Source: Chitinophagaceae bacterium UBA2793 (GTDB taxonomy: Bacteria > Bacteroidota > Bacteroidia > Chitinophagales > Chitinophagaceae). From it: DNA of 59,169 bases. Shown here in pieces: positions 1-59,169 of the stretch. The DNA is taken from positions 5,265-64,433 of the forward strand of contig DEHT01000016.1 of assembly GCA_002352045.1 (NCBI GenBank). Direction: 5' to 3'. Position numbers and translations under genes: made by a program. Under the pieces are notes generated by a model. That model made no database searches. It was not told the origin of the DNA and was given only the letters and a program-made list of their open reading frames with translations. How positions within the stretch are numbered: position 1 is the first letter of the stretch; each line of letters starts with the position of its first letter.

Positions 1-243
1 GCCAAGCCTGGCATTTACACCGTAATCATTCGTTTTATTGTAGATGCCGATGGAAAATTACAAAGCATTGGCGCCGACTCTAATTGTGGTTATGGAATGG
101 AAGAAGAAGTAATGAGATGTGTAAAATTAAGCGAACCATGGCATCCGGCGGAAACAGCATTAGGTAGAAAAATTAATGCCTCCATAAAAACAATGGTGAT
201 TTTTGAAGTACAAAGCAATAATGTTTTGATAAGGTTTAATTGA
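1..243 (+). CDS. 3' end of a TonB-like energy transducer gene (C-terminal domain; 5' end lies outside the window)
   Basis: Frame 1 is open from nt 1 to a TGA at 241-243. The translation (GIYTVIIRFIVDADGKL...GYGMEEEVMRCVKLSEPWHPA...) has the beta-alpha-beta pattern of TonB C-terminal domains. Confidence 0.5.
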   Translation, partial: AKPGIYTVIIRFIVDADGKLQSIGADSNCGYGMEEEVMRCVKLSEPWHPAETALGRKINASIKTMVIFEVQSNNVLIRFN

Positions 244-276
244 ATTAATATTTAGTAACAACTTTAAATAGTCAAA

Positions 277-298
277 CAGCCCGGCAATAACCGGGCTG
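277..298. terminator. GC-rich hairpin between convergent genes; possible bidirectional terminator
   Basis: CAGCCCGG-caataa-CCGGGCTG is an 8-bp perfect stem. It lies 34 nt after the + strand stop and 24 nt after the - strand stop. Confidence 0.55.
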
Positions 299-321
299 TA
301 TAATATCAAAACAATATTTCT

Positions 322-1020
322 TTACTCACTTTCTACCAATCTAAACCCATTTCCATGAATATTTACAATTTCGAGTTTTGAATCTTCTTTTAAATACTTG
401 CGTAGTTTGGCAATATACACATCCATGCTTCTGCCATTAAAATAAGTATCGCTGCCCCATATTTTTTTCAAAGCAGCTTCCCGAGGCAACAAATCGTTTT
501 TGTATTCTGCCAGCATTTTCAGCAATTCATTTTCTTTGGGAGAAAGGGTTTGAGTTTTGCCGTTAACGGTAAGCTCTCTTAAGCGGGGGTTAAAATGATA
601 AATGCCTAAATCAAACTCGGCATTGGCTTCTTCTTTATGCACTTCTTCGTTTCGCTTAAGGATAGCTTTTATTTTGTGCAACAATACTTCACTATCGAAG
701 GGCTTGGTAATATAATCATCGGCGCCCAACTTGTAACCCTGAATAATATCGTCCTTCATAGTTTTAGCACTAAGGAAAAACAAAGGAACATCGGGGTTAA
801 TATCCCTAATTTCTTCTGCAACGGTAAATCCGTCCATATTGGGCATCATTACATCCAGCAGGCATATATCGAATTTTTCACGCTGAAAAGCTGCAAGGCC
901 AAGGCGGCCATCTCTTTCCAGGGTAACATCATAATCGTTTAATTCAAGATAATTTTTTAATACCATGCCGAGATTCGTATCATCTTCGCACAATAAAATT
1001 TTTGGTTTAGCTGCTTCCAT
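322..1020 (-). CDS. OmpR/PhoB-type response regulator (receiver plus winged-helix DNA-binding domain)
   Basis: Receiver motifs are present (LLCEDD, LLDVMMPNMDG, FLSAK). The C-terminal wHTH reads LSPKENELLKML...DVYIAKLRKYL...GFRL. ATG start. No histidine kinase gene is adjacent. Confidence 0.9.
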   Translation of the reverse strand: MEAAKPKILLCEDDTNLGMVLKNYLELNDYDVTLERDGRLGLAAFQREKFDICLLDVMMPNMDGFTVAEEIRDINPDVPLFFLSAKTMKDDIIQGYKLGADDYITKPFDSEVLLHKIKAILKRNEEVHKEEANAEFDLGIYHFNPRLRELTVNGKTQTLSPKENELLKMLAEYKNDLLPREAALKKIWGSDTYFNGRSMDVYIAKLRKYLKEDSKLEIVNIHGNGFRLVESE

Positions 1021-1190
1021 GTCTTTGTGTTTTTTACAAATAAAATTATAATGTTATTTATAGCACTAATATACTGCCTAATTTTTTGTTAAGGTTAAAT
1101 AATTAAAGATATTGGGTAAAATGATATTCAATTTTGGCATTGAAACAAGAGCAGAGTTCTGAATAAGATATACTTACTACCTGCTACTAA

Positions 1191-2153
1191 TTAATTACTA
1201 CTATCTACTTTCAAAAATCGTTTATCTGTAAGTGTTTTTAAAAAAGCTACCAGGTCGGCATTATCTTCATTGCTGAGTTGCAAGGGTGTCAGCAATAAAG
1301 AATCCATATTAAGAGGATTATCAACAAACATAAAAGGGTTATTGTAATATTGTACTACCTGCTCCAGCGTTTTAAATCGGCCATCATGCATATATGGCCC
1401 TGTTGCAGCTACATTGCGTAATCCGGGCACTTTGAACCGGCCTAAATCTTTTTCATTGCCGGTAATTAAAAATCTTCCTTTGTCGTTTAAACTTTCTCCG
1501 TCGTACAAACCAATATTTCTAAATTCATCGTTGGTAAAGTCTTCCATTCTGTGGCAATCAAAACACTTGGCTTTGTTACCAACAAATAATTGCCGCCCTC
1601 TTTCTTCCTGTGCAGTAAGTGTTGCCTTATCATCAACCCAATAATCAAATTTGCTATCGAAGGTTTCCAATGTTTTTTCAAATGCTGCAAATGCTGCACC
1701 CAGGTTTTTGGCGTTGGGCTTTTGGCCAAAAATTTTTTTGAAAAGCCTGCTATATTCCGGTGATTGATTTAACCTTTTTACAGCTTCGTCAATGGGCAAT
1801 CCCATTTCATCGGGGTTGGCTATAGGAACAAGTGCCTGCTCTTCTAAAGTAGCCGCTCTACCATCCCAAAAAAAATAAGGTCTGTTTTTCATATTAAGTA
1901 CAGATGGAGTATTACGGGTGGTAAGTCGTCCGCCAATACCTTTGCTTAATGCTACTGTATCTGCAAATGCATATTGCGGTATATGACAACTGGCACAACT
2001 AATCCTGAAATCTAATGAGAGCATTTTTTCGGAAAATAGTTTTTCGCCCAATGCTGCTTTTGTTCTAATTTTTTTTTCAGATGGCTGCAAGCTAAATGCT
2101 GCTATTGTTAAGAACAGGACTATTAAACTTATGGCGAAAATTCCTTTTTTCAT
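1191..2153 (-). CDS. Di-haem cytochrome c peroxidase (CCP/MauG family)
   Basis: Two CxxCH haem motifs (CASCH, CFDCH). I chose the internal ATG at 2153 (MKKGIFAISLIVLF... signal peptide) over the track's start at 2222. Confidence 0.85.
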   Translation of the reverse strand: MKKGIFAISLIVLFLTIAAFSLQPSEKKIRTKAALGEKLFSEKMLSLDFRISCASCHIPQYAFADTVALSKGIGGRLTTRNTPSVLNMKNRPYFFWDGRAATLEEQALVPIANPDEMGLPIDEAVKRLNQSPEYSRLFKKIFGQKPNAKNLGAAFAAFEKTLETFDSKFDYWVDDKATLTAQEERGRQLFVGNKAKCFDCHRMEDFTNDEFRNIGLYDGESLNDKGRFLITGNEKDLGRFKVPGLRNVAATGPYMHDGRFKTLEQVVQYYNNPFMFVDNPLNMDSLLLTPLQLSNEDNADLVAFLKTLTDKRFLKVDSSN

Positions 2154-2316
2154 TTTACATACGCAAATTACCCAATTAAAATAGTAGTAAATATAATTAC
2201 AAATTGTTTTTTTTACTTTCATCTTTAAAAAGTTAAGTGGGTAATTCTACGTACAGAAATTGAATTTTATGGTAATTGAATTTATTTTAGATTGTACCTT
2301 TCAAAAAAAATAAAAT

Positions 2317-3861
2317 ATGGCTGATAAAATCAAATTTATAGAAGACATAAAAAACGGATACAGCTTCAAGGGCGAATCGGTAAAAATAGGATGTGGCATG
2401 TTAGATGGAGAAGTGGTAAATGAAGCAGAAATTTTTCTGCCATTAAAAACCATGAACCGACATGGCCTTATTGCTGGGGCCACCGGTACAGGTAAAACAA
2501 AAACTCTGCAAACCATTAGTGAGTTTTTAAGCGATGCAAGCGTTCCGGTATTGCTAATGGATATAAAAGGCGATTTGAGCGGAATTGCACAGCCGGGTAT
2601 TGTAAATGATAAATTAACTGACCGATATCAAAAGCTCAACCTACAATATACCCCTGTTTCATTTCCGGTAGAATTGATGTCGCTTACGGGCAACGATGGG
2701 GTTCGTTTAAAAGCAACCGTTAGTGAATTTGGGCCGGTGTTATTAAATAAAATTTTAGGATTAAACGATACTCAAGGGGGAATTGTTTCGCTCATTTTTA
2801 AGTATTGCGACGACAACAAACTACCCTTGCTGGATCTTAAAGATTTTATAAAAGTATTACAGTATATCAGCAATGAGGGAAAAGCTGAAATTGAAAAAGA
2901 CTATGGTAAAATTTCAACCAGCAGCACCGGCACTATATTAAGAAAAGTAATTGAACTGCAACAGCAGGGTGCCGATATTTTTTTCGGCGAAAGAAGTTTT
3001 GAAGTAACCGACCTAATGCGAATAAGTGATGATGGCCGTGGAATGATTAATGTACTTCGTGTAACCGATATGCAAGACAGGCCAAAATTATTTTCCACTT
3101 TTATGTTACAATTACTGGCCGAACTATATGCTAGCTCGCCGGAAGAAGGCGATTTAGATAAACCAAAACTGGTAATGTTTATTGATGAAGCTCACCTGGT
3201 GTTTCAGGAGGCAAGCAATGATTTGCTGGAGCAAATAGAAACTATTATTAAGTTAATACGGTCCAAAGGGATTGGTATATTCTTTTGTACCCAAAATCCA
3301 ATGGATGTACCGGCATCGGTACTGGGTCAGTTAGGATTAAAAATACAACATGCCTTAAGAGCGTTTACAGCAGCAGATAGGAAAGTAATTAAGCAAACTG
3401 CAGAAAATTACCCCGAAACAAATTATTACAAAACGGAAGATATAATTACCCAACTAGGAATTGGAGAAGCTCTTGTAACCATGCTCAATGAAAAAGGAAT
3501 TCCAACACCCCTTGCCCAGGTAATGCTTTGTTCGCCCCGTAGTCGAATGGATGTATTAAGTGCCGGTGAAGTTGTGGATCTTTTAGGCAAAAGTAAACTG
3601 GTGGCTAAATATAATGTATCGGTAGATAATGAGAGTGCTTATGAAATATTAACCGCTAAGCTGGAGGAGGCAGCCCAAAAAGCCGAAGAGCAACAAAGCA
3701 GCAAAAAAACGAAGGAAGAACCCAGTACATTTGAAAAAATCACAGGAAACACTGTAGTTAAAAGCATGGCACGAACAGCCGGGAACCAAATTGTACGATC
3801 ACTTTTGGGGGCTTTGGGTTTGGGAGGAAGATCTACAAAAAAGAAATCGAGCTGGTTTTAA
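2317..3861 (+). CDS. HerA-like / DUF853 (YjgR-type) P-loop ATPase
   Basis: Walker A is GATGTGKTKT and Walker B is LVMFIDEAH. The ~500 aa length and basic C-terminal tail are typical of the YjgR family. Confidence 0.8.
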   Translation: MADKIKFIEDIKNGYSFKGESVKIGCGMLDGEVVNEAEIFLPLKTMNRHGLIAGATGTGKTKTLQTISEFLSDASVPVLLMDIKGDLSGIAQPGIVNDKLTDRYQKLNLQYTPVSFPVELMSLTGNDGVRLKATVSEFGPVLLNKILGLNDTQGGIVSLIFKYCDDNKLPLLDLKDFIKVLQYISNEGKAEIEKDYGKISTSSTGTILRKVIELQQQGADIFFGERSFEVTDLMRISDDGRGMINVLRVTDMQDRPKLFSTFMLQLLAELYASSPEEGDLDKPKLVMFIDEAHLVFQEASNDLLEQIETIIKLIRSKGIGIFFCTQNPMDVPASVLGQLGLKIQHALRAFTAADRKVIKQTAENYPETNYYKTEDIITQLGIGEALVTMLNEKGIPTPLAQVMLCSPRSRMDVLSAGEVVDLLGKSKLVAKYNVSVDNESAYEILTAKLEEAAQKAEEQQSSKKTKEEPSTFEKITGNTVVKSMARTAGNQIVRSLLGALGLGGRSTKKKSSWF

Positions 3862-4137
3862 TGTAAAAATATTGATAAAGTTATTCACATTTATTGGAAG
3901 CCAAGTGTATCTTTTACATATTATATACTGTATTAAATATCAATAATTTATATAATTTTGCCATAATTTGTTAGATTATTTTCTAATAGCCTTGTAGTAC
4001 ATGCACTACAAATATTTCGAAAAAAGTTTGGTTTATATTATTAGCCCTATTATCTTTACAGCGGTTTTTCATAGGATATTGGATTTTAAAGCGGGACTAG
4101 ATTTCTATCTTGGTCCCTTTTTTATTTTTATACATAT

Positions 4138-6111
4138 CTATCTGGTTCTCTGCATGCTACTTTTTGCACTTTTTATTATTCCCGATGCGGAATATTGCAA
4201 TTTATCCTCGGCCAACAAAAAATTTATCACCTCCCAGCATTGTTCCTCGGAAACGGGATGTAGTTTTCTTATTAATTCATTGGCATTTAGCTCCTCTTTT
4301 GATACCAACAATGCAATTTGTTTTTCAATAGCCGTAAAATCGCCTGACGCCAGCATTTTATAATGTTTATTGATACAGTTGTCGCAAACTGCACAATCTT
4401 TAATTTCAGGAGAAGCAAAATAATTGCCCAAAAATGCTTCTCTGCAATCTGTTGTATTTACATAAGAAGTCAAAGCAGTTATTCTTTTATTGTATTGATT
4501 TCGTCTTTCCTTTACCGTAGTAGTATCCATTTTAAAATCGTCGGAATACATTCTGTTTTTTTGGAGGTACACCTGTGGTTTACCTGATGGCTGATGATAC
4601 CGTATAATTCCATAGCGATGTAGCTCTTCGAGGGAATATACCAGCGATTCTCTTTCCATTTTTATTAAACCTGCAAGGCGCTGTTCGTAAATAGTAACCG
4701 GAAAATCGAAAATTCCTTCATAGCTGCGTAGCAAAGCCTTCACAACAGGCTCCAATGAAGGATACATTAGTTCAAACTCCAATAAATTTTTTTTGTTAGT
4801 AGTAAATACAACAGTTGAGTAGCTAAAAACTGTTTCGTTGTATGTGAGAATATCTTCCTTTGCCAATGCCTGGATTCCAAAACTAACTTTTAAAATATCT
4901 AATTTAAAATAAGATGCAAATAAAGTAATATCAAAGTCAAAGCTCAAACCTTCGCCTGTGCCTGCAGCCACTTGTAAGTGATTCATTAAGGCAGTATAAA
5001 TTTTTTTTATTTCTTCGGGCATAGGATACCGTATATCTGCCTGCTGTACCAAAGCAGTAATTTCTTCATTTTGATATAGCAAAATAGCATAAGCTTTTTT
5101 TCCATCTCTGCCTGCACGTCCGGCTTCCTGGTAATAATTTTCCAGGCAGTCGGGAAGGTTATAATGGATTACGGTACGAACATCGGGTTTATCTATACCC
5201 ATACCAAAAGCATTGGTACATACCATAACCCTCGTACTATTAATTAGCCAATCATTTTGACGCTGTGTTCTTTCTTCGTTGGATAATCCTGCATGATAAA
5301 AGGATGCATTAATACCATATTGCTGCAGCAAACCAGCTACCTGTTGCGTAAGTTTTCTGCTACGACAATATATAATGGATGTGCCGGGTACATTATCCAA
5401 CACTTGTTTTACTTTAACCTCTTTTGATTCGGGAGAGAAAACACTATACGACAAATTTGGCCTGGCAAATGCCTGGCTAAACTTTACTGCATTATCCGGA
5501 AACAATAATTTATCGCATATATCTTTTTGCACTTCGGGTGTAGCCGACGCCGTTAGTGCTATCACCGGCACACCCGGCAGTTCAGTTCGTAAATTGGCAA
5601 TTCTTAAATAGGGTGGTCTAAAATCGTACCCCCATTGAGAAATACAATGTGCCTCATCTACGGCAATGAGACAGGGCTTTATTGCCGGCAAATATTCCAG
5701 GAAAAGAGCTGTTTCCAATCGTTCGGGAGAAACATATAGAAATTTGAAATTACCATAAGCCGCATTCTGAAGTGTTTTTTTAACTTCAAAAAATGGCATC
5801 CCACTGTAAATAGCAAGGGCAGGAATTCCTCGTTTGTTTAAATTTTCTACCTGGTCTTTTATTAAAGCTATTAGCGGGCTTACCACTAAGCAAATACCCT
5901 CCATGGCCAACACCGGTACCTGAAAGCAAATGGATTTACCTCCACCTGTTGGTAGCAATGCCAGCACATCTTTTTTTCCCAATACAGTTTCAATTATTTC
6001 CTTCTGTACTGGTCGAAAGGAGGTGTAGCCCCAATATTTCTTTAATATTTCGCCTGGTTCACGGAGCATTTCATTCAATAATAAATGGTTCTTTACAATG
6101 TTTTTTTTCAA
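4138..6111 (-). CDS. RecQ-family ATP-dependent DNA helicase
   Basis: Motifs seen: LLPTGGGKS, DEAHCISQWGYDFRP, a QEAGRAGRDG arginine finger, and the Zn motif CAVCDNC. The track start at 6111 is TTG; an in-frame ATG at 6069 is an alternative. Confidence 0.9.
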   Translation of the reverse strand: MKKNIVKNHLLLNEMLREPGEILKKYWGYTSFRPVQKEIIETVLGKKDVLALLPTGGGKSICFQVPVLAMEGICLVVSPLIALIKDQVENLNKRGIPALAIYSGMPFFEVKKTLQNAAYGNFKFLYVSPERLETALFLEYLPAIKPCLIAVDEAHCISQWGYDFRPPYLRIANLRTELPGVPVIALTASATPEVQKDICDKLLFPDNAVKFSQAFARPNLSYSVFSPESKEVKVKQVLDNVPGTSIIYCRSRKLTQQVAGLLQQYGINASFYHAGLSNEERTQRQNDWLINSTRVMVCTNAFGMGIDKPDVRTVIHYNLPDCLENYYQEAGRAGRDGKKAYAILLYQNEEITALVQQADIRYPMPEEIKKIYTALMNHLQVAAGTGEGLSFDFDITLFASYFKLDILKVSFGIQALAKEDILTYNETVFSYSTVVFTTNKKNLLEFELMYPSLEPVVKALLRSYEGIFDFPVTIYEQRLAGLIKMERESLVYSLEELHRYGIIRYHQPSGKPQVYLQKNRMYSDDFKMDTTTVKERRNQYNKRITALTSYVNTTDCREAFLGNYFASPEIKDCAVCDNCINKHYKMLASGDFTAIEKQIALLVSKEELNANELIRKLHPVSEEQCWEVINFLLAEDKLQYSASGIIKSAKSSMQRTR

Positions 6112-6175
6112 TAACTAAATTGACAAAAAATTGTTTTTGGGTACTATTGATGAATGCCCAATAAACCTTTCTAAA

Positions 6176-8332
6176 TTAATAAACCTTTTTCACAAACAAT
6201 CTTACAGAATTTGCTGCTAAAACAATATCGCTAAATCCCATAGCAAGGGCTGCAACAGTAGGTGTTAAAAAACCAAAAGCAGCAATTGGTATTGCCACAA
6301 TATTATAGGCAAATGCCCAAAACAAATTTTCTTTAATAGTAATATTGGTATGCTTTCCCAAGCCCAATGCATAGGGTAGATTTTTTAACCCATGGTTCAT
6401 TAAAATAACATCACTGCTTTGCATAGCAATTTGCGAAGCGTCGCTTACCGAAATACCTAAAGTGGCTTTTGCCAATGCAGGTGCATCATTAATTCCATCA
6501 CCCACCATAGCCGTTGGTTTTTGCGTTTTGAGTTCAGCAATTTTTTCCAACTTTTGCTGAGGGGTTTGTTCTGCAATTACTTCGTCTATTCCTAATTGTA
6601 ATGCCAGGGCATCGCATTTTTCTTTCCTATCGCCACTTAACAAAATAGTTTTAATATTTTTTTGATGAAGCCATGCTAATACCTCCTTTGCTTCAGGTCT
6701 TATTTCATCTGCCACATCAACCCAGCCAATTACATCATTGTTTTTTGTGATAAAAATATTGTGGTTGTTATCCTTGTAATTGTTGGGTAATATTTTATAA
6801 GAACCGGCCATGTATTGGTTGCCCGCTTCATCCGTTGCCTGTATGCCTAATCCTTTTGTTTCTTCAATACTTTTCCAGCGTACTACTTCTGTTCCCTTCC
6901 AGTGCAATGCAATTGATTTTCCCAAAGGATGGTTAGAGAATTTTTCCAGCGAATACACTATTTTTTTGAACTCACTTTCATCAATATTACTTTCAAATGC
7001 CGCAATTACAAATTTTCCGGTAGTGAGCGTTCCTGTTTTATCGAATACAATTTGCTGGATAGTTTTGAACGCTTCCAATGCCGAAGCATTGTGAAACAGT
7101 ATTCCGTTTTTTGCAGCCCTTCCTAATCCAACTGCTATTGCTGCAGGCGTTGCAAGCCCCATTGCACAAGGGCAGGATATTACTAAAACTGCAATGGCTC
7201 GCATGAGCGATACGCCGACCGTTTTATCGGCCATAAAATAATTTAGCAAAAAAGTAATTACTGCTATTCCAATTATCAGCGGTACAAACACGGCACTTAT
7301 TCTATCGGCCAGTTTTTGTAATGGCGGTTTTTCGCCCTGTGCATCTTCCACCATTTTTAATATACCCGAAAGAACCGTTTTATTTCCGGTGGCTGTTACC
7401 TGTGCTTTTACCAGTCCGCTTTCTAACACACTCCCGCCTATTAAAAAATCGTTTTTTGATTTGTTTACCGGAATACTTTCCCCTGTAATGATGGCTTCAT
7501 TCAGCATGGCATCGCCCCATAATATTTTAGCGTCTATTGGTACCTGTTCGCCATTCTTTATCAAAATAAGATCGCCTTCTTTTAAAGCTGTATTTTCTAC
7601 AGGGAAAATATGTTCCTGGTGTTTATCATCAAAAGCAATCATATTGGCCATTACCTTTTGCGATTTGGCAAGAGACTTTACTGCTTTTTGAGTTGCACTA
7701 ATAGAAGCTTCTTCTAAGTAATTTCCCAACAATACCAAAGTGATAATGGATGCAGTAGTTTCAAAAAATAAATAGTTGTGCCCCCATCCTTTAATAGCAC
7801 CTATTAAACTATACGCAAAAGAGGTGATGGCTCCCAGTGTAACCAGCACATTCATATTGGGCATACCATTAATTACACTTTTCCATGCACTGCGACCAAA
7901 GTACCACAGGCCAACTAAAAACACCGGCATACAAAGTGCCAATTGTGTCCAGGGATTCATCAACCAATGAATATGCACCCAATTATCAATCATGTGCAGC
8001 ATTAATACCAGTGTAAAGGGAAGGCAAAATAAAAACCGCTTTTTGTTGGTATCTAAAAAAGAACCATCGCTTCCGTGTGTATGGCCATGATGTTCGTGAC
8101 CGGCTGCTGCATGAGATCCCTGCACTTGCTTATCTACCACTTTGTATCCAAGACTGCCGATCCCTTTTTTAATGTCATTTAATTCTTTATGGGCTGTATT
8201 GGTAAAGCTTACTGCACCACTTATTGGATTCACCTTTATGTTTTCTGCGCCTTCTTTTTGTAAATATTTATTTACCGACAGTGCACAATTACTACAGGTC
8301 ATTCCTTCTACATTCCAATCTATCTTTTCCAT
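6176..8332 (-). CDS. copA: Copper-translocating P1B-type ATPase
   Basis: N-terminal HMA motif GMTCSNCA, a His-rich linker (GHEHHGHTHG), transmembrane CPC, DKTGTLT and GDGINDAP. I preferred the ATG at 8332 (MEKIDWNVEG...) over the upstream ATG at 8380. Confidence 0.9.
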   Translation of the reverse strand: MEKIDWNVEGMTCSNCALSVNKYLQKEGAENIKVNPISGAVSFTNTAHKELNDIKKGIGSLGYKVVDKQVQGSHAAAGHEHHGHTHGSDGSFLDTNKKRFLFCLPFTLVLMLHMIDNWVHIHWLMNPWTQLALCMPVFLVGLWYFGRSAWKSVINGMPNMNVLVTLGAITSFAYSLIGAIKGWGHNYLFFETTASIITLVLLGNYLEEASISATQKAVKSLAKSQKVMANMIAFDDKHQEHIFPVENTALKEGDLILIKNGEQVPIDAKILWGDAMLNEAIITGESIPVNKSKNDFLIGGSVLESGLVKAQVTATGNKTVLSGILKMVEDAQGEKPPLQKLADRISAVFVPLIIGIAVITFLLNYFMADKTVGVSLMRAIAVLVISCPCAMGLATPAAIAVGLGRAAKNGILFHNASALEAFKTIQQIVFDKTGTLTTGKFVIAAFESNIDESEFKKIVYSLEKFSNHPLGKSIALHWKGTEVVRWKSIEETKGLGIQATDEAGNQYMAGSYKILPNNYKDNNHNIFITKNNDVIGWVDVADEIRPEAKEVLAWLHQKNIKTILLSGDRKEKCDALALQLGIDEVIAEQTPQQKLEKIAELKTQKPTAMVGDGINDAPALAKATLGISVSDASQIAMQSSDVILMNHGLKNLPYALGLGKHTNITIKENLFWAFAYNIVAIPIAAFGFLTPTVAALAMGFSDIVLAANSVRLFVKKVY

Positions 8333-8466
8333 ATTATTCGAACGCTGATTTTTATGATTAACATGATTTACGCAGATCATAAAGAGACATTACTCTCATA
8401 ATCATCTGCGTTCAACAGTACAAAATTATCCAATGAATTTGCCATCCATTTACTAATTCTGAAATT

Positions 8467-8474
8467 TATCTTTG
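8467..8474 (+). promoter_or_regulatory. Candidate Bacteroidota -7 promoter box (TAnnTTTG)
   Basis: TATCTTTG lies 4 nt upstream of the tsaE ATG. This is a motif match only and would imply a near-leaderless mRNA. Confidence 0.25.
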
Positions 8475-8478
8475 CATC

Positions 8479-8892
8479 ATGGATTCATTTTTTAAGTTGG
8501 ATGAAATAGAAAAAACTGCCAAGGCTTTTTTGCATCAAACCGATGGCAGAAAGGTATTTGCTTTTGATGGTGACATGGGCGCAGGAAAAACAACTTTTAT
8601 TACAACAATATGTAAAGTGCTTGGCGTACAGGAAGTAACCGGCAGCCCCACTTTTTCTATTATCAATCAATACAAAACGGTTAAAGGCGATGCTATTTAC
8701 CACATGGACCTTTATCGTATTAAAGATGAAGAAGAAGCCCTGCAGGCGGGTGTGGAAGATTGCCTGTACAGCGGTGATTATTGTTTTGTAGAATGGCCAG
8801 ATAAGGCACCTGCACTGTTTCCGCCCGATACCGTGTATTGTTTTTTATCCCTTGCAGGAGATAATGTACGAAAGCTTCAAATAAAATTGTAA
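8479..8892 (+). CDS. tsaE: tRNA t6A37 biosynthesis ATPase TsaE
   Basis: 137 aa with the P-loop GDMGAGKTTF and the family-typical SPTFSI and HMDLYR segments. Confidence 0.85.
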   Translation: MDSFFKLDEIEKTAKAFLHQTDGRKVFAFDGDMGAGKTTFITTICKVLGVQEVTGSPTFSIINQYKTVKGDAIYHMDLYRIKDEEEALQAGVEDCLYSGDYCFVEWPDKAPALFPPDTVYCFLSLAGDNVRKLQIKL

Positions 8893-8999
8893 TTTGAACA
8901 CCGATTTTACTGATTGAGCTGACTATACAGATTTAGCAAACCATTTTGCAAGATCCCTGTAAATGAACCCAGCTATCATGCTTCATTTTATGTATTATT

Positions 9000-10214
9000 A
9001 TGGCAATAACCAAACCATTTGTAGCTGCCTCGCTGGCTTACGAAACACTGGAAGAAACACTTGACATTAAGCCAAAGTCGGAATCATTATCTATTGGCAT
9101 TCCCAAAGAAACTTCGTTTAATGAAAATCGTATTGCACTTACTCCCGAAGCTGTAGGCGTAATTGTGGCTAATGGCCACCAGGTACAAGTGGAAAGCAAG
9201 GCAGGTGAAGGCTCGCATTTTTCGGATAAGGATTACAGTGAGGCAGGAGCTAAAATTTTGTATGATAAAAAGCAGGTTTTTGAAAGTGAGATTATTGTAA
9301 AGAGTGCCCCGGTTAGCGAGGACGATTGTGAATATTTAAGACCCAATCAAACCATTATTTCCCCCATAAACCTTGCAGTAATGAAGCGGGAGATTTTGGA
9401 GAAAATGATGAAGAAAAAAATTACTGCACTTAGCTTCGAAAACCTGAAAGATGCCAGTGGCCACAACCCCATTGTACGCAGCATGAGTGAAATTGCAGGC
9501 AGTGCAGTAATGCTTATTGCTGGCCAATACTTAAGCAGTGCCAATAGCGGCAAAGGTGTGTTAGTAGGCGGCATTAGCGGAATTCCGCCAACAAAAGTTA
9601 TTATTATTGGGGCAGGAATTGTAGGTGAATATGCAGCAAGAACCGCATTGGCCATGGGCGCCAGTGTAAAGGTTTTTGATAATAGTATTTACCGGCTTAA
9701 ACGAATGCAAAATAATATTGGAGTACGCATGTGGACTTCAGTATTGGAGCCAAAAATTTTGGGCAAGCAACTAAAAACCTGCGATGTTGCTGTAGGAGCT
9801 TTGAGTGGATCGGGTGGGCGCACACCCATTGTAGTTACAGATGAAATGGTGAGTGCCATGAGACCGGGATCGGTAATTGTAGATGTTAGCATTGACCATG
9901 GTGGATGTTTTGAAACCAGCCTGGTAACTACACAGGAAAAACCTACTTTTAAAAAGTACGATGTTATTCATTATTGTGTTCCCAATATTCCCAGTGGATT
10001 TGCACGAACAGCCAGCCAGGCCATTAGCAATGTATTAATGCCATTAATGCTTGAAACGGCAGAAGATGGTGGTATTGATAAAACTATTTGGCATAAAATA
10101 AATATCCGTTCGGGCATTTATATGTTTAAAGGCAGCCTTACTAATTTTTATTTAAGCGAAAGATTCGATTTAAAATTTACCGACCTCAATTTATTGATTG
10201 CAAGCAGGCGATAA
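9000..10214 (+). CDS. ald: Alanine dehydrogenase / PNT-alpha family NAD-binding protein
   Basis: Rossmann motif IIIGAGIVGEYAA and the N- and C-domain layout of AlaDH/PNT proteins. The substrate was not established. Confidence 0.7.
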   Translation: MAITKPFVAASLAYETLEETLDIKPKSESLSIGIPKETSFNENRIALTPEAVGVIVANGHQVQVESKAGEGSHFSDKDYSEAGAKILYDKKQVFESEIIVKSAPVSEDDCEYLRPNQTIISPINLAVMKREILEKMMKKKITALSFENLKDASGHNPIVRSMSEIAGSAVMLIAGQYLSSANSGKGVLVGGISGIPPTKVIIIGAGIVGEYAARTALAMGASVKVFDNSIYRLKRMQNNIGVRMWTSVLEPKILGKQLKTCDVAVGALSGSGGRTPIVVTDEMVSAMRPGSVIVDVSIDHGGCFETSLVTTQEKPTFKKYDVIHYCVPNIPSGFARTASQAISNVLMPLMLETAEDGGIDKTIWHKINIRSGIYMFKGSLTNFYLSERFDLKFTDLNLLIASRR

Positions 10215-10230
10215 TTTTTTTTTTGACAAT

Positions 10231-10264
10231 AAAAAAAGCAGGAGCTACTTTTAATAACTCCTGC
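10231..10264 (-). terminator. Intrinsic terminator of the RND efflux operon
   Basis: The stem is GCAGGAG...CTCCTGC (10238-10244 / 10258-10264). On the - strand it is followed by a 7-T run (the + strand A-run at 10231-10237). It lies 25 nt after the permease stop. Confidence 0.6.
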
Positions 10265-10288
10265 CATAGCCCTCAACACTCCCTCCTG

Positions 10289-13200
10289 TTAAATATGCGC
10301 CGAAGTAAACCCATCTTCACTTAAAGCCCGACGCTCATAATCTGCTACCATTAATTCTTCAATTGATTCTTGCTTTTTATTTTTATTGAATTTTGCAATC
10401 AGCTTGTCAAAGATGGCATACATCACCGGCACCACTATCAAGGTTAAAAACAGTGAGCTTATTAATCCACCGATTATAACCCAGGCAAGTCCATTTTTCC
10501 ACTCAGCACCTGCACCACTGGCCAATGCAATCGGCAACATACCTATCACCATGGCAATAGTAGTCATCAATATGGGGCGCAACCTTGCATGGTTAGCCTG
10601 TACCAATGCATTAAAAGTACTTTCACCTTCTGCTTTGCGCTGGTTGGTAAAATCAACCAATATAATAGCATTTTTTGCCACCAACCCAATCAACATTATC
10701 AAACCAAGAATGGTGAAAATGTTCAACGAATTATTAGTAAGTGCCAATGCAAGTAATGCACCAATGATGGATAATGGTATAGAGAATAATACCACAAACG
10801 GATATACGAAACTATCGTACAATGCCACCATTATTAAATACACCAATACAATGGCAATCAACAATGCAATACCCAGCGTACCAAATCCTTCGCTTTGATT
10901 TTCCATATCGCCACCCCATATATAATTTACTCCGGTTGGTTTTTGTAAACCTTCAACTGCTGTACCCCACTCCGCTGCAATGGTACCAGTTGCACGTCCA
11001 ACAGATTGTGCCTGCACGGTTACAGAGGTACTTTTATCCCTTCTCTCCAACATACTAGGGCCAGAGCTTTCTTTTACCGTAGCAAATTGCGATAAGCGAA
11101 TTTGCTCTCCATTATCATTTTTAAACAACAGGTTACTCACATCATCCACACTTTTGCGGTTAAATGCACCATAACGTAAATTGATATCGTACTCATATTC
11201 ACCTGCACGAAACTTACCATCGGTATTGCCGCTGAATGCAGTTTGCATAGTAGCGCCCACCGTTTGTAAACTCAAACCCAATGCAGCCATTTTATCCCTA
11301 TCAACCGACACACTGATTTCAGGGTTGCCGGTTTCAACCGATAATTTTATTTCGGTGGCGCCTTTAATGCCAGCCAGTTTTTCTTTTGCCTGGTTAGCAA
11401 AAACCATTACACTGTCTAAAGTAGGACCCGTTATCACCAATGCCAGAGGCGCATTTTCGGCAGAGCCCAAAATACTTACCGGCACCGTTTTTACTTTAGC
11501 ACCTACCAACATTTTTTCCAGTTCTCTTTTAGTTTTAGCTGCGTACACATTGGCATCATCTTTCCGGTCTTTCTTTTCTACCAGCTTTACGCTTATTTCT
11601 GCTTTGTAGGCGGTGGCCTGCGAAGCACCCATACCATCACTACTTTGGCCTACAGTGGTAATAAGGTTAATTACTTCGGGTTTGGTTTTCAAAAAAGCTT
11701 CGGCTTTTTGGGTCATTTGATTGGTTTGCTCAATTGAAACATCTTTAGGCATTTCTATTTGTACCAAAAATTCGCCCCTATCACTTTTGGGAAAGAAATC
11801 TGTTCCTACAAAACCCGCACCTATCAAGCTAAAAGAGGCAATAAGCAAAACAAATACAGCCACCAAGGTTGTTTTCTTATACTTCAAACTCCATTTTAAT
11901 ATATTGGTAATGGCATCGGTAAATTTATTGAGCCCTCTTTCAAAAGCTAAAATAATTTTTCCAAATAACCCTTTGCCGGTAATATGCTCCAGTTTACCAA
12001 ACCTTGAACTCAATAAAGGCACGATGGTAAAAGATGATAACAATGAAAGCATAGTTGCAATGGCCACCGTTACACAAAACTCTCTTAATATATCCGACAC
12101 CAAGCCGGTACTTAATGCAATAGGAATAAACACTACCACAATTACAAGGGTGATGGCTGTAACGGTAAACCCAATTTCTTTGGTTGCATCAAATGCTGCA
12201 CGTACTTTATTTTTACCCATCTCCATGTGGCGGTAAATATTTTCTAATACCACAATGGCATCATCTACCAATATACCTACCACCAGCGACAGGCCTAATA
12301 AAGACATCAGGTTTAATGAATAACCCAGCAAACTCATACCAATAAAAGTGGCAATTAAAGAAGCAGGTATTGCCACCATTACAATTAAGGCATTTCTTAT
12401 ACTGTGCAAGAAGAAAAGCATTACCACTGCTACCAATACAATCGCCAATATTAAATCATGTATTACCGCATCGGCAGACTGCAATGTATATACCGATGCA
12501 TCATTGGCAATGCTTAACTGCAGGCCGGCAGAAGTATATTCTTTTTGCAGCCGGTCCACTATATTTTGCACGCCTTCGCTCACACTTACGCCATTGGCAT
12601 CGGATTGTTTTAATACCTGTAATGCAATAGCCGACTGGCTATTTACCCGGGCCAGTTTTTCTACATCTTTTTGTGCATCCTGCACATCAGCCACATCCGA
12701 TAATCGAACCTGGCCACCTGCTGCGGTATTGCTTACCACCAGGTTTCTTAATTCATCAACGGTTTTAAATTTACCGGCCAATCGTATCAACACATCCTGG
12801 TTTCTCGTTTGTACGCTACCAGTAGGAAAGTCGAGATTGGCAGTCAATATCACCTGCTGTACCTGTAATAATGAAAGGCCGTTGGCTTCTAATTTAGCCG
12901 CATCAAAACTCACTTGTATTTCTCTTTCCTGGCCACCAATAATGTTTACCTGCGCCACACCAGGCACACGGGAAATAACGGGGCCTACTCTTTTGTCCAT
13001 CAAATCATAAAAACTGGCTTCGTCTAATTTTGAGGTGGCCGATAAGGTTACAACCGGCAAGTCATCTAACGAAAATTTATTGAGCGATGGCGGATCCACA
13101 TCATCGGGCAGGTCTTTTAAAATAGCATTCACTTTTCGCTGTGCATCGTTAAGTGCATAGTCCACATCGGTACCACTGTTTAAAGTAATAGTAACCATTG

Positions 13201-13465
13201 AAAGACTTTCAAAAGATTTTACATCAATCTTTTTTATGTTTTCCATTGAAGAAACCGCATCTTCAATTTTTCGTGAAACCGTATTCTCCACTTCGCTGGG
13301 TGAAGCACCAGGGTAAACAGTGGTAACAGAAACCACCGATTGGCTAAACTTGGGAAGCAACTCATAATTTAAGCTGGTATAACTTAGTACACCCCCCAAC
13401 GTTAGTATGGTAAACAGCACTATTACCAGCGATGGCCGTTTAATAGATAATTCTGCAATTTTCAT
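10289..13465 (-). CDS. RND efflux pump inner-membrane permease (AcrB/HAE1-like)
   Basis: 1058 aa with a 12-TM architecture and two large periplasmic loops. It is the last gene of a TolC-MFP-RND operon. Confidence 0.95.
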   Translation of the reverse strand: MKIAELSIKRPSLVIVLFTILTLGGVLSYTSLNYELLPKFSQSVVSVTTVYPGASPSEVENTVSRKIEDAVSSMENIKKIDVKSFESLSMVTITLNSGTDVDYALNDAQRKVNAILKDLPDDVDPPSLNKFSLDDLPVVTLSATSKLDEASFYDLMDKRVGPVISRVPGVAQVNIIGGQEREIQVSFDAAKLEANGLSLLQVQQVILTANLDFPTGSVQTRNQDVLIRLAGKFKTVDELRNLVVSNTAAGGQVRLSDVADVQDAQKDVEKLARVNSQSAIALQVLKQSDANGVSVSEGVQNIVDRLQKEYTSAGLQLSIANDASVYTLQSADAVIHDLILAIVLVAVVMLFFLHSIRNALIVMVAIPASLIATFIGMSLLGYSLNLMSLLGLSLVVGILVDDAIVVLENIYRHMEMGKNKVRAAFDATKEIGFTVTAITLVIVVVFIPIALSTGLVSDILREFCVTVAIATMLSLLSSFTIVPLLSSRFGKLEHITGKGLFGKIILAFERGLNKFTDAITNILKWSLKYKKTTLVAVFVLLIASFSLIGAGFVGTDFFPKSDRGEFLVQIEMPKDVSIEQTNQMTQKAEAFLKTKPEVINLITTVGQSSDGMGASQATAYKAEISVKLVEKKDRKDDANVYAAKTKRELEKMLVGAKVKTVPVSILGSAENAPLALVITGPTLDSVMVFANQAKEKLAGIKGATEIKLSVETGNPEISVSVDRDKMAALGLSLQTVGATMQTAFSGNTDGKFRAGEYEYDINLRYGAFNRKSVDDVSNLLFKNDNGEQIRLSQFATVKESSGPSMLERRDKSTSVTVQAQSVGRATGTIAAEWGTAVEGLQKPTGVNYIWGGDMENQSEGFGTLGIALLIAIVLVYLIMVALYDSFVYPFVVLFSIPLSIIGALLALALTNNSLNIFTILGLIMLIGLVAKNAIILVDFTNQRKAEGESTFNALVQANHARLRPILMTTIAMVIGMLPIALASGAGAEWKNGLAWVIIGGLISSLFLTLIVVPVMYAIFDKLIAKFNKNKKQESIEELMVADYERRALSEDGFTSAHI

Positions 13466-13500
13466 TTTGAAATATTTTATTACTGATAAAGTATCAGCTA

Positions 13501-14568
13501 TTATTTTATAACTGTGATAGCGCTTCCGTTTACAAGATTAATTTGACCGGTGGTAATTATTTCTTCCCCTTCAGCAAGACCCTGTATTACTTCTACCTGC
13601 TCGCCAAAAATTCTTCCAGAAACTACTTTACGTAATACCGCTTTGCCTGATTGGGCAATAAACACTTCGTTGCTGGCCACGCCACCCACAAAGGCACTTC
13701 TTGGAATTAAAGTAACAGGCTCCTGCTGAGGAAATACAAAACTGGCATTGCCATACATACCTGCTTTTACTGCAGCTTTATCATTGTTGGCCACTTCTAT
13801 TTTTACAGGAAAGTTTAGGCTTTCATCGGCTTTTGCTGCTATAAAACTTATTTTTCCCCTGAACTTTTTATCGGGCATAACACTGGCTGCAACTGTAACG
13901 GTATCGCCAATTTTAAGATTAGCTACCTGCGCTTCTGTAACTGCAACGTCAAGTGTAAGTGTAGATACATCTACAATTTCAAATAATTTGGTGCCGGCAG
14001 CTAATACAGATCCGGGTTCTATCATACGCTTGTTGATAATACCGTTTATGGATGCTCTAAGATTAGCATCTGAAACTTTTATACTTGCCTGTTGAACTCT
14101 GGCTGCTGCATTCTGTACTGCCAATGCTGCCTGGTCAACCTGTTGCTGTGTAACCCCGCCTGTTTTGTATGCATTTTCATATCGTTGTTTATCTCGCAAT
14201 GCATTGGCATATCCTTCACGTGCAGTTTGCACATCTACGGCAAGGTTTTCGGTTTTTATTACGGCCAATGTTTGGCCTTTTCTCACATAGCTCCCTTCAT
14301 CCACCAACACCCTTATAACCCTACCGGCAGTTTCAGAAGAAAACTCTAATTCCTGACCGGGAGAAAATTTACCGTTGGCGGTAAAATTTAATTCCATAGG
14401 ATGAGCAAATACTTTTGCAGTTTTAACTGCTACTCCTGCATTGGTTTGTGCTACCACAGCAGTTTTATCTTCATTTTTCTTTTTATTGTTGGTGAGTACC
14501 ATTCCAATGAGTGCAATAAGACCCGCTGTTACTAAAATACCAACTAGAATTTTTGAGAACTTTTTCAT
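13501..14568 (-). CDS. RND efflux periplasmic adaptor (membrane fusion protein)
   Basis: N-terminal membrane anchor followed by coiled-coil, lipoyl-like and beta-barrel regions. It sits between the OMF and RND genes. Confidence 0.9.
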   Translation of the reverse strand: MKKFSKILVGILVTAGLIALIGMVLTNNKKKNEDKTAVVAQTNAGVAVKTAKVFAHPMELNFTANGKFSPGQELEFSSETAGRVIRVLVDEGSYVRKGQTLAVIKTENLAVDVQTAREGYANALRDKQRYENAYKTGGVTQQQVDQAALAVQNAAARVQQASIKVSDANLRASINGIINKRMIEPGSVLAAGTKLFEIVDVSTLTLDVAVTEAQVANLKIGDTVTVAASVMPDKKFRGKISFIAAKADESLNFPVKIEVANNDKAAVKAGMYGNASFVFPQQEPVTLIPRSAFVGGVASNEVFIAQSGKAVLRKVVSGRIFGEQVEVIQGLAEGEEIITTGQINLVNGSAITVIK

Positions 14569-14613
14569 TTTCTTTATTTGTTTATGGGTTGCCCATTTAC
14601 AGGCAGTTATGTT

Positions 14614-15984
14614 TTAGTTAAGTAATGTTCTTAATTGTCCTTGTGCTTTTATAAGTTTTATTTCGGCCAATTTATAATCGAGCAGACTGGCATTATAAGA
14701 GTTTCTGGAATTAAACAAAGCGTTTTGTGCATCCAATAAATCGGTTAAGGTAGCAAGGCCTTGTGTATAGTTATTATTGGTATTATCTAATACCTGTTGA
14801 GCAAGATTAGTATTGCGTTCCTGGGTATTTAATACAATAATGGAGTTATTAATTTGTGTTTTTGCATTGGCAAAATCAAGACTTATATTTTGACGGGTGA
14901 GTTTTATATCTTCATGTAATTTTTTTATTTCCACATCAGATTGCTTCATTCTGGCTTTGGTTGCATTACCGTTAAAAATGGGTACTTTAAGGTTCAGCCC
15001 TATTGTACTTACATCGAACCAGTTAACCCCTTTATTAATTCCTTTAAAAATAGGAAAGGTATTGCCCAGGCCCTGGTAACTGTAGCTGCCACTCAAAGAA
15101 AGCGTAGGATAATACTCTGCTTTATAGGATTGCTTTTGTAATTGAAGCAACTGTTGTTGTTTTTCCAATACAAGCAATTCTGAGCGATTACTACTGTAAG
15201 TAGTATCGGCCAGTAGCACATCTCCAAAATTTTGTGGCGATACATTGGCAGATGGAATTATAATACTTTCTTCCACCGGCATTCCAATTAAAAATTTAAG
15301 TTGATTTTCATATTGTGCAACGGCGTTTAATAATTGCTGGCGCTGGCTTTGCAGGTTAAGCAAATTTACTTCCAGCCTATCTACATCTATTTTTTTTCCT
15401 AAGCCACTTTCGTACAGACCATTTATAATTCCCTTTGTTTTTGCAGTAGTACTTATATTACTATCTACATTAACTACTTGCTGGCGCTGTACTAAAACCT
15501 GGTAATAAGCAGTTGCAACTTGCTCCATCACCTGCTCTTCGGTAAGTTGCGCATTGAGTGTATAAAACTCCTTGGTTGTTTTAGCTGCTTTTAAACCTGT
15601 AAAAACAGATTGATCAAAAATATTTTGAGTAACATTTACGCCAATATTTGCATTCCATTTTTGACCGAATGCCACCATTAAAGGTTTACCAGGATCGGTT
15701 GGATTTAACTCACCCGGAAGTGCGCTCATTTGTAAAAGAGGGTTATAGTTTAAACCACCCGAACCACTTACCTGTGGCAATGCTTTTGACCTTACTTCCT
15801 GAATTTGATAGTTGGCATTTTCCACATCAAGCTTTGCTTTGCGAGCATCAGCATAATTTTGTAATGCATAATTGAGTGCATTTTTCAGGCTTAATTCTGG
15901 CTTTTCCTGTGCAAAAGATTTTGCTGCAAAAAAACTGAACATGGTCATTAACAAACCTGCCTGTTTTAATTTTTGAATGAACAT
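14614..15984 (-). CDS. TolC-family outer membrane efflux protein
   Basis: Signal peptide (FFAAKSFAQE) and an internally duplicated TolC-like helical/beta repeat. It heads the efflux structural genes. Confidence 0.9.
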   Translation of the reverse strand: MFIQKLKQAGLLMTMFSFFAAKSFAQEKPELSLKNALNYALQNYADARKAKLDVENANYQIQEVRSKALPQVSGSGGLNYNPLLQMSALPGELNPTDPGKPLMVAFGQKWNANIGVNVTQNIFDQSVFTGLKAAKTTKEFYTLNAQLTEEQVMEQVATAYYQVLVQRQQVVNVDSNISTTAKTKGIINGLYESGLGKKIDVDRLEVNLLNLQSQRQQLLNAVAQYENQLKFLIGMPVEESIIIPSANVSPQNFGDVLLADTTYSSNRSELLVLEKQQQLLQLQKQSYKAEYYPTLSLSGSYSYQGLGNTFPIFKGINKGVNWFDVSTIGLNLKVPIFNGNATKARMKQSDVEIKKLHEDIKLTRQNISLDFANAKTQINNSIIVLNTQERNTNLAQQVLDNTNNNYTQGLATLTDLLDAQNALFNSRNSYNASLLDYKLAEIKLIKAQGQLRTLLN

Positions 15985-16001
15985 TGTGTTTTATTTGAAC
16001 T

Positions 16002-16622
16002 TTAGAATTGTGTTTTTGAAAAATATTTTTCTGCCTGTGCTTTTCCGGTTGAAGTTGTAATACCGTACAAAAAATGCTGAATCAATTGCTTGTTGATACT
16101 TGCCTCTGAGATCTGTGGCATTTGTGTAGGATGTGTTTCATTAGAAAAGTTGAGTTCCGAAAGACAAACCATTGTCATTAGTTTACTATTGAATATGGGT
16201 AAAAAATGACCGCTGCTTTTGCCCTCTTCAATACATTGAGTAATGGCGGGCACAAATTTTTTATTTGAAAAAATTTGAAAGTTTTCATAGGTATCGGAAT
16301 AATATTTTTTTAAATCGCTTAAAACCTTATTGGAAACATAATTGGCTGCTCCCATAGCCAGCGCATTAATTTGAATATACCTTTGTATCACATCGCCCCC
16401 GGTAGATTGTTGAATTTTTTTTAACCTATGAGCAAGTACATTGGTAATTTTTTCGTACAAAGCATCTACCATTTCGTTTTTATCGTGAAAGAACTGGTAA
16501 ATGGTTTTTTTAGAAACACCTGCTGCCTGGGCTATTTCATCCATTGTTACAGAACGCAAGCCGTATACTCTAAAAAGTTGCAATGCTGTTCTAAGAATAT
16601 ATCGTTGTTTTTTACTGTACAT
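16002..16622 (-). CDS. TetR/AcrR-family transcriptional regulator
   Basis: N-terminal HTH TMDEIAQAAGVSKKTIYQFF. It lies 17 nt upstream of the TolC gene on the same strand. Confidence 0.85.
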   Translation of the reverse strand: MYSKKQRYILRTALQLFRVYGLRSVTMDEIAQAAGVSKKTIYQFFHDKNEMVDALYEKITNVLAHRLKKIQQSTGGDVIQRYIQINALAMGAANYVSNKVLSDLKKYYSDTYENFQIFSNKKFVPAITQCIEEGKSSGHFLPIFNSKLMTMVCLSELNFSNETHPTQMPQISEASINKQLIQHFLYGITTSTGKAQAEKYFSKTQF

Positions 16623-16662
16623 TTTAGTTTAACTTTTTTGTCAAATTATAAATAAAAAAAAT

Positions 16663-17262
16663 CTATCTAAATAGAGTCGATAGAATGGCTTCTTTTCTTT
16701 CGCTCATGGCCTGTACATAGGCTTTCTTTGAGTTAAAAAAACTATTTTCCATTAAAGGGCGCATTATAACCGGGTAAGACACCATTGAAATAAAATTTAG
16801 TAGAAATTGCATGGGTTCCATTTTTGCCACTCTTCCGGCTGCCATCTCTTCCTGTAATTCAGCAAAAAAATCAGCTATGTTTTTTCTCTGTTCCTTATCG
16901 TTCATTTTCAAATTTTCCCACAAATTGGTATTATGAATTTGCGAGGCAAGGTAAGAGTCGAGGTAAGGAAACTCTTTTACTCGATCCATCCAAACATCTA
17001 TCAATTGGCTTATTTTTTCTTTAAAAGAAAGACCAGTCAATGCATGCTCGTTCATTTTTTTTCTAAACACTTCCTGCCCTTCTAATAACACTTTTTCTAA
17101 TAAAATTTCTCTTGATCTAAAGTAGTAATGCAACAATGTTCGGTTTACACCGGCTGCGTCTGCAATTTCCTGAGTGGTTGCATTAAACCTGCCTTCTTTA
17201 AAGAAAACAGCCTTGGCGGTTTCCTTTATATGATTTTCTGTGCCTTTATCTTTTCCTGCCAT
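16663..17262 (-). CDS. TetR/AcrR-family transcriptional regulator (second paralogue)
   Basis: HTH TTQEIADAAGVNRTLLHYYF. The track start at 17271 is TTG, so I used the ATG at 17262 (MAGKDKG...). Confidence 0.85.
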   Translation of the reverse strand: MAGKDKGTENHIKETAKAVFFKEGRFNATTQEIADAAGVNRTLLHYYFRSREILLEKVLLEGQEVFRKKMNEHALTGLSFKEKISQLIDVWMDRVKEFPYLDSYLASQIHNTNLWENLKMNDKEQRKNIADFFAELQEEMAAGRVAKMEPMQFLLNFISMVSYPVIMRPLMENSFFNSKKAYVQAMSERKEAILSTLFR

Positions 17263-17263
17263 G

Positions 17264-17332
17264 TTTGACAAAATTGTTAAACAAAGGTAGGGGCATTTTT
17301 TATACCAGCAAATTTATTTTTGACAAAATTGT
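17264..17332 (-). promoter_or_regulatory. Putative TetR promoter/operator region with a duplicated 14-mer
   Basis: TTTGACAAAATTGT occurs at 17264-17277 and again at 17319-17332; its core is ACAA-AA-TTGT. On the - strand a TACCTTTG -7-type box (17282-17289) lies between the two copies, 19 nt upstream of the ATG. Confidence 0.35.
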
Positions 17333-17678
17333 AAATATTCTTAAAAAAAGCATCTCTCTTAAAGTACAAAACATACAAATTCAATCTGTTACAAAAAATT
17401 AGATTGAATAAAGTTTACTACGAATTGGATAAAAGATTTGCCGGATGATTTAGATGGAGCAGGTTTTAACTTCAAAAACTCCAGTAAGCAAGTGCTTATA
17501 GCTGCAATGCAGGTATTATTAATTTGAGTATTGCATTATAAACAAATAGTTTTTGAACGCTCCAATTATTTGCAAAAAAGGGACTCAAGCAAGAGGGTTA
17601 CTTCTACTTTGTGCGTGGATTTATTAATCAAAATTGTTTTCTAAAGGAACTTATGGGTCTTAGGTAGATTATTAAAAT

Positions 17679-17714
17679 AGCAAGAGGGCAGGCAAATATG
17701 CCCACCCTCTTGCT
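17679..17714 (-). terminator. Hairpin downstream of the SusD-like gene
   Basis: AGCAAGAGGG...CCCTCTTGCT is a 10-bp stem. A second AT-rich hairpin, TTCAGCAT...ATGCTGAA, lies at 17722-17747. Confidence 0.55.
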
Positions 17715-17767
17715 ACTTACGTTCAGCATTATAAAAAATATGCTGAATTAAATTGATCCTGTAACTA

Positions 17768-19681
17768 TTAATGCTTAGCCCACCACAATGGAGTAAGAAC
17801 TTCATCGGGGCCGCCTAATAGCTGTACTGCCTGGTCGTAACCGGCTGCATTGCTATTTCTAAGCCCGGAAGGATACCTTACCCTTTGTGGGAAAAACTGT
17901 ACTTGCGAGGTCATTACATTGCCTGCATTTAATGCCGGCAAATTGGGCATTGGGTTTTCTATCACTACATTTTCAAAGAATGGTAAACCCAATCTTCTTT
18001 GATCGTTCCAGGCTTCCAAAGGTTGCCAGGGAACCTGGGCAATGAATTTTTGAGTGATAATTTTTGTTAGCAAATCGTTCCTATATGCACCATTTCTATA
18101 AAGATCATTTTTGGGATAATTAATATTTGCCACTCCCGGTGTGTTGGTATAGCCATCTACATAGTTCATTGCATGCGTTGCAGCGGGTTCGGTGGTATGT
18201 GCCCAACTTACAGAAGTACCTGCTCTGTTATAATCGGTAGAAGCGAGGTAAGAAGTTGCAAAAGAAGAAACACCCCAATATGTAAAGCTTGATTTGACAC
18301 CTTCTTCGTATGCAGCTTGGCCGCTCATTGGAACAGTCCAACCTTTTACCGCAGCCTCAGCCAAAAGGAAATAGGTTTCCCATGATGCAAAAAATATACG
18401 TTTTGCAGCGCTTGCTCTAAATTGGTGCGCCAAACGTGGGATAGTACCGTTAAACAATCTTATCTGATTACGGCTGCCTTTTACACCCCAATCGCCACCG
18501 GGAAATGCATTCCAATGAAAGGTAGCATTAATTGTTTTTTGAACTGCACCTGAAGCATCCAGCAAGTCTCTTGAGGTAGTTCTTGCAGTATTATCCCAAC
18601 TTGGATAAGCATTAAAGTTGGAGTTGGCAAAATCACCCGGAATGATATATGCTTTATATGCACGGGGGTCTATCGTATAAGGTAAACCATCTAACCAGTA
18701 ACCTGCCATTGGGAAGTTGGTAGAATTGGGGAAATGCTGATCTAATTTTAAACCTGCATAATCTGCCGGTTTAATTGCAGGCAATAAAGAATCCGGAACC
18801 TGGTCTTCGGTTTTAATGCCACCCAGCCCTGTATATAATGTATTAAGTGTAGCTGTTAAATAATGAGAATTCCATTCACGACTCATTACGCCGGTTAATG
18901 CATCCCAGCCACCTCTTTCTGACACTTCAAAGTTTTGATCTGCCGCTGTAATCAATAAACCAGAAGCTGCATCTTCAAACTCTATTTTTGCTTTTGAGGC
19001 ATCAATCTCCGATAGCCTCATGGCTAATCTCAACCTCATTGAATTGGCATATCTTTTCCATTTGGTATAATCGTATTGATATGCAGGGTCGTGCCTTTTT
19101 ACTGCATCGGGATTAACAACAGCTACATCCAACTTGCTGCTAGCATCTTTCAATTCGGCCAACATAAAATAATATACATCCTTCACACTGGCAAAGTCGG
19201 GATTTATACCCTGGAAGCCATTGATAGGAATTGGACCAAACAAATCGCTTAGTTCACTCATTAAATAAGCTCTCCAAATACGTGCAACTTGTAGCAAATT
19301 GTTGGTATAGGCAGCATCTTTACCTGCTGCTATTTTTTCGTTGGCAATTTGAATAGCTGAGTTGGCTGCATTTAACCAGCCTGACATGTAGCCACTTCCA
19401 TAATAATCGCTCGACCAACCATCGTTGTAGGATCCGCCTGATAAGCCGGTGCCGTTAAAAGAAGTATGTCCTGCTACTTCCCAATACAGTACATAAATTC
19501 TTTCCGCAATATGAGGATCCATTTGCGAACCAATAATGGAGCTGTTGATAAAATACTCTACCTGCACCTGATCGGAGTTTGCCGCAAGTGGGTTTTGGTT
19601 GATTTCATCAAACTTTTTACATGATACTAAAGTCGCACTAAAGGCGAATAGTAAGCATGAGATTTTTAATATCTTTTTCAT
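17768..19681 (-). CDS. SusD/RagB-family nutrient-binding outer-membrane lipoprotein
   Basis: Lipoprotein signal ending LVSC. It lies immediately downstream of the SusC-like gene (20-nt gap) and has the W/Y-rich composition typical of SusD-like proteins. Confidence 0.9.
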   Translation of the reverse strand: MKKILKISCLLFAFSATLVSCKKFDEINQNPLAANSDQVQVEYFINSSIIGSQMDPHIAERIYVLYWEVAGHTSFNGTGLSGGSYNDGWSSDYYGSGYMSGWLNAANSAIQIANEKIAAGKDAAYTNNLLQVARIWRAYLMSELSDLFGPIPINGFQGINPDFASVKDVYYFMLAELKDASSKLDVAVVNPDAVKRHDPAYQYDYTKWKRYANSMRLRLAMRLSEIDASKAKIEFEDAASGLLITAADQNFEVSERGGWDALTGVMSREWNSHYLTATLNTLYTGLGGIKTEDQVPDSLLPAIKPADYAGLKLDQHFPNSTNFPMAGYWLDGLPYTIDPRAYKAYIIPGDFANSNFNAYPSWDNTARTTSRDLLDASGAVQKTINATFHWNAFPGGDWGVKGSRNQIRLFNGTIPRLAHQFRASAAKRIFFASWETYFLLAEAAVKGWTVPMSGQAAYEEGVKSSFTYWGVSSFATSYLASTDYNRAGTSVSWAHTTEPAATHAMNYVDGYTNTPGVANINYPKNDLYRNGAYRNDLLTKIITQKFIAQVPWQPLEAWNDQRRLGLPFFENVVIENPMPNLPALNAGNVMTSQVQFFPQRVRYPSGLRNSNAAGYDQAVQLLGGPDEVLTPLWWAKH

Positions 19682-19701
19682 TTTATTTGAAATTAAAATT
19701 G

Positions 19702-22700
19702 TTAGAAATTAAGCGATAAGTTGAATAAAATAGTACGGGTTGTAGGTAACCCTGCATTTTCAAATCCTGTCGCATTAGTATTGGTAGCATAAACCGACTC
19801 AGGGTCTATACCCCTAACATGGCTCTTTATCATCCAAACATTATTACAAGATACTCCAACCCTTGCTTTTTGAATAGGCGTTTTGGATAAAAAGCGAGTT
19901 GGCAACTCGTACGTTAATTGTATGTTTCTCAAACGTACATTGGTAGCATCGTACAAATTAGCTTCAGAAACGCCAAGGTTATTGGCAGTGGCTACTGCTC
20001 TCCAATATTGCTGTTGTGATACTGATTTAGTATTGGCAGTAAAACCACCGCTACCATTAGAAACGACACCAGGTACAACAAAATCGTTTCTTTCACCGCC
20101 CGGTGCAGTTACGGCTGCGGTACCGGCTGCCTGCATGGCTACTTGTGTAGCCGAGAATATTTGGCCACCAAACCTTGCATCTACCTGGAATGAAAAACCA
20201 AATCCTTTATATCCAAAGGTATTGGTTACCCCAAACAAAGCTTTGGCTTGTTGATTACCCAGGCGTACAATTTCCGGATCACGAGTTGGCAAACCATCGG
20301 CATTCAAAATGATTTTACCAAAGTCGGCACTGTTGGGGTCTTTCACTCTATTGAACCTTGTTCCATATATTTCACCATATTTTTGGCCGGTTACGGCTAA
20401 AATAGAAACATCATCAAATCCACCCAAGCCATACTTGGTTACACCTTGATATAAATCTTCAATGGTATTGTTATTGGTAGAATAGTTAACTCCAATATTC
20501 CAGTTTAAAGAATTGGGATTGGTAAGAATTTTGCCATCCAACATTATCTCAACACCAGTGTTTTGAATATCACCTGCATTAATTTTCCTGGCAGAATAGC
20601 CACTTTGAGGATCCATAGGAAGGTCAATCAACTGATGAGTAGCATTTGTTTTATACCATGATACATCCAGTCCTAAACGACTATCTAAGAATCTTAATTC
20701 GGTACCTACTTCAAAAGATTTAATTAATTCGCTCTGAACATTTGGATCAAGCAATACCGGTGGCCTTGATGCCGTGGTATTACCATTTGGATCTTTACCG
20801 ATACCATATACATTGTATAGTTGGTATGCAGGTAAATCATTACCCACTTGTGCATAAGATGCTCTCAATTTACCATAGTTAAACCAGTTGGGAAGTTTTG
20901 TACCCATGTTAGCCATCATGTCGGTAAATACATAAGAAAGACTAAGTGAGGGATAGAAGAAAGAACGATTGGTTTTACTTAAAGCAGATGACCAGTCGTT
21001 TCTGAAAGTTGCATCCAGGTACAAATAGCCATCATAATTCAACTGCACACTTCCGTACAATGAATTAATTTTTTTCTCATTTAATCCTTCACCTACTGTT
21101 GGATTACTAACGCCATTATTCAAAGAGAATAAATTGGGCACTACCAATACACCTGAGTTGGAGTTAATAGAAGAAAATTTTTGGTGCATTAAGTTTCCAC
21201 CCACCGTTACAGCACCACCAATCTTGCCAAACAAATAATCTTTTTTAGCAGAAATTAAGGAGCTATAGTTGGTTTCAGAAAAAGTTTGTTTACCCACAGC
21301 ATATCTACCGGTAGGCGTTAAAGGACTTCCAGCATATACTTTTGCATTGGTATTGGTGGTATAAAGATCGCCACCGGCTTTTACTTCTGCATTTAACCAA
21401 CTTGTGAAACTATATTTCAAAGACCCTGTCATTATGATACGATCTCTTGAGTCTTCGTTGAGATTATACTTATTGCTCCAATATGGATTCACCTGGCTTC
21501 CTGCACCCTGGAACCATTTCATGCTGCCATCTGGATTTAATGGATTGCTATAGGTACGAATATCAATAGATCTTGGCATCATATATAATACAAATGCACT
21601 ACTGTTATCTCTACCGCCTACTGGCCTGTTGTTACCAATAGCATTGCTGTATTGAATTTTGGTATCGGTGGTCCAACGGTCGTCTTTACCAAATTTTGAA
21701 ATTGCTCTTGCCGACAAGTTGGTACGGGTTAATTTAATACCCGGTACCATTCCCTTATCTTCTAAGCGGGTAAATGAAGTATAAACCGATGTTTGTTTAT
21801 ACTGTTGTTGTAAAGAAAGGCTATAGTTTTGGGTAATACCATTCTCCATATAGTTTGCAACATTATCAAAGGTTTGACCTTTTGTGCCCCAACTTGTTTG
21901 TGCATCGGGTACCGCTACACCATCCATTCCCTGTCCAAATGAATTTTGAATATCGGGATTGGTGAAAATACTTTCAACACCAATGGTTGATGATAGATTA
22001 ATGCCAAGGCCTTTTTGTTTTTTGCCCGACTTGGTAGTAATTAAAATTACACCATTACCTGCTCTTGAGCCATACAAAGCTGCCGCTGAGGGGCCTTTAA
22101 GAATAGAAAGGCTCTCAATATCTTCCGGATTAATATCGGCCATACCATTACCCATATCTAAAGAACGATTCCAGTAACCATTATCCGGGGCTCCGGTAAA
22201 GTTGTCGATAGGAATACCATCTACCACAATTAAGGGTTGATTGCTTCCGGTTAAAGAGTTACTACCTCTTAAAATAATTTTTGAAGAACCGGCAGGGCCA
22301 TCGCTTGAGCGAACTACCTGTAAACCTGCCACTTTACCGGAAAGGGTATTAGCAAGGTTAGGTTCATTTGCCGACACGAGGGTTTCGCCTTTTACTTCCT
22401 GAACGGCATAACCCAAGGATTTCTTTTGGCGTTTAATACCAAGTGCTGTTACTACTACTCCCGATATTTCTTTAGTGGCTGTAGCCAACTCCACACTGGC
22501 TAACCCACTATTATCGGTAAGAAACTCTTTGGTATCAAACCCTACGGAACTAATTTCCAATGTAGCGCCTTCGGCTACAGAAATTTTAAAGACACCTTTC
22601 AAATCAGTAGTAGTTTGATTGGTGGTTCCTTTTTCTTTAATAGTTGCAGCTACTACCGGATTACCTTCAGCATCCTTAACAGTACCTGTAACTTGTCTTT

Positions 22701-22776
22701 TTCCCTGTGCACTTACATTTAAGAAGCACAGCATTGCCAGGCATCCCAGCAACAAGCGAATAAGCAGACCTTTCAT
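19702..22776 (-). CDS. SusC/RagA-family TonB-dependent outer-membrane transporter
   Basis: 1024 aa with a signal peptide, a carboxypeptidase-regulatory-like N-domain (VTGTVKDAEGNPVVAATI), a plug (ILKGPSAAALYGSRAGNGVILITTK) and a C-terminal aromatic residue (...LSLNF). Confidence 0.95.
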   Translation of the reverse strand: MKGLLIRLLLGCLAMLCFLNVSAQGKRQVTGTVKDAEGNPVVAATIKEKGTTNQTTTDLKGVFKISVAEGATLEISSVGFDTKEFLTDNSGLASVELATATKEISGVVVTALGIKRQKKSLGYAVQEVKGETLVSANEPNLANTLSGKVAGLQVVRSSDGPAGSSKIILRGSNSLTGSNQPLIVVDGIPIDNFTGAPDNGYWNRSLDMGNGMADINPEDIESLSILKGPSAAALYGSRAGNGVILITTKSGKKQKGLGINLSSTIGVESIFTNPDIQNSFGQGMDGVAVPDAQTSWGTKGQTFDNVANYMENGITQNYSLSLQQQYKQTSVYTSFTRLEDKGMVPGIKLTRTNLSARAISKFGKDDRWTTDTKIQYSNAIGNNRPVGGRDNSSAFVLYMMPRSIDIRTYSNPLNPDGSMKWFQGAGSQVNPYWSNKYNLNEDSRDRIIMTGSLKYSFTSWLNAEVKAGGDLYTTNTNAKVYAGSPLTPTGRYAVGKQTFSETNYSSLISAKKDYLFGKIGGAVTVGGNLMHQKFSSINSNSGVLVVPNLFSLNNGVSNPTVGEGLNEKKINSLYGSVQLNYDGYLYLDATFRNDWSSALSKTNRSFFYPSLSLSYVFTDMMANMGTKLPNWFNYGKLRASYAQVGNDLPAYQLYNVYGIGKDPNGNTTASRPPVLLDPNVQSELIKSFEVGTELRFLDSRLGLDVSWYKTNATHQLIDLPMDPQSGYSARKINAGDIQNTGVEIMLDGKILTNPNSLNWNIGVNYSTNNNTIEDLYQGVTKYGLGGFDDVSILAVTGQKYGEIYGTRFNRVKDPNSADFGKIILNADGLPTRDPEIVRLGNQQAKALFGVTNTFGYKGFGFSFQVDARFGGQIFSATQVAMQAAGTAAVTAPGGERNDFVVPGVVSNGSGGFTANTKSVSQQQYWRAVATANNLGVSEANLYDATNVRLRNIQLTYELPTRFLSKTPIQKARVGVSCNNVWMIKSHVRGIDPESVYATNTNATGFENAGLPTTRTILFNLSLNF

Positions 22777-22848
22777 TGCAGTTTTGATTTAATGTTAAAA
22801 AATTAAGTTCGATTTTGGTACTATAAGTTTTAGTTTAAATAGGTACAA

Positions 22849-24060
22849 TTATGCTCTTTCTTTTATTTTATTTTTAATGATAATCATTTCATCGAGATGT
22901 TCCATTACCAAAGCAGCTGCTCCAATAAGCTCTGCCTGATAACCCAATGTTGAAATTTCAATATCGGTGTCCTGTGCCAACTTAGGAATACAATATTCAT
23001 TTATTGCCTGCTGTATGGGTGTAAGCCAGAGTTTCCCGGCAGCCGACCCACGACCACTTAATATTATCAACTCGGGGTTGAGCAAATGGATAAGTATAGC
23101 CACTCCCCGCCCTATAAAATATCCGGCTTCAGATATAAGCTCTACCGAAAACTTATCTCCTTTTACTGCAGCTTCCATTATGGCTTCTGAAGAATGTTCT
23201 AAATGCTCAATGGATATATTCTTTAAAATTGTTTGTTCTCCTTGTTGAATTCCTTTTATCGCTTTTTCAACCATTACCAATAAGGATGCTTCTGTTTCGA
23301 GACAGCCGCTTTTCCCACACGTACACATTTTATTGCTCTCACAAATAGACATGTGGCTAAACTCACCGGCAAATCCATTATTCCCTCTAAATAATTTTCC
23401 TTCTAATATCATTCCTAACCCAATACCCCAACCTACATTAACCACCATTGTATTTTGCCTTCCTTTTGCAGCACCAAATCTTAATTCCGATAGTGCTATT
23501 AATGTAGAATCATTGTCTATCCAAACGGGAATACCTACTGCATTAGAAATAACATCCACTATGCTTTTATCCTTTTCTGTTATAAGGCAGGAATGATTAA
23601 TCCCTTTTACAACATCTACAAAACCAGGCATACCTATTCCAATTCCAACAACCTTACTGGTTTGCACACCCGAAGAAATTAAATAGTTATTAATTGAATC
23701 GGTTAATTGAATCAGGGCTTTTGAATTATTTATGAGAGATAGCTCTATTTTCTTTACCTCACTTATATACTTATTGTGTATATCCATTAATACTATCCTT
23801 GTCATCTTTTGATCCATAGATACACCAAGGATATACATTTGATCTTCTTTAAGAGAATACATTAATGGACGGCGGCCTCCGGTTGAACTGGCAAAGCCTG
23901 TTTCAACAACTATAGATTCTTCAATTAACTCATATAAAATTTTTGTAGTAAGCGGTAAACTTTTTCCTGTAAACAGACTTAAATCGGCACAGGAAAGTTC
24001 TTTATTAAAATAAAGATGTTTTATAATAGCTCTTTTATATGAGGCTTGTTTGGCTCGCAA
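22849..24060 (-). CDS. ROK-family transcriptional regulator
   Basis: N-terminal wHTH, a sugar-kinase-like fold (GIGMPGFVD) and the ROK zinc motif CTCGKSGC. The only start upstream of the HTH is a TTG at 24060; there is no in-frame ATG there. Confidence 0.8.
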   Translation of the reverse strand: MRAKQASYKRAIIKHLYFNKELSCADLSLFTGKSLPLTTKILYELIEESIVVETGFASSTGGRRPLMYSLKEDQMYILGVSMDQKMTRIVLMDIHNKYISEVKKIELSLINNSKALIQLTDSINNYLISSGVQTSKVVGIGIGMPGFVDVVKGINHSCLITEKDKSIVDVISNAVGIPVWIDNDSTLIALSELRFGAAKGRQNTMVVNVGWGIGLGMILEGKLFRGNNGFAGEFSHMSICESNKMCTCGKSGCLETEASLLVMVEKAIKGIQQGEQTILKNISIEHLEHSSEAIMEAAVKGDKFSVELISEAGYFIGRGVAILIHLLNPELIILSGRGSAAGKLWLTPIQQAINEYCIPKLAQDTDIEISTLGYQAELIGAAALVMEHLDEMIIIKNKIKERA

Positions 24061-24405
24061 AATGTTGCAAAATTTTAACTAAGATATATTAAGTTTTTAA
24101 AAAAATTAAAAAGTAGTTGTATTTTTTTAAAATTAAATAGGAAGTGGCTGCAATTTATTGCAACTTTTTAATCACTCTACATTTTATTAACATATTTTAA
24201 AAAAATATGTGTTTCTTTTTCAATGAGTTAAAAAACTGTTTGCCGGCAAAAGCAACAATCATTTAAAATAAATAGTTGCTATTTGCTTCAATCTTTTGTG
24301 CTACAAATAATAGCTTTCTTTAAACTTAATTTATTGAACTGGAATGCCGGTTTATGTAGAGATGTTTGCTTGGGGCGGCAGGCTTTCCTTTAGTAGGTGA
24401 AAAAA

Positions 24406-25014
24406 TTATTTCCAGTTATTAATCTTTAGAACTTCGCCACATTTATTATATTCTTCCGGTACATTGCTGCTTATGATGATAAGCCGATGGCTAAGTTGGG
24501 AGGCTAAAAGCATTTGATAAAGCGTAATGCCCTCTGCATCTAAATTGCTGGTAGGTTCGTCTAACAAAAGCACTTCCGATTTACTGAAAAAAGCTTGTGC
24601 AAGCTTTAACCTTTGTTTCATTCCGCTACTGAAGTACCTTATTTGTTTGTGTGCAGCAGCATGTAACTGTACCGCAGAAAGTGCTTCGTTGATAGGTAAT
24701 GTTAAGGGTTTAAAGTGATGATGAAATTGTAGGAATTCTGTTGCAGTCATTTCTTCAATTAAATCAAGATAAGGAGCAGCAATAGCTATGTGATTATAAA
24801 ATGTATCTACAGCTTCCCCGTTTGCCTTGCTGTAAACAATGTTTCCTTCGTTATGAAGGATGGCTCCGGCAATAACTTGTAATAGTGTTGATTTTCCGGA
24901 ACCATTAGGGCCGGTAATGGCGTAAGATTGGTTGGGTTTAAATTCAAAAGAACAAGAACGGAAAATCCATTCCCGGTTGAATCGTTTGCCTGCATTTTGC
25001 AAACTAATTTTCAT
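24406..25014 (-). CDS. ABC transporter ATP-binding protein
   Basis: Walker A GPNGSGKST, signature SSGMKQRL, Walker B LLLDEP. It overlaps the lpxA stop by 11 nt. Confidence 0.85.
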   Translation of the reverse strand: MKISLQNAGKRFNREWIFRSCSFEFKPNQSYAITGPNGSGKSTLLQVIAGAILHNEGNIVYSKANGEAVDTFYNHIAIAAPYLDLIEEMTATEFLQFHHHFKPLTLPINEALSAVQLHAAAHKQIRYFSSGMKQRLKLAQAFFSKSEVLLLDEPTSNLDAEGITLYQMLLASQLSHRLIIISSNVPEEYNKCGEVLKINNWK

Positions 25015-25801
25015 CTATCTCTCCTTTCACAAAAGTTTTGATAATACCCCTCTTGCTTTCTTTGATAAAGGAAAGAATGGTATTTCTTTCTTCACTTTCG
25101 GGCATTTGTTGTTCTACCAAATTCAATGCCTGAGAAATATTAACCCCTTTATTGTAGATATACCGATATGCTTCGTGAATTAAATTAATGGTTTCGGAGC
25201 TGTACTGCCTACGTTGTAAGCCTACCGCATTCACACCTGCATAACTAAGTGGGTTGCGCCCAGCTTTTATAAAGGGGGGCACATCTTTCATTATCATTGA
25301 GTTGCCGGAAATATAAGTGTGCATACCAATTTTTATAAACTGGGCTGCTGCTGATAAACCGCCAATGGTAGCATAGTTTCCAATTTCTACATGCCCTGCT
25401 ATTTGAACTGCATTGGCGAGTATAACATTGTTACCTACAGTACAGTCGTGAGCTATATGGGCGTATGCCATTATAAGGCAATTACTACCAATAACAGTTT
25501 TCCATTTATCCTGCGTACCACGGTTAATGGTTACACATTCTCTAATGCAGGTATTGTCGCCTATTTCAACGGTTGTTTTTTCGCCAATAAATTTTAAATC
25601 TTGCGGAATTCCGCCTAGCACAGCTCCCGGAAACACCTGGCAATTTTTGCCAATAGTAGTTCCACTCATTACTACTGCACCACTCATTATATGCGTATCG
25701 TCGCCTATACGCACATCGTTGTGAATTACTGCAAACGGATCTACCGTTACATTGCTGCCTAAAATTGCTTGTGGATGAATATGCGCCAGAGGACTTATCA
25801 T
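25004..25801 (-). CDS. lpxA: Acyl-ACP--UDP-GlcNAc O-acyltransferase
   Basis: Left-handed beta-helix hexapeptide repeats plus a helical C-terminal domain. The 265 aa length and position after lpxC-fabZ fit. Confidence 0.9.
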   Translation of the reverse strand: MISPLAHIHPQAILGSNVTVDPFAVIHNDVRIGDDTHIMSGAVVMSGTTIGKNCQVFPGAVLGGIPQDLKFIGEKTTVEIGDNTCIRECVTINRGTQDKWKTVIGSNCLIMAYAHIAHDCTVGNNVILANAVQIAGHVEIGNYATIGGLSAAAQFIKIGMHTYISGNSMIMKDVPPFIKAGRNPLSYAGVNAVGLQRRQYSSETINLIHEAYRYIYNKGVNISQALNLVEQQMPESEERNTILSFIKESKRGIIKTFVKGEIDEN

Positions 25802-25804
25802 AAA

Positions 25805-27223
25805 TTAATCTTTCGGTCTTTTTACTATTTGTGCTACCAATACGGCTTCCGTCACCAATTTATCGCCAATAAAAATAGTGCCTTTCATTTCACAAATACC
25901 TCTTCTGATGGGTGCTATTAACTCCATTTTTAAAACAAGGGTGTCGCCGGGCACTACTTTTTGTTTGAACTTGCAGTTCTCAATTTTCAAAAAGTAGGTA
26001 TCGTATTTATCATCGGTATCTTTTGGTATAGCCAAAATGCCACCTGCCTGTGCAAGGGCTTCTACCTGAAGAACGCCGGGCATTACACAGTTTCCGGGAA
26101 AATGTCCCTGAAAGAAAGGTTCATTGTAAGTAACATTTTTTATAGCAACCACATGGTTGTCGGTTAGCTCCATTATTTTGTCAACCAGCAAAAATGGATA
26201 CCTATGTGGGAGTATATTTTCTATTTGATGTATATCAAACTGGGGTGCTTTAGCAGGGTCGTACTTTGGCACTTCTGCTTTTAGGCGATTCTTTTTAATA
26301 TGCTCTTTAATTTTTTTTGCAAACGCCACATTGCTGGCATGCCCGGGCCGGTTGGCAATTATATGGCCTTTAAAAGGATAGCCTACTAAGGCAAGGTCTC
26401 CTACCACATCTAATAACTTATGGCGGGCGGGCTCGTTGGGATAGCGAAGTTCCAGGTTATTTAAAATTCCTTCGGAGTTTACTTTTACATCTTGTTTTTT
26501 AAACACTTTAGACAGGCGTTTTACCTGCTCATCGGTTACCGGCCTATCTACCACTACAATGGCATTATTGATATCGCCACCCTTTATTAGGTTGTGCTCT
26601 AGTAATGCTTCCAGCTCATGAAAAAAACTAAAAGTTCTGCTGGATGCTATTTCTGTATTGAATTCAGTAATATTTTTTATGGCAGCGTGTTGTGTACCCA
26701 AAACCGGAGAGTTAAAGTCAATTAAAGTATTGATGCGATACTCGTGGTAAGGCAGGGCCACCATTTCTACCTTTTTATTTTCGTCAACATAAGTGATGTT
26801 ATGTTGAATTTCGTAATAAATTTTTTCAGTATCCTGTTGTTGTTTGCCTGTTTGCAATAAAGCATCTACATAAGGTTGACTGCTGCCGTCTAAAATGGGT
26901 ACTTCTTCACCGTTTATTTCAATTAAAACATTATCAATACCGGTACCTACCAATGCTGCCATTAGATGCTCAACTGTACTTACCCTTGCTCCTTTTACAT
27001 CTAAAGTGGTACTGCGATTGGTTTCAATTACATTGTCAACATCGGCTTTGATGATTGTTTTTTCGGGAAGATCTACTCTTTGAAAATTGATGCCTGTGTT
27101 TGGATCGGCTGGTTTTAAGCGCATGGTTACTGCCTGACCGGTATGTATGCCTGCGCCGGAAATTTCAAGCTCCTGTTTAATGGTATGCTGATAATGCTTT
27201 TCTGTTCCGTTATTAAAATCCAT
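25805..27223 (-). CDS. lpxC/fabZ: Bifunctional UDP-3-O-acyl-GlcNAc deacetylase / 3-hydroxyacyl-ACP dehydratase (LpxC-FabZ fusion)
   Basis: An N-terminal LpxC-like ~300 aa is fused to a C-terminal FabZ hot-dog domain (FFQGHFPGNCVMPGVLQVEALAQ). This fusion is characteristic of Bacteroidota. Confidence 0.9.
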   Translation of the reverse strand: MDFNNGTEKHYQHTIKQELEISGAGIHTGQAVTMRLKPADPNTGINFQRVDLPEKTIIKADVDNVIETNRSTTLDVKGARVSTVEHLMAALVGTGIDNVLIEINGEEVPILDGSSQPYVDALLQTGKQQQDTEKIYYEIQHNITYVDENKKVEMVALPYHEYRINTLIDFNSPVLGTQHAAIKNITEFNTEIASSRTFSFFHELEALLEHNLIKGGDINNAIVVVDRPVTDEQVKRLSKVFKKQDVKVNSEGILNNLELRYPNEPARHKLLDVVGDLALVGYPFKGHIIANRPGHASNVAFAKKIKEHIKKNRLKAEVPKYDPAKAPQFDIHQIENILPHRYPFLLVDKIMELTDNHVVAIKNVTYNEPFFQGHFPGNCVMPGVLQVEALAQAGGILAIPKDTDDKYDTYFLKIENCKFKQKVVPGDTLVLKMELIAPIRRGICEMKGTIFIGDKLVTEAVLVAQIVKRPKD

Positions 27224-27374
27224 AGCTGCAAAAGTAGGAAATCGGTTTTACAGTTCAACAGGTATAAGCGTAAAGGTTAAAGGTTTTTTCAACCAAAAAA
27301 CTACCTTGTGTTTCTAAAGAAGCTATAAGTAAGATGCTTGAAAATCCTTTTTATTCAAGCCGAACACCTTGGCC

Positions 27375-28412
27375 TTATACATTCAAGGTTTTGAGTAATT
27401 TTTCCAGCTCTGATACTCTTCTTTCCAAATCGGGGAGATTTCTATTGAGTGCCTGGCTTCGCAGTGCAGCGGTGTAGTCATGTGCGGGCGAACCTGTAAC
27501 GGCAGTATTGGGCGTTTTTATAGATTTACTTACGCCGCTTTGTGCATTTATTTTGGAACCATCGGCAATATGCAGATGTCCAACTATACCGGCTTGTCCA
27601 CCAATCATAACATTGTTGCCAATTTTAGTACTGCCGCTTACGCCTGCCTGTGCTGCAATTACAGAATTGTGGCCAACTTCTACATTATGGGCCACCTGAA
27701 TGAGGTTGTCGAGCTTTGCCCCGGCTTTTATTACAGTAGATCCAATAGTAGCCCTGTCTATAGTTGCATTGGCTCCTATTTCTACATTGTCTTCAATAAC
27801 CACATTGCCAATTTGTGGTACTTTTTTAAATGTTCCGTCGGCCTGTGGTGCAAAACCAAAGCCATCGCTGCCAATGACGGTACCGGCATGTACCGTTACA
27901 TTTTTCCCCAACACACAATCTCTTAAAATTTTTACACCCGGGTGAATGATACAGTTGTCTGCAATAGTTACTCCATTGCCTATAAAGCAATTTGGAAATA
28001 CTTTTACATTGTTACCCAGTTTTACTTGCTCACCCAGGTAGGTAAATGCTCCTATAAATACATTCTCACCGAGGCTGGCAGTTTTGTGAATATATGAGGG
28101 ATCTTCAATTCCGTTCATTTGCTGCGTACGCAATTGCTGATAGGTATCTAATAAACTGGCAAAAGCGCTATAAGCATCTTTTACTCTTAGCAAAGTGGCA
28201 TCTACAGGTTTTTCCAGGTGAAGACTTTCATTAATAATAATAACAGAAGCTTTTGTGCAGTACAAATACTCTTCGTATTTAGGGTTGGCTAAAAATGCCA
28301 ATTGCCCTTGCCGGGCTTCTTCTATTTTACCAAAAGACGATACCGAAACAGTACCATCTCCTTCGATGGTTGCATTAATTATTGTGGCAATTTGTGCCGC
28401 AGTGAATTGCAT
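27375..28412 (-). CDS. lpxD: UDP-3-O-acylglucosamine N-acyltransferase
   Basis: An N-terminal uridine-binding region is followed by a long hexapeptide-repeat beta-helix and a C-terminal coiled helix. Confidence 0.9.
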   Translation of the reverse strand: MQFTAAQIATIINATIEGDGTVSVSSFGKIEEARQGQLAFLANPKYEEYLYCTKASVIIINESLHLEKPVDATLLRVKDAYSAFASLLDTYQQLRTQQMNGIEDPSYIHKTASLGENVFIGAFTYLGEQVKLGNNVKVFPNCFIGNGVTIADNCIIHPGVKILRDCVLGKNVTVHAGTVIGSDGFGFAPQADGTFKKVPQIGNVVIEDNVEIGANATIDRATIGSTVIKAGAKLDNLIQVAHNVEVGHNSVIAAQAGVSGSTKIGNNVMIGGQAGIVGHLHIADGSKINAQSGVSKSIKTPNTAVTGSPAHDYTAALRSQALNRNLPDLERRVSELEKLLKTLNV

Positions 28413-28464
28413 GTTTTTTTTACTTTTTACTGTTAGCCGCTAACTGTTATTTTCCTTATAAAAC

Positions 28465-28490
28465 ATTAACCATTTTGAAAAATGGTTAAT
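28465..28490 (-). terminator. Perfect 12-bp palindromic hairpin downstream of the HD-domain gene
   Basis: ATTAACCATTTT-ga-AAAATGGTTAAT lies 17 nt after the stop at 28507. It is AT-rich and may act in both directions. Confidence 0.5.
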
Positions 28491-28506
28491 CAAGTAAAAC
28501 TAATAG

Positions 28507-29688
28507 CTATCGTAAGTAACAAATGTAATATTTTTTAATCTTGTGTTGCATGTTTTCGTTAATCAATGCATGATCAACTTCTGAAATATCCTTCACTTTT
28601 CCATCTTTGAACCAAATAAATATATGTTCGTTTTCAAAATTATAGGTGCTGCTGCTGGCTTCGCCTGTAAAAACAAGCCATTGGGCATCTTCAATACTTA
28701 TTGACAATCTATTTGCTATTTCCGTTGCTTTTTCTGCAACTATGGTGCCATCAAAAGGATGAGCAGCGTATTTAACTTTTAGTAGTACCCTGTCAATTAT
28801 TCCCCTACAAAGTATGGCCAATACTTTATCGGGGTGATGGCTCCAGTGCTTAATGGCAACCAGCACATCATAATCGTCTATACTGCAAAACTGTTCCAGG
28901 CTTACATTTTCCAATGGTAGGTTTATAAAGCTATTCAAAGGTTCGTGGCAGGTTGCCCCTATTTGTTTGGCTCTTTTAATAATGCGGCGTAGCATTTGCT
29001 CGGCACTTACAACTGTTTTATGCAGGTACACCTGCCAATACATTAACCTTCGTGCTACCAAAAACTTTTCAATTGAGTAAATGCCTTTCTCTTCTATCAT
29101 TAACTCGCCATTATGAACGGTGAGCATTTTTAAAATTCTATCGTACCCAATGGCACCTTCAATTACCCCTGTAAAAAAACTATCACGGGTTAAATAATCC
29201 ATTCTATCCACATCTAACTGGCCACTTACCAATTGATGCAAAAACTTTTTAGAATAGGCATTGGTAAAAATATCAATGGCCATTTGCAACTTTCCATCAA
29301 ATTGCTTGTTGAGGTCTTTGATAATGAGTAGCGAAATGTCTTCATGGTGCATTCCTTCGGCAAGTACATGTTCCAATGCATGAGAAAAGGGCCCGTGGCC
29401 AATATCGTGAAGCAGTATGGCAATTTTTGCAGCTTGTTGTTCTTCGGCAGTAATTTCAATAGCCTTGCTACATAGCTCCTGCAAAGCAAGCCTCATTAAA
29501 TGGTAAGCTCCCAAAGAGTGATGCAACCTGGTATGCACAGCACCCGGATAAACCAAATGTGCCATGGCCATTTGATGTATTCTTCGAAGGCGCTGGTAAT
29601 ATGGATGAGCAATTAATTGAAGTATAAGTTCATCATCAATTGTGATAAAGCCATAAACCGGATCGTTGATAATTTTATGAAAACGCAT
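28507..29688 (-). CDS. HD-domain metal-dependent phosphohydrolase (COG1078 / SAMHD1-like family)
   Basis: HD motifs are ...HSLGAY... and LLHDIGHGPFSH. The N-terminus DPVYGFITI is typical of this family. Confidence 0.8.
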   Translation of the reverse strand: MRFHKIINDPVYGFITIDDELILQLIAHPYYQRLRRIHQMAMAHLVYPGAVHTRLHHSLGAYHLMRLALQELCSKAIEITAEEQQAAKIAILLHDIGHGPFSHALEHVLAEGMHHEDISLLIIKDLNKQFDGKLQMAIDIFTNAYSKKFLHQLVSGQLDVDRMDYLTRDSFFTGVIEGAIGYDRILKMLTVHNGELMIEEKGIYSIEKFLVARRLMYWQVYLHKTVVSAEQMLRRIIKRAKQIGATCHEPLNSFINLPLENVSLEQFCSIDDYDVLVAIKHWSHHPDKVLAILCRGIIDRVLLKVKYAAHPFDGTIVAEKATEIANRLSISIEDAQWLVFTGEASSSTYNFENEHIFIWFKDGKVKDISEVDHALINENMQHKIKKYYICYLR

Positions 29689-29849
29689 GAAGCATTAAAT
29701 CTATTATTGTTAAATCTAATTAAAAGTGAAACAAAGCTAAGGATGACAAATTTAAAAAGGTAAATTTGTTAGATACTGTTTTCTCGTTTTTCGTTGGGCG
29801 TTGGATATGATGTACTAATCAATTAAACTGCAGAACCATTAATAAACAT

Positions 29850-31406
29850 ATGAGCATAGCAAAAATTCTTTGGGTTGATGATGAAATAGACAGTTTGCAA
29901 TCGCAAATAATGTTTTTAGAAAATAAAGGATATTCCGTAGATACCAAAACCAACGGTTTTGATGCTGTGGAATATGTGAAAGATAATATTGTGGATGTGG
30001 TACTAATGGATGAAAGCATGCCCGGCATTACAGGCTTGCAGGTGTTGCAGCAATTAAAAGAAATAAACAGCACATTGCCGGTGGTATTGATTACAAAAAA
30101 CGAGGCTGAAAATATAATGGACGAGGCTATTGGAAGCCAAATAACCGATTACCTTATAAAGCCGGTAAACCCCAACCAGGTTTGGCTAAGCCTTAAAAAG
30201 ATTATAGACAACAAAAGGCTGGTGGCTGAAAAAACAACCAGCGCATATCAACAGGAATTTCGTAATCTATTTATGGCGTTGAACAATAATCCCGATTACA
30301 ACGAATGGATGAACCTTTATAAAAAATTGGTGTATTGGGAATTGGAAATGAAAAAAAGCGACAGCCCCGAAATGCAGGAAGTTTTTTCTACCCAGAAGCA
30401 GGAAGCTAATACAGAGTTTTTTAAATACGTTTCAAAAAATTATGCAGGCTGGGTTTCGCCTAAAGGCATGGAAGCTCCAATAATGAGCCACAATCTTATG
30501 AAGTTTAAAGTGCTGCCTCATTTAGAAAAAGGAGTGCCTTTGTTTTTTGTATTAATTGACAACCTGCGTTTCGACCAATGGCGTGCTATTCAACCCATAT
30601 TTGCCGGTAGTTTTCGAATTTTAGAAGAAGAAAGTTTTTATGCTATACTTCCCACAGCAACGCAGTATGCACGCAATGCAATTTTTGCAGGCTTATTGCC
30701 CATTGAAATTGAAAAACAATTTCCAACCCTTTGGAAAAATGATGATGACGAAGGTGGAAAAAATTTGCATGAAGAAGATTTCTTGAGAGCTCAATTAAAA
30801 AGAGCGGGCAAAGGCGATCTTAAAATTTCATTCACCAAAATAACCAACAATAACGATGGACAAAAAATGGTGGACAATATGCACAATCTCATGCAAAACG
30901 ACCTGAATGTAATCGTATATAATTTTGTGGATATGCTAAGCCATGCCCGAACCGAAATGGAAGTATTGAAAGAATTAGCGGGAGACGAAACCAGTTACCG
31001 CAGCATTACTCAAAGCTGGTTTGAACACAGCCCACTTCACCAGGCATTAAAAAAAGTTGCCGATAAAAATGTGAACCTTGTAGTGGCAACCGACCATGGC
31101 AGCACCCGGGTAAAAACTCCCGTTAAAGTTATTGGCGACAAGCAAACAACCAGCAATCTACGCTACAAGCATGGAAGAAATTTAAACTATGAACCAAAAG
31201 ATGTACTGGCTTTTAAAGATCCCAAAGATGCCGGGTTGCCGGCACCTAATGTAAACAGCAGCTTCATTTTTGCTAAAGAAGATTTGTTTTTGTGCTATCC
31301 AAACAACTACAATCATTTTGTAAACTATTATCGTAATACGTTTCAGCATGGAGGTGTGAGCCTTGAAGAAATGATAGTACCTGTTATAAGGATGAGTAGC
31401 AAATAA
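29850..31406 (+). CDS. porX: PorX-type response regulator (CheY receiver fused to a PglZ/alkaline-phosphatase-superfamily domain)
   Basis: The receiver reads ILWVDDE...VLMDESMPGITG...LIKP. The C-terminal PglZ-like region contains VYNFVDMLSHAR and ATDHGS. The 518 aa length matches PorX. Confidence 0.8.
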   Translation: MSIAKILWVDDEIDSLQSQIMFLENKGYSVDTKTNGFDAVEYVKDNIVDVVLMDESMPGITGLQVLQQLKEINSTLPVVLITKNEAENIMDEAIGSQITDYLIKPVNPNQVWLSLKKIIDNKRLVAEKTTSAYQQEFRNLFMALNNNPDYNEWMNLYKKLVYWELEMKKSDSPEMQEVFSTQKQEANTEFFKYVSKNYAGWVSPKGMEAPIMSHNLMKFKVLPHLEKGVPLFFVLIDNLRFDQWRAIQPIFAGSFRILEEESFYAILPTATQYARNAIFAGLLPIEIEKQFPTLWKNDDDEGGKNLHEEDFLRAQLKRAGKGDLKISFTKITNNNDGQKMVDNMHNLMQNDLNVIVYNFVDMLSHARTEMEVLKELAGDETSYRSITQSWFEHSPLHQALKKVADKNVNLVVATDHGSTRVKTPVKVIGDKQTTSNLRYKHGRNLNYEPKDVLAFKDPKDAGLPAPNVNSSFIFAKEDLFLCYPNNYNHFVNYYRNTFQHGGVSLEEMIVPVIRMSSK

Positions 31407-31545
31407 TTCGGCATCCAACAAACCCTGCTTCGGTAGCGCAAAAATTTATTCCACAACTTGTGGAGAATGTTTTTTTGCAATAACCTACTATTGATAGAAG
31501 TTGCAGTTAGTTAAAATTAAAAAAGACTCTTAAAGGGTTTTACTT

Positions 31546-31815
31546 ATGAAGTTTACTCAAAACACATTAGACAAAATTGAAAGAATAGTTGAAGAAAGCG
31601 GCTATGTAATTCGGTATGAAAGGGGCAACTTTCAAAGTGGGTACTGCATACTGCAGGCAAAAAAAGTGGTTGTATTGAACAAGTTTTTACAAACCGAAGG
31701 CCGCATCAACACTGTTATAGATTTGCTGCCGCAATTAGACATTAATTTTGATGCACTTACATTGGAGAGTCAAAAACTTTATCACGAGTTACAAGCCGTA
31801 GCGGTAGAAAACTAA
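31546..31815 (+). CDS. Hypothetical 89-aa protein
   Basis: ATG-initiated ORF with no overlapping competitor, followed by a terminator-like hairpin. I recognised no motif. Confidence 0.5.
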   Translation: MKFTQNTLDKIERIVEESGYVIRYERGNFQSGYCILQAKKVVVLNKFLQTEGRINTVIDLLPQLDINFDALTLESQKLYHELQAVAVEN

Positions 31816-31839
31816 ATAGTTAATTTACCATTATACAAA

Positions 31840-31867
31840 GGAGCTTCATTTTTGGAGCTCTTTTTTT
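31840..31867 (+). terminator. Candidate intrinsic terminator
   Basis: GGAGCT...AGCTCT is a 6-bp stem with one G.U pair, followed by a 7-T run at 31861-31867. Confidence 0.45.
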
Positions 31868-31893
31868 ATTAATTACCCAACAGCAAACATTTT

Positions 31894-31901
31894 TATATTT
31901 G
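31894..31901 (+). promoter_or_regulatory. Candidate -7 promoter box (TAnnTTTG) for the HIT gene
   Basis: TATATTTG lies 14 nt upstream of the ATG at 31916. Motif match only. Confidence 0.3.
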
Positions 31902-31915
31902 TAAAAAATAAAATC

Positions 31916-32305
31916 ATGACCATTTTTTCTAAAATAATTTCCGGCGAAATACCTTCTTACAAAATAGCCGAAAACGATTTTTTTCTTGCTTTTTTGGATG
32001 TGTTTCCATTGGTGAAAGGGCACGTATTGGTAGTGCCAAAAATTGAAGTTGATAAAATTTTTGATTTAAGTAACGAATACCTTTCACAAATGCTTGTATT
32101 TGCTAAGCCTATTGCCAAAGCCATTGAAAAAACGATGGATTGCAAACGCTGTGGCATAAGCGTAGTAGGGCTTGAGGTACCCCATGCACATATGCATTTA
32201 TTGCCTATTAATACTGCCAACGATTTAAACTTTACACAAGCAAAAATTGAAGTTGACAAAGAAGAAATGTTGGCAATTCAACAGTGCATCATTCAAAATT
32301 TATAA
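31916..32305 (+). CDS. HIT-family nucleotide hydrolase/transferase
   Basis: Histidine triad HAHMHLLP and the N-terminal IFSKII.GEIPS pattern. Confidence 0.85.
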   Translation: MTIFSKIISGEIPSYKIAENDFFLAFLDVFPLVKGHVLVVPKIEVDKIFDLSNEYLSQMLVFAKPIAKAIEKTMDCKRCGISVVGLEVPHAHMHLLPINTANDLNFTQAKIEVDKEEMLAIQQCIIQNL

Positions 32306-32330
32306 ACCTATTATTCTACAACTCGGCATT

Positions 32331-33875
32331 ATGAAAAAAAATTTCGCTCTTCTTATTCTCCTTGTTGCAGGCTTTTCAAGCTCTGCTCAACTTACAGCCA
32401 CACAAATAGACAGCCTGGTTACTGCTACTTTAAAAAGATTTGATGTGCCGGGCATTGCAGTAGGCATTGTTAAAGATGGCAACCTTATTCATGCAAAAGG
32501 TTATGGTGTTCGCTCGCTCAAAAATAATTTACCGGTTGATGAAAATACGTTGTTTGGTATTGCCAGCAATAGCAAAGCATTTACCTGTATGGCACTGGCA
32601 CAATTGGTTGATGAAAAAAAGCTAAAATGGACCGATAAAGTGCGAAGCATACTTCCCGAGTTTACTATGCCAGATGCTTATGTGGCAGAGGAATTTAATA
32701 TTAAAGATTTATTGGTGCATAGAAGTGGCCTGGGCCTCGGCGCCGGCGACCTTATGTTTTTTCCCGAAGGCGGCAACTTTACCGTAACGGATATAATGAA
32801 GAACTTAAAACACTTTAAACCCGAATCGAGTTTTAGAACCGAATTTCAATACGACAACAGCTTGTATATTATTGCAGGAGAAATAATAAAAAGAGTAAGT
32901 GGTTTAAGTTGGGAAGAATATATAGAACAAAAATTATTGACTCCACTGGGAATGATGAATAGTAAAGCATCGTATAACCGGGTACCTGCAAACGCTAATA
33001 TTATTGATGCACATGTGCCCATAAATGGTAAAGTAGAAGCTATCCCACACGACTGGAGCGAACTTGCAAATCCGGCAGGCGGCATTATGAGCAATGTAAG
33101 CGACTTAAGCAAATGGTTAATTGCACTCATGAATAATGCTACCTTACCCAACGGAAAAAAAATGGTATCTGTAGAACAGCTCAATGATATTTGGAACATA
33201 CAAACGGTAATACCTACCACAAGAGCGGCTCCATACTTTAGCAACTTTGCCGGCTATGGACTGGGCTGGTTTATAAATGATGTAAATGGACAAAAACAAG
33301 TAGGCCATACCGGTGGATTGCTGGGAACAGTAACGCAAATAACCATACTCCCTCATTTAAACTTGGGTATTATAGTTTTAACCAATCAGCAACAGGGTGT
33401 TGCCTTTAATACTATTAGCAATACCATTAAAGATGCTTATCTTAAAAATGAACAAAGAAATTGGTTGAAAATTTATGGGGAAAGATTTGATCGCAACAAT
33501 ACATCTTACAAAAATATTTCCGACAGCATTTACAAATTAGTGGCAGCAGCGCAAAAATCAACCACGCTCAATAAAAAAGAAAATATTTTAGGCCAATATA
33601 ATGATGCCTGGTTTGGCAAAGCAACCATTTATGAACAAAACGCAAAACTCAGAATGAATTTTGAACGCTCACCCAAACTTAAGGGCGAAGTATTGCCACT
33701 CAATTTTAATACCTATGTGGTAAAATGGGATGATAGAAGCTTAGATGCCGATGCCTATTTGAATTTTACTTTTAACACAGCATCCAAATCTGTATCATTT
33801 AGTATGGCGCCAATTTCTCCCATTACCGATTTTAGTTTCGATTTTCAGGATTTAAATTATCAACGAGTAGATTAA
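32331..33875 (+). CDS. Serine hydrolase of the beta-lactamase/PBP (class C-like) superfamily with a C-terminal extra domain
   Basis: I chose the start at the MKKNFALLILL signal peptide (ATG 32331). Motifs are SNSK (SxxK), YDN and HTG. The substrate is unknown. Confidence 0.8.
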   Translation: MKKNFALLILLVAGFSSSAQLTATQIDSLVTATLKRFDVPGIAVGIVKDGNLIHAKGYGVRSLKNNLPVDENTLFGIASNSKAFTCMALAQLVDEKKLKWTDKVRSILPEFTMPDAYVAEEFNIKDLLVHRSGLGLGAGDLMFFPEGGNFTVTDIMKNLKHFKPESSFRTEFQYDNSLYIIAGEIIKRVSGLSWEEYIEQKLLTPLGMMNSKASYNRVPANANIIDAHVPINGKVEAIPHDWSELANPAGGIMSNVSDLSKWLIALMNNATLPNGKKMVSVEQLNDIWNIQTVIPTTRAAPYFSNFAGYGLGWFINDVNGQKQVGHTGGLLGTVTQITILPHLNLGIIVLTNQQQGVAFNTISNTIKDAYLKNEQRNWLKIYGERFDRNNTSYKNISDSIYKLVAAAQKSTTLNKKENILGQYNDAWFGKATIYEQNAKLRMNFERSPKLKGEVLPLNFNTYVVKWDDRSLDADAYLNFTFNTASKSVSFSMAPISPITDFSFDFQDLNYQRVD

Positions 33876-33879
33876 TAGG

Positions 33880-34443
33880 TTAACCTTTTATCCTTTGAGG
33901 ATTCTTTCGAATAAATGCTTCCCAATTATTTTCTGAATTGCCGGAGGTTTTAATTACAGCACTTTGCTGATAGTAATGACAAACCGCTACCGACAAAGCA
34001 TCGGTAGCATCGTAATACTGAGGCTGGTTGCTAATTTCAATCATCCGGTGAAGCATTTTCATTACCTGTTCTTTACTTGCATTACCATTGCCGGTAATAG
34101 CCTGCTTTACTTTTTTGGGCGAATATTCGCATACCGGTAATCTGGCTTGCATGGCTGCTGCAATTGCCACTCCCTGTGCCCGGCCTAACTTTAACATGCT
34201 TTGCACGTTTTTACCAAAAAAAGGGGCTTCAATGGCAAAACTTTGAGGCTTGAATTTTTGAATAAGTTCTGTAACGGTTAAATGAATTTTTTCTAAGCGT
34301 TGGTATGCGTCTAACTTGGGTGACAGTTTTAAAACACCCATATCTACCAGCGATAATTTATTTTGATGAACTGCTATTAAGCCATATCCCATAATAACGG
34401 TTCCGGGATCGATGCCTAAAATGATTTTTGGTTTGTTATACAA
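33880..34443 (-). CDS. ruvC: Holliday junction resolvase RuvC
   Basis: ILGIDPGTVIMGYG and the C-terminal DATDALSVAVCH catalytic acid cluster. The start codon at 34443 is TTG, with no in-frame ATG near the N-terminus. Confidence 0.9.
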   Translation of the reverse strand: MYNKPKIILGIDPGTVIMGYGLIAVHQNKLSLVDMGVLKLSPKLDAYQRLEKIHLTVTELIQKFKPQSFAIEAPFFGKNVQSMLKLGRAQGVAIAAAMQARLPVCEYSPKKVKQAITGNGNASKEQVMKMLHRMIEISNQPQYYDATDALSVAVCHYYQQSAVIKTSGNSENNWEAFIRKNPQRIKG

Positions 34444-34530
34444 GTGCAGCCTATTTTTACGAAAATAATTTTTTAGCTGAACAAAAATATTAAAATAATA
34501 ATCAACTACCTGCTTGCGCCTGTACTCTTT

Positions 34531-35460
34531 GTGCTGCTTGGCATAAGCTTATACAAGCAAATAATTGCACAACCCGACCTTGAGGAGCGATGGGGCCAAA
34601 TTCAACAAAGCTGGCACCAGGGTTTGTTTTGGGTTTCTATATTATTAATGTTTGCAAACTGGGGAGTAGAAGCATGGAAATGGCGCATTCAACTGGCACC
34701 ACTTGAAAAAATATCTTTTTTAAAAGCATTTAAAAGTGTAATGGCAGGATGCAGTATTACCATGCTTACGCCCAACCGTGTGGGTGAGTTTGGCGGAAGA
34801 ATATTGTATGTGCAGGAAAAGTACCGTTTAAGAGCCATCACTCTTACAATACTGGGAAGCATTAGCCAGTTTTTAGTTACCCTCATTATGGGCTCCCTTG
34901 GATTATTGATAATGAAATTTTATTCGGGTCAGCATTCAGAAATTTTTAAAACAATTCCCGGCCTTATAAGCAACAGTTTATTGATTGCCTCTGTCCTTAT
35001 AACCATATTTACTTTAATGTTTTATTTAAGAATAGGATGGTTAATTCATTTATTGGAGCGGGTAAATTTTCTTAGTAAAGCGTTAAAGTATGTTAAACTG
35101 CTGGAAAACTTTACGGCTAAACAATTGTTAACAATTTTAATATTATCGTTTGTTAGGTACCTCATATTTATATTGCAATATATATTGTTGTTAGATGTGT
35201 TGGGAGTGGAAGTGAGCTACCAGCTTAGCTTTTGGCTATTAACTATATTCTATTTGATAATGGCTATGGCTCCTACCATTGGTTTTACCGAACTACCGGT
35301 GAGGGCAACTGCAAGTGTGGAATTATTTAAACTATACAGCAGCAATATAGTCGGAATACAGGCCGCTGCTTTAGGCATTTGGATAATTAACCTGGTAATA
35401 CCGGCCATAATTGGTAGTCTATTAATATTTGGAATAAAAATTACAAAAGACGATGCATAG
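34531..35460 (+). CDS. Polytopic membrane protein, flippase-like / lysyl-PG-synthase-TM-like family
   Basis: About 8 predicted TM helices. The track start is GTG at 34531. The reading frame is open from 34477 and the upstream residues already look like a TM helix, so the true start is uncertain. Confidence 0.55.
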   Translation: MLLGISLYKQIIAQPDLEERWGQIQQSWHQGLFWVSILLMFANWGVEAWKWRIQLAPLEKISFLKAFKSVMAGCSITMLTPNRVGEFGGRILYVQEKYRLRAITLTILGSISQFLVTLIMGSLGLLIMKFYSGQHSEIFKTIPGLISNSLLIASVLITIFTLMFYLRIGWLIHLLERVNFLSKALKYVKLLENFTAKQLLTILILSFVRYLIFILQYILLLDVLGVEVSYQLSFWLLTIFYLIMAMAPTIGFTELPVRATASVELFKLYSSNIVGIQAAALGIWIINLVIPAIIGSLLIFGIKITKDDA

Positions 35461-36262
35461 ATTCTTTAGAAGTTTTTTAGTTGTATTTGTAATAACAGCA
35501 ATAAGCTTTGTACCTGCACAAACCACCCCTCAAGCCGATTTTTGCGGAATAAAAAATACAGCCTTTAAAGATGGGGAAGTAGTGGTGATGAAAGTTTATT
35601 ACCGCTCCGTTGGTTATATCGGTGCCGGGGAAGCCACCTTTAGCACCAGGCTGGAGCGATACAATGGAAAGCCCGTTTACCATTTTGTAGGCGAAGGAAG
35701 AACCTATTCTTTTTTTGATAATTTTTTTAAAGTAAGAGACCGCTACGAAAGTTATGTAGATACTGCCACTATGCTTCCTGTAAAATTTATAAGAAATGTA
35801 GATGAAGGCGGGCATAAACGGTACAATAATGTAACCTTTAATCAAACAGCCAATACTGCTGTAAGTACAAAGGGGGTTTATAAAATTACCGATTGCATGC
35901 AGGATGTAGTAAGTGCTATGTATTATGCAAGAAATATTGATTTCAATAAACATAAACCCGGCGACAAAATACCATTTGACATGTATTTAGATGATGAAAT
36001 ATTTCACCTTTACATTCGCTATATGGGAAAAGAAAAAATTAAAACCAAGTATGGAAAGTTCAATGCCATCAAAATAAAACCCCTGCTTGTAAAAGGTACC
36101 ATCTTTGAAGGCGGAGAAAAAATGAATGCATGGATAAGCGACGACCAAAACCGTTTACTGTTGAGAGTTGAAAGCCCCATTTCGGTTGGCAGTGTGGTGG
36201 TAGATATGCATCAATACAGAGGGTTAAGGTATCCACTCACTTCTTTATTAAGCGTAAGATAA
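35453..36262 (+). CDS. Exported hypothetical protein (DUF3108-like, from memory)
   Basis: Signal peptide FLVVFVITAISFVPAQ and a beta-rich sequence. It overlaps the upstream gene by 8 nt. Confidence 0.5.
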   Translation: MHRFFRSFLVVFVITAISFVPAQTTPQADFCGIKNTAFKDGEVVVMKVYYRSVGYIGAGEATFSTRLERYNGKPVYHFVGEGRTYSFFDNFFKVRDRYESYVDTATMLPVKFIRNVDEGGHKRYNNVTFNQTANTAVSTKGVYKITDCMQDVVSAMYYARNIDFNKHKPGDKIPFDMYLDDEIFHLYIRYMGKEKIKTKYGKFNAIKIKPLLVKGTIFEGGEKMNAWISDDQNRLLLRVESPISVGSVVVDMHQYRGLRYPLTSLLSVR

Positions 36263-36299
36263 ATGATGGCCGGCTAACAGATTTCCTTTTATTTTTGAA

Positions 36300-36307
36300 A
36301 AATTTCA
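36300..36307 (+). promoter_or_regulatory. Candidate -7 promoter box (TAnnTTTG)
   Basis: TATTTTTG lies 16 nt upstream of the ATG at 36324. Motif match only. Confidence 0.3.
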
Positions 36308-36323
36308 CACTTAAAAAAACTTT

Positions 36324-38657
36324 ATGAAACTAACCCTACTAAAACAAATTGCTTTTCTATTCTTATTATTTATTTCTCCTTTTTTTGGTTATAGTCAATT
36401 AAGTGAGAAAATTCATTTTCAAACAGATAAGGATATTTATTTGCCCGGTGAAACTGTTTGGTTTAAATGCTTTGTATTTTTCGCCAATAAACCATCCACT
36501 GCAAGCACCAATATTGTAATAGGGATTTATGGCAATGATGGATTGTTAATTCAAAAGAAAAAATTTCCTTTAATAGATGGCACTTGCGCCGGCGAATTTG
36601 TATTGCCAGATAGTATTAATAGTTCTTACTTAAGGCTGATGGCTAAAACCATTAACAGCATTAACCCTTTTCAAAAAACAGTGGCCATATATAGACCCGG
36701 CAAAGCTATTGAAATTCCGTACCAGGAAGGCAGCAATGAAATGAGTGTGAATATTCTATCCGAAAACACAACTGTAGCCCCATCAATAAACAATCATTTT
36801 TTATTGTATGCCCAAAGAAATGGCAAAGGCGAAGAAATAGTGGCAGGTATTTACAATCAACAGCACCTGTTTGTTGATTCTGTTTTTACCAATCAATATG
36901 GCTATGCCAATTTTCAACTTACTCCAAAGCCCGGCGAACATTATTATGCCGAATGGAAAAATGATAAAGGAATATCACATAAAACAGAACTACCCCAAGT
37001 AGGTTCACAATACATTTCCTTACATTCTGAGCAATCAAAAAATTTACTTTATTATAATATTCAAATTGCCAACAACTGGGTCGATAATGAAACGCTAACT
37101 GTTCAATTAATTAATGGTATGGATACCTTATACAAGGCATCTATTCAAACAAAATCACAGAAACAAATTACCGGTTCCATCCCATTAGACTCTTTGCAAA
37201 AGGGGCTGGCATATTTGCAATTATTAAACAACAGCAACCAACTTTTACAGCAAAAGCCAGTATTGCTTCAGTCGCCAAAATTTTTACCGGTTATACGGCA
37301 TACAGGCAAATCATTTTCACCAAAAGGAAAAAATATTGTTGAAATTTCTTCCACCGATTTGGCCGTTTACGACCTTTCATTGTCTATTACAGATATTCAG
37401 TTTTCGAGTAATGAATATAATCATTCGATTTACGACGATTTGTGGTCGGCAAAAGCAAACGGTTTTGAGTTATACAATGCACTATCACTCAACGAATCTA
37501 AATACATTCAAAATGTAATAAGTGCTTTCAGCAATTTGAGGATAATTGCTCCTGCAAAACAAAAACAGGATAACTATTTGCAATGGAATATAGAACAAAA
37601 GGATCATTCACCCCTTCCTAACGCAGCAATAGCCAGTATTATTTTGGCAGATAAACAAGGTAAAAAACAATTCCTAAGTCTTGCCCCTGAAAATGAATAT
37701 ATCTTTAGCTTGCAAAATGTGTTACTGTTCGACTCCGCAAAACTTTACTATTCCATTTTGAATAGCAAGCCAACAACAGAAAAATTGAAGATCTCATCTA
37801 CCGGAGTTCAAATTGATATTCCTGAAAAAATTGCTGCATTGCCAACAAAATTGGTAGATCAAAACTTTTCATCCAATAACAACTCAGTTAAACTACCCTA
37901 TTCATTACCAAATGAAAACTACATTAAAAAGCCTACGCTGTTTAATGATGTGCAAACCATGCAGGCTGTTGTGGTAAACTCAAAAAAGGTAAACCCTGTT
38001 ACAAAAAGATTAATTGAACTTGAAGACAGATATACCAGCGGCTTGAGTAAAGGAATGGCAAGAGGCTATCAATTGAATGTAATAGACGACCCCAATGCAG
38101 AAATGGCGGTGGATTTGTTTAGTTTTTTATCAACCAGGCTTGGCATGTTTATAAGAGGGCAACTTGGTTCAAGGGCACTTGAGTTTATGAGAGGTGCTAC
38201 TTCGGGTGATGCTGCAATACCTGTTTTATTTGTTGATGACACAGAATCATCCTGGGATATTTTAGAAAGATACCAGGCTAAAGATTTAGCTTATGTTAAA
38301 GCCATACCCGGCATTGTGATTACACCTACCGGCACTTCTACAAGTGGCGTTCTATATGTTTATACCCGTAAAGGGAAAGACATAAAAGGAAACGAAAATG
38401 TAGGAATGGTAGCTGTTAAAGTTAAAGGTTACGATAGCAGCAAAGAATTTACATTGCCCAATTACAATGATGATAACTCAATAAAACAAACCGATTACCG
38501 ATCTACTTTATACTGGAATCCATTCATCAATACAGAGGGCGGCAACACTGTAAAAATTGAATATTTCAACAATGATATTTCAACAAGGCATTTACTGGTT
38601 TTAAAAGGCTTTGATGCTGATGGTTTTCCTTTTGAAATAAGGCAAATATTGGAGTAA
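36324..38657 (+). CDS. Large exported hypothetical protein with a C-terminal TonB-receptor-plug-like segment
   Basis: 777 aa with a signal peptide. The C-terminal ~200 aa (VVVNSKK...FIRGQLGS...PVLFVDD...VKAIPG...GVLYVYTRKG) resembles a Plug domain, and no beta-barrel follows it. Confidence 0.55.
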   Translation: MKLTLLKQIAFLFLLFISPFFGYSQLSEKIHFQTDKDIYLPGETVWFKCFVFFANKPSTASTNIVIGIYGNDGLLIQKKKFPLIDGTCAGEFVLPDSINSSYLRLMAKTINSINPFQKTVAIYRPGKAIEIPYQEGSNEMSVNILSENTTVAPSINNHFLLYAQRNGKGEEIVAGIYNQQHLFVDSVFTNQYGYANFQLTPKPGEHYYAEWKNDKGISHKTELPQVGSQYISLHSEQSKNLLYYNIQIANNWVDNETLTVQLINGMDTLYKASIQTKSQKQITGSIPLDSLQKGLAYLQLLNNSNQLLQQKPVLLQSPKFLPVIRHTGKSFSPKGKNIVEISSTDLAVYDLSLSITDIQFSSNEYNHSIYDDLWSAKANGFELYNALSLNESKYIQNVISAFSNLRIIAPAKQKQDNYLQWNIEQKDHSPLPNAAIASIILADKQGKKQFLSLAPENEYIFSLQNVLLFDSAKLYYSILNSKPTTEKLKISSTGVQIDIPEKIAALPTKLVDQNFSSNNNSVKLPYSLPNENYIKKPTLFNDVQTMQAVVVNSKKVNPVTKRLIELEDRYTSGLSKGMARGYQLNVIDDPNAEMAVDLFSFLSTRLGMFIRGQLGSRALEFMRGATSGDAAIPVLFVDDTESSWDILERYQAKDLAYVKAIPGIVITPTGTSTSGVLYVYTRKGKDIKGNENVGMVAVKVKGYDSSKEFTLPNYNDDNSIKQTDYRSTLYWNPFINTEGGNTVKIEYFNNDISTRHLLVLKGFDADGFPFEIRQILE

Positions 38658-39494
38658 CTATATTTCACTTAGTTTGAAACTATCTTTTACCCGAATACCT
38701 TTTTCTGTTTGTTGTAGCGTGCAACATTCTATTTGTGGGTCATGCTCAAAAAATAAAACAAAATCGTTTTGCTGTGCTTCTATTAAAAAATGTTTCTTTT
38801 CATTTAAAGTAGTAAGCGGAAACATATCGTAAGCCATTACATAAGGAATGGGAATATGACCGGTAGAAGGCAATAAGTCGGCCATATACACAATTGTTTT
38901 TCCTTTGTATTTAATTTCGGGCAGCATCATTGCATCGGTATGGCCAAATGCCTGCCTTATTGCAATACCTTGTGGAAATTCGTTTTGATGTGTTTCAATA
39001 AACTTTAGTTGGCCGCTTTGCTGAATGGGTAAAATATTTTCTTTTAAAAAAGATGCTTTTTCTCTTTCGTTTGGTTCAGTAGCCCATTTCCAATGACGTT
39101 GATTGCTCCAAAAATTTGCATTTTTAAAAGCAGGAACCAGTTGTTCACCATCTCTCACAATGCTGCCGCCGCAGTGGTCAAAATGTAAATGCGTTAAAAG
39201 AACATCGGTAATATCGTTCCTATGAAAACCATGTGCTGCTAAAGATTTATCTAAGCTATCATCGCCATGCATATAATAGTGGCCAAAAAATTTGGCGTCT
39301 TGTTTATCGCCCATTCCATTATCAACCAAAATTAACCTATTGCCATCTTCAATCAATAAACAGCGCAAAGCCCAACTACACATATTGTTTTCATCTGCCG
39401 GGTTTATTTTATGCCATATACTTTTGGGTACTACACCAAACATAGCACCGCCGTCTAATTTAAAATAGCCTGTATTAATTGAATATAAGTTCAT
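38658..39494 (-). CDS. MBL-fold metallo-hydrolase
   Basis: HxHxDH motif HLHFDHCGG plus downstream His/Asp ligands. Confidence 0.85.
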   Translation of the reverse strand: MNLYSINTGYFKLDGGAMFGVVPKSIWHKINPADENNMCSWALRCLLIEDGNRLILVDNGMGDKQDAKFFGHYYMHGDDSLDKSLAAHGFHRNDITDVLLTHLHFDHCGGSIVRDGEQLVPAFKNANFWSNQRHWKWATEPNEREKASFLKENILPIQQSGQLKFIETHQNEFPQGIAIRQAFGHTDAMMLPEIKYKGKTIVYMADLLPSTGHIPIPYVMAYDMFPLTTLNEKKHFLIEAQQNDFVLFFEHDPQIECCTLQQTEKGIRVKDSFKLSEI

Positions 39495-39503
39495 ACTATA
39501 AAG

Positions 39504-40799
39504 TTACGATTGATTTTTTTGCCCGTACCGGGCATAAATTAAAAATAGCAAACCAAGGCTAAAGAAAACTATTAACGACAATACAGAGGTTCTCATATCT
39601 ACTCGCTCTTCAATGTAAGCAAATGTGGTAAGCCCAATTACAATGGCAATTTTTTCGGTAATATCGTAAAAGCTAAAAAAGGAAGCAGTGTCATTTGTTT
39701 CGGGCATTAACTTGCTAAAAGTAGAGCGACTAAGCGATTGAATGCCGCCCATCACCAGGCCTACTATAATGGCTAAAATATAAAAATCGGTAGCGGTTTT
39801 CATAAAGTAGCCATAAATACAAATTGCCACCCAAAGAATAATAACGCCCATTAACACCCGGAGATTTCCAAATAGCTTTGGCAAACGGGAAAGTACAATA
39901 GCTCCCGGTATTGCTACTAACTGTATTAATACCACTGTAACTATTAAATTAGTAGATGGAAGGTTTAAAACTTTGCTTCCAAAATTACTTGCCACCAGCA
40001 TTACCGTTTGCACGCCCATATTGTAAAAAAAGAAAGCCGCCAAAAACCGGCGCATCACCTTCATGGTTCGTACCTGTGAAAACACTTTTTTCAATTCAAT
40101 AAAACCACCGGTAAACGCACTTATTTTAAAAGCTTCTTCATTAGCAGGTTTCGATTTGGGCAATCGCTTAAAAGGAATTTGTGCAAAGCCAATCCACCAA
40201 ATGCCTACTAATAAAAATGTAAGCCTTACGGCATCGCCTTCAGAATTTAAAAAAGGAATTTCTTTATGAAACACTACTAATAAAAACCCTACAATTTGCA
40301 TTATCACACTACCAATATATCCAAATGAAAAGCCACGGGCACTAATGCGGTCTCTGTCTTCCACAGCGGCAATATCGGGCAGGTAAGAATTATAAAAAAC
40401 AAGGCTACCGTAAAAGCCAATGGCTGCAAACATCATTGCTATTACGCCAAATGAAAAACTGTCCTTTGTAAAAAAATACAAACTACTGCATGCAAGCGCA
40501 CCCATGTAACAGAAAAACTGCATATACCTTTTTTTATTCCCCCTTGCATCGGCTATAGAAGTAAGTATAGGTAAAATAAAAGCTACTATTAAATATGCAG
40601 CAGCTAACGTATAATTATACAAAGCTGTATTCACAAAATGCCTGCCAGCAAATGGAACCACTCCATTAAACGGTGCTGCTTTTGTAATCTCTGTATAATA
40701 GATAGGAAAAAATGTGGTAGTAATTACCAGGTTGTAAACAGAGTTGGCCCAATCGTACATAGCCCATCCGTTTAATACTTTTTTGGGAGCAGTTTGCAT
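39504..40799 (-). CDS. MFS transporter (UMF1-like)
   Basis: About 12 TM helices and the N-terminal WAMYDWANSVY motif typical of the UMF1 subfamily. Confidence 0.75.
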   Translation of the reverse strand: MQTAPKKVLNGWAMYDWANSVYNLVITTTFFPIYYTEITKAAPFNGVVPFAGRHFVNTALYNYTLAAAYLIVAFILPILTSIADARGNKKRYMQFFCYMGALACSSLYFFTKDSFSFGVIAMMFAAIGFYGSLVFYNSYLPDIAAVEDRDRISARGFSFGYIGSVIMQIVGFLLVVFHKEIPFLNSEGDAVRLTFLLVGIWWIGFAQIPFKRLPKSKPANEEAFKISAFTGGFIELKKVFSQVRTMKVMRRFLAAFFFYNMGVQTVMLVASNFGSKVLNLPSTNLIVTVVLIQLVAIPGAIVLSRLPKLFGNLRVLMGVIILWVAICIYGYFMKTATDFYILAIIVGLVMGGIQSLSRSTFSKLMPETNDTASFFSFYDITEKIAIVIGLTTFAYIEERVDMRTSVLSLIVFFSLGLLFLIYARYGQKNQS

Positions 40800-40850
40800 G
40801 GTTTATAGTGAAAATAAAAATGGAATATACAGCATTTATTCCATAGGGCA

Positions 40851-41645
40851 TTAAGCGGCAAGATATCCTGTTTTGAGAAGGATGAGTAAAGCAATGCCCA
40901 CTACAATGCGATATATACCCCAAATGCGAAAGCCATGTTTGCTTAAAAAACCAATAAAAAATTTGATGGCAAGCATGGCAACTACAAAAGCCAGCACATT
41001 GCCAATACTCAATAATTTTATTTCTTCGGTTGTAAATCCTCCGGCTTCTTTGTAATGTTTTAATAATTTATAACCGGTTGCTGCCAACATGGTAGGCACG
41101 GCTAAGAAAAACGAAAACTCTGCTGCGGCATTTCGAGTGAGTTTCTGTTGCATACCACCAATAATAGAGGAAGCACTACGGCTCATTCCCGGAATTAAAG
41201 CAAGGCATTGCCAGCAACCAATGATAAATGATTGTACAAATGAAACATTTTTTTCACTGTCAACAGTTGGGTTTTTAAAAACACTGTCAATAAATAATAA
41301 AACAATACCTCCACCTAAAAGTGCCCAAGCCACGGTTTGAGTACTTTCCAGCATAGCATCAATTTTATCGCCTAATAAAAACCCCAATACCATTGCGGGA
41401 ATTACACCTACCAGTAGTTTTAAGTAGAAACGAATATTTTTAAAATCGAAAAATTTTTTATGATACAAAACCACTACCGCCAATATGGCTCCCAACTGAA
41501 TGGCCACCGTAAACATTTTGGTGAATTCATTATCGGGTACACCCATTAGCTTGTTGGTAATTATCATGTGCCCGGTTGAAGAAACCGGGATAAATTCTGT
41601 AAGCCCTTCTACAATTGCTGTAACTATTGCCTGGAAAATATTCAT
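40851..41645 (-). CDS. uppP: Undecaprenyl-diphosphate phosphatase
   Basis: [14 protein letters not shown] and [10 protein letters not shown] motifs; 264 aa polytopic protein. Confidence 0.9.
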
Positions 41646-41663
41646 GGTAAATTATACTGGGTC

Positions 41664-41689
41664 AAAAAAAAATGCGCTTTAGCAGCGCA
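41664..41689 (-). terminator. Intrinsic terminator after the small membrane protein gene
   Basis: On the - strand the TGCGCT-gctaa-AGCGCA hairpin is followed by a 9-T run (the + strand A-run at 41664-41672). It lies 25 nt after the stop at 41714. Confidence 0.7.
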
Positions 41690-41713
41690 AATATTTTAAA
41701 TAATTTTTTAGAA

Positions 41714-41989
41714 TTACTGAACAGATTTTGGTTTTTTCATAATGGCAATAATTTCTATTACAAAACCGGTAATAATTAAAATGGGTGCCACGGTAATCCT
41801 GGTAGTGCTGTACACTTCGTCTTTATTAAAAACATTGGGGTCGGCGCTTTTACCACCGGCCATTAAAAAAAAGCCTATTGCCAATACTACCAAACCAATA
41901 AGCATCCATATATAATTTTCTTTCCCAAACAATTCGGTGTTTTGGCTTTTTTGTGTTTTAGTGGAAGCAGTTTCTTTTGTAGTTGCCAT
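41714..41989 (-). CDS. Small two-TM membrane protein (DUF3098-like, from memory)
   Basis: I chose the internal ATG at 41989 (MATTKETAST...). It has two hydrophobic helices and lies next to uppP, as is usual in Bacteroidota. Confidence 0.55.
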   Translation of the reverse strand: MATTKETASTKTQKSQNTELFGKENYIWMLIGLVVLAIGFFLMAGGKSADPNVFNKDEVYSTTRITVAPILIITGFVIEIIAIMKKPKSVQ

Positions 41990-42098
41990 AATTGAAATAT
42001 AAGGTTTGCAAGATAGGGGAATTTTTAGTACAGAAATCTTAAACAAGGTTAACACTTACTAAATCATTACACCCATTGGAGAAAAAAAATAGCACTAA

Positions 42099-43646
42099 TT
42101 AAAGTTTTATCTCTTCATCGTTTTCGTCAAAAAAACGGAATTCTGTGAGGTGATAAGCACTATTGGGTTTTACCTTAATTTTTTGTTTGTATTTCCAACT
42201 CCACTTAAAACGGCGGCTGGGGAAGCCGGCAGTAAGGTAAGTAAATAAAATGGGGTGAACCTCTATGGTTAATCCCTTGTGCTTTTGCATAATAAGGTAG
42301 CTTAAGTTTTTTGCTATCTCATCTTCCAAAACAAGTGTGGACGAAATTTTTCCGGTACCCTCACAGCTCGGACAAACCTCGCTGGTATTAATCTTCATTT
42401 CGGGCTTCATGCGCTGGCGGGTAATTTGCATTAAGCCAAACTTGGTAATGGGCAGCACTGCATGTTTTGCCCTGTCAACCTTCATAAACTGATCCATGGC
42501 ATCGGTCAGTTTCTTTTTATTATCGGGCAATTTCATGTCGATGAAATCTACTACAATAATACCTCCTAAATCTCTCAACCTAAGTTGGCGTGCAATTTCT
42601 TCTGCCGCTTCCAGGTTGGTTTCTAATGCGTTTTGTTCCTGGTTATTGCTTACACTTTTATAACCACTGTTTACATCAATTACATGCAGGGCTTCGGTAT
42701 GTTCAATTATTAAATAAGCACCACTTGGCAGGTTAACGGTTTTTCCAAAGGAGCCCTTCACTTGTTTTGTAATACCATAGCTGTCGAAAATGCTTTGGCC
42801 ATTGTTATAATAAGAAACAATATCAGTCTTGTCCGGGGCAATTCGTTGCAGGTAAGTTTTGGTATCGCTAAAAATATTTTTATCGTTTACCACTATTCTG
42901 TTGAAATCTGCATTAAGCAAATCTCTCAACATACTGGTTGTTTTGCCTTGCTCGCTTAAAATTTTAGTAGGAGCTTCAGCATTTTTTAAATTTTGCTGAA
43001 TTGTTTTCCAGGTGGCTTCTAAGGCCAATAAATCTTCGTGCAATTCGGCAGTATGCTTTCCCTCTGCAGCCGTTCTCACAATTACGCCCAGGTTTTTGGG
43101 CTTGATGGCTTCAATAATTTTTTGAAGCCGTTTGCGCTCATCGCCGGAATGAATTTTTCGGCTAACCGCTACAATATCATTAAAAGGAGTAACTACTACA
43201 AACCTTCCCGGCAACGACAATTCGCAACTGAGGCGTGGCCCTTTGGCTGCAATTGGCTCTTTCAATATTTGAACAAGAATATTGGGTTTGCCATTTAGCA
43301 CCTCTGTAATTTTCCCCGTTTTTATAATTTCGGGTTCTACTTTAAATGAAGAGAATTCAAATGGAACTTCGCCATTATCATTAATGGCCTGGTTGGTAAA
43401 TTTGAGAATTGACCTTACATAAGGGCTAAGGTCGGTGTAGTGAAGAAATGCGTCTTTTTCGAACCCCACTTCTACAAATGCAGCATTCAATCCCGGAATT
43501 AATTTTTTAACCCTGCCCAGGTATAGGTCGCCCACAGCAAAGTTGGCATCAGCTTTTTCGCTGTGTAACTCTACTAATTTTTTATCTTCCAGCAGGGCAA
43601 TTTCTACTCCCTGAGACTGGGCATTAATAATTAATTCCTTGGTCAA
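42099..43646 (-). CDS. rng: Ribonuclease G/E family endoribonuclease
   Basis: S1 domain GDLYLGRVKKLIPGLNAAFVEVG, catalytic VVDFIDM and the Zn-link CPSCEGTG. The start codon at 43646 is TTG. Confidence 0.9.
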   Translation of the reverse strand: MTKELIINAQSQGVEIALLEDKKLVELHSEKADANFAVGDLYLGRVKKLIPGLNAAFVEVGFEKDAFLHYTDLSPYVRSILKFTNQAINDNGEVPFEFSSFKVEPEIIKTGKITEVLNGKPNILVQILKEPIAAKGPRLSCELSLPGRFVVVTPFNDIVAVSRKIHSGDERKRLQKIIEAIKPKNLGVIVRTAAEGKHTAELHEDLLALEATWKTIQQNLKNAEAPTKILSEQGKTTSMLRDLLNADFNRIVVNDKNIFSDTKTYLQRIAPDKTDIVSYYNNGQSIFDSYGITKQVKGSFGKTVNLPSGAYLIIEHTEALHVIDVNSGYKSVSNNQEQNALETNLEAAEEIARQLRLRDLGGIIVVDFIDMKLPDNKKKLTDAMDQFMKVDRAKHAVLPITKFGLMQITRQRMKPEMKINTSEVCPSCEGTGKISSTLVLEDEIAKNLSYLIMQKHKGLTIEVHPILFTYLTAGFPSRRFKWSWKYKQKIKVKPNSAYHLTEFRFFDENDEEIKL

Positions 43647-43770
43647 AGCATAAAGTATTTTCCGGAACCGAAGGCTTATTGAGTAAATAGCGAATAAGCC
43701 AAATACATACGCACACTGCTTTATAAGCAGCTATGCATTTATATTTTACAATGGTTGTATGAAGCAATGA

Positions 43771-43793
43771 GTGCCCCGAAAAAATCGGGGCAC
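43771..43793 (-). terminator. GC-rich hairpin after the 29-aa ORF
   Basis: GTGCCCCGA-aaaaa-TCGGGGCAC is a 9-bp stem lying 16 nt downstream of the stop at 43809. There is no trailing T-run outside the loop. Confidence 0.5.
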
Positions 43794-43808
43794 CATTATA
43801 AAAAGAAA

Positions 43809-43898
43809 TTATTTCTTTTTATGACGGTTCTTTCTCAAACGTTTTTTACGCTTATGAGTTGCTATTTTATGACGTTTTCTTTTTTTACCACAAGGCAT
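43809..43898 (-). CDS. 29-aa Lys/Arg-rich protein, probably a small ribosomal protein of the bS22 / AURKAIP1-COX24 (mS38)-like type
   Basis: Not in the supplied ORF track because it is under 60 aa. The ORF is ATG...TAA and translates to MPCGKKRKRHKIATHKRKKRLRKNRHKKK. It lies between the TPR gene and a strong hairpin on the same strand as its neighbours. Confidence 0.55.
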   Translation of the reverse strand: MPCGKKRKRHKIATHKRKKRLRKNRHKKK

Positions 43899-43953
43899 GA
43901 TAAATAATTTTTGATTTAAAAAATAAATTAAAATATGTTGTTTTTCTTACTAT

Positions 43954-44805
43954 CTATTTTATAGCAGCTATGCGTTCATCTACCTCTTTGCTATATGCCG
44001 GATTGTTGATGAGTCGCTTACTTATATTATACCATTTTACAGCATTGGCTTTATCACCAATAGCAGCATAAGTATCTGCCAAAAACGCAATTGCTTCCAC
44101 ATTATCGGGCTGTGCTGTAACCACTTTGCTGAAACGCTCAATGGCTTTATCGTATTGCCCCGATACAAATCCACCTACACCCAGCACAAACTGTGCTTTC
44201 ATGTTGGTAGAATCTTTGCGTACCACCTTCAATAACTCCTGTATTCCCTGCATAGCTGCACTACCATCCACACTTCCTCTTCCCTTTCCGAACACATAGC
44301 TACTTCCCAGGCCTATCCTCAATTCGTCATTATCAGGATTAATCGTAATTGCTTTTTCAAATAACTCAATGGCACTGTTGGCCATCCACTCTATTTTAGC
44401 TTCATCATGTTCGCCTCTAAGGTTATCTAAAAATAAATGGGCAGCAAAGGTGAGGTTTTTTTCTGAATTATCCAACTTAGCAGCTTCGGAAATATAATAC
44501 GCATAAGGCTCCGGCAGTTTAGCACTGTCTTTCCAAAAATTTGCAAGAGAATTATATTGCTTAATTTTTTGAGCGGGTATATCGCCACGGGTAATATTAT
44601 TTTCCAACTCCTTTACAATTAAGGACTGGGCAATAGGCAATTTAGATTCTGCACTATCAATAAAATGATGAATATCAAAACTTTGAAGTTTACTCTTTAT
44701 TTCAGCTACGGGCAACTCTTTTTTAAGGATGCTGGTTTTGCCGAAAAAAAATAAAAGTGCCAAAGCTACACAGCCGGCAACAACTAAAATGATAGGTTTA
44801 TTCAC
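43954..44805 (-). CDS. Membrane-anchored tetratricopeptide-repeat protein
   Basis: N-terminal TM helix and TPR-like A/Y/N-rich repeats in the C-terminal half. GTG start at 44805. Confidence 0.7.
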   Translation of the reverse strand: MNKPIILVVAGCVALALLFFFGKTSILKKELPVAEIKSKLQSFDIHHFIDSAESKLPIAQSLIVKELENNITRGDIPAQKIKQYNSLANFWKDSAKLPEPYAYYISEAAKLDNSEKNLTFAAHLFLDNLRGEHDEAKIEWMANSAIELFEKAITINPDNDELRIGLGSSYVFGKGRGSVDGSAAMQGIQELLKVVRKDSTNMKAQFVLGVGGFVSGQYDKAIERFSKVVTAQPDNVEAIAFLADTYAAIGDKANAVKWYNISKRLINNPAYSKEVDERIAAIK

Positions 44806-44838
44806 GCTTCTGTACTTAAGTGAGGCGCAAAGTTACAA

Positions 44839-45162
44839 CTAACCATCGTTTTCATCCTCCAGTTTGGGAGCTTCTTTAATATTTTCACTGGTTTTTATTT
44901 CTTGTACAAACTCTTTAGCAGGTTTAAAGGCAGGGATATAATGCTCGGGGATTGAAACGGCAATATTTTTTTTGATGTTTCGGCCAATTTTTGCTGCCCT
45001 TTTCTTTATAATGAAGCTTCCAAAACCCCTGATATAAAGGTTTTCACCACTGGCAAGCGTTGCTTTAATTTCTTTAAACATAGTTTCAAGCGTTACCAAA
45101 ACATCTACTTTTGGGATGCCGGTTTTGTCTGAAATTTTGTTGATAAGGTCGGCCTTTCTCAT
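44839..45162 (-). CDS. HU/IHF-family DNA-binding protein
   Basis: MRKADLINKISDKTG...GFGSF..KKRAAKIGRN matches the HU fold signature. It has an acidic C-terminal tail. Confidence 0.85.
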   Translation of the reverse strand: MRKADLINKISDKTGIPKVDVLVTLETMFKEIKATLASGENLYIRGFGSFIIKKRAAKIGRNIKKNIAVSIPEHYIPAFKPAKEFVQEIKTSENIKEAPKLEDENDG

Positions 45163-45262
45163 ATAAAAAGAATTTAAGACTACAATTTAAGAAGTTATTT
45201 CTAAAATACAAAAGTAATTTAGTGATAATCAATAGGTTTGTACATATCATATTTATATATTC

Positions 45263-46333
45263 ATGTTTAAACAACAAGAAGGAGATTTTTTTACCTCAAT
45301 CTTAATGAACTGGCATTTAAATGTCAATAAAAGAAAAATGCCCTGGAAAGGCGAAAAAGATCCTTACAAGATTTGGCTGAGCGAAATAATATTGCAACAA
45401 ACCAGGGTTGAACAAGGCTGGGAATATTATGAAAGGTTTATTAAAAAATATCCCAACATTCAAAAATTGGCAAAAGCAAAACAGGATGATGTCTTTAAAT
45501 TATGGGAAGGGCTAGGCTATTATAGCCGTTGCAAAAACCTGCATCATACTGCCCAACATATATCATTTGAATTAAACGGATATTTCCCCACTACTTATGA
45601 TACTATTCTAAATCTAAAAGGTGTAGGCCCGTATACAGCTTCGGCCATTGCATCCTTTGCCTTTAACCTTCCTTATGCCGTGGTTGATGGAAATGTAACT
45701 CGTGTGCTCGCTCGATTTTTTGGCATCAATAAAGCAGTTGATACTACAGAGGGCAAAAAGCATTTTTCGCAGCTAGCACAACATTTATTGCACAAAACAA
45801 AACCCGCACTTTACAACCAGGCAATAATGGATTTTGGTGCAACTGTTTGTAAACCGCAATTACCCTTGTGTGCTATCTGTCCTTTTCAAAGCCACTGTTT
45901 TGCGTTTAAAAAGAATAATGTGACTAATCTTCCGGTAAAAGAAAAAAGTATAATAAAAAAAAATCGTTGGTTTTATTTTTTAGTAATTACAACCGGCAAA
46001 CATGTTTTTATTAAGAAAAGAGAAAACAAAGATATATGGCAGCATCTCTACGAGTTTGTGCTACTGGAAAGGTCACATAAAACCAATACAGTTTCATTAT
46101 TAACTGATCCAGATTTTAAAACATTGCTCCATGCCCAGCCAAAACCATTGGCTGTTTCAACAGAATATAAACAATTACTCACGCATCAAACAATACATGC
46201 TTACTTTTTAAAATTTCAAATAAACAATAAAAAGGATTTGCAAGGTTTTGAAAAATTTTCAATAGACAAATTAAAAACCATCGCTTTCCCTAAACTCATA
46301 AACAACTATTTAAAAGACATTGGTTGGAAATAG
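45263..46333 (+). CDS. mutY: A/G-specific adenine DNA glycosylase
   Basis: HhH-GPD motifs (ILQQTRV, GLGYYSR, GVGPYTA), a 4Fe-4S cluster loop (C..x6..C..C..x5..C) and a C-terminal NUDIX-like domain. Confidence 0.9.
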   Translation: MFKQQEGDFFTSILMNWHLNVNKRKMPWKGEKDPYKIWLSEIILQQTRVEQGWEYYERFIKKYPNIQKLAKAKQDDVFKLWEGLGYYSRCKNLHHTAQHISFELNGYFPTTYDTILNLKGVGPYTASAIASFAFNLPYAVVDGNVTRVLARFFGINKAVDTTEGKKHFSQLAQHLLHKTKPALYNQAIMDFGATVCKPQLPLCAICPFQSHCFAFKKNNVTNLPVKEKSIIKKNRWFYFLVITTGKHVFIKKRENKDIWQHLYEFVLLERSHKTNTVSLLTDPDFKTLLHAQPKPLAVSTEYKQLLTHQTIHAYFLKFQINNKKDLQGFEKFSIDKLKTIAFPKLINNYLKDIGWK

Positions 46334-46428
46334 CCGTTTAAATGAAGCACATTTCAGCTAAAATTGTATCTTTAAATTCCTTAGAACAGCCAAAAGAATC
46401 AATAAGCAAACAGTAAATCAAAAAAACT

Positions 46429-46872
46429 ATGAGAGGGGTAAACAGGGTAATGCTCATCGGAAATTTAGGAAAAGATCCCGATATTCAGTTTTTAGAAGGA
46501 AATATCGGCGTTGCTAAATTTTCGTTGGCTACTACAGAAACCTATAAAGACAGGAGCGGTAAACTAATTTCACAAACAGAATGGCATACGGTAGTACTTT
46601 GGCGTGGGCTGGCAGAGCTGGCTCAAAAATACCTTCACCGTGGGAGCCTGGTTTATATAGAAGGAAGGTTAAAAACACGTAGCTGGGAAGACAAAGACGG
46701 CAATAAAAAATTTGCCACCGAAATAGTGGGAGACAATCTCATTATGCTGGATAAACGTAATGAAGGAGGTTCTTCTCTACCCGGCTTCGATAACTTTGAT
46801 GGCCCTTCGGGAGGGGAAACGGATATACCACCGGCTGCAGACGATGCTGGTCCGGAAAGATTACCATTTTAA
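46429..46872 (+). CDS. ssb: Single-stranded DNA-binding protein
   Basis: OB-fold N-terminus MRGVNRVMLIGNLGKDPD, a Gly/Pro-rich linker and a C-terminal ...LPF tip. Confidence 0.9.
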   Translation: MRGVNRVMLIGNLGKDPDIQFLEGNIGVAKFSLATTETYKDRSGKLISQTEWHTVVLWRGLAELAQKYLHRGSLVYIEGRLKTRSWEDKDGNKKFATEIVGDNLIMLDKRNEGGSSLPGFDNFDGPSGGETDIPPAADDAGPERLPF

Positions 46873-46963
46873 TTCAATATTTAAATCGGCAGCCTTTTAA
46901 AATTGCCGGCATTCGTTACTAAAAAAATATATTTTGGACTACCACTCGGTATTGGAAGCTAAA

Positions 46964-48277
46964 ATGCTTTTTACTTTTTTAAACATTCTGAACCCTGCAA
47001 CCACAGGCATAATGCTTTTTTTGGCTGTGCTGCTTTTTGTATTATCTTTTTTTATTGCAGGCTGCGAAGTGGCTTTTTTTTCATTAACTACAAAAGATAT
47101 TAACCTGCTTAAAACAAAGCAGCAACCTTCTTTTCGCCGTATAGTTAGGCTTTTGGAAGAACCAAAAACCTTGCAGGCAACTATGCTTATTGCCAATGTT
47201 TTTGTAAATATTGGAGCTATACTCGTTTGTAATTTTTTACTTAACCAATTGCTCGAAAAACAAAATTTTTCTCCTGCATGGTTAATGTTACTTAAAATAG
47301 GCATCATCACTTTACTTATAGTTTTATTTGCCGAAGTGCTGCCAAAGGTTTGGGCGGCACATCATAAAGTTTGGTTTGCCTCCTCTTCATCATTAATTCT
47401 TGAAATATTCAATAGCATCTTTTATAGAGTAAGCAGGAGAATTGTAAACTTTACAGATAAAATTGAAAAAAGAATTGGCGATAAAGCCGACTCGATGCAT
47501 GATAACAACCTCGATTATGTAATTGATCTTTTGCCTGAGCATGAAGCAAGCAATGAAGAAAAACAAATTTTAAAAGGAATTAGAAAATTTGGCGATACAG
47601 AAGTAAAGCAAATAATGCGTACACGAATGGATGTTAATGGAATTGAATACAACTGTAATTTTAAAGATGTAATTTCCAAAATTGAAGCACTGCATTACTC
47701 CCGATTACCGGTTTACAAAAACAACCTCGATGAAATTGTAGGAATGTTGCATACAAAAGATTTATTGCTGCATCTAAATGAAAACAACCAATTTGAATGG
47801 CAACCACTAATAAGGCCGGCATATTTTGTTCACGAACAAAAACTTATTGAAGACCTGATGCAGGATTTTAGAACTAAGCGCATTCACTTTGCGGTAGTAG
47901 TTGATGAGTTTGGCGGCACCAGCGGCATAGTTACCCTGGAAGACATTATGGAAGAAATAATTGGCGATATAAGAGACGAGTTTGATGACGAAGAAAGTAT
48001 AAATAAAAAGTTAGACGACTTCAATTATATTTTTGAAGGCCGCTTTAGTATAAATGATGCATGCAAAGCAATGGGCTTACCTATTGATACTTTTGACAGT
48101 GTGCGGGGCGATAGCGATTCGGTTGCCGGCCTGGTACTGGAAATTGCCGGCGAGTTTCCTCAAATAAACACCGTATTAGTGAGCGGCGACTTTAGCTTTG
48201 TACCCCTTGAAATAAATAAAAATAGAATTGATAAGGTTAAAATAATTATTCAACAAAAAGCCGACTCCAACGCTTAG
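46964..48277 (+). CDS. gldE: Gliding-motility-associated GldE (CNNM/DUF21 TM domain + CBS pair + CorC_HlyC domain)
   Basis: The domain order is read from the sequence. The ssb-gldE-gldD neighbourhood is typical of Bacteroidota. I chose the ATG at 46964; the track start at 46934 is TTG. Confidence 0.75.
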   Translation: MLFTFLNILNPATTGIMLFLAVLLFVLSFFIAGCEVAFFSLTTKDINLLKTKQQPSFRRIVRLLEEPKTLQATMLIANVFVNIGAILVCNFLLNQLLEKQNFSPAWLMLLKIGIITLLIVLFAEVLPKVWAAHHKVWFASSSSLILEIFNSIFYRVSRRIVNFTDKIEKRIGDKADSMHDNNLDYVIDLLPEHEASNEEKQILKGIRKFGDTEVKQIMRTRMDVNGIEYNCNFKDVISKIEALHYSRLPVYKNNLDEIVGMLHTKDLLLHLNENNQFEWQPLIRPAYFVHEQKLIEDLMQDFRTKRIHFAVVVDEFGGTSGIVTLEDIMEEIIGDIRDEFDDEESINKKLDDFNYIFEGRFSINDACKAMGLPIDTFDSVRGDSDSVAGLVLEIAGEFPQINTVLVSGDFSFVPLEINKNRIDKVKIIIQQKADSNA

Positions 48278-48279
48278 TA

Positions 48280-48927
48280 ATGAACTTTATAAAATGCTTA
48301 AAATGTGTTGCTGCATTACTAATTGCAACTTCCTGCAACAGCACTTATACATCTAAAAAGAAAGGATATTTTAAAATAGATTTCCCCGAACGCAAATATG
48401 TATTGCTGGATGAACCATCGCTGCCATACAGCTTTGAATACCCTGCGTATGCAAAAATTGTAACCGACAGCACTTATTTTGATAGCAACCCCGAAAATCC
48501 TTTTTGGCGCAATATTGATTTCCCGCAATTTAATGCCAGAATATTTTTAAGCTATAAAGCCATTGGCGGAAAAGCTTTGTATAAAGTAAAAGAAGCAGAT
48601 GGCTCTTATAAAGATTCTTTAGGTATTAATTATTTTGATGCGATGGTAAACGATGCCTTTAACCTAACCAATAAAAACGAATCCGTAGCCAGCTCTATTA
48701 AAGACAGTGTTTTTAAAAACCCAAATGGTATTACCGGCGTGTATTTTAAAGTAGGCGGTAATGCTGCTACGGCCAAGCAGTTTTTTTTAAGCGATACTAC
48801 AAAAAATTTTATACGTGGTGCTCTTTACTTTAATACTTCCCCAAATGCCGACTCATTGCAGCCGGTGCAGGATTTTTTACAGGCAGATATCATTCATTTG
48901 ATTAATACATTTAAGTGGAAAAATTAA
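48280..48927 (+). CDS. gldD: Gliding-motility lipoprotein GldD (assigned by position and size)
   Basis: Lipoprotein signal LLIATSC. It starts 2 nt after the gldE stop and is ~200 aa. Confidence 0.6.
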   Translation: MNFIKCLKCVAALLIATSCNSTYTSKKKGYFKIDFPERKYVLLDEPSLPYSFEYPAYAKIVTDSTYFDSNPENPFWRNIDFPQFNARIFLSYKAIGGKALYKVKEADGSYKDSLGINYFDAMVNDAFNLTNKNESVASSIKDSVFKNPNGITGVYFKVGGNAATAKQFFLSDTTKNFIRGALYFNTSPNADSLQPVQDFLQADIIHLINTFKWKN

Positions 48928-48944
48928 TAATTGAGAAATGTTTT

Positions 48945-48980
48945 GATTTGGAAATGAGTTGATTTGGAAATTTGGAAATG
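48945..48980. repeat. Left arm of an inverted repeat array (ATTTGGAAAT x2, 16-bp spacing, plus a third overlapping partial copy)
   Basis: ATTTGGAAAT occurs at 48946-48955 and 48962-48971, with TTTGGAAAT at 48971-48979. Confidence 0.85.
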
Positions 48981-49022
48981 TATATAGAATATCAACAAAA
49001 GAGAACTAATATTTAATAGTCA

Positions 49023-49089
49023 ATTTCCAAATTGCTGAATTTCCAAATTGCCAAATCTTCAAATTACCAAATTGCTGAATTGCCAAATT
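49023..49089. repeat. Right arm: the complementary 10-mers run on into eight tandem 8-bp units
   Basis: ATTTCCAAAT occurs at 49023-49032 and 49039-49048. Eight tandem octamers span 49026-49089: tccaaatt gctgaatt tccaaatt gccaaatc ttcaaatt accaaatt gctgaatt gccaaatt. Confidence 0.85.
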
Positions 49090-49096
49090 TTAAAAT

Positions 49097-49104
49097 TAAT
49101 TTTG
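49097..49104 (+). promoter_or_regulatory. Candidate -7 promoter box (TAnnTTTG) directly after the repeat array
   Basis: TAATTTTG lies 4 nt upstream of the ATG at 49109. Motif match only, and it would imply a leaderless or near-leaderless transcript. Confidence 0.25.
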
Positions 49105-49108
49105 CAGC

Positions 49109-49708
49109 ATGATAGCCATTGACAATGTTTTAGTGAGCGACGAACTGGTAGAAGAAAAATTTGTATGCGACCTTACCGCATGCAAAGGTGCCTGCTGTGT
49201 AGATGGCGATGCTGGTGCTCCATTGGATAATAAAGAATTAAAAAACATTGATGCCGTTTTCAACAAAGTGCTTCCTTACCTCGATGATGAAAGCAAAGCA
49301 GAGCTAGAAAAACAAGGCCGATATGTGTATGATAAAGAGTTTGGCTGGGTAACACCCACTATAAACGGGGCTGTATGTGTTTATGCTATTAAAGAAAAAA
49401 GCGGATTAGTAAAATGTGGTATAGAGCAAGCTTATTTGGATGGAAAAGTAAAATGGAAAAAACCCATTAGCTGCCATTTGTTTCCGGTAATTGTAAAAAA
49501 AAGCAAAGATGGAATAACCGATTATGCCAACTATCGTCCAAGGGAAGACCATTGTAAAGCAGCCTGTACTCTTGGAAAAAAACTACAAGTTCCCGTATAT
49601 CAATTTTTAAAAGAGCCTTTAATACATAGGTTTGGCATTGATTTTTATGAAGCACTCGACGCAACGGCTCAATACATGAAAGAACAAAAGAAAGAAAACA
49701 AAGTATGA
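49109..49708 (+). CDS. Cys-rich hypothetical protein (DUF3109-like, from memory)
   Basis: 199 aa with cysteine clusters (CDLTACKGACCVDG, ...C..., ...CKAAC). Its stop overlaps the start of the next gene (ATGA). Confidence 0.55.
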   Translation: MIAIDNVLVSDELVEEKFVCDLTACKGACCVDGDAGAPLDNKELKNIDAVFNKVLPYLDDESKAELEKQGRYVYDKEFGWVTPTINGAVCVYAIKEKSGLVKCGIEQAYLDGKVKWKKPISCHLFPVIVKKSKDGITDYANYRPREDHCKAACTLGKKLQVPVYQFLKEPLIHRFGIDFYEALDATAQYMKEQKKENKV

Positions 49709-50517
49709 GAATCCTAATCAGCATTTCAGCCCTTGCAGGTTTATTATTTATAAATGCCTGTTCGGTAAACAAAGCCAAAATAAACGATCAGCTAAAAAAA
49801 TATTTCGATGCAAAAAATGTTGACGGCTGCTTTACTATGTTCAACAATAAAGATGGTTCGGTAATGGTGTACAATATGAAGATGGATACCATGCGTTTTA
49901 CACCTGCTTCATCATTTAAAATTGTAAATTCTTTAATTGCATTGGAAACAGGTATAGCGCCCAACGACAGCCTGGTGATTCCCTGGGATGGCATAAAAAG
50001 AAACAGGGCCGAATGGAATAAAAACATGAACATGCGGGAAGCATTTAAAACAAGCAATGTGCCTTACTACCAGGAAATTGCCCGCCGTATAGGTGCCGAT
50101 ACCATGAAACGCTGGATTGACAGCCTGGGCTATGGCAATCAAAACATCAGCGGTCAAATAGATTCTTTTTGGCTCAACAATAGTTTAAAAATATCTCCCG
50201 ATGAACAACTGGGTTTAATGAAGCGCCTGTATTTTGATCAGCTACCATTTCGCAAATCAACCATGGAAACGGTTCGAAATATGATGATACAGGAAGAAAA
50301 CACTTTATATAAACTTAGCTATAAAACAGGTTGGGGTTTTGATGAACAAAAGAACAATATTGGATGGGTTGTAGGCTACATTGAAGAAAATAGGCACGTT
50401 TATTTCTTTGTAACACTTATTAAATCTCCTGAACCAACTATTGATATGGCAAAAGTGAGAATGGATATCACTAAAGACATATTAAAAGAACTGGGCTTTT
50501 TTCTGGGGAAAATGTAA
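49705..50517 (+). CDS. Class D (OXA-type) beta-lactamase
   Basis: All class D landmarks are present in order: SSFK (S-x-x-K), SNV (S-x-V), YGN, the omega-loop FWL..SLKISPDEQ and KTG. It also has a lipoprotein/signal-like N-terminus (LLFINAC). Confidence 0.85.
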   Translation: MRILISISALAGLLFINACSVNKAKINDQLKKYFDAKNVDGCFTMFNNKDGSVMVYNMKMDTMRFTPASSFKIVNSLIALETGIAPNDSLVIPWDGIKRNRAEWNKNMNMREAFKTSNVPYYQEIARRIGADTMKRWIDSLGYGNQNISGQIDSFWLNNSLKISPDEQLGLMKRLYFDQLPFRKSTMETVRNMMIQEENTLYKLSYKTGWGFDEQKNNIGWVVGYIEENRHVYFFVTLIKSPEPTIDMAKVRMDITKDILKELGFFLGKM

Positions 50518-50572
50518 ACTATATTTTAACAGCAGCCCTGCCTTTAAGTATTTAACTTAGGGCAATTAAATT

Positions 50573-52207
50573 ATGCTTCAGTTTCAATACAATTTATTGT
50601 TGGCAGTATTAGCCCTGGTGCCTCTGGCAATTATTATGTACTTTTTTGCCCGCAGTAAAAAGAAAAAATCCATCAAGGCTATTGGCGATTCTCAATTGGT
50701 TGGTTATTTATTGAAGCAATACAATGCAAGAAGTTTTTTTCAAAAATTTTTATTGGTTACTGTTTCGCTCACCGCACTTATTTTGGCATTGGCAAATTTA
50801 CGCAGCCCCACCGGATCCGAAAAAGTAAATCGTGCAGGTATAGACGTTATGATTGCCATTGATGTAAGCAAAAGTATGCTTGCGCAGGATATCAGCCCTA
50901 CCCGACTTGACAGAGCCAAGCAAATGCTGGGACGACTGGTAGATAAATTAGGCAACGACCGTATAGGTATTGTAATTTTTGCCGGTAAAGCTTATTTGCA
51001 AATGCCCCTCACCGCCGATTTAGCTGCGGCCAAAATGTATCTCTCTTCTGCAAGTACACAATCGGTACCTACCCAGGGAACCGTTATTGGCGAAGCTTTA
51101 AAAATGTGCTTTGCATCTTTTGATAGTAAAGAAAAAAAATACAAAGCCGTAGTATTGGTAAGCGATGGCGAAGACCACGATGAAGAAGCCAATGATATAG
51201 CCGGCCAAATGTCATCAGAAGGAGTTGTAATTTACACGGTGGGTATTGGCTCCCCTGGAGGGTCACCCATTATAGATACCGAAACGGGTGAAATGAAAAA
51301 AGATGCTTTAGGTAATACCGTTATTTCAAAACTAAATGAAGATGGGTTGAAATCCATTGCTAAAAAAGGGAATGGAAAATATATGTTGTACAACAATACC
51401 GAATCGGTGGCAAATACTATATCTCATCAACTGGCAACAATGGATCAAAAAGTTGTGAAAGACGATTCCTTAACCAACTACCGAAGCTATTATCAATGGC
51501 TGTTGGCTCTTGCCCTGCTACTGTTGATTGCAGAATTATTTATCAGCGAAGTGAAAAACATCCGTGCTAAAAAACTTTTAAAACCTGCCATCAGTATTTT
51601 ATTAACAGTGCTTTCAATACCATGCTGGGCTCAATCGGATAAACAAGAAATAAAAAAGGGAAACGAGGCCTATGCAAAAAAAGAATACAAAACTGCCGCC
51701 ACAACTTATAATAAAGTAGCGCAGAAAAACCCCGAAAATGCAACTGCTCAATACAACCTGGGAAATGCATTGTACAAAGACAATAAAAAAACAGAAGCCA
51801 TTGCAGCTTATGATAAATCTATTAGTAAACTTAATAAACCTGTAGAAAAAAGTAACGCTTATTACAATAAGGCTGTGGTGCTGCACAATGAAAATAAATT
51901 GCCTGAATGTATAACCGCCTACAAAGAAGCCCTAAAGCTTGACCCCAACAATGAAGATGCCAGGCAAAACCTTCAAAAAGCTTTAAAGAAACAGAAAGAG
52001 CAACAACAAAAACAAAGAGACAAAAAAGAAGAACAAAAGCAGCAAAACAAAGAGCAACAACAAAAACCCAAACCCCAGCCAAGCAAACTAAATAAGCAGG
52101 AAGCAGAAGAGCGCTTAAAAGCACTCATGCAAAAAGAAAAAAACCTGCAGGACAAGCTGCATAAAGTAAACAGCAATTCGCCCAATAAGCCGGAGAAGGA
52201 TTGGTAG
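50573..52207 (+). CDS. Membrane-anchored VWA-domain protein fused to a TPR module with a Lys/Gln/Glu-rich tail (BatB-BatC-like fusion)
   Basis: Order along the protein: N-terminal TM helices, a VWA MIDAS motif (DVMIAIDVSKSM), a further TM helix, an internal signal-peptide-like stretch (LLTVLSIPCWAQ), TPR repeats, then a KQKEQQQKQRDKKEEQKQQ low-complexity tail. Confidence 0.75.
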   Translation: MLQFQYNLLLAVLALVPLAIIMYFFARSKKKKSIKAIGDSQLVGYLLKQYNARSFFQKFLLVTVSLTALILALANLRSPTGSEKVNRAGIDVMIAIDVSKSMLAQDISPTRLDRAKQMLGRLVDKLGNDRIGIVIFAGKAYLQMPLTADLAAAKMYLSSASTQSVPTQGTVIGEALKMCFASFDSKEKKYKAVVLVSDGEDHDEEANDIAGQMSSEGVVIYTVGIGSPGGSPIIDTETGEMKKDALGNTVISKLNEDGLKSIAKKGNGKYMLYNNTESVANTISHQLATMDQKVVKDDSLTNYRSYYQWLLALALLLLIAELFISEVKNIRAKKLLKPAISILLTVLSIPCWAQSDKQEIKKGNEAYAKKEYKTAATTYNKVAQKNPENATAQYNLGNALYKDNKKTEAIAAYDKSISKLNKPVEKSNAYYNKAVVLHNENKLPECITAYKEALKLDPNNEDARQNLQKALKKQKEQQQKQRDKKEEQKQQNKEQQQKPKPQPSKLNKQEAEERLKALMQKEKNLQDKLHKVNSNSPNKPEKDW

Positions 52208-52270
52208 GCCTTCCCTAAAATGCAGTAGCATAAATAAAATTGAACTCAATTTTTATTGTTCATTTCATTT

Positions 52271-52296
52271 TATCAAAATAAGTATCTATTTTGATA
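52271..52296. repeat. Perfect 10-bp inverted repeat in the AT-rich spacer upstream of the PLD gene
   Basis: TATCAAAATA-agtatc-TATTTTGATA. Confidence 0.6.
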
Positions 52297-52536
52297 CCGC
52301 TAATTTATTGCACTAAAAAACACTTTATCCTTTGCATTAATCCTAAGCATTTTTTTAAAAATAATAGCTTTATTCTTCTGCTATTGCTTTATCAAACACA
52401 GATGACTTAATGCTCGTTATTGTTTAAAAAATTGTCCCGATATCTTTCCAATAACCTTACGCTTTTACCTCTGAAATCTAAGGATACTTTTTTGTTTCTA
52501 CTGTACACATTATTCGTAAACCTAAAAATTATCACC

Positions 52537-54228
52537 ATGCGTAAAAGAGTAGTAAAAAATGGTGTTGCCGTAAACGCCATTGCAGGAACCTATGTAGTTT
52601 TTCTTGGGCTCAATATTGAGCCTGCTTTAAAAAAAGGATTTAGGGGTTTTGCCATTAAACGAGAAGATCATACCGAGGGCGAAGCCTATTGGCTTAGAGG
52701 GTTAAAAACTTTTGAAGCAGTAGTGCCTAATCCTTCACCTGGTGCCAGCTTTTCATCTTACGTTCATCCCATCCAAAGTTTTCAATGGGCCGATTATAGT
52801 GCGAAGCCGGCTCACCAATATACCTATACCATCCTTTGCATGTATGGCCAGGTAAATGATATAAAACCGAAGCGCCAGCTAACCGTAACTATTTCTACCG
52901 AAGTAGAAGTTATAGAAAATGGCCATTCGGTATTCTTTAACCGTGGTTCAGTAGCCACACAAGAATATGCCCGAAAGTTTCTAAATAAAAAACCAAAAGA
53001 TGCGGGGCCTGCTGCATACGCATGGCTATCAAGGGGTCTTTTAGAATCTATCATTCGCTTTATTGATAACACAAAAAAAGGTGATTCAATATTTGGTGCG
53101 GTGTATGAATTTCAATGGCCGGCGATTTATCTTGCACTTAAAAATGCTAAAAAAAGAGGTGTGAAAATTGATATTATTTATGATGGTATTGATAAGCCCG
53201 GCGGACCAAAAAAAAGAAACGAAAAAGGAATTGATGACGCCAATATAAAATCCATTACCGACCCCCGGAAAAATGGAAAATTAATGCACAATAAATTTTT
53301 GATTCACTCAAGAGGAGATAAAAATTTTTCGGTACTCACCGGCTCCACCAATCAAACCGAAAATGGAATTTACGGACACTCTAACCTGGTGCATATTGTA
53401 AATGATATCACTGTAGCAGATGCATATAAGGCATATTGGAAAATATTAAAAAAAGACCCCGAAGTAAAAGAGAGTTACAGGGAAGATAATATGCAGGCCT
53501 CACCCGTATTGGATACACTGCCCAAAGGAACTACTCCCATTTTTAGCCCAAGGGGAACAAAGCTTGATTCGCTCAACTGGTACGCTACGCTTGCTTCCGA
53601 AGCCAAGGGAGCATTGTTGATGACATTTGCTTTTGGTATGCATCAAAAATTTAAAGACGTCTATAATATGGACGACAATATTTTAAGAATGGCTTTAATG
53701 GAAAAAGCCTTTGCTCCCAGTTCAAAAGAAAAAGACACAAAGGATGTACAAAAAATAAGAAACCGAAAAAATGTAATAGTTGCTTTGGGCAATAGAATTG
53801 CAACCAATGCTTTTGACCGTTGGTTGAAAGAAATAGACCGAATAATTCCTCAGCTTCATGTTTATTGGATTCATACCAAATACATGATTGTAGATCCACT
53901 AAGTGCTAACCCCATCATTGTTTCGGGGAGTGCCAATTTTAGCAAAGCAAGTACCGATACCAACGATGAAAATATGCTGTTGGTTAAAGGCGATAAAAGG
54001 GTTGCCGATATTTACTTTGGCGAATACCTTCGACTTTTTGCACACTATAGTTTTAGAGAATCGGTAAAAAGGGCCCTTGATAAAAAAAAGATTGGAACTG
54101 CCGATGATTGGAAACCACAATTTCTCATAGCCGACGATTCGTGGATGGATGATTATTTTAATGAAAACAACGATAAAACTGCAAGATTTGCCCGAAGGGC
54201 TTATTTCTCAGGGCCAATGTCGGAATAG
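52537..54228 (+). CDS. Phospholipase D / nuclease superfamily protein with two HKD-type motifs and an unassigned N-terminal domain
   Basis: I chose the ATG at 52537 (MRKRVVKNG...); the track's TTG at 52420 adds an implausible 39 aa. Motif 1 is HNKFLIHS...TGSTN (His codon at 53287). Motif 2 is HTKYMIVD...SGSANF (His codon at 53872). The first ~150 aa are beta-rich and contain no motif I recognise. Confidence 0.85.
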   Translation: MRKRVVKNGVAVNAIAGTYVVFLGLNIEPALKKGFRGFAIKREDHTEGEAYWLRGLKTFEAVVPNPSPGASFSSYVHPIQSFQWADYSAKPAHQYTYTILCMYGQVNDIKPKRQLTVTISTEVEVIENGHSVFFNRGSVATQEYARKFLNKKPKDAGPAAYAWLSRGLLESIIRFIDNTKKGDSIFGAVYEFQWPAIYLALKNAKKRGVKIDIIYDGIDKPGGPKKRNEKGIDDANIKSITDPRKNGKLMHNKFLIHSRGDKNFSVLTGSTNQTENGIYGHSNLVHIVNDITVADAYKAYWKILKKDPEVKESYREDNMQASPVLDTLPKGTTPIFSPRGTKLDSLNWYATLASEAKGALLMTFAFGMHQKFKDVYNMDDNILRMALMEKAFAPSSKEKDTKDVQKIRNRKNVIVALGNRIATNAFDRWLKEIDRIIPQLHVYWIHTKYMIVDPLSANPIIVSGSANFSKASTDTNDENMLLVKGDKRVADIYFGEYLRLFAHYSFRESVKRALDKKKIGTADDWKPQFLIADDSWMDDYFNENNDKTARFARRAYFSGPMSE

Positions 54229-54249
54229 AATTTTCCGAACAAATAAGTA

Positions 54250-54289
54250 CAATGTTGAGTGGCTGTTAATAGTCAGCCATTCAACATTG
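54250..54289 (+). terminator. Strong hairpin immediately after the PLD gene
   Basis: CAATGTTGAGTGGCTG-ttaatagt-CAGCCATTCAACATTG is a 16-bp stem with one G.T pair. It starts 22 nt after the stop. Confidence 0.6.
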
Positions 54290-54346
54290 CGCATCTCAAT
54301 CTTTTATTACAGCCGTATTTTAATCTTTTAAAAAAACCTTTAGCAT

Positions 54347-54354
54347 TAACTTTG
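54347..54354 (+). promoter_or_regulatory. Candidate -7 promoter box (TAnnTTTG) for ispG
   Basis: TAACTTTG lies 24 nt upstream of the ATG at 54379. Confidence 0.35.
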
Positions 54355-54378
54355 CTTTCCAATTCATTTTTAAGATTT

Positions 54379-56355
54379 ATGCAATTTTATACGGCATCTC
54401 TAAGTCAATACAAAAGATTAAAAACCCGTGAGGTAAAAATAGGCAAGCTTTTATTGGGTGCTGGCAATCCTATTCGGGTACAAACCATGACCACCACCGA
54501 TACCATGGACACCGAAGCAACGGTGGCTCAAAGCATCCGTTGTATTGAAGCCGGTGCCGAAATGGTTCGCATTACAGCTCCATCAAAAAAAGAAGCAGAA
54601 AATTTACAGGCTATCAAAGACCTGTTGCAAAAAAAAGGTTATTCCACGCCGTTAGTTGCCGATATACATTTTACGCCCAATGCAGCAGAAATTGCAGCGA
54701 AAATAATTGAGAAGGTTAGGGTGAACCCGGGCAATTATGTTGACAAAAAAAAGTTTGAACAAATTGAATATACCGATGCAGCATATGCGGCCGAAATTGA
54801 AAGAATAAGGGAGCGCTTTACACCTTTGGTTAAAATTTGTAAAGAGCAAGGTACTGCCATGCGTATTGGCACCAATCATGGAAGCCTCAGCGACCGCATT
54901 ATGAGCCGATATGGCGATACTGCTATTGGCATGGTGGAAAGTGCTATGGAATTTTTACGCATTGCCCGCAGTGAAGATTATCACAATATTGTGCTAAGCA
55001 TGAAAAGCAGCAATCCCTTAGTGATGGTGCAAGCTTATCGTTTGCTTATACAACACATGATGGCTGAATTTGGAGAATGTTATCCTTTGCACTTAGGGGT
55101 TACCGAAGCCGGCGATGGCGAAGATGGAAGAATTAAATCGGCTATCGGCATTGGAACTTTATTGCAGGATGGAATTGGCGATACCATTCGGGTAAGCCTA
55201 ACCGAAGACCCTGAATTTGAAATTCCCGTTTGTATGGATTTGGTTAAAAGTTTGCCTGCCACTTCTTCCACGGTGGAAGAATCAGCGGAGATAAAACTGC
55301 CTTACTCTCCTTTTGAATATAAAAGAAGAACTACCAATGCCGTACTAAACATTGGCGGAAAATATGTGCCGGTAGTAGTTGCCGACTTTATGCAACATGG
55401 AGAAATTACTACAAATAATTTTGAAACCATTGGCTATAACTATAACGGAGCAACCGATAAATGGAATATTGCAGATGCGGCTGCCGACTTAATTTATACC
55501 GGAAAGAAAAGAATCAATTTCGAATTACCGGGTACCCTTTCGGTATTAATAGATTATAGTGAATGGCAATCGGTAAAGGACAATGAAAAATATTTTCCCT
55601 TATTTCAGGGTAATGAATATTTGAAAGCTTCGGAAAAATCTTCAAAGCTGAATTTTGTAGCAATAGATAGCAATACCAATAACGATGCAGTAATTGCTGC
55701 CATTAAAAACGATGCTACAGTTGTATTGTGTGTGTATTCATCTGCAAGCAACGCCATGCAATCGGTGCGTAGTTTTATTGCCAACCTGATGCAACAAAAC
55801 ATTTGTTGCCCGGTAATTATTGCCGTGGAAAGTATGCATACTTCTATTGATGAACAACTCATACATTTTAGTGTAAATGCTGGTGCTTTGTTTTTAGATG
55901 GTATGGGTGATGGTATTTGGCTTATGAACGACCCGTCAAAAATCATTAACAAAGAAGTAAGCGGCAGAACATATTTACCCACTAAAAACAATCATCAATT
56001 TTTAAACAACACTTCGTTTTCAATTTTACAGGCAGTACGCACCCGCATTTCTAAAACAGAATACATAAGTTGCCCAAGCTGTGGAAGAACCTTGTTTGAC
56101 CTACAGGAAACCACGGCTAAAATTCGCAATGTAACCAACCATTTAAAAGGGTTGAAAATTGCCATTATGGGTTGTATTGTAAACGGTCCCGGCGAAATGG
56201 CCGATGCCGACTTTGGTTATGTAGGCAGCGGCCCCGGAAAAATTACTTTGTACAAAGGCAAAGAAGTAGTGAAACGAAATATCAACAGCGAAATAGCCGT
56301 AGATGAATTAATTAATTTACTCAAAGAAAACGATGCTTGGGTGGAGCCGGGGTAA
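54379..56355 (+). CDS. ispG: Long-form 4-hydroxy-3-methylbut-2-enyl diphosphate synthase
   Basis: GNPIRVQTMTTTDT and the Fe-S ligand motifs CPSCGRT and GCIVNGPGE. It carries the ~270-aa insert domain typical of the Bacteroidota/Chlamydia/plant type. I chose the ATG at 54379; the track start at 54259 overlaps the upstream terminator. Confidence 0.9.
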   Translation: MQFYTASLSQYKRLKTREVKIGKLLLGAGNPIRVQTMTTTDTMDTEATVAQSIRCIEAGAEMVRITAPSKKEAENLQAIKDLLQKKGYSTPLVADIHFTPNAAEIAAKIIEKVRVNPGNYVDKKKFEQIEYTDAAYAAEIERIRERFTPLVKICKEQGTAMRIGTNHGSLSDRIMSRYGDTAIGMVESAMEFLRIARSEDYHNIVLSMKSSNPLVMVQAYRLLIQHMMAEFGECYPLHLGVTEAGDGEDGRIKSAIGIGTLLQDGIGDTIRVSLTEDPEFEIPVCMDLVKSLPATSSTVEESAEIKLPYSPFEYKRRTTNAVLNIGGKYVPVVVADFMQHGEITTNNFETIGYNYNGATDKWNIADAAADLIYTGKKRINFELPGTLSVLIDYSEWQSVKDNEKYFPLFQGNEYLKASEKSSKLNFVAIDSNTNNDAVIAAIKNDATVVLCVYSSASNAMQSVRSFIANLMQQNICCPVIIAVESMHTSIDEQLIHFSVNAGALFLDGMGDGIWLMNDPSKIINKEVSGRTYLPTKNNHQFLNNTSFSILQAVRTRISKTEYISCPSCGRTLFDLQETTAKIRNVTNHLKGLKIAIMGCIVNGPGEMADADFGYVGSGPGKITLYKGKEVVKRNINSEIAVDELINLLKENDAWVEPG

Positions 56356-56382
56356 TGCTGATTAGAATGTTTTTCATCCTTG
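56226..56382 (+). repeat. Direct repeat copy 1: the last 127 coding nt of ispG, the TAA stop and 27 nt beyond it
   Basis: Aligns without gaps to 58458-58614 at an offset of 2232 bp, with 149/157 identical. The first 67 nt are identical. Confidence 0.95.
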
Positions 56383-56574
56383 TAGTACTGTATTCTTAGC
56401 CTTAGTTGTTCTGCTTCAACTGTTTTCACAGGCAGCATAAAAATTATTAAATGAAGTTGGCAACATCTTCGTTTTCGAATGAAAGATGTGTTGTGGTATT
56501 GTGGCAAAATAATGGGATACCCCGATTCGAAAAAAATGTTTTTCTCCTAAGAGAATAAATTATTATTAATAGAA

Positions 56575-57261
56575 ATGAATTATCATATTGATGAAAAAAA
56601 AATTTGCAATTTGATGTTATCATTAGCATGGCTGATGATGTTTTCCTGTGAAAGTAAAAAAAAGGAAATCAATACATCCAACTCATTAGAATTTGATATT
56701 GACACATTCGTTCAGGATATTCCCAGGGAGAAAAATGGAGACTTTGATTTTGCCTACCGAACAAAAGATACAATCGAAAAAAGAGTTGGATTGATTGACC
56801 TTTCAAAAGGATACGATTCTGTTTTTATCCGTTTGTACTATTCCTACTCTTTGTCAGAAATTTCCCAAATGGTAGAAATATTCTATGATAAAAAAATTGA
56901 AAGCTGGCAGTCTAAAATTCACACCCTTTTATTTGAATATTCAACCAATGGAGACTCACTTATTAATGTGAAGGATAGTGTGGTTCAAGCTTCGCCAAAA
57001 TCGGGTTGGCAGGTAATGATGAAAAAATTGAATTCATTCGATATGATTGATTTGCCGGATTGTAGTATGCTTGAGAACTATGCTTTACCAATGGATGGCG
57101 ATGGGGTTATGGTACAAGTAGCAACAAATAAAAAGTACAGGATGTATTCTTACACAATGCCAGTGTTATATAAAAACTTAATTCCTGAAGCAAAAAAAAT
57201 GTATAAAATTCTTTATGTAATACAAGATGAACTTGGTTTCAAACAAATTGGAGAGATGTAG
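56575..57261 (+). CDS. Hypothetical lipoprotein (cargo gene 1)
   Basis: Lipobox-like LAWLMMFSC near the N-terminus. An alternative ATG lies at 56614. I recognised no family motif. Confidence 0.55.
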   Translation: MNYHIDEKKICNLMLSLAWLMMFSCESKKKEINTSNSLEFDIDTFVQDIPREKNGDFDFAYRTKDTIEKRVGLIDLSKGYDSVFIRLYYSYSLSEISQMVEIFYDKKIESWQSKIHTLLFEYSTNGDSLINVKDSVVQASPKSGWQVMMKKLNSFDMIDLPDCSMLENYALPMDGDGVMVQVATNKKYRMYSYTMPVLYKNLIPEAKKMYKILYVIQDELGFKQIGEM

Positions 57262-57396
57262 AATATGTTTGCAGCAACAGCCCCAATGCCTGTGTAAATT
57301 AAAATATGTATGTAAAAAGGCATGTTGCTTTTAGAATAAGGCAAAATTCTTATTTTTATTACAACATGTCTTTATTTAAAATTAGCTTATTTGATT

Positions 57397-58422
57397 ATGA
57401 TTCCAAAAGAAAAAACTTTACGAATTGCAGCCGCAATATTTCTAAATATTTTATTTGGCTATTCTGCAAAATCTCAAAACCCATACTTCGAATTAACCAA
57501 TTTGGCCGAGTTGCAATTTATTGATGGAAATTATCGGGAATCTTTGAAAAGTTATAACAAGGCATTTGCTTTAGGGAAAAACAGTTTTGGAAAAGATTTA
57601 TATAATGCAGCACTCTGTTCTATAAGAATAGGAGACTTACTTTTATGTAACAATTTTTTAGACAGCCTTTGTGCCAGAGGTTACAAGTTGAATAAGCTAA
57701 ACAAAAAGCATTTTAGCAAATTCCATAAATCAAAATACTATAAAGCTTTGTCAAAAAAATATCAAAACTTTCTCATCAATGAAGTGTTAATCAAAAACAA
57801 TGAATACCTGCAAGGCATATTAAAAGATGACCAATATTTTCGTTTAAAAAACCCGGGGAATTATAGGAATACTGAATTTGTGGGCATAATAGGTTTAATA
57901 GATAGTATAAACGCATATAAGCTTTTAAACTTTATTGAAACAAAAGGATTTCCGAGTGAATTTACATGTGGAATAGATGAAACTTCCTCATTTTATAATT
58001 TCGCCAGCCATGTCATCCTTATGCATCAAGCTTTTGGCTCAAAATCAAGAGTAATAAATTTTACCGAAACCGTATTAAATGCAATGGAAAAGGGGCAGGT
58101 ATTACCTCATATTGGCACATCAGAATATGTAATATCGAGTAGAAGAGATTCTTTGTTTGGAAGGGATTACTATTTTAGAGTTAAACAGGATGATGGCACA
58201 TATATATATGCATACTTGGGCGACACAAAAAATGATAAAGAAAGTTGGATTAATACGAATAGAAAGAGATATAATTTAGAACCACTGGCAGACTATAGAA
58301 AAAAGATTTTGTATTGGATAAAAAATGACGATTTAATTTTTGACTTTATAATGGGTGAAGATGTGGCAACATTTAGTAAGAGTATGATAAAGCATTTTAA
58401 GAATATTAAATATATTGAATGA
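57397..58422 (+). CDS. Hypothetical secreted protein (cargo gene 2)
   Basis: I chose the ATG at 57397; the track start at 57391 is TTG. It has a signal peptide (AAAIFLNILFGYSAKSQ) and a TPR-like N-terminal helix pair. I recognised no catalytic motif. Confidence 0.55.
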   Translation: MIPKEKTLRIAAAIFLNILFGYSAKSQNPYFELTNLAELQFIDGNYRESLKSYNKAFALGKNSFGKDLYNAALCSIRIGDLLLCNNFLDSLCARGYKLNKLNKKHFSKFHKSKYYKALSKKYQNFLINEVLIKNNEYLQGILKDDQYFRLKNPGNYRNTEFVGIIGLIDSINAYKLLNFIETKGFPSEFTCGIDETSSFYNFASHVILMHQAFGSKSRVINFTETVLNAMEKGQVLPHIGTSEYVISSRRDSLFGRDYYFRVKQDDGTYIYAYLGDTKNDKESWINTNRKRYNLEPLADYRKKILYWIKNDDLIFDFIMGEDVATFSKSMIKHFKNIKYIE

Positions 58423-58457
58423 TTCTTACCGTTTCAGAATCTACTGATATAAGTACT

Positions 58458-58587
58458 CAGCGGCCCCGGAAAAATTACTTTGTACAAAGGCAAAGAAGTA
58501 GTGAAACGAAATATCAACAGCGAAGTTGCCGTAGATGAATTAATTAATTTACTCAAAGAAAACGATGCTTGGGTGGAGCCGGGTTAA
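58458..58587 (+). pseudogene. ispG: Headless 3' fragment of ispG (42 codons plus stop)
   Basis: It is in frame with ...SGPGKITLYKGKEVVKRNINSEVAVDELINLLKENDAWVEPG*. An in-frame TAA sits two codons upstream of the repeat boundary, and there is no start codon. Confidence 0.85.
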
Positions 58588-58614
58588 TGGTGCTTGGATA
58601 GTTTTTCATCCTTG
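58458..58614 (+). repeat. Direct repeat copy 2 of the ispG 3' end
   Basis: See copy 1. There are 8 mismatches: 3 in the former coding part (ATA/GTT and GGG/GGT) and 5 in the 27 nt after the stop. Confidence 0.95.
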
Positions 58615-58662
58615 CTGAATAAAACCAAAGTTGGAAATACTTGCCTTATTTTCACTAAAATC

Positions 58663-59169
58663 TTACATATTCCTCCTGTACTGCCCGCCTACACTATACA
58701 ATGCATGAGTAATTTGTCCCAAAGAACAATACTTTACCGTTTCCATTAGTTCTTCAAACAGGTTGCCGTTGTTAACTGCTACCTCTTGTAGTTGTTTAAG
58801 CATGGCGGCACTTTTATCGGCATGGCGATTATGGAATGCTTCTAAAGTTTTTATTTGAAATTCTTTTTCTTCGGTAGTGCTTCGTATTACTTCCTGTGGC
58901 AACACTGTTGGTGAACCTTGTTTGCTTAAAAAAGTATTTACACCTACAATGGGATATTCGCCTGTATGTTTCAACGTTTCGTAATACAAACTTTCTTCCT
59001 GAATTTTATTTCGTTGGTACATTCTTTCCATGGCACCCAATACACCGCCACGCTCTGTAATGCGATTAAATTCTGTGAGCACTGCCTGTTCTACTAAATC
59101 GGTTAATTCTTCTATTAAGAATGAACCCTGGTTGGGGTTTTCGTTTTTAGCCGTACCCAGTTCCCGGTT
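58663..59169 (-). CDS. 3' end of a methylmalonyl-CoA mutase-family gene ending in the catalytic TIM-barrel domain (IcmF-like; 5' end lies outside the window)
   Basis: The frame is open to the window edge. The sequence ...[39 protein letters not shown]...GVNTF...GQYRRNM* matches the end of the mutase substrate-binding domain, and no B12 domain follows it. Confidence 0.75.

Follow-up and report, generated by a model that had tools for sequence, protein, structure and literature searches.

A strain-variable insertion of foreign chromosomal DNA at the 3′ end of ispG in an uncultured Ferruginibacter, probably acquired by homology-anchored illegitimate recombination

The window, i.e. the whole stretch of 59,169 nucleotides analysed from Chitinophagaceae bacterium UBA2793, contains near its right-hand end an intact ispG gene and, convergent with it, the 3′ end of a gene for an IcmF-like fused mutase. 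Between the two lies a stretch bracketed by two copies of the ispG end; alleles with this insert are here called filled, those lacking it empty. The features are the following, in positions of the window:

54379–56355, + strand: intact ispG, 658 aa from the ATG of the public gene calls (Pfam GcpE, E=1e-122)
55977–56348, + strand: insert-linked diverged ispG tract; each empty allele differs from it at 15 of 372 nt (4%)
56226–56382, + strand: repeat copy 1, the functional and probably incoming ispG 3′ end, with its TAA and a 27-nt tail
56383–58457, + strand: foreign interior, 2,075 bp, 30.8% GC, missing from conspecific empty alleles
56575–57261, + strand: orf228, lipoprotein-like; the public calls place the ATG at 56614 (215 aa)
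57397–58422, + strand: orf343/341, with a signal peptide, a TPR region and an uncharacterised C-terminal domain
58419–58457, + strand: 5′ stub of a grasp-with-spasm ATP-grasp maturase gene, 13 codons, cut at the copy-2 junction
58458–58460, + strand: microhomology CA(G), common to a maturase Gln codon and to ispG at 56226–56228, as read from the sequence
58458–58614, + strand: repeat copy 2, the non-functional and probably displaced old ispG 3′ end, with its own tail
58615–58662, no strand: spacer from the ispG stub to the mutase stop, 48 nt, found in filled alleles only (5 nt in empty alleles)
58663–59169, − strand: 3′ end of the convergent IcmF-like fused mutase gene, the right-hand homologous flank

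The initial annotation had described a 157-bp duplication at an offset of 2232 bp, without indels, and every element of that description was reproduced. The copies are identical over positions 1–67 and differ at 8 positions in the rest: two changes, at 56293 and 56295, fall in one codon (ATA/GTT, Ile/Val), one at 56352 is synonymous (GGG/GGT), and five follow the stop codon (56358, 56361, 56364, 56367 and 56368), in agreement with the earlier tally. No other direct repeat in the 59 kb of the window exceeds 37 nt, so that the pair is far beyond chance. The final 127 coding nucleotides of ispG fall in copy 1, which indeed completes an intact gene of 658 aa with GcpE domains; the gene call in the filled contig L082 is also of 658 aa, with GcpE and GcpE_C. 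Copy 2 is a dead fragment, as had been proposed: an in-frame TAA at 58450–58452 precedes it, and 75 nt separate its own TAA from the mutase stop (58663). The clustering of mismatches after the stop codon (5 of 8 within 27 of the 157 nt) has p = 0.005 under a uniform model and p = 0.02 if selection is allowed on copy 1 only; this concentration is consistent with divergence of two gene ends that were both functional at the time.

The same arrangement was found in at least six assemblies: L081 from ENA, the NCBI MAGs L082 and L084, a third MAG (L083), L085 from JGI, and the Logan contigs L086/L108, the L086 contig being present in five samples. Both repeat copies are spanned by L081, L082 and L084. 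The filled alleles are at least 99.6% identical among themselves, and the insert is invariant. An assembly artefact, either a chimeric join or a collapsed repeat in a metagenome-assembled genome, could be suspected from an N-gap at copy 1 in L085, from several contigs that begin or stop within the repeat, and from the ATA/GTT difference, which might be a consensus mix. This is almost certainly not the case, however, since both junctions and the full structure recur across assemblers and samples (ENA k127, NCBI MAGs, JGI, Logan), and a second strain, L081, with 11 SNPs elsewhere, has the identical structure; the duplication is thus genuine, as the first description required. In L082 and L084 copy 1 has GTT in place of ATA, so the codon difference is either polymorphic or was converted from the stub.

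An exact look-up of the 658-aa ispG of the window gave no match, and the informative relatives were reached via its 90% cluster. Empty sites, which the initial annotation proposed to look for, do occur in conspecific strains: in Ferruginibacter contigs from at least nine samples the insert is missing and ispG is directly convergent on the mutase gene, which encodes 1,139 aa in both L081 and the empty L092. The arrangement is therefore not universal among relatives, and the structure is a real, strain-specific insertion, in which the incoming DNA supplied a new ispG end and the old end was left as a stub. The window and the empty L093 have 0 mismatches over 46259–55447, and L081 (filled) differs from L092 (empty) by 10 mismatches across the 8 kb downstream. 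The diverged tract at 55977–56348 was measured for the window against L092, L093, L094 and L105, and the 9 kb upstream of it is identical. Taking the whole divergence over 55448–56348 as an imported tract was ruled out, since L105 is like the window up to 55950 and yet is empty.

In copy 2 the Val codon is GTT, as in the empty alleles, and Val (GTA) is found in the outgroup too, the ATA of copy 1 being the novelty; this agreement indicates that copy 1 is the replacement end and copy 2 the displaced old one. The empty alleles (13 contigs for P0012, together with L105) terminate in ...CCTGTTGAATAA followed by a 5-nt spacer, and none ends in ...CCGGGKTAA with the tail and the 48-nt spacer, so that none is a precise excision product (attB). 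Against every empty allele sampled, the stub with its tail and the 48-nt spacer shows 3 mismatches in 123 nt and another terminus; either the recipient background is thus unsampled, or homologous recombination brought in the whole block at a later time. JGI metagenome contigs were scanned for exact matches to the precise empty site and to a 47-nt repeat core; neither pattern was hit, and the known L085 was missed as well, which makes that collection uninformative for this species. The ispG loci of 80 GTDB Chitinophagaceae were discarded as empty sites, being too distant (at most 79%); no second ispG end was found in them within about 8 kb downstream. The usual downstream neighbours of ispG in these 80 loci are nadB and an acyltransferase gene.

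The interior had been described as AT-rich, which the values bear out (30.8% GC vs 37.4% for the window), and it is foreign. It is occupied by two unrelated genes and a gene stub. The first gene, orf228, has no family assignment, and its structure model (pLDDT 45) is too poor for use; a homologue in L104 sits directly after an Rhs-core toxin tail, which makes orf228 a candidate orphan immunity gene. Homologues of orf343/341, at about 51% identity, lie inside grasp-with-spasm clusters for RiPPs (ribosomally synthesised, post-translationally modified peptides), and structure comparison returned generic TPR matches only. At 100% identity the cargo was seen at this locus only in look-ups across assemblies; its relatives occur in unrelated contexts, i.e. 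the Rhs toxin tail and the grasp-with-spasm RiPP clusters. The insert gave no BLAST match among phages and plasmids, and scans of IMG/VR with orf343 and the ispG C-terminus also gave none. With its unrelated genes and a 5′ gene stub, the cargo is an arbitrary chunk of a donor chromosome.

The right junction is resolved to the base. The 13-codon stub belongs to a gene of the ATP-grasp maturase family (TIGR04192, E=8.5e-76) and aligns with L090 at 11011–11049 in 26 of 39 nt (MILTVSESTDISTQ with MIIILSSITDLSTQ), falling to 10 of 39 beyond the junction; the ATGA stop/start overlap is conserved. The right end of the insert is evidently an illegitimate join, where the maturase gene was cut mid-way and fused to ispG via 2–3 nt of microhomology. 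The insert has the hexamer AGTACT at each of its inner edges, and only the right-hand one is explained; the hexamers were rejected as element ends, since the right-hand one is native maturase coding sequence.

This junction bears directly on the attL/attR architecture suggested in the initial annotation. According to that reading, the locus would be a decayed or trans-mobilised site-specific islet, comparable to e14 or phage 21 at icd or to a CIME, whose copies are attL and attR, whose surrogate ispG end restores the gene, and whose tyrosine or serine recombinase was once carried or is now borrowed. The arrangement does resemble that of icd/icdC around e14 (PMC13626634), with direct repeats of the target gene's 3′ end, the 157-bp copies, flanking the insert. 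Empty sites exist, and identity over the leftmost 67 nt is what one would expect of a crossover core, a point that also counts against the explanation preferred below. The identical stretch contains a 12-bp palindrome, CTTTGTACAAAG; however, the window has 32 such palindromes, so that one inside the repeat is expected by chance. Moreover, coding sequence extends through the right arm as far as the junction, where the gene is cut at codon 13, the empty alleles are imprecise with a different ispG terminus, and neither defined ends nor recurrence with another cargo was found: the search for other sites and cargos yielded no second site and no second cargo.

The claim that the interior is free of integrase, transposase and tRNA stood: Pfam (top 25 families), PHROG, NCBIfam and PADLOC gave no recombinase hit in the 2,075 bp, and no tRNA gene lies in the window. 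A phmmer search for tyrosine recombinases in the window and 105 loci, sampled flanks included, found none; its XerD query was run without a positive control, and it is weak evidence. The 80 Chitinophagaceae loci showed no integrase either, by similarly weak searches. The region 54000–59169 has no Rfam match, and there are no inverted repeats at the insert ends. When phage records were searched by tblastn with the ispG C-terminus, only distant matches appeared (35–45% identity); 17 of 22 cover at least 80% of the 100-aa query and none is confined to the last ~43 aa, hence none is a surrogate ispG end, and no plasmid carries one. A site-specific islet is thus an unlikely origin. A transposon or insertion sequence was rejected, there being no transposase ORF or terminal inverted repeats and the repeat being 157 bp long and 5% divergent; an element exploiting Xer (IMEX) is also unlikely, the repeat lying within coding sequence.

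The locus is probably a strain-variable patch of foreign chromosomal DNA rather than a discrete mobile element, acquired at the ispG end by homology-facilitated illegitimate recombination or by single crossover of a circularised fragment anchored in ispG. We infer the identity of the donor and the exact order of events as follows. A fragment from a related donor would have carried the 3′ part of ispG, a short tail, an Rhs-immunity-like lipoprotein gene, the RiPP-cluster gene and the start of the maturase gene. Its left end would have entered by RecA-type homologous recombination inside ispG, and its right end would have been joined illegitimately, through 2–3 nt of microhomology, to the recipient ispG 127 nt before the stop. 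As the join lies 157 nt upstream of the end of donor/recipient homology, the last 157 nt of the recipient would be kept as a dead stub, and the donor's copy would now complete ispG. Alternatively, a circularised fragment with a truncated ispG end may have integrated by single crossover, giving the identical product. In either case, ordinary homologous exchange between strains would have followed. In agreement with this origin, a microhomology junction joins non-homologous sequences, polymorphisms of donor type lie on the homologous side (the 15 of 372 nt at 55977–56348), and arbitrary donor DNA, the unrelated genes and the 5′ stub, is trapped. The look-ups yielded no donor contig on which ispG adjoins orf228, orf343 and the maturase gene, the databases being incomplete.

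A replicative event in situ would account for some of the same features: a template switch to foreign DNA, with return 157 nt upstream, would have made an initially perfect duplication that later diverged. Microhomology is present at the return junction, the A at 56277/58509 is a derived base common to both copies with respect to the empty alleles and the outgroup, and the copies seem to undergo gene conversion, as at the ATA/GTT codon. Yet the copies are 5% apart although the filled alleles are nearly identical and the insert invariant, two changes fall within one codon, and the region after the stop codon holds a disproportionate share of the differences under both models considered above; a template switch is accordingly quite improbable.

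CIMEs, or cis-mobilizable elements, derive from and depend on an ICE of the same att specificity. The ispG insert resembles them and other recombinase-less att-flanked islets (ICEberg 2.0, PMC6323972) in its small cargo and its direct repeats at a gene 3′ end; however, no ICE or att use was found at ispG. With e14 and phage 21 at icd, as presented in PMC13626634 (where Hill et al. 1989 is cited), it shares incoming DNA that supplies the gene's 3′ end, a C-terminal pseudogene fragment at the far end, as in icdC, and conservative differences between the copies. Whereas e14 encodes an integrase and excises precisely, the ispG insert is recombinase-free, has a gene-truncating junction and lacks a precise empty site. 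An att-like direct repeat at a gene 3′ end is therefore insufficient for calling an integrative element, and the inner junctions must be read.

Closer parallels are found among homology-dependent processes. In homology-facilitated illegitimate recombination (de Vries & Wackernagel 2002; Prudhomme et al. 2002; Meier & Wackernagel 2003, as cited in PMC5361080) and at the ispG insert alike, one end is a homologous anchor and the other an illegitimate one with microhomology, and arbitrary foreign DNA is trapped with neither recombinase nor inverted repeats nor a target-site duplication. A stretch of the homologous segment is present twice, as in single-crossover integration; in E. coli, single crossovers of truncated circular molecules gave duplications of 109–950 bp of the homologous segment (PMC3240628). 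Unlike the experimental cases, ispG offers a natural footprint in an uncultured Ferruginibacter, in a block since reshuffled by homologous recombination. The same process has been proposed to leave the orphaned 3′ regions of Rhs/T6SS arrays (PMC5361080), and the Rhs/CDI/T6SS displacement arrays are similar in that a new 3′ end of the anchor gene arrives, the old end is orphaned downstream, and the cargo looks immunity-like; here, however, a housekeeping MEP-pathway gene serves as the anchor in place of a polymorphic toxin gene, the displacement is a single layer deep, and effector genes play no part. The mechanism is thus already known and the insert is not a new kind of mobile element; an undescribed insertion route, also suggested at first, is superfluous, since homology-anchored illegitimate recombination accounts for everything seen, and current understanding is unchanged. 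The locus is a clean natural example of gene gain without mobile-element machinery, with a base-resolved junction and both empty and filled alleles in one species; with a RiPP-cluster gene and a candidate gene for Rhs immunity, its cargo is in keeping with the view that it is orphan protection genes which such rare events fix.

Transfer of the filled allele between strains would now depend solely on ordinary homologous recombination within ispG and the mutase gene. A role of the 157-bp ispG end as a portable homology arm, with RecA recombination of the copies freeing a 2.2-kb circle (the cargo and one ispG end) that reinserts by single crossover in the naive ispG of related strains, is very improbable; if true, this would be a recombinase-free, self-targeting cassette spreading orphan immunity-type genes beside an essential gene. 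As for the two tails, the 27-nt tail of copy 1 corresponds to that of copy 2 but was not called terminator-like, and in the tail of copy 2 a terminator-like hairpin with a T-run was called at 58579–58597.

The 3′ end of ispG is present twice in the window, and sequence comparison confirmed exactly the coordinates, offset and mismatches described in the initial annotation. Positions 56226-56382 recur at 58458-58614, at an offset of 2232 and with 0 indels; the leading 67 nt of both copies contain no mismatch, while the remainder has eight: ATA/GTT at 56293 and 56295, GGG/GGT at 56352, and five within the 27 nt following the stop codon. This 157-bp repeat is the sole direct repeat longer than 37 nt across the 59-kb window, in which no tRNA was found. 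Copy 1 finishes the 658-aa ispG; copy 2, a stub, has an in-frame TAA upstream, and the convergent stop of the mutase gene is 75 nt away. The interior of 2,075 bp has a GC content of 30.8%, versus 37.4% for the window, and carries the following genes:

56575-57261, orf228, lipoprotein-like
57397-58422, orf343, with a signal peptide, a TPR region and a C-terminal domain

By exact-protein look-up, assemblies from ENA, NCBI (three MAGs), JGI and Logan were found to share this arrangement; the filled samples are SRR1068202 and SRR1051195, with the runs underlying GCA_035440965.1, GCA_035440485.1 and GCA_002455285.1. Both copies are spanned by the ENA contig L081 and by the contigs of two NCBI MAGs, L082 and L084; the Logan contigs end within the repeat, and a genuine repeat that exceeds the k-mer length is expected to have this effect. 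The strain behind L081 differs slightly, by 11 SNPs, every one in the mutase 3′ end. Over 11.2 kb, L082 and L084 depart from the window at only two bases, both turning the copy-1 ATA, which the window and L081 have at 56293-56295, to GTT, the copy-2 state; this is probably due either to gene conversion from the stub or to a mixed assembly consensus. An N-gap lying exactly over copy 1 in the JGI contig (L085, 528-605) and a mutase gene divided into calls of 177 and 574 aa in the third MAG (L083, 2394-4602) indicate that the repeat and the polymorphic mutase end were hard to assemble. That the duplication itself is an assembly artefact is extremely improbable, since the structure is replicated across assemblers and samples.

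The source is a Ferruginibacter-like member of the Chitinophagaceae. GTDB representatives have an ispG identity of at most 79% and no mutase gene downstream; conspecific contigs were obtained via the 90% ispG cluster. One ispG protein variant, P0012, occurs on 13 contigs (eight of them L092-L099) and a further variant on L105, together covering at least nine samples. All of these carry the PLD gene, ispG and then, with no insert between, the convergent IcmF-like mutase gene, which is the empty-site arrangement that the initial annotation had proposed to look for. Their flanks are essentially identical to those of the window, with 0 mismatches to L093 over 46259-55447 and, beyond the insert, 10 mismatches in 8 kb between L081 and L092; in the outgroup L100, an 89% relative, the order is ispG, one small gene and the mutase gene. 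The locus is therefore a within-species insertion polymorphism.

The empty alleles differ from the filled ones in their ispG terminus. All of them read ...GAGCC TGTTGAATAA TATTT and then the mutase stop, whereas both window copies read ...GAGCC GGGKTAA followed by a common 27-nt tail, with 48 nt more of spacer after copy 2; ispG variants ending in ...EPG are all filled and those ending in ...EPVE are all empty. The empty-type terminus resembles that of L100 at 15/17 nt. In the empty alleles (10085-10110 in L092) the ispG stop TAA is changed to GAA, making the protein one codon longer (...EPVE), and just 5 nt lie between the stop codons of ispG and the convergent mutase gene. A precise-deletion allele would read ispG ...GAGCCGGGKTAA + tail + CTGAATAAAACC..., and a circle or tandem junction ...GATATAAGTACT + copy + TAGTACTGTATTC...; none of the sampled empty alleles matched the precise excision product.

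On the left side of the insert, 15/372 nt (55977-56348) distinguish the window from every empty allele; the larger divergence at 55448-55950 represents a separate, reshuffled haplotype, as shown by L105. On the right side, the mutase gene has only about two filled-specific SNPs in its first 400 nt. Taken together, the different termini, the diverged tract on the left and the few SNPs on the right indicate that what separates filled from empty alleles is a recombination tract flanked by homologous sequence, rather than a site-specific event. Local recombination at the ispG-mutase locus is frequent. Two ispG haplotypes, about 7.6% apart, have been shuffled between strains that are identical elsewhere (compare L093 with L105), and the 3′ end of the mutase gene is a mosaic too: over the 27 nt at 58759-58785, the window and L081 differ by 7 SNPs.

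The right end of the insert falls within a gene. Between the stop of orf343 and copy 2, the 39 nt at 58419-58457 correspond to the first 13 codons of a maturase, the same gene that follows orf343 homologues elsewhere: the stub aligns as MILTVSESTDISTQ with MIIILSSITDLSTQ, the ATGA stop/start overlap is conserved at 58419, and 26/39 nt are identical to L090, a contig with an orf343 homologue, dropping at once to 10/39 past 58457. Across the join, L090 reads ...TTAAGTACTCAAAAAG, the window ...ATAAGTACTCAGCGGCC and ispG ...GTAGGCAGCGGCC, which places the join within a microhomology of 2-3 nt, CA(G). On these alignments, the right end is an illegitimate break inside a gene and not an attachment-site arm. 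The motif AGTACT occurs seven times in the window, twice at the inner edges of the insert (56384-56389 and 58452-58457); the right one is accounted for by native Ser-Thr codons of the maturase.

The cargo is an arbitrary piece of some donor chromosome. Homologues of orf343 (about 51% identity; 10001-11014 in both L087 and L090) lie within grasp-with-spasm RiPP clusters, in the order double-glycine precursor genes, orf343-type gene and TIGR04192 ATP-grasp maturase; genes for a SPASM protein, a C39 ABC transporter and an HlyD-like protein come next. The family appears to be an unannotated, conserved part of these clusters. The AlphaFold model of orf343 (pLDDT 82) comprises TPR repeats and a C-terminal domain, the latter having no PDB match. 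A family assignment for orf228 gave no match, and its only homologues have about 64% identity; one, on contig L104 (1002-1622), is 70 nt downstream of an Rhs-associated core domain protein (2-931) that carries an unassigned C-terminal tail. The position directly after an Rhs-core protein is the classical place of an immunity gene, suggesting that orf228 may be an orphan Rhs immunity gene. At 100% identity, orf228 and orf343 were found in the ispG context only, and the insert had no match to phage, plasmid or IMG/VR sequences.

The simplest account, and a fairly probable one, is homology-facilitated illegitimate recombination. A donor fragment comprising the 3′ part of ispG, the tail, orf228, orf343 and the maturase start would have paired with the recipient inside ispG, and its non-homologous end would have been joined to the recipient ispG 127 nt before the stop; this join would lie 157 nt upstream of the end of donor-recipient homology, and therefore those 157 nt would be present twice. 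A single crossover with a circularised fragment bearing a truncated ispG end would yield the same product; such crossovers gave duplications of 109-950 bp in experiments (PMC3240628), and orphaned 3′ regions of Rhs and T6SS arrays have been proposed to arise along these lines (PMC5361080). The mismatches are clustered after the stop (5/8 in 27/157 nt, p = 0.005), and this clustering, with the conservative coding changes, is consistent with two ispG ends that stayed functional while diverging in separate lineages. An in-situ template-switch duplication would agree with the microhomology at the join, but neither the 5% divergence of the copies nor its distribution fits, making it a quite improbable origin. 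Stub and spacer both differ from the empty alleles in the sample; the recipient may come from a background outside that sample, or ordinary homologous recombination may have moved the block as a whole at a later time.

The interpretation in the initial annotation is borne out in part: it was right in seeing an insertion, but its attL/attR-type element was not supported. A decayed or trans-mobilised integrase-type islet, for which e14 with icd and icdC (PMC13626634) is the cited analogue, is unlikely: it needs extra assumptions and is at odds with a junction that truncates a gene; no recombinase was found in searches run without a positive control, precise empty sites were not found among the sampled empty alleles, and no recurrence was seen, the relatives' downstream genes being judged on the top 25 Pfam families. 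The insertion probably arose without a recombinase, by a known if rarely documented route, which it exemplifies neatly; it does not represent a new class of element.

Flanking ispG on its opposite side, a PLD-family nuclease-like gene (52420-54228; PF13091, with weak DrmC-type PADLOC matches) lies between a BatB-like VWA/TPR gene and ispG. The window and every conspecific contig have it there; relatives with 73-89% ispG identity (L002, L003, L007, L100 and L102) lack it at that place. It has the look of an older insertion that became fixed. Further upstream, a tandem array of AATTKCCAAATT-like units, repeating every 8 nt, occupies the intergenic stretch 49022-49096, between a GldD-like lipoprotein gene and the next gene.
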